Made by a program: the position numbers and the translations under genes. The notes beneath the pieces are model-generated. The model made no database searches. It was given only the letters and a program-made list of their open reading frames with translations, and was not told where the DNA came from. This document shows positions 1 through 32,275 of a DNA stretch of 32,275 bases, in pieces. Source of the DNA: Jimgerdemannia flammicorona (Eukaryota); NCBI GenBank assembly GCA_003990765.1, contig RBNJ01000358.1, forward strand, positions 1-32,275, written 5' to 3'. Every line of letters starts with the position of its first letter. The stretch's first letter is position 1.

Positions 1-1164
1 TTTTTTAATGGACTCATGTCCCACAGATTTTTATTGGAAGGGAACCTAGACTATATAGGCCAAAACCCTCTCCCACCACCTACCAAGTACTGCTCCCCCA
101 TTAACCTAGACTAGCTATTGTCCAGTGGCTCAACTATGCCAGACACAGCAGGACCTATGTTGGCCTGCACCTCATTCTGCACACCATGCTCTCCCTACTA
201 TCAGGGGAAACCCAATCATATGCCAACAACTGAAAGCACACACCTGAGAACCCAACATATGTACAAGGCCATGCCCAAGCCAAATAGAATAGCCCCCATC
301 ACCCCAAAGAGAATGACAGGTAAAGAAAAACCCTCATCAAAGCACAACATGATGGATAGGACCTGGTTCTCCCAGTTGAGGTAAGTAAAGAACTTACATA
401 TGAGGCAGGAGGAAACCCCCAATACCCCACTACTCAAGCCTGTAGGCCTTGATCACATTGTCATGTCAGCTCCCGGTTCCAGTTGAGTGCAGCCAAGATG
501 TCTGAAATAGGTAGCCTTGGGCCCTCCAACCCCTCCTGACAACTGAGGCCCAACCCTGCTGACCACCAAAAGAAGCCGAGAGTGACACCTACTATCTAAC
601 TATATCACACCAATCAAAAGGCCCCACCGAAGCAGCACCTGTCCCAGCCCGATGACTGCCCCCAGCCTGGTACTCTACTGGTTTACTATTATTGTCCTTT
701 CTCCTATCTGTGATGGCCATCTCTCCTCCCATCCTGACAATACCCAAAAAACAGTCATCTACACTAGAACCATGCTTGCCGGGAAGCTCACCAAAGCCCG
801 AGGGCCCTACCATAGGCACCAAGGACCTGCAGGTAATCTATACTAAGCACTTGATGCCCAAGGTCAACCAACTCTCTATGTAGCCCAAGACATACTGGGA
901 CAACTCCTTGTTGGCAATGGCAAAAGGAAGAAGGTGCTGCACCAAAATAGATATACTCTAGATACAGCCAAAGGTACCAGAATTTGTGAAAAAGTAGAGG
1001 AAGTACCGATCTGACACTGATAAAGGGACAACTCATCACCATTGTCCTCCTCCCACCATACCCCTATAGATATAGCAAACCAACCTAAGGTAGAGGGGGT
1101 AATAATAGAAGAAAGGAGACTTGGAAGGTTGCCTACTAAACCTTGTGACCAGTAAGATAGCAGT
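1..1164 (-). mobile_element. Non-autonomous polyadenylated retroposon (SINE-like / LINE-dependent), copy A; its 5'-most ~15 bp lie at 7611-7625, beyond the hAT insertion
   Basis: Aligns end to end, inverted, with 30555-31726. T-run at 1-6 is the poly(A) tail; AATAAA on minus at 30-35. The 5' head CTCTTTCTCTGCTA.CTTACTGGTCACA resembles the LINE 5' ends in this window. No RT or endonuclease motifs. Confidence 0.75.
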
Positions 1165-1176
1165 CTGCTATCTTAC
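1152..1176. other. Perfect 12-bp palindrome at the hAT left junction (hairpin-type footprint)
   Basis: GTAAGATAGCAG-T-CTGCTATCTTAC. The second arm is absent from the uninterrupted copy B. Confidence 0.85.
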
Positions 1177-1259
1177 CCAAATGAGTCAATTCAAATCAAA
1201 TCCGGATTCAATTTGTCACATGATGGTTCAATCTGAATCTCAAATCCAAAGCCATCTGA

Positions 1260-1505
1260 ATCAACTCGGATTAATCCGAATCACCCCATCCAAATTGTCC
1301 CATCCGAATCACCCATCCGAACCACCCCAATCCGAATCACTCAATCCGAATCACTCAATCCGAATCACTCAATCCGAATCACTCAATCTGAATCACTCAA
1401 TCCGAATCCTCCAATTTGAATCCTCTAATTCGAATCCTCCAATTTGAATTCTCCAATCCGAATCCTCATCCGAATCCTTCAACCAAATCCTCCAATCCAA
1501 ATCCT
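1260..1505. repeat. Left subterminal tandem repeats of the hAT (14-bp units AATCCGAATCACTC, then AATCCTCCAATTTG)
   Basis: Directly visible tandem units; position typical of hAT transposase-binding arrays. Confidence 0.85.
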
Positions 1506-1543
1506 CCATATGACTTATATGCTGGATACATCCACAACACATT

Positions 1544-1608
1544 ACACACACACACATACACAACACACACACATGCACACACATGTACACGCAAACATAC
1601 AAATACAC
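1544..1608. repeat. Imperfect (CA)n microsatellite just upstream of the transposase ATG
   Basis: ACACACACACACATACACAACACACAC... Confidence 0.85.
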
Positions 1609-4180
1609 ATGTCGACAGATCAGTCTTCAACAGTTCACAGTATTGATAATGCTTCAAGTCAAACATCTCTGATAGCTCCACACCTTCCATGCAATCCTCA
1701 CTCCAAAATCTGGCAACATTGTGCTAAGATAGGAGATGATGTTGTTTGTAATTATTGTAGGTAAAAAATTAAGATACACCTATTGACTTGTTTGATACAC
1801 ACATAATATTGTTTCATCCACTCCCATAAACTGCACCAGCCAGAAGTTCAAAATGCTTGGTGGTATGACCTTGAACATAAATTGATACATAAAAGACAAG
1901 TACTCTGACAAAATCAAAAAGAATACAGAGACAAATAAAATCAACATCCAAGCTATGGTGGGTATATTTATCCGATTGCCCAACTATTTCTATACTAATA
2001 ATGCTGTTTAATCAAAAATATTTAGCTATACTCTTTGACAGAATTTCGAAATCAGCTTATTTGCTAGATTGTGTGTACAGACCAGCTATTCACAACCATC
2101 AAGAGTGATCAATTGCATAGTATCTTTGGTCTCCTCAAGTATGATTTATATTTGCCAAGTGCCAATACTATTTGTAAAGATGTCCTGGAGGCCTATAGGA
2201 AGGAGCATAACAATCTCCGCCAGATACTTCAGGTAAAATAAGGGCAGCAGTGACCTTTGCAAGCTGAATTATATAAAAGAGCTCACCAATTTAACCTTAC
2301 ATTCAATAAGCAGAATTTGGCAGGCAAAATTTCATTTACAATCGACACATGAACATTCCCCAATACAATTTCATTTCTGGGCATTACTGGTCATTGAATT
2401 GACCTCGATTGGCAGCTTAAATCTCTCACCCTTGACTTTGTCAAACTTGCTGGCCCTCATTCTGGAGACAATATTGCAGATGCTTTTATTAGTTGTATCT
2501 GGGAGCTTGAGATCACAACTAAGGTAAAAAAAGGGGGGCTTGCCATCAGGTCAGCATTTTGAGAGAAGTCCTTAAACAGAACAGATTTTGTTGGTTATTT
2601 ATTTTCACATAATTCACTAACCGAATATTTCAAGTACAGATTTTGACCATTATGACAGACAATGCTACAAACAACTCAACATTTTTCCAAGCTTTAGCGG
2701 CCAGCCTCAAACAGGAAAATGTGGCCTTTGGTACAGAAAGCTGCTGTGTGCGATACTAGGCCCACATACTGAACCTCACTGTTCAGGACTATCTTATGCA
2801 TATAGACAAAACATCCGAGAGAGGAGGGGCTCTGAGTATAATTTCCAAGCTACGCAAACTGGTTGTGTCAGTCTGATCATCCCTACAACAATGAGACAAA
2901 TTTGCTGTACAGTGTAGGGCAATCAGTTTAGCCCCAAAAGAGCTTATATTGGATGTCTGTATGCATTGGAACTCAACATTTACAATGATCCAGCATGCGC
3001 TGGAGTTTGCTGTAGTATACATCCTTTTTTTCTTCAGTCGGCTGAAGCAACTGTTTCAGATGATGGAAGATTTATTTTAAAAAATTAAAAAAAAAAAAAA
3101 GCCAATAGATTCAGCGATGGCTGCTAATAAGGAAATATGGGCCGAGGCTCTAGGTGAAAGTGAGTCAGACATACTTAGGAATGTTGTCAGAGTTTTGGAA
3201 GTAAGTGGTGGTTGCTCTGGCTCCACACTCATTTTGTCTGCCTCCACACAATGCAATACCTCACTACATATAACTGCCAGTGTTTCAATGATTGTACAAA
3301 GGATATAGTCAAACAAATGACCCCAACAATAAGCTCTGCAATACCAGTATACAACCTTCTGATTGACCAGCTAGAGGACAAGCTCGAGGACAGGCTGAAG
3401 GGTTGCAGTGATTTATGGTTAAGCCCGGATTAGAGAGATACCATGGAGGTTGCTCTAAGCAAGCTCAGAAAATACTACTCCCAAACAGATACCGTCATAT
3501 ACTCAATCAGTACAGATATGTCGATGTCAGCATGTGGCCATTGCCCCTTCCAAAACAGAGAAAACCCTGCAAAAACTCACTCTTCTTTTCTTCGAACAGT
3601 GCTGAACCCATGCTTAAAGCTACAATACCATAAGATCAGGGCTGGGAGCAGCACTTCATTGAGAGAACCAAGCAGACCATAATCGAAGTATACCGGAAAA
3701 ACTATGTACTGCCACAAGGTTCTGGCTGAAGTCCAGACAAATATGCCAAGGGTTCTCTCCTATCCCACATTTACTTCAGCAGAAAGAGGAAGAGGGAGCC
3801 ATCAGTGGAAGAGCTGCCATCAATAGATAAACTCACCATTTATCTCACCAGTGACTGCATGATCCTGCTGGAGGGCATGGAGGTGCTCAACTGGTGGAAG
3901 GTGGGTTGTTAGGTGGGCATTGTCAGGTGGGTATTGGGCTAACTTAACCCACCAATCTAACTACTGCTCTACCCACCAGAGCATGCAGCTGCATCAAACG
4001 GACTTCCCCAGTCTGTATGGTATGGCTCGGGACTATCTGGTGATTCCTGCCTCCAGTGCTCCTGTTGAGTGGGTGTTCTCAGATAGGGTGGACCTCATTG
4101 CCCCAAAGAGGTGTGTGCTGAATGCTGAGACAATCTGGGTGTATATGTATCTGAAGTCTTGGTGGGGCTTGGGCTGCTAA
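1609..4180 (+). pseudogene. hAT transposase pseudogene, about 7 introns
   Basis: BED-finger start SKIWQH..CNYC; KISFTIDT*T..GITGH*IDLDW..HSGDNIA; TDNATNN; RY*AHILNL; LDVCMHWNST; LNPCLKL; LNWWK; dimerisation domain FPSLYGMARDYLVIPASSAPVEWVFS..LKSW. Introns at ~1958-2041, 2233-2313, 2524-2639 (CACTAAC branch), ~3015-3101, 3201-3280, 3516-3599 (donor mutated), 3901-~3988. Multiple in-frame stops. Confidence 0.95.
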
Positions 4181-4332
4181 AATTCAGTGGGTCTATGGAT
4201 AAGTCAGTTGGCCTTGTGGAATATTTAATATCTTTCAAATTAATACCTTTCAAAATAATAAAAAAGGAAAAAAAAAAACCTGAGGACTCGGCCTGGAGTT
4301 TGCAGCCCAAGTGGGGCAGAGTTGGTGGTGGT

Positions 4333-4787
4333 GGCAGAGGGAGCGTGTAGTATTTGCAGCCCTCAGCCAGCAGCAAGGGGCAGCCCCAAGCTGCCAGTGC
4401 CCAGGTCAGTGGGTGGGTCGGTGGGTCGGCAGAGAGAGCGCACAAAATTTGCAGCCCTCCACCAGCAGCAAGGGGCAGCCCCAAGCTGCAAGTGTCCAGG
4501 TTGGGGGGGTAGGCGGAGGGAGTGTGCAAAATTTGTGGCCCTTTACCAGTAGTGAGGGGCAGCTCCAAGCTGTCAGTGCCCAGGTCAGTGGACAGGGTCA
4601 GTTGGCAGGTTGGCAGGTGCAGAGTTGGCGGAGGGAGTGTGCAAAATTTGCAGCCCTCCACCGGCAGCAAGAGGCAGCCCCAAGCTGTAAGTGTCCAGGA
4701 CAGGTAGGGCAGGCAGAGGGAGCATGCAAAATTTGCAGACCTCTACCAGCGACATAAGGGCAGCCCCAAGCTGCCAAGGAGTCCAGG
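4333..4787. repeat. Five ~73-bp direct repeats with G-rich spacers, inside the hAT
   Basis: Units 4333-4405, 4428-4500, 4512-4584, 4627-4699, 4712-4787; consensus ~GGCAGAGGGAGCGTGCAAAATTTGCAGCCCTCCACCAGCAGCAAGGGGCAGCCCCAAGCTGCAAGTGTCCAGG; spacers 22, 11, 42, 12 bp. Confidence 0.9.
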
Positions 4788-4970
4788 GCAGAGGGTGCTT
4801 CTGGTGGTCAGAGGGTGTTTCCGGTGGTCAAAGTCACCAGTTCGGGTCCCACGGGTACCCCAGCCCTGTGCCATAGTACCATACCAGCGGTACTATAGAG
4901 CAGAGATGAGGGGCCGGTAGGGCCCTGCATAATGGCTAAGCTAGTGCTACATAAGAGGCACCTGGCCCAC

Positions 4971-5071
4971 ATAAGACTGCCCAACCCACACAAAATGGCT
5001 GCCTAACCTGTACAAAATGGCTGCCTAACCCTTATGAAAGATTGCCTAACCCTCACAAAAACTGCTCCACC
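4971..5071. repeat. ~21-22-bp tandem repeat (CAAAATGGCTGCCTAACC..) x4-5
   Basis: Directly visible, immediately 3' of the cargo gene stop. Confidence 0.8.
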
Positions 5072-5073
5072 TG

Positions 5074-7123
5074 CTAGTCCCAGGCCTTGATGAGCCTATC
5101 ATCCATTGTGAGTGCGACAACTGTTATGTCCGAGCTCTCCTCGAAGGCGATGGTGCCATTGTAGTCATGTGGTTAGAATAGGATAGCCATGTTGGCCACA
5201 AATGGGACCCCGAAACCATAGGTAAGGTCATACCAGACTTTGCTGCTGTCCTCCCAGGTTGGGCTCTTCCTTTCTGGGATATAAAACATTATCAGGGTGA
5301 TATTGTTGTCTGTGTGTGTGGGCAGAGAAAGGTTGTGCCCGACGTATCCTGATGTGACACGAGTGTATGGTTGGGTGAACCCTTGGCCCAGGACCTCATA
5401 CTACCAGGCTGTGCTGGTGGACACCTGCCCTTGGTCCAGCCCCAGGAGTCCCGGCTTGGAAACCTGCCGAAATGGACAGTAACCAGTTAGTTCTTTTTGT
5501 GTGCGGGGGGGCAGAAACCCCCCAGGCTGCAGCACCCTGAAAAAGCAGAGCTCCTCACCTCATATGGGACACTAAATTGGGCCAAGAATATACATACAGC
5601 TGCACTGAGATCACCACCAAGCTGGCCTGCCATATACTCTACCAATCTGCTCAAAGAACCCCAGATTATAGCTGCCATTGCCACATAGGCCGTGTCATGC
5701 TCGCACGCAGTTTGCTCTTTGATGGCACTTCTAAAGTTCTGATAGGGGTACAGAATCTTGTACATCCCTGGAATTGTATCAAAAAGGGTATGTTGGCAAA
5801 CAGTGTAATTTATCTGGGGAGGGGTTAAAAAAAAAAAGGGAGACGAGTGCGGGGGATTTCGGAACTCTGAAACCCGTGTTGCAGTATACCCAATTCCCAT
5901 CCAAAACCCCCCTCCTTGCTTTTTTTGCCCCCTCTTTCCTGCCACCCAGTATTTGATGCAATCCTCACAAATCTTGTTGATGTGGTAGCAAAGCTCGTCA
6001 CCATAGAGGTTCCTTACCACCATCATAACTACCTCTCTGTATTTATTAATAAAGATATGGTTCTCTTCATCGTTGATTACTCCTGCTGGCCAATAGATCT
6101 CTTGGTTAAGTACAATTGGCTCTGATTCAAATGTAGACCCCCAATCCTTAATGATGATGCTAGTACTGCTCATGCTGAACATCTTGCCCTTAAATTTCTC
6201 TATTTGATCAGACACCGGACATGGTTGAACTTAGGTAACTTTGAACTCTCCTTTCCAATAGAACTGAGCCCTGATCTGAGGGACCAAGATAAGTATGTGG
6301 ATGGGTTGTGTGCAGACAGGTTACATGCGGGTGGGTTGTATATGAGCAGGTTGCATGTGGGCGGGTTGCATGTGGGTGGGTTGCGGGTGGGTTGCATGTG
6401 GGCAGGTTGCATGTGGGTGGGTTGCATGCGGACAGGTTGCATGTGGGCGGATTGCGTGTGGGTGGATTGCATGGAGGCAGGTTGCATGCGGGTGGGTTGC
6501 ATGTGGGTGTGGGTGTTTTTTAGGGGGAGACCACATAAAATTGAAATTAAATAAAATATGAAGATGGGTATTTCAGAAAAAGAGCATGAGTGAGTGAGTG
6601 AGTGAGCTGTATGCCGATGAGTTGTACACTGATGAGTTGCACACCAACGAGTTGCATGAGTTGCATAAGATTGCTCATAAAGGCTTGCTTCTATTCCTTT
6701 TGAGACCTCCACCATGTGATGTATTGACTCAATAGCTCAGCCACCAAAGGCATGCTCTGCAATATCTGCCAGCCTTTCTTCATCTTAACCAGATATTGCG
6801 AATAAAGTCAGCAGATCTTGCTATAGAGCTGTGGATCCTAAGAAAAGTATGAGGTGAATTGGGTCATGCTGGGGAAGTTTAAATAAATACAAGTAAACAA
6901 GTGGTGGCTGAGTGAGCAACCTATATCTACTATTGACTGCTCCAAAAAGGCTGCCACATACATAGCTGTGAGGTCTGTGAATTCTGAGGTCTGAAGGGCC
7001 ACTGTGAGTTATTGCTGGAATTCTCCCTCATTCTCGCCATTGCTATCACTATCACCACCACAACCACCATTGCCCCTTTGGCTCTCGATGAGCAGCTTGT
7101 GTGCTGTCCATATGAGAAAGAAT
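5074..7123 (-). pseudogene. Multi-exon cargo pseudogene of unknown function inside the hAT, convergent with the transposase
   Basis: The ORF at 5487-6215 resolves into exons joined by phase-compatible GT-AG introns: 6838-6920, 5814-5945 and 5464-5558 (AACTAAC branch), plus less certain ones at ~6276-6640 and ~5274-5347. Spliced product includes IRAQFYWKGEFKVT*VQPCPVSDQIEKFKGK...CEDCIKYW|INYTVCQHTLF...FSVPYE|VSKPG...; last exon RKSPTWEDSSKVWYDLTYGFGVPF...LIKAWD*. Start exon not located. Confidence 0.65.
6300..6510. repeat. 15-bp minisatellite (GTGGGYGGGTTGCAT)n, probably intronic in the cargo gene
   Basis: Visible tandem units; related units at ~6614-6670. Confidence 0.85.
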
Positions 7124-7410
7124 CTAACATTGTCAGCAGAGAGTGCATTTCCACCTCGAATACTCCCTCTTTTGATGATCATTGCAGGGTGAAAAATGAG
7201 TAGACTGGACCAACATATGAATTAAGGGCTGTTGTTTTGTTTGCTCGTGATGCAGCAGGAAAGAACAAAGAAAAAGAATAAAGAAAAAGAACAAAGAAAA
7301 GAACAAAAGAAGAAAGGGAGCAAAAGGAAAGGGTGATGTCACCAAAGTGCAGCAAGAAAAAAAAAACAAGAGTGAAATGAACAAAAGAAAGGGTGATGTT
7401 ACCAAAGATT

Positions 7411-7610
7411 TCAATCCAGATGGATCAATCCAGATAGACCAATCCAGATGGACCAATCTGGATGGACCAATCCGGATGGACCAATCTGGATCAATCCAGA
7501 TGGATCAATCCAGATCAGATCATGAGACCAATCCAAGTTGATTCAAATCCATCACATGACGAATCTGAATCGAATCTCATCTGGATCAACTCCATCTGTT
7601 TAGAGCACTA
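7411..7610. repeat. Right subterminal repeats (14-bp AATCCAGATGGACC units) and right TIR of the hAT
   Basis: Tandem units 7411-7520; reverse complement of 7550-7600 aligns with 1177-1226. Confidence 0.85.
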
Positions 7611-7773
7611 GTAGCAGAGAAAGAGGCACTGTGTGTGAATCATCTTTGGGGTATTCCTGTTTTCCATTATCTCTCTAGCTATTACTAATTGCCAGAATAT
7701 CCACTTTATTGCTTTCAATTTTTGGGCTTTCATACAATCAACCTTCAGGTGATATGTCTGATAAATTAAGGTG

Positions 7774-7798
7774 CCCTAACCCTAACTCTAACCCTTAA
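7774..7798 (+). repeat. Short degenerate telomere-like (CCCTAA)4 tract
   Basis: CCCTAA CCCTAA CTCTAA CCCTTAA. Confidence 0.6.
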
Positions 7799-7969
7799 AT
7801 GATCACCAGTTTATTAGAATAGTTTGAAATAAAGGTTAGTAACTCCTACTAACTCTTTTTTTTTTTTTTATAGTCACTTAGACTCTGTCTTTATTACTAG
7901 TCTAAGAATAAATATACATCATTCCAACCTACTATCCAATCCCCACAGGGGGGCCCCTCTCTACTTCCT

Positions 7970-10900
7970 TACGAACGAAAATCACCCTTTCACCAACTAT
8001 CCCAACTCTCCCCCCACTTTGCACACAGATTTTCTCCACCAAGCAGTACCTCTGACCACCCCATATCCCCCAACCCAGCCATCAGCCTGTTAGGGTGTCT
8101 TCCATAAGCCTATGCCATCACAGCAGCCGGTCTCCCAAGCTCTGTCTCCTCCCATTCTCAAAAACATATAGCCAATGACTGGCCAGCCCCACCCAAATAG
8201 CCAAAGCCTAATCTAAAGTAAGCCACTCCTTCCCTATCCCCCCTACCAATCTATCCCTCAAGTTCTCCCACCACTCCCGTACTTCATCATCCCTACCCGG
8301 CACCCCCAAGTGATCCCCAATTGTCTGCCAAAAATCTCCCAACACCTCACACTCTCTTAGCCAATGTTCTGGTATCTGTACATAACCCCCCTTCTGCTCT
8401 ACATTATGGCACTCCTCACAGTCAAAGCAACCCCCTACAACAAGATGCCCTGAGTGAAAGTTGAGCATAATGTTCCTCTACAGCATATACCACCAGACCA
8501 CCCAGTACTTTGGCAGTAGCTATGTTCTCACTACAGCACTCCAGGTCCAAACACCATGTCAGTTCCACTCTTCGCCAATTCTAACTCCTTGTCAACTGCT
8601 AGGCCACAGATCCTGGCCTGGTCCCCTTTGGCATTCCATTCTATCACCAATATTGAACTCAACTAAAGGAGCGCCACCCAGCAGTATATGATCCCATCTC
8701 CACATTGCCAGGCCCCAATCCTCCTTACCTTCATTCCCCTGCCAATGAATACCAATGCGGTGCACTCCTTCTGCAATCCCCCACCAAAATCCTTTATAAT
8801 GCAGTTGGGCAGTGTTCTGAAGCCCAACCAAGGAGAGAAGATCACCAGTTGAGCCCCTTGGTGATGTCCACCTCTCCCATACCTTCTGTAACAGAGGAAC
8901 CCATCCACCTCCACCGCCCTCTTCAGTCACCATGCTCACAAGCAGTGTAACTGTTTTGGGAAGTCAACCAGCCCAAGACCGCCTCTTGCCACTGGTAGGG
9001 ACAAGGTCTCCCAACTAATCTGACTCTGCCTGCCAGCCCAAATCCATCCCTTTGCCAACTTCATCAATCACTTCACTACTCAGGCTGGGAAGTTCAGATG
9101 ATATGCCAGATACCACAACTTTGGCAGCCAGTAGACATTCAAAATTGAGACCCGCCCTGCCAGAGAAAAATGTCTTCTCCCCCAACTCTGCAGAGCCTCT
9201 TCCCAGATTCCAATTCTCTGCTCCCACCAAAGTCTGGGCAGAACTGACCCATAGACTGACAAGTAGATACCTAAGTACTGCACTGCTTCACCGGTGGGGA
9301 CGATTGTTCCTATAACTTCCCCTCCCACCAGGCTGTTACCAAGCACCATTGTCTCACACTTATGCCAATTCAGCTTAGCTCCAGAGTGCTCCTCATACTA
9401 CTCCACAGTCCTCTTGAGCTTCTCAACATCAGCAATTGAACCCAAACCCACCACCATGTCATCAGCAAAGGCCCAACCTTCCAACCTATGCCAAAGACAG
9501 AGAGCCCCACTATTCTCTGCCTAATTCAGTCCATAAGTGGTTCCAGGGAAAGAGCATACAAAATGGGGGACAATGGATCCCCCTGGGGCACCCCCCTACC
9601 CAAGAGAAATGCTACCCCTCTATGGCCATTACATGTGAGTGCGGCCCTACTCCCTTCCAGTAGGCTGACCATTGTTGACTAGAATCGAGGCAGAATCCCC
9701 ATTCTATCCAAAACTTTCTCCAGCCAGACTCTTTGCATCTGGTCATATGCCTTCTCCTGGTCCAAGAAGACCAGATGCCCATCCAGTCTACAGGCCCTTG
9801 CCTCTTCAATAATGCCATACACCCAGGCAGTACCATCCCTGATGAGCTGACCACTCACAAATCCCCTCTGCTCAATACCCACGACTTGCTGGGCCACCTT
9901 CTGTAGTCTTGCCACCACCACCTTAGTTACCAACTTTCTGTCCATATCTAGCAACATTATTGGCCACCAGTTCTTCCAATCCTCCCACCTTCCTTTGTTT
10001 TTGTAAAGCAGTATCACCAGCCCAAGGTCCTGCTCCCCCACCCACCTCTCTGTCTGTAGAATAAGGTCACACAATGCTGTCATCTCTCCCATCACCCCTG
10101 GGACTCCAACCATTTGCTTCCAAAAGTCCCAGGGCAGACCATCCTCCCCAGGTACCATACCAGGCATTGTTGCGGCAAGAACCTGGTGGATCTCATCCTC
10201 CTGTACAGGCATCACCAGGTCCCTTAGCCCTTTGACTTGTGGTGGGTGCCAATCCTCCAATATTCGTTCAATTGTAGTGGCATCTGCCCCACCCTCCTTG
10301 TCACTCCACAATCCACTCTATCTCTCCTTCAGCGATCCAAGAATACCCTATATACCATGCACCAGTACACCATCAGAGTCCAATACCCCTTCCCACCGTT
10401 GCTGGACCCACCTCATCCTAAGGGCCCTTGTAAGAAGCTTGGAAGGCCTTTCTTCTTCCTCCAGATTCTGCCAGCAAAGACGTGCTGCCAAGCTCTGTAC
10501 CCTTGCCTCTTTCTCCTCCCGCAGCACCTGTTGAAGTTCCCCAACCTCTATTTTTGCCCTCATTAATCTCCAATCATCTTCTCCCTCCAACATCGTCAGC
10601 CTTGCCCACTCCTCCAGGAGCCTCATCAATCTGGCGGAGGCCCAATGCACTCTTTGTTTTTGCTGCTTCCCTGCCTCCTTGCCAGTCTCCCTCCAGTAAA
10701 TCCTGGCCATTTCCTTCATCCTCATCCACCGAGTCCCAACTGAGGCCCCTTTCTGCCTCCAGTTCTCCACTCTCAGTTGAATGTCTTTAGCCTACTCATC
10801 CCACTGGGTCTTGTCATCTAACAAAGAGAAATTGAGGCACCAATGTCCAGGCCCATCCCCACTTCCCCCAAAGCACCCCTGTCTTAAAAGCCCCCAGTGA

Positions 10901-11577
10901 TCTGACCATAGACACCATTCCACCTCCAATGACTTCCAAACATCTAGTCCCCAGCAGCAGGCCATCAAAATCCAGTTAATTCTAGTCCCCAGACCCCCTG
11001 CCCAATGTGTATAGACCCTCCTACTCCCCCAGCACTCCCTTCCAGCATCTAATAGTGCACTTAGTCTTTCTACTCCCTCCCACGCTACCAGTTCTCCACT
11101 CCTGCTCTCAGCACCTCATCCTCCATCTGTTCTATCTAGCAGTATATCTCTAACCATATTGAAATCTCCCCCAAGTACATCCACCCCAGCCTCTGCAAGT
11201 AATCCACTCTCCTGTAAGCCTTTCACCCAATCTACTCTCTCACCCCGTACCACAGGGCAGTAGCAGGAGCCAACTGTAACTGGCCCCCAGCCTGCCCAAA
11301 TCCACTCTCTCCAGACCAGTCTCTCTCTCCAGCACTGCACATTCTATATCTCCCCTCTGCCTTTCCAAACCAAAATCCCAACCTTGCCCTTCCAAATCGC
11401 CACATCTCCCCATTCCTTCGTCCATTCCAACCAATCAGAGACATCTTCGCACTGGACATCCTGCAAGAGGAAGAGATCGGCCTCCAATCCCTTCATCCAA
11501 GTAAAAATGTTCCTATGTCGAGAAGCACCCTGTAACCCATTCACATTCAAAGAGAAAATATTGGTTGTACTGTTCAT
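7970..11577 (-). pseudogene. LINE ORF2 (APE endonuclease, reverse transcriptase, C-terminal Cys/His motif), disrupted; 3' end approximate
   Basis: IFSLNVNGL, FLLQD, GGDFN (APE); PGEDGLP, WPIMLLDMDRKL, EQRGF, LDQEKAYD, GVPQGDPLSP, AFADD, YLG (RT); CEEC..EHWLREC. Confidence 0.95.
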
Positions 11578-11603
11578 ATTGATGATATATGTGATGTCAT
11601 CAA

Positions 11604-11663
11604 TCAGGCTCTACTGCTCTTTTTTTTTTTTTTTTTTTTTTTTTATAGTCAGGCTCTACTGCT
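11604..11663 (-). mobile_element. Ultra-truncated retroposon insertion (poly(A)25 plus 4-6 nt) with 15-bp TSD
   Basis: TCAGGCTCTACTGCT (11604-11618) - C - T25 - ATAG - TCAGGCTCTACTGCT (11649-11663). T-run plus ATAGTC equals the 3' terminus of LINE family 1. Confidence 0.9.
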
Positions 11664-13675
11664 TCATGCTCATCTCCTCCTGCACCTTGTCCAGATTATG
11701 TTCCATAGCCACCTCCTCCTCCTCTGCCCTCTGAGCCTCCAATCCAGCCAGCAGTTCATTCATCTCTCTATCAGCCTTCTCCTCGAACTCCTCTTGGTAT
11801 TCGATGCATGCCTCCTGCTAGAGCTGTAGTCCATGACACTTGTTCCAGCAGTATTCAGCCCTTTCTCCAGCAACGACTACCAACTCCACCTCTCTCTCCT
11901 TATCCACCTCATACCCTTCCTCCTCTAGGTACACTGCAAGAATTTCCACCTTCAATGCCTTCATTATGCCATCCCCCTGCAGTATCCCTGCCCAATACTC
12001 ATCACTCATCACTCGCAAGTCCACTTCCCCCAACTCTTCCACCACAAGATTATTCATCATTCGGCACATCCAAAGCAAATTCCCCACCTCTTTCCCCCCC
12101 AGAGTCGCCAGCCTCCCTCCATCCAACATTGTGGTATCAGCTCCAGCACTTGCAGACTCATCCCATACTTCCAGGACATCCACCAGTTCCTCCTCATCAG
12201 CTGCCACCACCTGACTCCCATACGCTACCTCTGGAACTCCGAATTGCACCCTCTGGGCCCCTCACATTGACACATCTTCTACCACCCTGTTCCGGGAAGC
12301 CAAGCCATGCCTGATGAGAGGGGTAGGGGTAGGGGAGCCCACCCAGTTCTCCTCCCATACCTCCAGTGTACCATCTGCATATGGGTCCTTCCCAGCCTTC
12401 ATCTTGTCCTCCCCCACCTCCTTCTTGTCCTTCCCCTCCCCCTCGCTGGCCCAGACACTCGCTTCAGCTCCCCCAGTGCCCTTCACCTTGCTTGCCTCTC
12501 CCAGTGGTCTGCTATCCAGCTTGGCCAGCAACTCCTTCTGTCTCTTATACCCCTGAGTCCTCTCCCACTACTCCTTGGTCATTCAAATCTGCTTTCCATC
12601 CACTATCTCCAAGTGTGTCGCCTCCTCAAAAGTCTCCCAAGCCTTCACTCACCTCTCTACAGTACCACCCAGCTCTTCTAGTGCTTCCAATAAATCCTCC
12701 TCCTCCTCACTTCCCTTCACCCTTGTCACCTTACACAGAATCGCTCCCCAGACCATCACTGAAGACCAGTTCTTGCCTTTCCAGTGGCTTTTTTCCCAGC
12801 CAGCCGAATCCTCACATCCATGTCACCAGTCCTGAGCGAGGTCCCTTCCCAGACCCTGAACCTGATGTCCACCACCTCTCCATATTCTGCTATGAAATCC
12901 TCAACTCTCTTCCTCATCTCCATTATCGTCACCATCAACACTCCTTTCACCAGCAGTTGGACCACCCTGGGGTCCTACTTCAGGTACTGTGCCATTGGTA
13001 CACACACCTCCCCAACCACCAATCCAACCTTCAGTGTCTCCTCCAGCAGTGCTGCCTCCTCAAAACCTACCTCCACTTCTTCTAGTCCCTTCAAAAACTT
13101 CACAGACACCACTCCTGCCACCTGCTTAGTGATGAGCCCCAGCACCATTTTCACCATCACTGCCAGGCCCCGGAAGCACAGTGTGACTGCGAATGTCAAA
13201 ATCGATTTTTTGAGTAACGGGGCCACTGCCAGACCCATTACACCATTCACCAAGTCCCCTTGTCTTCTAAGCCTCAGCTGCTCAGTCTCACCATTGGCTG
13301 TTACATCTGGATTTTTTTCCAGATTGACAGTCCCATCACCATCAGCAGTTACACCCCCCCCAGCCACTACTCCCCCAGCTCTACTGCTCCCCCTTCCAAG
13401 GGCTGCTCCCCCCTGCGCTGTCGCCTTCTCAGTCTCCTTGCCCTTCCTCAGCCAGCCCTCCAGCCCTGACACCTGCTATCTCCCCTTCACTATTTCCATG
13501 AAGCTTGCCCTCCCAGATCCTGATCCTCTGCCACCTCCTCCACCCCTTCCATACCACCTGCCAGCAGGCCCCTCATACCTCCCCCCAGGCCTGGACCCCT
13601 CCCCACCTGCTGCCAGTCGAAAGCGCTTAGGCCACCCTGCCCAGTACACACCTCAGGTTGCCTGTTGGTTGCCAT
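11656..13675 (-). pseudogene. LINE ORF1 (Gly-rich N-terminus, RRM-like, acidic helical C-terminus), disrupted
   Basis: Starts MATNRQPEV; EYGEVVDIRFRVWEGTSLRTGDMDVRIRL; collinear with ORF1 of the second LINE; ends MSMKQ*. Confidence 0.85.
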
Positions 13676-13981
13676 ATTGTTAGTCTCTTTTTACCAAAAA
13701 CGAAGTTGAAAGTGCCTTCCAAAGGTTGTGTAACCTGAATGGTACTGGAAAGAGATGCCTACTAACTCTTACAAAAACACAAAAGATACCATATCAAAAT
13801 AACAGATCTGACTATACTATATTCACTATAAATTATGCTATAATATTTCTTTATATATATATCTAAGAGAGCTTTGAGCATAATGTAGTTTATATTCAAT
13901 TTAAAATATATTTTATTAGAAATGCTTAAGTACAATTCTCCTTGTTATTAATTACAGAATAAGGATAACTGTAATATAAAT

Positions 13982-13993
13982 GACAAGACTATA

Positions 13994-14081
<88 letters not shown>

Positions 14082-14094
14082 CAAGACTATATCT
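13982..14094 (+). mobile_element. Solo poly(A) insertion (TT + A81) with 15-bp TSD
   Basis: GACAAGACTATATCT at 13982-13996 and 14080-14094 flanking TT and an A-run at 13999-14079. Confidence 0.88.
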
Positions 14095-14612
14095 CTTAAG
14101 AACTATATATAAATATTATATTTGACATAAGTAAGTATTTTTAATATCAATGCTCAATACTATATCTATCATTAAGCTGTAACTGTAAATTATAATTAAA
14201 ATACATAATTATATTTTTCTCTAGGAAAGGACAAAGAAAAGCTTTTCTCTACAGAATATAATTCTATAGTAAAAGATAATTTAATAGTATTTATAGTTTC
14301 CACCTACTCATTAGAGTTGACAATTCTATTCAATTTTCAGATTCACAAATTTTTTTCATTCTTAAGAATATTATTATTATTAAATCCTGAAAAATAAAAT
14401 TTATTTCATTCTATTAAGAATAAATCAATTAATATATAATTGGATAATATCAATTCTAAAGAATAAATAGTTAAGATATCTCATTTAAGACAATAGTAAT
14501 ATAGATAGAGATATTCTATCATATAAGAGTATTCTATTACATCAGTCACATAAACAGTTACATAATTACTATAATTGAAATAGATATTTAGCCTATAATT
14601 TAAGGTTAATAT

Positions 14613-15802
14613 TGTAATATACCTGACTCAATAGAGACAAATTACAAGGTTGGAGATTGATATAGTTTGGCTTGAGCCCTCAGTTACTTTATTAAAAAGC
14701 AATAAAATATTCTAAAATTTCTAATATCCTTGTTGGTATATAGTAGTATAATAGTTAATCTGAATATAATAGTCAGTTTCTCTGATTGTGTGATAGTTGA
14801 TTTATACAGATTTTCTTATTGAGATAATTCTTAGATATAGTAGCAATTTGTATGAAAATCTCTATATAGTATAATGATCTTCAAAAGTATGCAATTTCTA
14901 CATGATAATCTCTGTTTAGTATGATAATCTTGATGTATAATGATCTGTATAGTACAATAATCTCTATGGTATAGCAGATTTCTTATACAAGTTTAGTAGA
15001 TATGTAACTCAATTTGGTATAGATTCTCCTAAATTGGTAGCTTCTTCTGGAAAATAACTCAGATAGTATAAATTCTCCTACTTACTAGGAACAGTACTAG
15101 CAGTGGATTCTTCTTACTAGGAACAGATGACTCAGATGCAGATAATTCAGATAACTTGAATAGCTCAGATGTCATGGATTCTTCTTGAATCAGCATAGTT
15201 CTCTGAGAATACAGTGAATAACTTGGGAATAATAAACTTCTTTAGGCTTATCTGACAAGTGAACCAAAAATGTAACAGGCTCTTCTTTGTATTGAAAAGT
15301 GGACCAGAGTGAGAAAGGAGCAAAGCTCACAATCTTCTAGTAGTGGCTGTAGAGCAGATATTTCTCCTAAGTATTATAATCCTTCCTAGATCAAGTGGCT
15401 TTTGACAGACATATCTCTCAAAGTATAGTAGATAGACTTATCTTTTGCTTTATATTTTAGAACTGAGGTTTATTTACTCTTATCTCTGGGGTATTTTATA
15501 TATTGTGGTTGCTATCTGGTTGCTATGTAGCTAACTATAGATTTGCTATTTGTGGTAAGTTGTATAGGTCTAGTATAAGTGTGCAGATCTAGTATAGGTA
15601 TACAGGTCTAGTATAAGTATACAGGTCTAGTATAGGTATACAGGTTCTGTACAGATATACCTTATCTAGTAGTCTGATTATTTATACAGTTTTCCATAGC
15701 AATAGTTGCTGAGTTACTATACTATGTTATCTGGTTAAGTTGCTAATTATTCACATCATCTGACTAAGTTATAATTTAGGTGATATGTTTTGGTTTATTA
15801 TA
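14613..15802 (-). repeat. 3' LTR of the gypsy element
   Basis: Direct repeat of 29159-30323; contains a 19-bp tandem repeat AGGTCTAGTATARGTATRC at ~15565-15650. Confidence 0.93.
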
Positions 15803-15847
15803 TCAGCCCCTACTAAAGGATGGTCTGTCCTCAGACTATCCTTTAGT
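15803..15847 (-). other. Short purine-rich tract (PPT position) preceded by a 16-bp stem-loop
   Basis: On minus: ACTAAAGGATAGTCTG-AGGA-CAGACCATCCTTTAGT then AGGGGCTGA abutting the LTR. Confidence 0.6.
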
Positions 15848-16355
15848 CATCATTTTAATATGCATAAATATCTTCTATATCAATATCTGTACTGTTATCT
15901 TTATTATCTGTACTATGGTCACTCTATTCTAGGAGTTCTTTTTCTTCTAAGAATAGGATTTTGACAGCATTGATGATGTTCTGATAGATGGCTAGATTCA
16001 TTCCTCATACATCATATCAGAGAAATTGTGTCTGTATCAGTACTGTAGAGTTTCATTTGTAAAGGGTATAGAGCCTGTCTGTAGCAGTAATATCTCTTCT
16101 TGATAGTCCTGTAGTATTTCAGATATACATTTATTCTGGAGCTGAAATATTCTGCAATTGTTCTCCAATTGCATAGTGGGTCTGGAGTTGATGGATCTGT
16201 AACAATTGTCCGACCAGGACAAGATTCTCTTGATGAATCTGGATTTTCTGGAGGGTATTCCCATTGACTTCTTAGAATTGGGGTAGGAAAATTAGCAGTG
16301 ATTGAAATGAGCTAAGGATGAGGGTCTGGAGGTAGTTGTCAATTCTCTGATTTAT
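15843..16355 (-). pseudogene. Accessory ORF downstream of integrase (171 codons, unknown function)
   Basis: Single frame without frameshift from ATA (inferred ATG) at 16355 to TAA at 15843: NQRIDNYLQTLIL...QTHYAIGEQLQ...TGLSRRDITATDRLYTLYK...GMNLAIYQNIINAVKILF plus an acidic tail. Internal stops are revertible by single transitions. Confidence 0.6.
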
Positions 16356-17682
16356 AATATAGAGAGAGATATATCTTGAGGTAATTGATGTATACTAATG
16401 TTCTCAGAGTTTGTCCATCCATACTTCTTAAATAGATACTGATCTCTCTGATGTTATGTACAAGATAAGATCCTTCCCACTTGGGCTCCAGTTTGGTAGC
16501 AAAGTTTGTTTCAATCATACTTTTCCAAACTAGTACTTGATCTCTGATCTTGATCTTCTAATTCTTTTGCTTCCAGTCATAGTACTTCTTTTATCTTTTC
16601 TAGGCCTTGATAATTTGAATCCAAGCTTGATTATATAACTATTCTGTCTTCTTGAGGAGGTCTTTGAGGTTCTCATAGTCAGCAGTTCAGGTTTTCTTGG
16701 CAAACATCATCTTAAATAGCTTTTATTTGGTAGAAGTAGTAGAGGTGTTCTGAATTTTCCATAGGTTCTTAGGTAAGCAGAGGTCCCAATTGGTAGAATT
16801 AACTTGGGCAAGTCCTTTCTTAATAGTCTGGTTCATTCTTTCTGTCATACTATTGGTCTGAGAGTGATATAATATGGTCTGTTTGAGGTGGATCATGTGA
16901 GTTTAGGCATAACTTGTGATTATATTATTAATGAATTCTGTGCCTTGATCAGAGATAAGTTCTTCTGGGAGTCTATATCTGAGTGTGAGTCCATGAAGAA
17001 GGCCTACAATGGTCAGAGTATCTGTGATTTCCATTGGGAAAGCCTTGGGCCATTTGGTCAGATATTTTACAAGTATAAGAATATACTTATTTCTTCTTGA
17101 TATAACTGGTAGAGATCTAATTACATCTACTCTCTATCTCTGAAAAATGTTGTCTGATAGTATGATTGGTTGTAGAGATACTTGATAGTTCTTCTTTTCT
17201 TGATACTTCTGGCAGATGTTATATTTTTTGAGTATATCTTGAACTTGTGTTCTGAGATTGTACTAATATTGATATATTGTTTATAGCTTTTCTTCTATAT
17301 TCACCTGTCCTTGATAGACTTTCTGATGTTCTTTTTGGATGAGATCTTCTTGTGCCTTGATAGTTTAAGAAGCTTCCTTTAGAGTGTAGTTCCTTAAGAC
17401 ACCCTTTCTCTGGTTCATTGGGGTTGGCAGGAAAGTATATTAACATTATTGTAAGCTTTCTCTGCTTTGTAGATGATAGTGATTTTGTAATCCTGAAAGA
17501 TAAGAATTCAGTGGGCTAGAATACCAGTAGGATCCTTGTAGCCATTTGAGGGCTATATAGTCTGTTATCAGAGTGAATCTTTTTCTGATGAGGTAATACT
17601 TGAACAGAGTAACTGCTCATATAACTGCAAGGCATTACAATTTAGTGCTGCCATAGTTCATACTGCTGATTGGTAGCTTGGC
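16339..17682 (-). pseudogene. pol: Gypsy pol 3' part: RNase H C-terminal half and integrase with GPY/F module
   Basis: NYGSTKL*CLAVI*AV..FTLITD (RH); LISDQGTEFINN, YHSQTNSMTERMNQTI (IN core); KLEPKWEGSY (GPY/F). Confidence 0.92.
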
Positions 17683-17744
17683 TTTTTTTTTTTTTTTTTT
17701 TTTTTTTTATAGTTTCTTGGACTGCCTTTTATTACTGAAGTCTA

Positions 17745-20700
17745 TAGATCTAACAATACAATGCCACTCCCACTCTCAGCCAATGCCCTGTGGGCCCAAT
17801 CCTACCCTCTCAACCCTCTCCTGCCTGAGCACCACCTAGTCACCTACTATCCGAACCCTCCTACCACTCTTCTGGGAGATACACCACACCAAACCCCTGT
17901 GGTTCCCCCCTCTCAGCCTCCAATCATGCCACTAGCCATTCAAAATGTCCAAAAGCAACCATTCCCATCATGCCACCTTGTCCCCAACCCCAACCTGATA
18001 CCCTCCCTCAAAGACATGAACCCAATGCCCTGCCAACCCAACCCACATAGCCAAAGCCCAAACAAGGGTCAGCCATTCGTCCCCAACTCCACCCATCAGT
18101 TACTAGCGGAGCTCTCCCCACCTCCCCCCTATCTCTCCCTCCAAGGCACGCAGCCCTACCTAGTTCATAATACCTTTCCAAAACTCCTCCAAAACCTCAC
18201 ATTCCCCAAGCCAATGTTCAGATGTTTGCACCACTCCTCTCTCTTGACCAATATTGAAACAATTCTCACACCCGAATTCTCTGCCAGCCACTAAGTGTCC
18301 AGACTGATAGTTCAATATCACATTCTGCCATAGGACATGCCACCATACCAACCAGAACTTGGGAGGCAGCCACTGCCTCACTCTTTTGCTCCAGAGCCAG
18401 AGTCTATTCCAATCCCACTCCTCACCAATTCCAACTCTCTGCCAGGCTTCAGGCTACAGGTCTCCACCCAGGCCTCACAGACACTCCAGACCCTCGCCTA
18501 GCTGAAAGTCCTCCACCGGAACACCACCCAGGAGTAGCCTGTCCCACCGCCACATCTGCAGTCCCCAATCCTCCTCAGCTTCATCACCTCACCACCTAAG
18601 CCCAATCTTCTTAGCACCATCCACTACCCTCCACCAGAAGCCAGTGAACCGCATCCTCCTACTCCCCTCCATGGCCACCATCATGAGCAGGTCACCTGAG
18701 TCATCATGTGGGGAGTACCGAACCTCCCACAACCTCTGCATGAGCAGCACCCACTCCCGACCCTGAAGCTCGCTCGCCCTTCGCAACCACCAAGCTCTCA
18801 GACATAGAAGCTGCTTAGTAAAGTCCACTAAACCCAGCCCACCTCTTTCTAAGGGCAGTGTGAGCACCTCTCAACCAACCTGACTTCGCTGCCCTCCCCA
18901 GATCCATGACCTCGCCATCTTCAACAACTCTTTGACCACCCAGGTTGGGAAATCCAGATGATACTCCACATACCACAGCTTTAGCATCCAGTACACATTT
19001 AGCACCATCACCCTTCCAGCGAGAGACACATGCTGGCCTCCCCATTGCAGCAGAATATTTCCCTACTCCAGAAGTTTACAGTCTCACCATGCCCGAGGAA
19101 GTAGAGATCCAAACACTGAGAAATAGATCCCCAAATAATGCACTAGTTCACCAGCCAGTACCACTGTCCCAATGACATCACCACCAACAATACCAGTGCC
19201 CAGCACCAGAGTCTCACACTTGTGCCAGTTTAGCTTAGCACCAGAACCCCTCTCATACCATTCCACAGACCTCTGCAACTCCCCCACATCTGCCAAGGAG
19301 CCCAGCCCGACCACCATATCATCTGCAAAGGCCCCCACCTTCCAATTAATCCCTAAAATGTCCAAACCCCCAATCTGATGCTGAATTATGTCCAGTAGAG
19401 GCTCCAGGGAAAGGGCATACAATATGGGTGACAAGGGGTCCCCTTGTGGTACTCCACATCCCAGGGGAAAGGTCACCCCCCTGTGGCCATTAATGACCAA
19501 TGCCACCTGACTGTCCTCCAAGAGGCTGATCAATAATCCTTGGAACCCTGGGGGGATTCCAATCCATTTCAGCACTCCCTCCAGCCATATCCTCTGCACT
19601 CTATCATAAGCCTTCTCCTGGTCCAGAAACACCAATCTGCCATCCACCCCTGCCACCCAGACATCTTCAATCACTCCATGAACCCAAGCTGTCCTGTCTC
19701 GAATCAACTGACCACTGACAAACCCACGCTGCTCCACACCAAGCACCTGCTGAGCAATTCCTTGCAGCCTCATCACTAAGATCTTTGTCACCAGTTTGCG
19801 GTCCATGTCGAGAAACATAATCGGCTGCCAGTTCTTCTAGTCCTCTCTCCTCCCCTTATTCTTGTAGAACAAAGAGACTAACTCTAGGCGCTGTCCCCCT
19901 ATCCAGGCACCAGACCGAAGAACTCTATCACACATAGCAGTCATTTCCTCTAGCACCTCGCCCACCCCAGCCATCTTCCACCAAAAATCCCAGGGGAGTC
20001 CATCCTCTCCTGGGGCTGTCCCCTTACTTGTCGAGGCCACAACCCTGCGAATTTCCTTGCCACTCACTGGGTCCCCCAATGTCCCAAGTCCCATCGCAGA
20101 GTCTGGGTGCCAATCTCCCAGCTACCTCTCAATGTCCAGAGCATCCATTCCTCTATCCTCCTCACTCCATAGATTCTCCTACTGGGTTCTCAATAGGCCC
20201 AGAATCACTGGAGACCCTACCACTAACTCGCCATTCGCGTCCAGAACCCCCTCCCACTATTGCCTCATTTGTCGTACTTATAACAACTGCGACAAAAACC
20301 TAGTAGGCCTCTCCCCCTCCTCAAGCCCCTGCCACCGCAGGCAGGCCACCATTCCCTACAACTTCACCTCCTCCTCCCTTCATAGCACTCCTTTAAGCTC
20401 ATCTACCTCCCACCAGATTCTCACAATATGCCAATTAGTCATGTCCCCATCCTCCAGCACACCTGCCCATCTCTCCATAAGTGCTGCTAGATGCTGTGAG
20501 GCCCACAGCACCCTCTGCCTTCACTGGGTATACTTCCCTTTCCCTGTTTCCCCCCAATACCCCTGAGCAGTCGCCTTCAGTCTTCTCCAGCAGTCCCTAA
20601 TCCCCAGGCCTTGTTCTCACCACCTACTGATATTTCCAACCACCTCTGTTTCCCAACCTTCCCACAACACTCTATCCTCCAATAAGGAAGAATTTAGCTG

Positions 20701-21437
20701 CCAATGTTCAGGCCCATCTTCATTTCCCCCAAACCTCCCCCTTCTAAGTAGCCCCCAGTAATCGGACCACAGACACCATACTACTTCCAGCACTGACCAG
20801 ATATCTGCTCTCCAACACTCCGCCATCAGAACCCAGTCAATCCTGGAGCCCAGCCCCACTGCCCAGTGAGTGTACACCCACCGATCAGCCCAAAATAGTC
20901 TTCCCAAATCCACTAAAGAACACAGCCTCTCTGTCTCCAACCAGTCACCCAACCCACCACTTGCACCCTGTCATCTCTCCCACCATCTGTTCTATCCATC
21001 TCCTTATTCCATACCATGTTGAAGTCACCCCCCATACAGTCTAGCCCAACTTCTCTCAATATGTCAGCCTCTTTCAATCTGTGAATCCAATCCACCCTCT
21101 CCCCTCTCTCAGCTGGGCAGTAGCAAGACCCAACCATCAACGCGCCCCATCCAGACCTCTTCCACATTCCCCACACCACCTGAGACCCCCAATGTCCAAT
21201 GTCCTCAATGTCCCCCATCTCTTTCCAAACAAGAATGCACACCTTCCCCCTCCATACTGCCACACCCCCCCATTCTCTAGTCCAATCCTGTAGGTCCACA
21301 TCCACCTCATAATGAACATCCTGTAATAAGAATAGGTCTGCATCCAGTCCCTTAAGCTATCCAAATATATACTTCCTCCTAGTCACCCCCCATAACCCAT
21401 TAACATTCAATGAAAATATCCTAGTTGTATTGTTCAT
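17745..21437 (-). pseudogene. LINE ORF2 (APE endonuclease and RT), disrupted; 3' end approximate
   Basis: MNNTTRIFSLNVNG, GGDFN, SRIDWVL, WSDY (APE); APGEDGLP, LDQEKAYDRV, GVPQGDPLSPILYAL, AFADD, YLG (RT); LPLERGGLGL; CENC..EHWLGEC. Confidence 0.95.
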
Positions 21438-21468
21438 ATTGAAAAAATGTTATAATAGTGACCCCAGC

Positions 21469-23391
21469 CTAGTACTCCATGCTCATCTCATCCCCTGCCA
21501 GATTCAAGCGCCATTCCGCTTCCAAGTTACCCTTCACATTAGTCTGAGCATCTAGCACCTCCAAGATTTCCTAACATTCCACCCTGTCCACTACCTCCAT
21601 ATCTGACCAGTAGTCCAAGCAGACTGCATGCCACTTCTCCAGTCCCTTTCTTGAGTTTCACAAGAAAAGAGCCCTGTCACTCGCAATCTTCTGAAGGTCC
21701 TCCTCCTGCTGATCATCAACTTGGTATTCAACTGACTCCAGGAGGATGGCCAGAATCTCATTCCTTATCTTCCTCGGCACCTCCTCCCCCTGTAGGATCT
21801 CCTCCCAATGCCTCTCCTCCATCACCCTAAAATCCTCACCCCCCAGCTCTTCAGCTGCTACCCCTTCCAGGGTCTTCCACATCCACTTCTCCTCCTCCAC
21901 AGCCTCTGCCATACTCTGAGTGATTTGCCCCCCATCTACCTTAGGGTCCATAAGTACACTCCTCCTCACTGACTCATCCCACTCCTCATCCGGCACATCC
22001 AGCAACTCCTCCTCCCCCTCAGCTCCACCCGGGACACTATACTGAGGGTGCACACCCTCATCCATTTTGGCATCCATCTCCAAATTGCCCTCTCTCTCCT
22101 CCCCCACTCCAGTCCTAGCCCCACCCTGGGCCAATTCTCCCCCCTCTGCCCAGGTGCTTTCCTGCAACCCTGCAACTCCCTCCCCTGGGCTTCCACTGGC
22201 CCCACCCCCACCCAACCTCACCAGCAACTCCTTCTGGATTTTCCTCCCCTGCATCCTCTCCCAAGCCCTCTTCTCCATCTGAACCCTCTTCCCATCCACC
22301 TCCCCCACCACCATCCTGGCCTCAAACTCCTTCCAGGCCAATCTCCTCCTTGCAACTGCCCCTTTCAGATCCTCCAAAGCCTCCAATAGATCCTCCTTCT
22401 CTTCCTGGGTCCCCTTTACCCTTGTGACCTTACACTCCACTGGTCCCCACCTCAATGTCGCCAGCCAGTCCCTCGACTTCCCCATATTCCCTTTCCTAGC
22501 CAGCCTCACCCTGACATCGATGTCACCAGTCCTAAGCTCTGTGCCCTCCCAGACCTTGAACCCAACATCTACAATCTCTCCATACTCCTTGATCACTTCT
22601 GCAACCAACTCTCTGGTCCTCTCCTTTGACATAGTAGGGAGGTCCAACACTGTCAACTGCACCACTTGGGGGTCCCAACGCATGCACCGGGCCATAGGGA
22701 CCACAACCCCACCAACTGTCACCTCTTTCTCTATGGCTGCCAATAAGGCATCCTCCTCCTCAAACCCCACCTCAACCCCTTCCTTTCCCCTCAAAAACTT
22801 CACTGATGCTGCTCCCTTAGCCTCCTGCGCCACCAGCCCCAAGATCATCCTCACCATTACTGCCAAGCCCCAGAAGCACATAGTGACTGTGAATTCTGAC
22901 CTCAACTTCTTGAGCAACAGGGCTGACACCATGCCCATCACTCCATCTGCCAGATCCCCAGGCCTTGTGCCCACTCCCCATCCTGAATTGCCAACCGCCA
23001 TCACATCTGGATTTTTTGCCAGATCCCCAGTCACAGCCCCATCAACAGTCATATCTCCATCTCCAGCCCCTACTCTTGCTCCTCCCCTGCCACCTGGAAC
23101 TCCCCTGGGTACACTTCCCTGTCCCCCAGCAGCAGCCATCGATGCCTTCCCCAGGCCCAACCAATCGTCAAGGCCTGAGGCCATCCTCTCCATTCTGACC
23201 TTGTCCGCGAAGGTCGACCTCTCCCCACCTCTCTGCCTCAGCCCACCCCTCCCTCCACCACCAGGACCTCAGCTAGCCATCGAGGCCCCTGGCATCCCCA
23301 AACCATCCCCCCTACTTCCCATCTGCTGCCAGCCAAAGGCACCGGCACCCCCCTGGCCAGTACGCTCACCAGTTTGATCATTGCCATCCAT
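21469..23391 (-). pseudogene. LINE ORF1 (641 codons, a few in-frame stops)
   Basis: ATG at 23391 is in frame with the 511-aa ORF 21658-23193 and with the stop at 21469; RRM-like LTVLDLP..EYGEIVDV..RTGDIDVRVRL. Confidence 0.88.
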
Positions 23392-23472
23392 GTTGATAGT
23401 CACTTGACACCGAAAACATTGTAAAAGTATTGCCTGAGTTCTTATGTCACCTGAATGTTACCGGTGAAAGAT

Positions 23473-24620
23473 ATTGGTAGCTTGGCTTGTATAAGCTATC
23501 ATATGGTGCTATTGGTCAGGTTCTTCTTAGGCTAGAACTGCTCCTAAGCCATCTTTGGAAGCATCTGTATACAAGATGAATGGCTTTTATAGATTGGAGT
23601 GTATAAGAATTGATGCTGTGGTCATGCAGTTCTTAAGTTCTTTGAAGACATTCTCTTATAATTCTGTCTATTTATAAGATACTTCTTTCTTAAGAAGGAT
23701 TTAGATTGGAGCAGCAATTTGGGGCAGCAATTTGGGCAAAGTCCTTGATAAACCTTCTGTAGTAAAATACTAGCATTAGGAAGGATAGTGTTTCCTTTGG
23801 AAACTTGGATACTGACCAATTGTTGATCTTTTCAGTTTTCTTTGGGTCTGCAGTTCCTTCTTTTGAAACTATAAATCTGAAGAATTCAAGTTTTTGTTTT
23901 CCAAAGTAATATTTCTTGGTATTGAGTCTCAGGTAGTTCTTGTAGGTAAGCTTGAAGAATTCTTCTAGATGGTACAGATGTTCCTCGAAATTTGCTGAAT
24001 AGATGTTGGAATTATCCATATACAATCAGACAGTAATAGATTAGTAGAACATAGACTGAATTCATCATCCTCTGGAAGGTGAGGGGTATATTGCAAAGTC
24101 CAAAAAACATTCAGAGGTATTCAAACAGTTTTCTTAGAGCAAGGAAAGCTGTCTTTTGAATATCTTTAGGGTCTATGGAGATCTCATGGAATTCTGCAAA
24201 AAAGTTCATACTGCTGAAGTATCTAGTATCTTATAACTAGTTCAAGAGGTCATCAATTCTGAGTAAAGGATAGGTATTCTTTTCAGTAACTGAGTTAAGT
24301 TTTCTATAATCTATACAGAGTCTCCATTCTCCTTTCTTTGGAATAATAAGTATAGGGCTGGCCCAGGGGCTAGTAGAAGGTCAGATGACTCTATTGTCTA
24401 AGAGTTCTTAAATATGCTCCTTTTCAAATATCTTTAAATGATGGGATATTCTATAGGATTTCTGCCAGATAGGTGTTGCATTTTCTGTATTTATACTATA
24501 GTAATATGATGGGTTGTATAGTAGGTTGCCATAATCAGTAGTGAAGATATCTTGATATTTATTGAGAAGTTCCACTAGTTATAGCCATTGCTGGGGTATC
24601 AATTCTTCTTCAATATTGGT
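23473..24620 (-). pseudogene. pol: Gypsy pol: reverse transcriptase and RNase H N-terminal half
   Basis: [53 protein letters not shown] (decayed YMDD), YYRRFIKDFAQIAAP, FILYTDASKDGLGAVL. Confidence 0.95.
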
Positions 24621-25039
24621 GGAAGGCTTCACTGTCTCCTAGATTACAAAAGGGTCTTTACTTTCTTCTAGGACCTTTTGTTATTTCTTAATAAGTTTAG
24701 TTCATAAACTTCTCTATAAGTCTGATTGAGAAAAGACATCAGATGCCCTATAATGATCTCTTTTAACAAGATGATGGTCTCCCAACTTTGGTTGGTTGCT
24801 TGAGAGTATACTGGGTTCATCTTGTTGAGGAATGTGTGCCCTTCTATATCCAGATTTGGGATATCTTCATTGGGTTCAAAGAAGAGGTTTCTGAGATCAG
24901 GTAGTATAAATATTTCGAAGGTGGTTTGCTCTCCAGGCTCCAGAATAAGATTCTTGTGCAGCTTGACTAGTTAGCAATATACTTGCTGAGAGACATTCCT
25001 CTTGAGGTGGTTGACCTGAAGAAGGTGTACTTCCTTCAT

Positions 25040-25445
25040 GTCTGAGCTTCCAAATCCTTTGGCTTGCCTGGTTCCTTCAGTCAATTCAGAAACTTCTTAT
25101 AGCTGAGGGGTTTTGACTTTTATGAAGACTGCTTGAGCAATCTTCTGTCCTCTAATAATTCAGTACTATTCCATACTACTGTTGTATAGAATAACCTTGA
25201 TTTCACCTATATATCCTGGATCAATAGTTCCTCCCTTTATAGTGATTCCTTGTCTGGCAAGTCCAGACCTTGAGGTTAGTTAGATATAAGTTCCTTGGAG
25301 TGGCTGTATGACTAATCTGGTTCTGATCATGAATCTTTTTTCAAGCTTGATGGATTCATCCTCCAGACTGTGAAGATCATACCCTATATCTTCTGGGTGG
25401 GCTTTGGTTGGGGGTTTGGCCTTGGGATGTAGCAGGGAATACTGG
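25040..25445 (-). pseudogene. dut: dUTPase domain within the gypsy polyprotein
   Basis: All five trimeric dUTPase motifs in order: GYDL, SRSGLA, GTIDPGYIGEI, GQKIAQ, RQAKGFGSSD; a few in-frame stops. Confidence 0.95.
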
Positions 25446-26760
25446 GCAATATTCTTGCTGAGTTTGGACTGTCCTTGGGCTGAAGCTCTACTAGCAGTAA
25501 GCCTCCAGGCTCTGAGGTTGAGATGTGGCCATCTGGGTCCAGTAGAGGGATCTTAGAGATAGTTGATTCCTCTCTTTTCTATGGGGTCTAGGGCTTCTAT
25601 AAAATTGGTGACATATTCTACCCATTCTTAGTGAGTTATATATCTGATGAGAGCTAGGATATCTTCTTCTAAACCATAGATCTTGAGAGTCCTTCTTCCT
25701 GGCTTCTTGGTCTGGCTTTTTCAGATCTAGTTTCTGTTATCTCCTCTCTTCAGGGTGTGAATTGCAACATCCTGGCTGAGATGGATCTTCTGATATCTGC
25801 AGTCTCAGCAGTCTGAGTATCTTCTATGATTGCAATATCCCATTGCTTAAAAATAGAATTCCTGATTATTAATTTATTGTTGTCTTGAGAATCAGTATCC
25901 ATCTTGATCATAAGTTGGAGGAAGAGTAGACAGGGGATATATCTCTATTTGGGTGAAGAGGCCTTGTCCTCTAAATTGGCTTTGCAGCTTGGTGGTAACT
26001 TCTTGAAAGGTAGTTGACTGTATAACTGTAGTTGGGAGTTCTGGTCTTTGGGGTCTCTGTCTTTCTTGCTGGTCTAGTAGATGGCACTAATAGCAGTAGT
26101 CTCAGGGAGAGTGAAACACTGTTTGGTGTGGATATCTTTCTAGCTGAAAAGCTCTTTCTTAGTGGGTTTCTTGCTTAAGAGTAATGAGGATTATACTGGG
26201 TCCTTCTTTTATATTCCAAGGGTTATTATCTTCAGGTGGTGTCTAGTGAGAATTATCCCAGGGGATAAGTTCAGGGGCTTCTTCCTCTTTGGGTACTTTT
26301 TGTTCAGAAACCTCTTATTCAGAGAGTTTCTCTTTCTCAGATGATTCTTGACCCCAGATTGCTTGTACTTTTACAGCTTTGGCTGCAGGTGTCTCCAGAT
26401 TATGTCTGCATTTCTTCTTCTTTCTTCTATACTCAAGGCAGGCTATATCAGGTGAATTCCTTATTCCAATGATCTTGGAGGAGTGCTTGGGACACTTGTG
26501 TCTTTTGAGGCAGATAGGGTATCCTTTGATTTCTCCTACAATGGCTCTAATGGTAATGGGGGTAGTATTCTTGGCCCATATATTGTCTTCTAGTCTATTA
26601 TCCACTAGGTTGATTTGGGGATTGAGTCTGGGATCATTTCTATCTTCAGATTCTTCTTTCTCTTCTGTAGTAGATTCTTCACTACTGGTATATTCTTTCT
26701 AAATAGTGACCTTCTTCTTCTTCTTTGATTACTCATAACTGGTCATCTTAACTCTATACT
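25446..26760 (-). pseudogene. ~430-codon in-frame insert between protease and dUTPase with three Cys/His motifs
   Basis: Same frame from protease to dUTPase; CPKH..CLEY, YPH..CY*C, CNH..C*DC; acidic linkers. Confidence 0.65.
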
Positions 26761-26779
26761 TCTTGCCTCAGTAGTCAAA

Positions 26780-27090
26780 CTTGAGTACCTGTTGACCAAT
26801 ATCAACAACTACATTCATTTTCTTCATCCAGTTGGTGTCAAGAATCATATTATAGGTGATAACTTCAATGATAACAGCCTTTGAGATAGAGAACCGAATG
26901 TGTCTGAGAGAGATGATAATGTTTCATACTTTTCCAAGGGGTTGAGTTTGGACTCTATCTGCTACTATAATACTGAGATTAGATGGTCTATCAATGGGCC
27001 ATTGGAGGGTGTCCAGAAATCATTTGGCAATGACACAGATAGCTGCTCTAGTATTTATGAGGATTTTCACTTTCTGTCCTCCAATATCTC
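26780..27090 (-). pseudogene. Retropepsin aspartic protease
   Basis: KILINTRA (LxDTGA after G>A changes) and MILDTNW (ILGxDW after G>A changes). Confidence 0.88.
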
Positions 27091-27099
27091 TATATAGAT

Positions 27100-29056
27100 A
27101 GGTACTGACATGTCTTTCTATAGGCTGAGTAGAGATGGGAGCTGGTTCTTATTGTGAGATTAAAACTTGGCTAGTATTAGACCTGGTAGTCCTCAGTAAT
27201 TTATTTTAGACTCCAGCTGGTATTAGTTGCAGAAGCTTCAGGAGAGAGACTTCTATCTTAGCTTCTTAGATCTTTTACCAGGCTTCATTGTAGATGTCTC
27301 TGGGTATGGTCTTCAGGTATACTTCTTTTTGGGCTTTGAGGCAGCAGATTCCTATTCTTCTTGTTCCATTTTTTCATCTTCTGGGTACAGCTCATTTGTC
27401 TTAGGGACAAAGAGTGAGAGAGTCCAGAGAGTGTTTCTACTTATTTCTCTTTATGTTCTTTGTCTTTCTCTTAGATTCTTCTGCTAATATTCCTGGATGG
27501 CCTTTCTATAGATCTCTTTCTTTTCTCTGCTAGGTAGACTGTCTTTTGGATAGTGATCTTGACTAGATACAAGTCTAGGTTACTATAGTCTTTACTGTTG
27601 CTTTCTTCTTCAAAATCTTTGATAGGGTGGGCTTCAGTCTTCTTGTACTGAGTTTCATTCCTTCAGTTTGATGGTTCTGAATCTCTTCAGTCATTCCTTT
27701 TATTATCACATTCAGTGGTATAGTGTCCAAATTGTCTACAGTAGAAGTATTGGACTTGGGCTCTATCTCAGATAGAGTATCTTCTTTCTTCTTGCTAGTA
27801 GTTCCTGTTATCTCTTAGTGGATAACCTTGGCTTCTTTATAGTGAGTATCCTCTGTTGTCTTAATAATTCTGATTTTTATGTATGGTGAGTTTTTCAATC
27901 TATCCAACCAATCAGTCTAGCTTGGAACTGAGGACTTGAATTTTGCTTCTATTCCTCTTTCCTTCTTTGGCTGGTCTTCTTTCTTCAGATCTCTCCTGTC
28001 CTTAGAGGAGTTCTTATAGGGCTTTGACTAGGATATCTTCTTTATCATCCTTCTTATTATAATTACTCCAGATAGTTCCTTGTCTGACATCAAAGAATCC
28101 TTGGGCTGATCTACCTGCTCTTCAGACCTTTTGATATCTAGAGTATGGATATGCTGGACAATGTTTAGAGAAATTCCATTTATGAAGATCATTGGACCTA
28201 TGATGTCTTGGTTGGTGGCATTGAACCTGGCTGTATACATTCTCTTTTGGATTCTTATAAAGAATGCTCTGGGCAATTCTCTAAGGTTCATCTTCATCCC
28301 CATAATGAATTTTTGAATCTTATAGTGGAGTTCATTTCCTGCATATTTTTTAATAAGTCAGTGGACCATGGCTACATATTCTAGCTCATAGGATACTGCT
28401 GCTTATATTTCTGCTACCAGGTCTGAGTGTGGGTTATTTGCTATTTGGTGGAAAATCCCTCTGGCTGGTTCTCTGAGCTGAGTCTTATAGATGGTAATTT
28501 TCCTTTTATCTAAGAGATTTCTTAGAACTGAGATTTCTTCAATTCTATCAAGAAATTCTCTAGGATCTTCTTCTAGATATCCTGCAAAGGTTGGCAGTAG
28601 GCTGGCTATTTCATCATCACTTTCTTCTGGTTTGGATTCTGATTTGGATTCTGACTCTAGTTTACTTCCTGAGCTATAGCTAGGAGTAGGAGTAATTAGA
28701 TATCTTAAGAATGGTATTGCTGATCTTGGTTGAAGTGGAATGAGCCTGGGTATTCTTGAGGGAGCTACTTCTAATTCAGCAAAGACTAGTGGTAAAGGTT
28801 CAATAGGTGAGATTGGTGAAACTGCTATAGGGTATCTGGCTGCAGAATTTTAGGCTTAAGTAATAAGATCTTCTAGTTCTTGGGTAAGTTCTTCAAAGTT
28901 TTCAACAGGACCTCCTGTATTGTCTGGTTGATCTGGTTGAGGATTTTGAACTGTACTAGCTTCTGGTTGGGATCCCTCTAATGCTGGGCAATTGGCAGCT
29001 CTTGAGGTGATTACTTCTCTTCCTGGCCAAATGCTAGTAATGACTGGTTCTTCTAT
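27100..29056 (-). pseudogene. gag: Gag (Pro-rich N-terminus, capsid-like region, remnant Zn knuckle)
   Basis: PTFAGYLEEDPREFLDRIE capsid-like motif, in frame with ORF 28028-28303; start inferred from ATA at 29056; possible knuckle remnant SQDHYPKD at ~27540-27570. Confidence 0.8.
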
Positions 29057-29138
29057 AATGATAGAGATTGGTATTGTATCAAATATATCCAGTTTGACTG
29101 TGGGTTCTTGAGCTGAAAAGTTATATCAATTTGAAATC

Positions 29139-29156
29139 TTCCCAGTTGAGCCCCTA
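29139..29156 (-). other. Primer-binding site, tRNA-Pro-like
   Basis: TAGGGGCTCAACTGGGAA, 2 nt from the 5' LTR; resembles the tRNA-Pro PBS TGGGGGCTCGTCCGGGAT. Confidence 0.7.
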
Positions 29157-29158
29157 AA

Positions 29159-30323
29159 TATAATATGTATATAGAGATAAATTATAAGATTGTGATTGAT
29201 GTAGTTTGGCTTGAGCCTCTAGTTACTTTGTCAAAAAATAATAAAATATTCTAAGATTTCTGATATCCTTGTTGATATTTAGTAGTATAATAGTTAATCT
29301 GAATATAATAGTCAGTCTCTCTAGTTGTGTGGTGGTTGATTTATACAGATTTCCTTATTGGGATGGTTCTTGGGTATAGCTGTAATTTGTGTAGCAATCT
29401 TTATATAATGTGATGATCTTCAAAAGTATGTAATTTCTGTATGACAATCTCTATATAGCATGATAATTTTAATGTATAATGGTCTATATAGCTATATGAG
29501 TTTGGTGGATAACTCAATTTGATATAGATTCTCCTAAATTGATAGCTTTTTTTGGAAAATAACTCAGATGGCACAGATTCTCCTACTTACTAGAAATAGT
29601 ACTAATAGTAAATTCTTCTTACTGAGAATAAGTAACTTGGATGTAGATAATTCAGATAACTCAGATAGCTCAGATATTACAGATTATTTCTGAATCAGTA
29701 TAGTTCTCTAGGAATACAGTATAACTTAGGAATAGCAGACTTCTTCAGACTTATCTAGTAAGTGAACCAAAAATATAACAGAATCTTCTTTGTATCAGAA
29801 AGTAGACCAGAGTAGGAAAGAGGCAAAGCTCACAATCTCCTAGTAGTAGCTGTAGAGCAGGTATTTCTCCTAAGTATTGCAATCTTTTCTGGATTAAGTG
29901 GCTTTTAGCAGATATATCTCTTGAAGTATAGTAAGCAGACTTGTCTTTTGCTTTATATTTCAGAACTGAGGTTTATTCACTCTTGTCTCTGAGGTATTTT
30001 ATATATTATGATTACTATCTGATTACTATATAGCTAACTATAGATTTGCTATTTGTGGCAAGTTGTATAGGTCTAGTATGAGTGTATAGGTCTAGTATAA
30101 TATGCAGATCTAGCATGGGTATGTAGGTCTAGTATAAGTATGTAGGTCTAGTATAGGTATACAGGTCCTATACAGATATACTTTATCTGGTAGTCTGACT
30201 ATTTATATAGTTTTTCATAGCAATAGTTGCTGGATTACTATGTTATATTATCTGGCTAAGTTGCTAATTATTCACATCATCTGGCTAAGTTATAATTCAG
30301 ATAATATGTTTTGGTTTATCACA
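29159..30323 (-). repeat. 5' LTR of the gypsy element
   Basis: Direct repeat of 14613-15802; begins TGTGATAAACC on minus; adjacent to the PBS. Confidence 0.93.
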
Positions 30324-30554
30324 ATATAGTAACTGATTTCTGATTTAAGGCTATAGATATAGTATTTTAATATTTAAGACTATTATTAGAGTAATTGACC
30401 TCTACTACTAGCCTCTGATTTTAAGATCACAATTCAGTCTTACAGATCTTAGACTTAATATTTCAATAAATAAAAATCTGTAAAATAATCAAATAATATA
30501 ATAAACTATATTTAAAATAAATAAAGATATAATTATAAAAATAAAAATACATTA

Positions 30555-31726
30555 CTCCTTTCTCTGCTACCTTACTAGTCACAATGGTTTGATAGGCAAC
30601 CTTCTGAGTTCACTTTCTATAATTATTACTCCCTCTACCTTAGATTGGTTTGCTGTACCTATTGCAGGATAGTGAGAGGGAGGCAATGGTAATAAGTTGT
30701 CCCTTTATCAGTATCTAATCAGTGTCTTCTTCACTTTTTCATGATTTCTAGTACCTTTGGCTATATCTGGAGTATATCTATTTTGGTGCAGTACTTTCTT
30801 TCTTTTGCCATCACCAACAAGGTACTGTCTTGATATATCATGAGTCATGTAGAGAGTTGGCTGACCTTGAGCATCAAGTGTCCAGTATAGGTTACTTGTA
30901 GGTTCTTGGTATCTGTAGTGGGGCCCTCTGGCTTTGGTAAGCTTTCTGGCAAGTATGGTTCTGGTGTAGATAACTGTTTTTTGAGTATTGTTGGGATGGG
31001 AGAGGAGATGGCTATCATAGATAGGAGGAAGAGCAATTACAGTGAATCAGTAGAGTGCCAGACTGGGAGTAATCATTGGGGCTAGAGTGGATACTACTTT
31101 GGTGGGATCTTTTGATTAATACAGAGCAGTTAGGTGATAGGTGTTACTCTCAGCTTCTTTTGGTAATTTGGTAGGTTGGACTCCAGTCATTGAGGGAGGT
31201 TGGGGGGCCTGAGGCTACTCATTTTAGATATCTTGGCTATACTCAACTAGAACTAGGAGCTGATATGGTAATGTGATTGAGGCCTGCAGACTTGAGTAGT
31301 AGGATATTGGGGGTCTCCTCTTGCCTTACATACATATAAGTTCTTTACTCACCTTGACTGAGAGAATAAGGCCCTATCTACCATGATATACTTTGATGAG
31401 AGTTTTTCTTTATCTGTCATCCTCCTTGGGGTGACAGAGACTATTCTTTTTGGCTCAAGTATAGCCTTATATGTTGGGGTCTCAGACATGTACTTTTGGT
31501 CATTGGTATATAACTGGGTTCTCTCTGGTAGTAGGGAGAGCATGGTGTACAGAATGAGATATGAGCCAACATAGGCCCTGCTGTGCCTGGTATGGTCAAG
31601 CTGCTGAATAATAGCTAGCCTAAGTTAATAGGGGGGTAGTGCTTGATGGGTAGTGGGAAAGAGTTTTGATCTATATAGTCTAGATTCTCTTCTAATAAAA
31701 ATTTGCAAAACATTGAGTCTATTAAA
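30555..31726 (+). mobile_element. Non-autonomous polyadenylated retroposon, copy B
   Basis: Collinear with the reverse complement of 1-1164 plus 7611-7625; AATAAA at 31694-31699; tail replaced by (TA)n; no clear TSD. Confidence 0.75.
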
Positions 31727-31744
31727 TATATATATATATATATA
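31726..31744. repeat. (TA)n microsatellite at the tail position of copy B
   Basis: ATATATATATATATATATA follows ...CTATTAA. Confidence 0.8.
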
Positions 31745-31758
31745 GAGAAAGGTGACAT

Positions 31759-32267
31759 ATCTTTCTCTGGTATCATTTAGGTTACACAACCTTTGAAAGG
31801 TACTTATAATATCATTTTTGGAAAAAAGAGACTAACAACATAGTAACTAATAGGTAATCTGAGGTATGTACTGGGCAGGGTGGCCCAAGCACTTTTAAAT
31901 AGCAGCAGGAGGAGAGGAACCCAGGCCTGGGGGGAGGTATAAGGGGGCTGCTGGCAGGTGGATATGGAAGAGGTAGAGATAATGATGGAGACTAAGGATC
32001 TAGGAAGGCGAGCTTTGTGGAGATGGTAAAGGAGAGATAGCAGACATCAGGGCTGGAGGGCTGGCTGAAGAGAGGCAAAGAGACAGAAAAGGTAGCGGTA
32101 AGTAGGGAAAGAGCCCTTAGAAAGGGGGGCAGTAGAACTGAAGGAGTAGTAGCTGGGGGGAGTGTGACTGCTGATGGCGATGGGACTACCAATTTGAAAA
32201 AAAATCCAGATATAATAGCTGATGGTGAGACTGAGCAATTGAGACTTAGAAGACAAGGAGATTTAGC
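31759..32267 (+). mobile_element. 5' fragment (5'UTR and ORF1 start) of a family-1 LINE, broken by a T-run at the window edge
   Basis: Aligns with the reverse complement of ~13250-13757 from the first base; similarity stops at ...GGAGATTTAG, followed by C and T-run. Confidence 0.9.
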
Positions 32268-32275
32268 TTTTTTTT

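Follow-up and report, generated by a model that had tools for sequence, protein, structure and literature searches.

A decayed fungal hAT transposon with an internal spliced gene that may encode a TET/JBP-like dioxygenase

Introduction

DNA transposons of the hAT superfamily are characterized by 8-bp target site duplications (TSDs), short terminal inverted repeats (TIRs), and a transposase with a C-terminal hAT dimerization domain. The stretch of fungal DNA analyzed here (32,275 nucleotides, hereafter the window) contains such an element with a second, intron-containing gene between its ends. Two questions arise: what did this gene encode, and did it belong to the transposon? A sequence-only reading of the locus had proposed an undescribed two-gene system, in which the second gene was a captured host gene or an accessory factor, by analogy with the anti-silencing proteins of other DNA transposons.

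Results

An empty site delimits a decayed hAT element

The left flank of the element (4–1163) has an inverted paralog at 31726–30564 with 78% identity. This paralog is continuous across the insertion point, which leaves an empty site at 30555–30580 with a single GGTAGCAG; the window junctions read (G)ATAGCAG on the left and (A)GTAGCAG on the right. The limits of the element are established by this paralogous empty site (Table 1). A TSD is present, and both 7 bp and 8 bp fit; the right end lies at 7610 with a 7-bp TSD and at 7609 with an 8-bp TSD. The TIRs are weak: when the left end (TCTGCTATC...) is compared with the reverse complement of the right end (TAGTGCTCT...), five of the first eight bases match at the 8-bp-TSD boundary of this old, decayed element.

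One of the nine ORF pieces scanned, at 3863–4180, matched PF05699 (Dimer_Tnp_hAT) with an E-value of 7.2e-10 and a score of 39 bits (cut-off, 21.4). By eye, the same gene also shows a BED-like CxxC...H motif together with hAT catalytic-core motifs, and it has at least nine in-frame stops in roughly 700 codons. The assignment to hAT made in the sequence-only reading is confirmed by this domain and by the TSD at the paralogous empty site.

The motif AATCYRRAT was found 25 times in the window, and 20 of these matches fall in the two subterminal arrays (11 at 1199–1494 and 9 at 7413–7562). One intact palindrome, AATCCGGATT, is present in the left array at 1199–1208, where a palindrome had been reported at 1192–1215; this core of the subterminal repeats contains a CpG. 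The second gene is placed inside the hAT termini, between the two arrays, and is convergent with the transposase gene, as the earlier reading had described. The "hairpin array" of that reading corresponds to the GC-rich repeats at 4333–4719. Intron 1 of the second gene contains a 15-nt tandem array (6295–6530) and a second short array (6603–6654).

CpG depletion of the whole region is very strong: the observed/expected ratio is 0.15 across the window, 0.28 within the element, and as low as 0.01 in the neighboring AT-rich repeats, and TG/CA is in excess. The decay of the two hAT-internal genes is comparable: nonsense density is similar (4 in 361 codons for the second gene vs at least 9 in roughly 700 for the transposase gene), as is CpG depletion (0.31 vs 0.22). 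The TCG-specific hypermutation pattern of Pucciniomycotina was not evident, as TCG (77) and CGA (92) were not the rarest of the NCG/CGN trinucleotides.

Table 1 Features of the hAT element and its two genes, with positions in the window.
Feature	Position	Strand	Basis or remark
hAT-type DNA transposon, decayed, autonomous	1164..7610	+	~6.45 kb; paralogous empty site
Left TSD, ATAGCAG (GATAGCAG if 8 bp)	1157..1163	.	paralogous empty site
Left subterminal array, 14-nt unit, core AATCCGAAT	1199..1508	.	TRF, 17 copies; 11/25 motif matches
hAT transposase gene, multi-exon, pseudogenized	1609..4180	+	Pfam; motifs by eye
~93-nt GC-rich repeat, four copies, between the 3' ends of the convergent genes	4333..4719	.	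direct-repeat family D4, 73–81% identity
22-nt tandem repeat, 3.9 copies, just 3' of the stop of the dioxygenase-like gene	4977..5060	.	
Exon 4: H-x-D (T-H-T-D), G-x-W-Y...Y-G-F-G-V block, distal-His position	5074..5463	-	aligns to P0002 residues 244–356
Exon 3 (G-M-Y-K-I-L-Y-P-Y-Q-N-F-R ... V-P-Y-E)	5559..5767	-	47% identity to P0003, 51 aa, E 2e-13
Exon 2: N-terminal domain half including A-G-K-R-G...G-I-G-Y-T; in-frame TAA at 6231–6233	5867..6275	-	36% identity to P0001 over 110 aa
Intron 1, 403 nt, phase 0 in the window	6276..6678	-	
Exon 1 (M-P-L-V-A-E-L-L-S-Q-Y-I-T-W-W-R...), one in-frame TAG	6679..6753	-	aligns with P0002 N-terminus and L001 exon A
Right subterminal array, core as in left array (AATCCAGAT, AATCTGGAT, AATCCGGAT)	7412..7570	.	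TRF, 7.7 copies; 9/25 motif matches
Right TSD, GTAGCAG	7611..7617	.	paralogous empty site

The second gene is spliced, and its window copy is dead

The second gene was modeled on the minus strand (6753–5074) with four exons and three introns, for 1083 nt or 361 codons, in frame throughout. Compared with an intact four-exon homolog on a soil-metagenome contig (L001), all three introns lie at equal aligned positions, and introns 2 and 3 also have the same phase. Exon 3 has a GTGAGG donor and a CAG acceptor, and both introns that flank it are positioned as in L001. Exon 2 has a CCCTCAG acceptor and a non-canonical AG donor, and the donor of exon 1 is ATGAGC vs GTAAGT in the intact homolog.

Internal stops are found at codons 21 (TAG), 40 (TAA), 252 (TAG), and 328 (TAA); the last two lie in exon 4, at 5401–5403 and 5173–5175, ahead of the terminal TAG at 5074–5076. 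The distal His is replaced by Asn in exon 4. With four premature stops, damage to two of its splice donors, and Asn at the position of the distal His, the window copy is, as its sequence indicates, non-functional and dead. That the gene is spliced, now pseudogenized, and inside the hAT termini thus stood, while the five or six exons of the sequence-only reading are corrected to four. That reading had also extended the gene over 5074..7123; this holds for 5074–6753, and 6754–7123 has no exon support. The start Met of P0002, one of the relatives described below, aligns with the Met at 6753, and a second in-frame ATG for exon 1 is available at 6783. Upstream of 6753, no relative matched the window sequence in tblastn or homolog comparisons, and the ORFs within 6754–7123 gave no Pfam match.

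A small family of fungal relatives

A phmmer search with a 247-aa ORF of the gene (5487–6230, minus strand) gave four matches at E ≤ 0.001: P0001 (9e-19), P0002 (2.4e-6), P0003 (1.2e-5), and P0004 (2.3e-5). Because four relatives were found among 1.84 billion representative proteins, the gene is not a chance ORF. When searched against the window with tblastn, the four relatives hit this locus only (P0001 at E 2e-25; P0002 at 3e-22, in two segments). The spliced window product is 26% identical to P0002 (91/345 aligned residues) and 30% identical to the spliced product of L001 (97/325). In sequence terms, the second gene is a degenerate member of a small family of fungal genes whose intron positions are conserved.

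Further members are few. A word-index protein search gave no match with the window ORF and, with P0002 as a query, only P0002 itself and P0005; the profile-based version returned P0002 as its sole match. Scanning metagenomes with the family profile identified two relatives among 178 pattern matches, and no transposase was found on their contigs. The contigs of the intact members P0002 and L001 are 1.7–3.7 kb and transposase-free at that length. In another fungus, known from metagenomic sequence, a relative is present in at least two copies that are 99% identical; nearly all differences between them are of the C>T/G>A kind, TGG>TGA and CGA>TGA among them. Because it has at least two near-identical copies, one of them transition-mutated, this relative behaves as a repeat and not as a single-copy host gene. 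A search of sequencing runs listed one soil-metagenome run (0.12 share of words) and no RNA run. The two fungal genomes with the family differ in composition: the window host has 44% GC and is CpG-depleted, and the soil fungus, in which the gene is repeated and transition-mutated, has 34% GC.

Evidence for a TET/JBP-like dioxygenase

Searches of Pfam, PHROGs, and PDB sequences gave no relevant match to the family at E ≤ 10, in agreement with the earlier statement that no domain is recognizable. In Pfam, P0002 matched no family at E ≤ 10, and P0005, the L001 exons, and the window exons gave no Tet_JBP, PF20515, or other 2OG-oxygenase, the weak rows (E ≥ 0.1) being unrelated. The best PDB-sequence row, ribosomal protein eL43 (E 0.25–0.39), was taken as chance.

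TET/JBP enzymes have a double-stranded beta-helix that bears a 2-His-1-carboxylate triad (H-x-D/E ... H). H-x-D is present in four of four members of the family (the motif reads T-H-V-D in P0002 and P0005, V-H-V-D in L001, and, in the window copy, T-H-T-D), and the distal H-G-[ST]-T in three of three intact members. In the ESM Atlas, the best cluster for P0002 scored 0.96 with 209 shared features, and among its best 30 clusters, 12 carried PF12851 (Tet_JBP), 6 carried PF20515 (2OG-FeII_Oxy_6), and 12 had no family, so that 18 of the 30 nearest belong to 2OG-oxygenase families. The window ORF gave no lead there (best score 0.89).

Two AlphaFold models were obtained, both of low confidence (mean pLDDT 38.2 and 39.1, pTM 0.39 and 0.25 for models 1 and 2, respectively), and aligned with 48,161 PDB representative chains using VIA-align, for which a Z under 8 can mean a common arrangement. 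The first four ranks of model 1 were NgTET1 (Z 5.0, 146 aligned, rmsd 4.4), TET2 (Z 5.0, 180 aligned, rmsd 4.5), CcTet (Z 4.8, 188 aligned, rmsd 5.8), and CMD1 (Z 4.4, 165 aligned, rmsd 4.7); ranks 5–13 were all other 2OG oxygenases (Z 2.9–3.5). In a second look with model 1, CcTet scored Z 5.2–5.4 and NgTET1 Z 5.1, and the next entry 2.6. The structural comparison that the sequence-only reading had called for was divided, however: Foldseek gave no match at E ≤ 0.001 with either model (the CcTet rows of model 1 had E 0.7–1.6 and TM 0.16–0.18), and model 2 had no TET match in Foldseek or among the best 50 VIA-align rows, which were local matches of 40–55 residues.

The family was also compared by eye with domain sequences listed in Table S1 of a survey of transposon-borne TET/JBP genes (Kojima 2025, Biology 14:1741, PMC12730594). 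One of its types, PE, is found in transposons of Pezizomycetes and Agaricales, has H-x-E as a hallmark, and was reported to be structurally similar to CMD1, NgTET, and CcTET (PMC12730594). Judged in this way, the family of the window gene has a block order and spacing like those of the PE type, with an N-terminal strand (E-I-V), S-A-G, and G-G-x-F-[FY]...Y-G...N...H-G-[TS] in common. The two His residues are 52 residues apart in P0002 (hand count) and 51 in one PE-type protein, and about 11 of 34 residues of the G-G...H-G block are identical between P0002 and one Tuber PE row. The family differs from the PE type in having H-x-D in four of four members. In the PU rows of the same paper, a block similar to the window G-G-x-[MF]-W-x-G-I-G-[WY] is seen, but the C-terminal half fits the PE rows better, and the Arg that follows the distal His in the PU type is H or N in the family (PMC12730594).

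These weaker lines of evidence, from sequence motifs and a predicted structure, point to a family in or adjoining the TET/JBP-type 2OG/Fe(II) dioxygenase superfamily. Alternatively, the protein could be another 2OG-oxygenase, with a protein, RNA, or small-molecule substrate, or a non-catalytic fold linked to the transposon in another way, for example as a DNA-binding accessory protein. Consistent with this are the lack of a significant profile or sequence match to PF12851, PF20515, or any PDB TET, the missing PU-type basic residue after the distal His, as judged by eye, and a fold supported by one model (pLDDT 38, Z of about 5) and not recovered with the second. We nevertheless regard it as unlikely on balance, as the first four places among 48,161 chains went to the four TET/JBP-family enzymes with solved structures and to no others, nine further 2OG oxygenases coming next, and the Tet_JBP share of the Atlas clusters, the conserved H-x-D...H triad, and the block-by-block likeness to PE-type proteins point the same way (PMC12730594).

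Relationship of the gene to the element

That the dioxygenase-like gene was traveling with the hAT element we infer from position alone, in one element copy. A different history would be an independent nested insertion, in which another mobile element or a local rearrangement brought the gene into this hAT copy after its insertion, so that it was never in the family consensus. Besides the single copy, the distance of about 3.4 kb from the transposase stop (4180) to the right array (7412), unusually long for a hAT, and the richness of this region in tandem arrays would fit such an event, as would the finding of Kojima that TET/JBP genes are spread over many superfamilies of transposons (PMC12730594), each a potential nested insertion. 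Against it, no inverted or direct repeats bracket 5074–6753 or 4190–7400, and none of the 16 inverted pairs in 1–8200 gives the gene a TIR or TSD of its own, the finding by which the earlier reading would have recognized a nested element. Within the scanned parts, six ORF pieces of 5074–7178 and the stretch 7009–7221, there was no TE-type Pfam match and no sign of a further transposase, a helicase, or another TE-type ORF. The similar nonsense density and CpG depletion of the two genes also speak against a later arrival, as does the observation of Kojima that no termini or TSDs surround the TET/JBP genes themselves (PMC12730594). We consider nesting quite improbable.

Passive capture, in which a cellular gene of the family was transduplicated into the hAT as a mere passenger without benefit to the element, has in its favor the transposase-free contigs of P0002 and L001 and intron positions conserved as in an ordinary gene, but we give it little credence, as the full coding region from start Met to stop was kept with all introns and not as a fragment, the relative in the other fungus has at least two copies (99% identical, one with transition-type nonsense mutations), and Kojima argued that the genes serve the element, since TET/JBP ORFs are intact in numerous transposon families (PMC12730594).

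Discussion

The window holds one old, dead, autonomous hAT insertion, of a family that probably carried an internal cargo gene for a TET/JBP-like 2-oxoglutarate/Fe(II) dioxygenase. In active copies, the predicted enzyme would oxidize 5-methylcytosine on the DNA of the element itself, which would counter silencing by host CpG methylation as well as the C-to-T decay that such silencing brings. Since the subterminal core AATCCGGATT contains a CpG, a direct benefit may have been that this presumed transposase-binding motif was kept unmethylated.

Two known systems besides those surveyed by Kojima are comparable. CcTet is, like the predicted protein, a transposon-borne fungal dioxygenase, and its structures (7vpn, 8jkk) are among the best matches of model 1 (Z 4.8–5.4, below the level at which a common arrangement can be set aside, with 173–196 aligned), but there is no HMMER-detectable sequence similarity, and the transposon superfamily is another one. 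Genes of the CcTet or AG type of TET/JBP reportedly occur in Kyakuja-Dileera-Zisupton transposons, as described by Iyer and colleagues and by Chavez and colleagues in 2014. The VANC proteins of Arabidopsis VANDAL (Mutator-like) elements are anti-silencing proteins that bind DNA sequence-specifically and are not known to be oxygenases. The likeness to them is a functional analogy only, that of a DNA transposon encoding, besides its transposase, a factor through which its own copies are stripped of DNA methylation; the sequences are unrelated, and neither the host kingdom nor the transposon superfamily is shared. The comparison with anti-silencing factors drawn by the sequence-only reading was apt. 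Kojima proposes that transposon-borne TET/JBP genes counter methylation-based silencing (PMC12730594).

The two-gene system itself cannot be called undescribed, as that reading had done, because fungal hAT transposons with TET/JBP genes as presumed anti-silencing cargo are already in print (PMC12730594). In that paper, 20 hAT families ("hAT7") of six Puccinia species carry a TET/JBP dioxygenase, and such genes occur in hAT and ten other fungal DNA-transposon lineages (PMC12730594). The window element resembles Puccinia hAT7 as a fungal hAT with a transposase and an internal TET/JBP-type gene (putative in the window), in a CpG-depleted, repeat-rich host genome; the hAT7 TSD is 7 bp, and that of the window may be as well (GTAGCAG). 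In contrast, hAT7 proteins are of the PU type, whereas the window protein is by eye closer to PE. In those hAT7 families for which a gene order is stated, the TET gene precedes the transposase and points the same way, whereas the window gene is downstream and convergent, and the printed hAT7 termini (CAACGGTGGG...) are unlike the ends of the window element (PMC12730594). What may be new here is a dioxygenase lineage that is PE-like but has H-x-D, in a hAT, in a convergent and downstream position.

Taken together, a fourth, unnamed transposon-borne TET/JBP-like lineage can be suggested tentatively, as a possibility we would not yet favor: PE-like with an ancestral H-x-D, invisible to Pfam, present in two or more fungal genomes of very different character, and taken up by a hAT independently of Puccinia hAT7, with the transposase-binding ends (AATCCGGATT with its CpG) as the direct target of self-demethylation.

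A DNA-demethylating enzyme carried by a transposon is a clear form of counter-defense against epigenetic silencing, and fungal hAT cases were described only in late 2025. The host of the present element is probably outside the six reported Puccinia species. For annotation, "unknown" second ORFs of fungal DNA transposons should be checked for TET/JBP by structure, and not by Pfam alone. The locus suggests that the cargo habit extends to a dioxygenase lineage unseen by curated models, in a different gene arrangement. If catalytically active, these proteins would be a new compact group (about 360 aa) among the few known 5mC-modifying enzymes and would make it possible to test how CpG-bearing repeats bound by the transposase relate to self-demethylation.

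Limits and contents of the hAT element

The left flank of the element (4-1163) has an inverted paralogue at 31726-30564 (78% identity over 1168 nt), both being copies of another repeat. The paralogue (30564-31726) is continuous through the insertion point (…GTAAGGTAGCAGAGAAAGG…) and represents a natural 'empty site'; at the hAT site, the same sequence is interrupted by an insert of about 6.45 kb, which is flanked by ATAGCAG (left) and GTAGCAG (right). The limits of the element were therefore set according to a 7-bp or an 8-bp duplication (see table). Its terminal inverted repeat is weak. Most matches to AATCYRRAT in the window (20/25) fall inside 1199-1494 and 7413-7562, one core motif being common to both end arrays. 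The undecayed form of this core, AATCCGGATT, is a palindrome with a CpG; in most copies, decay has produced CpA/TpG forms (AATCCAGAT, AATCTGGAT, and AATCCGAAT). One of nine ORF pieces scanned from the plus-strand gene encodes the hAT dimerisation domain (PF05699, E 7.2e-10), and a BED-like finger, the usual hAT core motifs, and at least nine in-frame stops were recognized by eye in this transposase gene.

The 32-kb window is eukaryotic and consists of repeats nearly throughout, including four direct-repeat blocks of 83-89% identity located ~14.5 kb apart (e.g., 14655-15798 and 29194-30319). Further inverted matches (13252-13756 and 31759-32264) suggest a larger repeated unit. The plus strand of the LINE-like elements is strongly C-rich, and these elements contain long ORF1-like frames without annotation, such as one of 536 aa at 21658-23268. 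A gypsy-like ORF was read by eye at 23690-24025, with no match in the Pfam search.

Features of the hAT element, its second gene, and the surrounding repeats
Feature	Coordinates	Strand	Remarks
hAT element	1164-7610 or 1164-7609		7-bp or 8-bp duplication, respectively; based on the empty-site paralogue
Subterminal arrays	1199-1508 and 7412-7570		core is the CpG-containing palindrome AATCCGGATT; palindrome at 1192-1215
Four ~93-nt GC-rich repeats	4333-4719		interval separating the convergent hAT genes at their 3' ends; candidate roles are a terminator, a small-RNA source, or mere expansion
22-nt tandem array	4977-5060		same interval, same candidate roles
Second gene, exon 1	6753-6679	minus
Second gene, exon 2	6275-5867	minus
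Second gene, exon 3	5767-5559	minus
Second gene, exon 4	5463-5074	minus
15-nt tandem array GGTTGCATGTGGGTG	6295-6530		~13 copies; intron 1 of the second gene
Second short array	6603-6654		intron 1 of the second gene
Diverged LINE-like retroelements	8000-13700 and 18000-23400	minus	RVT_1 domains, E 4e-8 and 1e-24
AT-rich repeats	14000-17700 and 23500-30500		GC 31-37%; CpG nearly absent, without TG/CA excess

The second gene has four exons

The minus strand carries a 247-aa open frame (6230-5487) plus additional pieces. A phmmer search of this frame against 1.84 billion representative proteins gave four matches at E<=0.001: P0001 (E 9e-19, 36% identity over 110 residues), the full-length, 374-aa protein P0002 (E 2.4e-6), P0003, and P0004. 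Another relative, P0005, is 46% identical to P0002. In a tblastn search of the phmmer relatives against the window, the second-gene locus was the sole match. A metagenome scan (2 confirmed of 178 pattern matches) added a 48%-identical relative on two soil contigs, L001 and L002. Among sequencing runs, a soil metagenome with a small share of matching words was the sole entry listed.

The L001 gene is intact, with four exons and 359 codons, and its only stop is the terminal one. Its three introns align in position with those of the window gene. Intron 1 follows …K-K-E-F in L001 and …K-Q-A-F in the window, where it is in phase 0; phase was compared for the other two only. Intron 2 lies after G-Y-T-x5 in phase 1 in both, and intron 3, in phase 0 in both, follows …R-L-Y-L in L001 and …V-P-Y-E in the window. 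The tandem arrays inflate intron 1 of the window gene to 403 nt, as against ~80-100 nt for the corresponding L001 introns. The spliced window model (1083 nt, 361 codons) keeps its frame throughout, has internal stops at codons 21, 40, 252, and 328 and two damaged donor sites, and its product is 26% identical to P0002 (91/345) and 30% to spliced L001 (97/325).

These relatives and shared intron positions indicate that the gene is real and spliced, as first read, with four exons rather than five or six. The Met at 6753 aligns with the start Met of P0002, and the sequence from there to 7123, included in the original reading, showed no relative or domain in Pfam and relative comparisons; the gene model therefore ends at ~6753 (or 6783).

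The product resembles TET/JBP dioxygenases

The initial impression that the gene contains no recognized domain held: Pfam (E<=10), PHROGs, and PDB sequences gave no relevant match for the family. Four further kinds of evidence point jointly to a TET/JBP-type 2OG/Fe(II) dioxygenase. In the family alignment, all four members keep an H-x-D motif and the three intact ones also keep a distal H-G-[ST]-T, Asn replacing the distal His in the window copy; A-G-x-R-G…G-Y-T and G-G-x-F-Y-N…Y-G-x-G-V are also conserved. The ESM Atlas clusters nearest to P0002 score 0.96 (209/256 features) and come from Basidiomycota and Mucoromycota. Among the best 30 clusters, PF12851 (Tet_JBP) accounts for 12, PF20515 (2OG-FeII_Oxy_6) for six, and no family for 12; we treat this as a lead, because the family shares inside the clusters amount to no more than 15-16%.

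AlphaFold gave two models of poor quality (pLDDT 38 and 39, pTM 0.39 and 0.25). An exhaustive VIA-align comparison of model 1, the better one, with 48,161 PDB representatives ranked NgTET1 (Z 5.0), TET2 (5.0), CcTet (4.8), and CMD1 (4.4) first, over 146-188 aligned residues, followed by nine other 2OG oxygenases at Z 2.9-3.5. A second look gave CcTet Z 5.2-5.4 and NgTET1 5.1, the next entry being at 2.6. Z values near 5 are inside the range that the tool itself calls common, and the match is rated suggestive because the ranking is specific, not because of the score. The Foldseek rows for CcTet reached E 0.7-1.6 only, and model 2 had no TET match with Foldseek or VIA-align.

By eye, the family matches block for block the PE-type proteins in Table S1 of Kojima 2025 (PMC12730594), a study of TET/JBP genes in fungal DNA transposons. 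The H-to-H spacing is 52 residues in P0002 and 51 in a PE-type protein, and about one third of the G-G…H-G block is identical. The window G-G-x-F-W-x-G-I-G-Y block also looks like the rust PU-type rows.

A variant of a described arrangement

PMC12730594 reports that fungal DNA transposons of eleven lineages carry TET/JBP genes, including twenty hAT ('hAT7', 7-bp TSD) families from six Puccinia species, all of PU type. Therefore, a TET-like second gene within a hAT belongs to an already described kind of system, and the proposal of an undescribed two-gene system falls. The study names the same four proteins that top the VIA-align ranking of model 1, and it found no termini around TET genes. Several differences from the families described there are apparent. 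The window family is PE-like by eye yet retains H-x-D, and it sits in a hAT, a superfamily from which no PE-type gene has been reported. The window gene lies downstream of the transposase and is convergent with it, whereas in the hAT7 families with described order it is upstream in the same orientation; the printed hAT7 termini are also unlike the ends of the window element. The locus is a dead copy of a variant that may be new in these differences.

Decay and a possible role against silencing

The two genes have decayed comparably, with four stops in 361 codons for the dioxygenase-like gene and at least nine in ~700 for the transposase. CpG observed/expected is 0.31 and 0.22, respectively, in a region with heavy CpG loss. 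Depletion is strong throughout the window (0.15) and reaches 0.01 in the AT-rich repeats, TG/CA excess being confined to the GC-richer elements.

Over 2.7 kb, L001 (1-2716) and L002 (156-2870), which belong to separate records, share 99% identity. Nearly all of their differences are C>T/G>A transitions, several of them at CpG; these include TGG>TGA and CGA>TGA and create stop codons in the L002 homologue. Such a pattern resembles the trace of a RIP-like process or of 5mC deamination, here in a repeated gene of a fungus with 34% GC, supporting a repeat-like, methylation-exposed life of the gene family elsewhere.

Kojima 2025 proposes that TET genes benefit the transposon that carries them, as a defence against silencing by methylation or against C-to-T hypermutation. 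The earlier suggestion of an accessory factor is partly supported, and the second gene is probably an anti-silencing accessory gene. Active copies would have expressed a dioxygenase oxidising 5mC on element DNA, which may have relieved silencing and slowed CpG decay. Because the subterminal palindrome contains CpG, a direct benefit could be unmethylated sites for presumed transposase binding.
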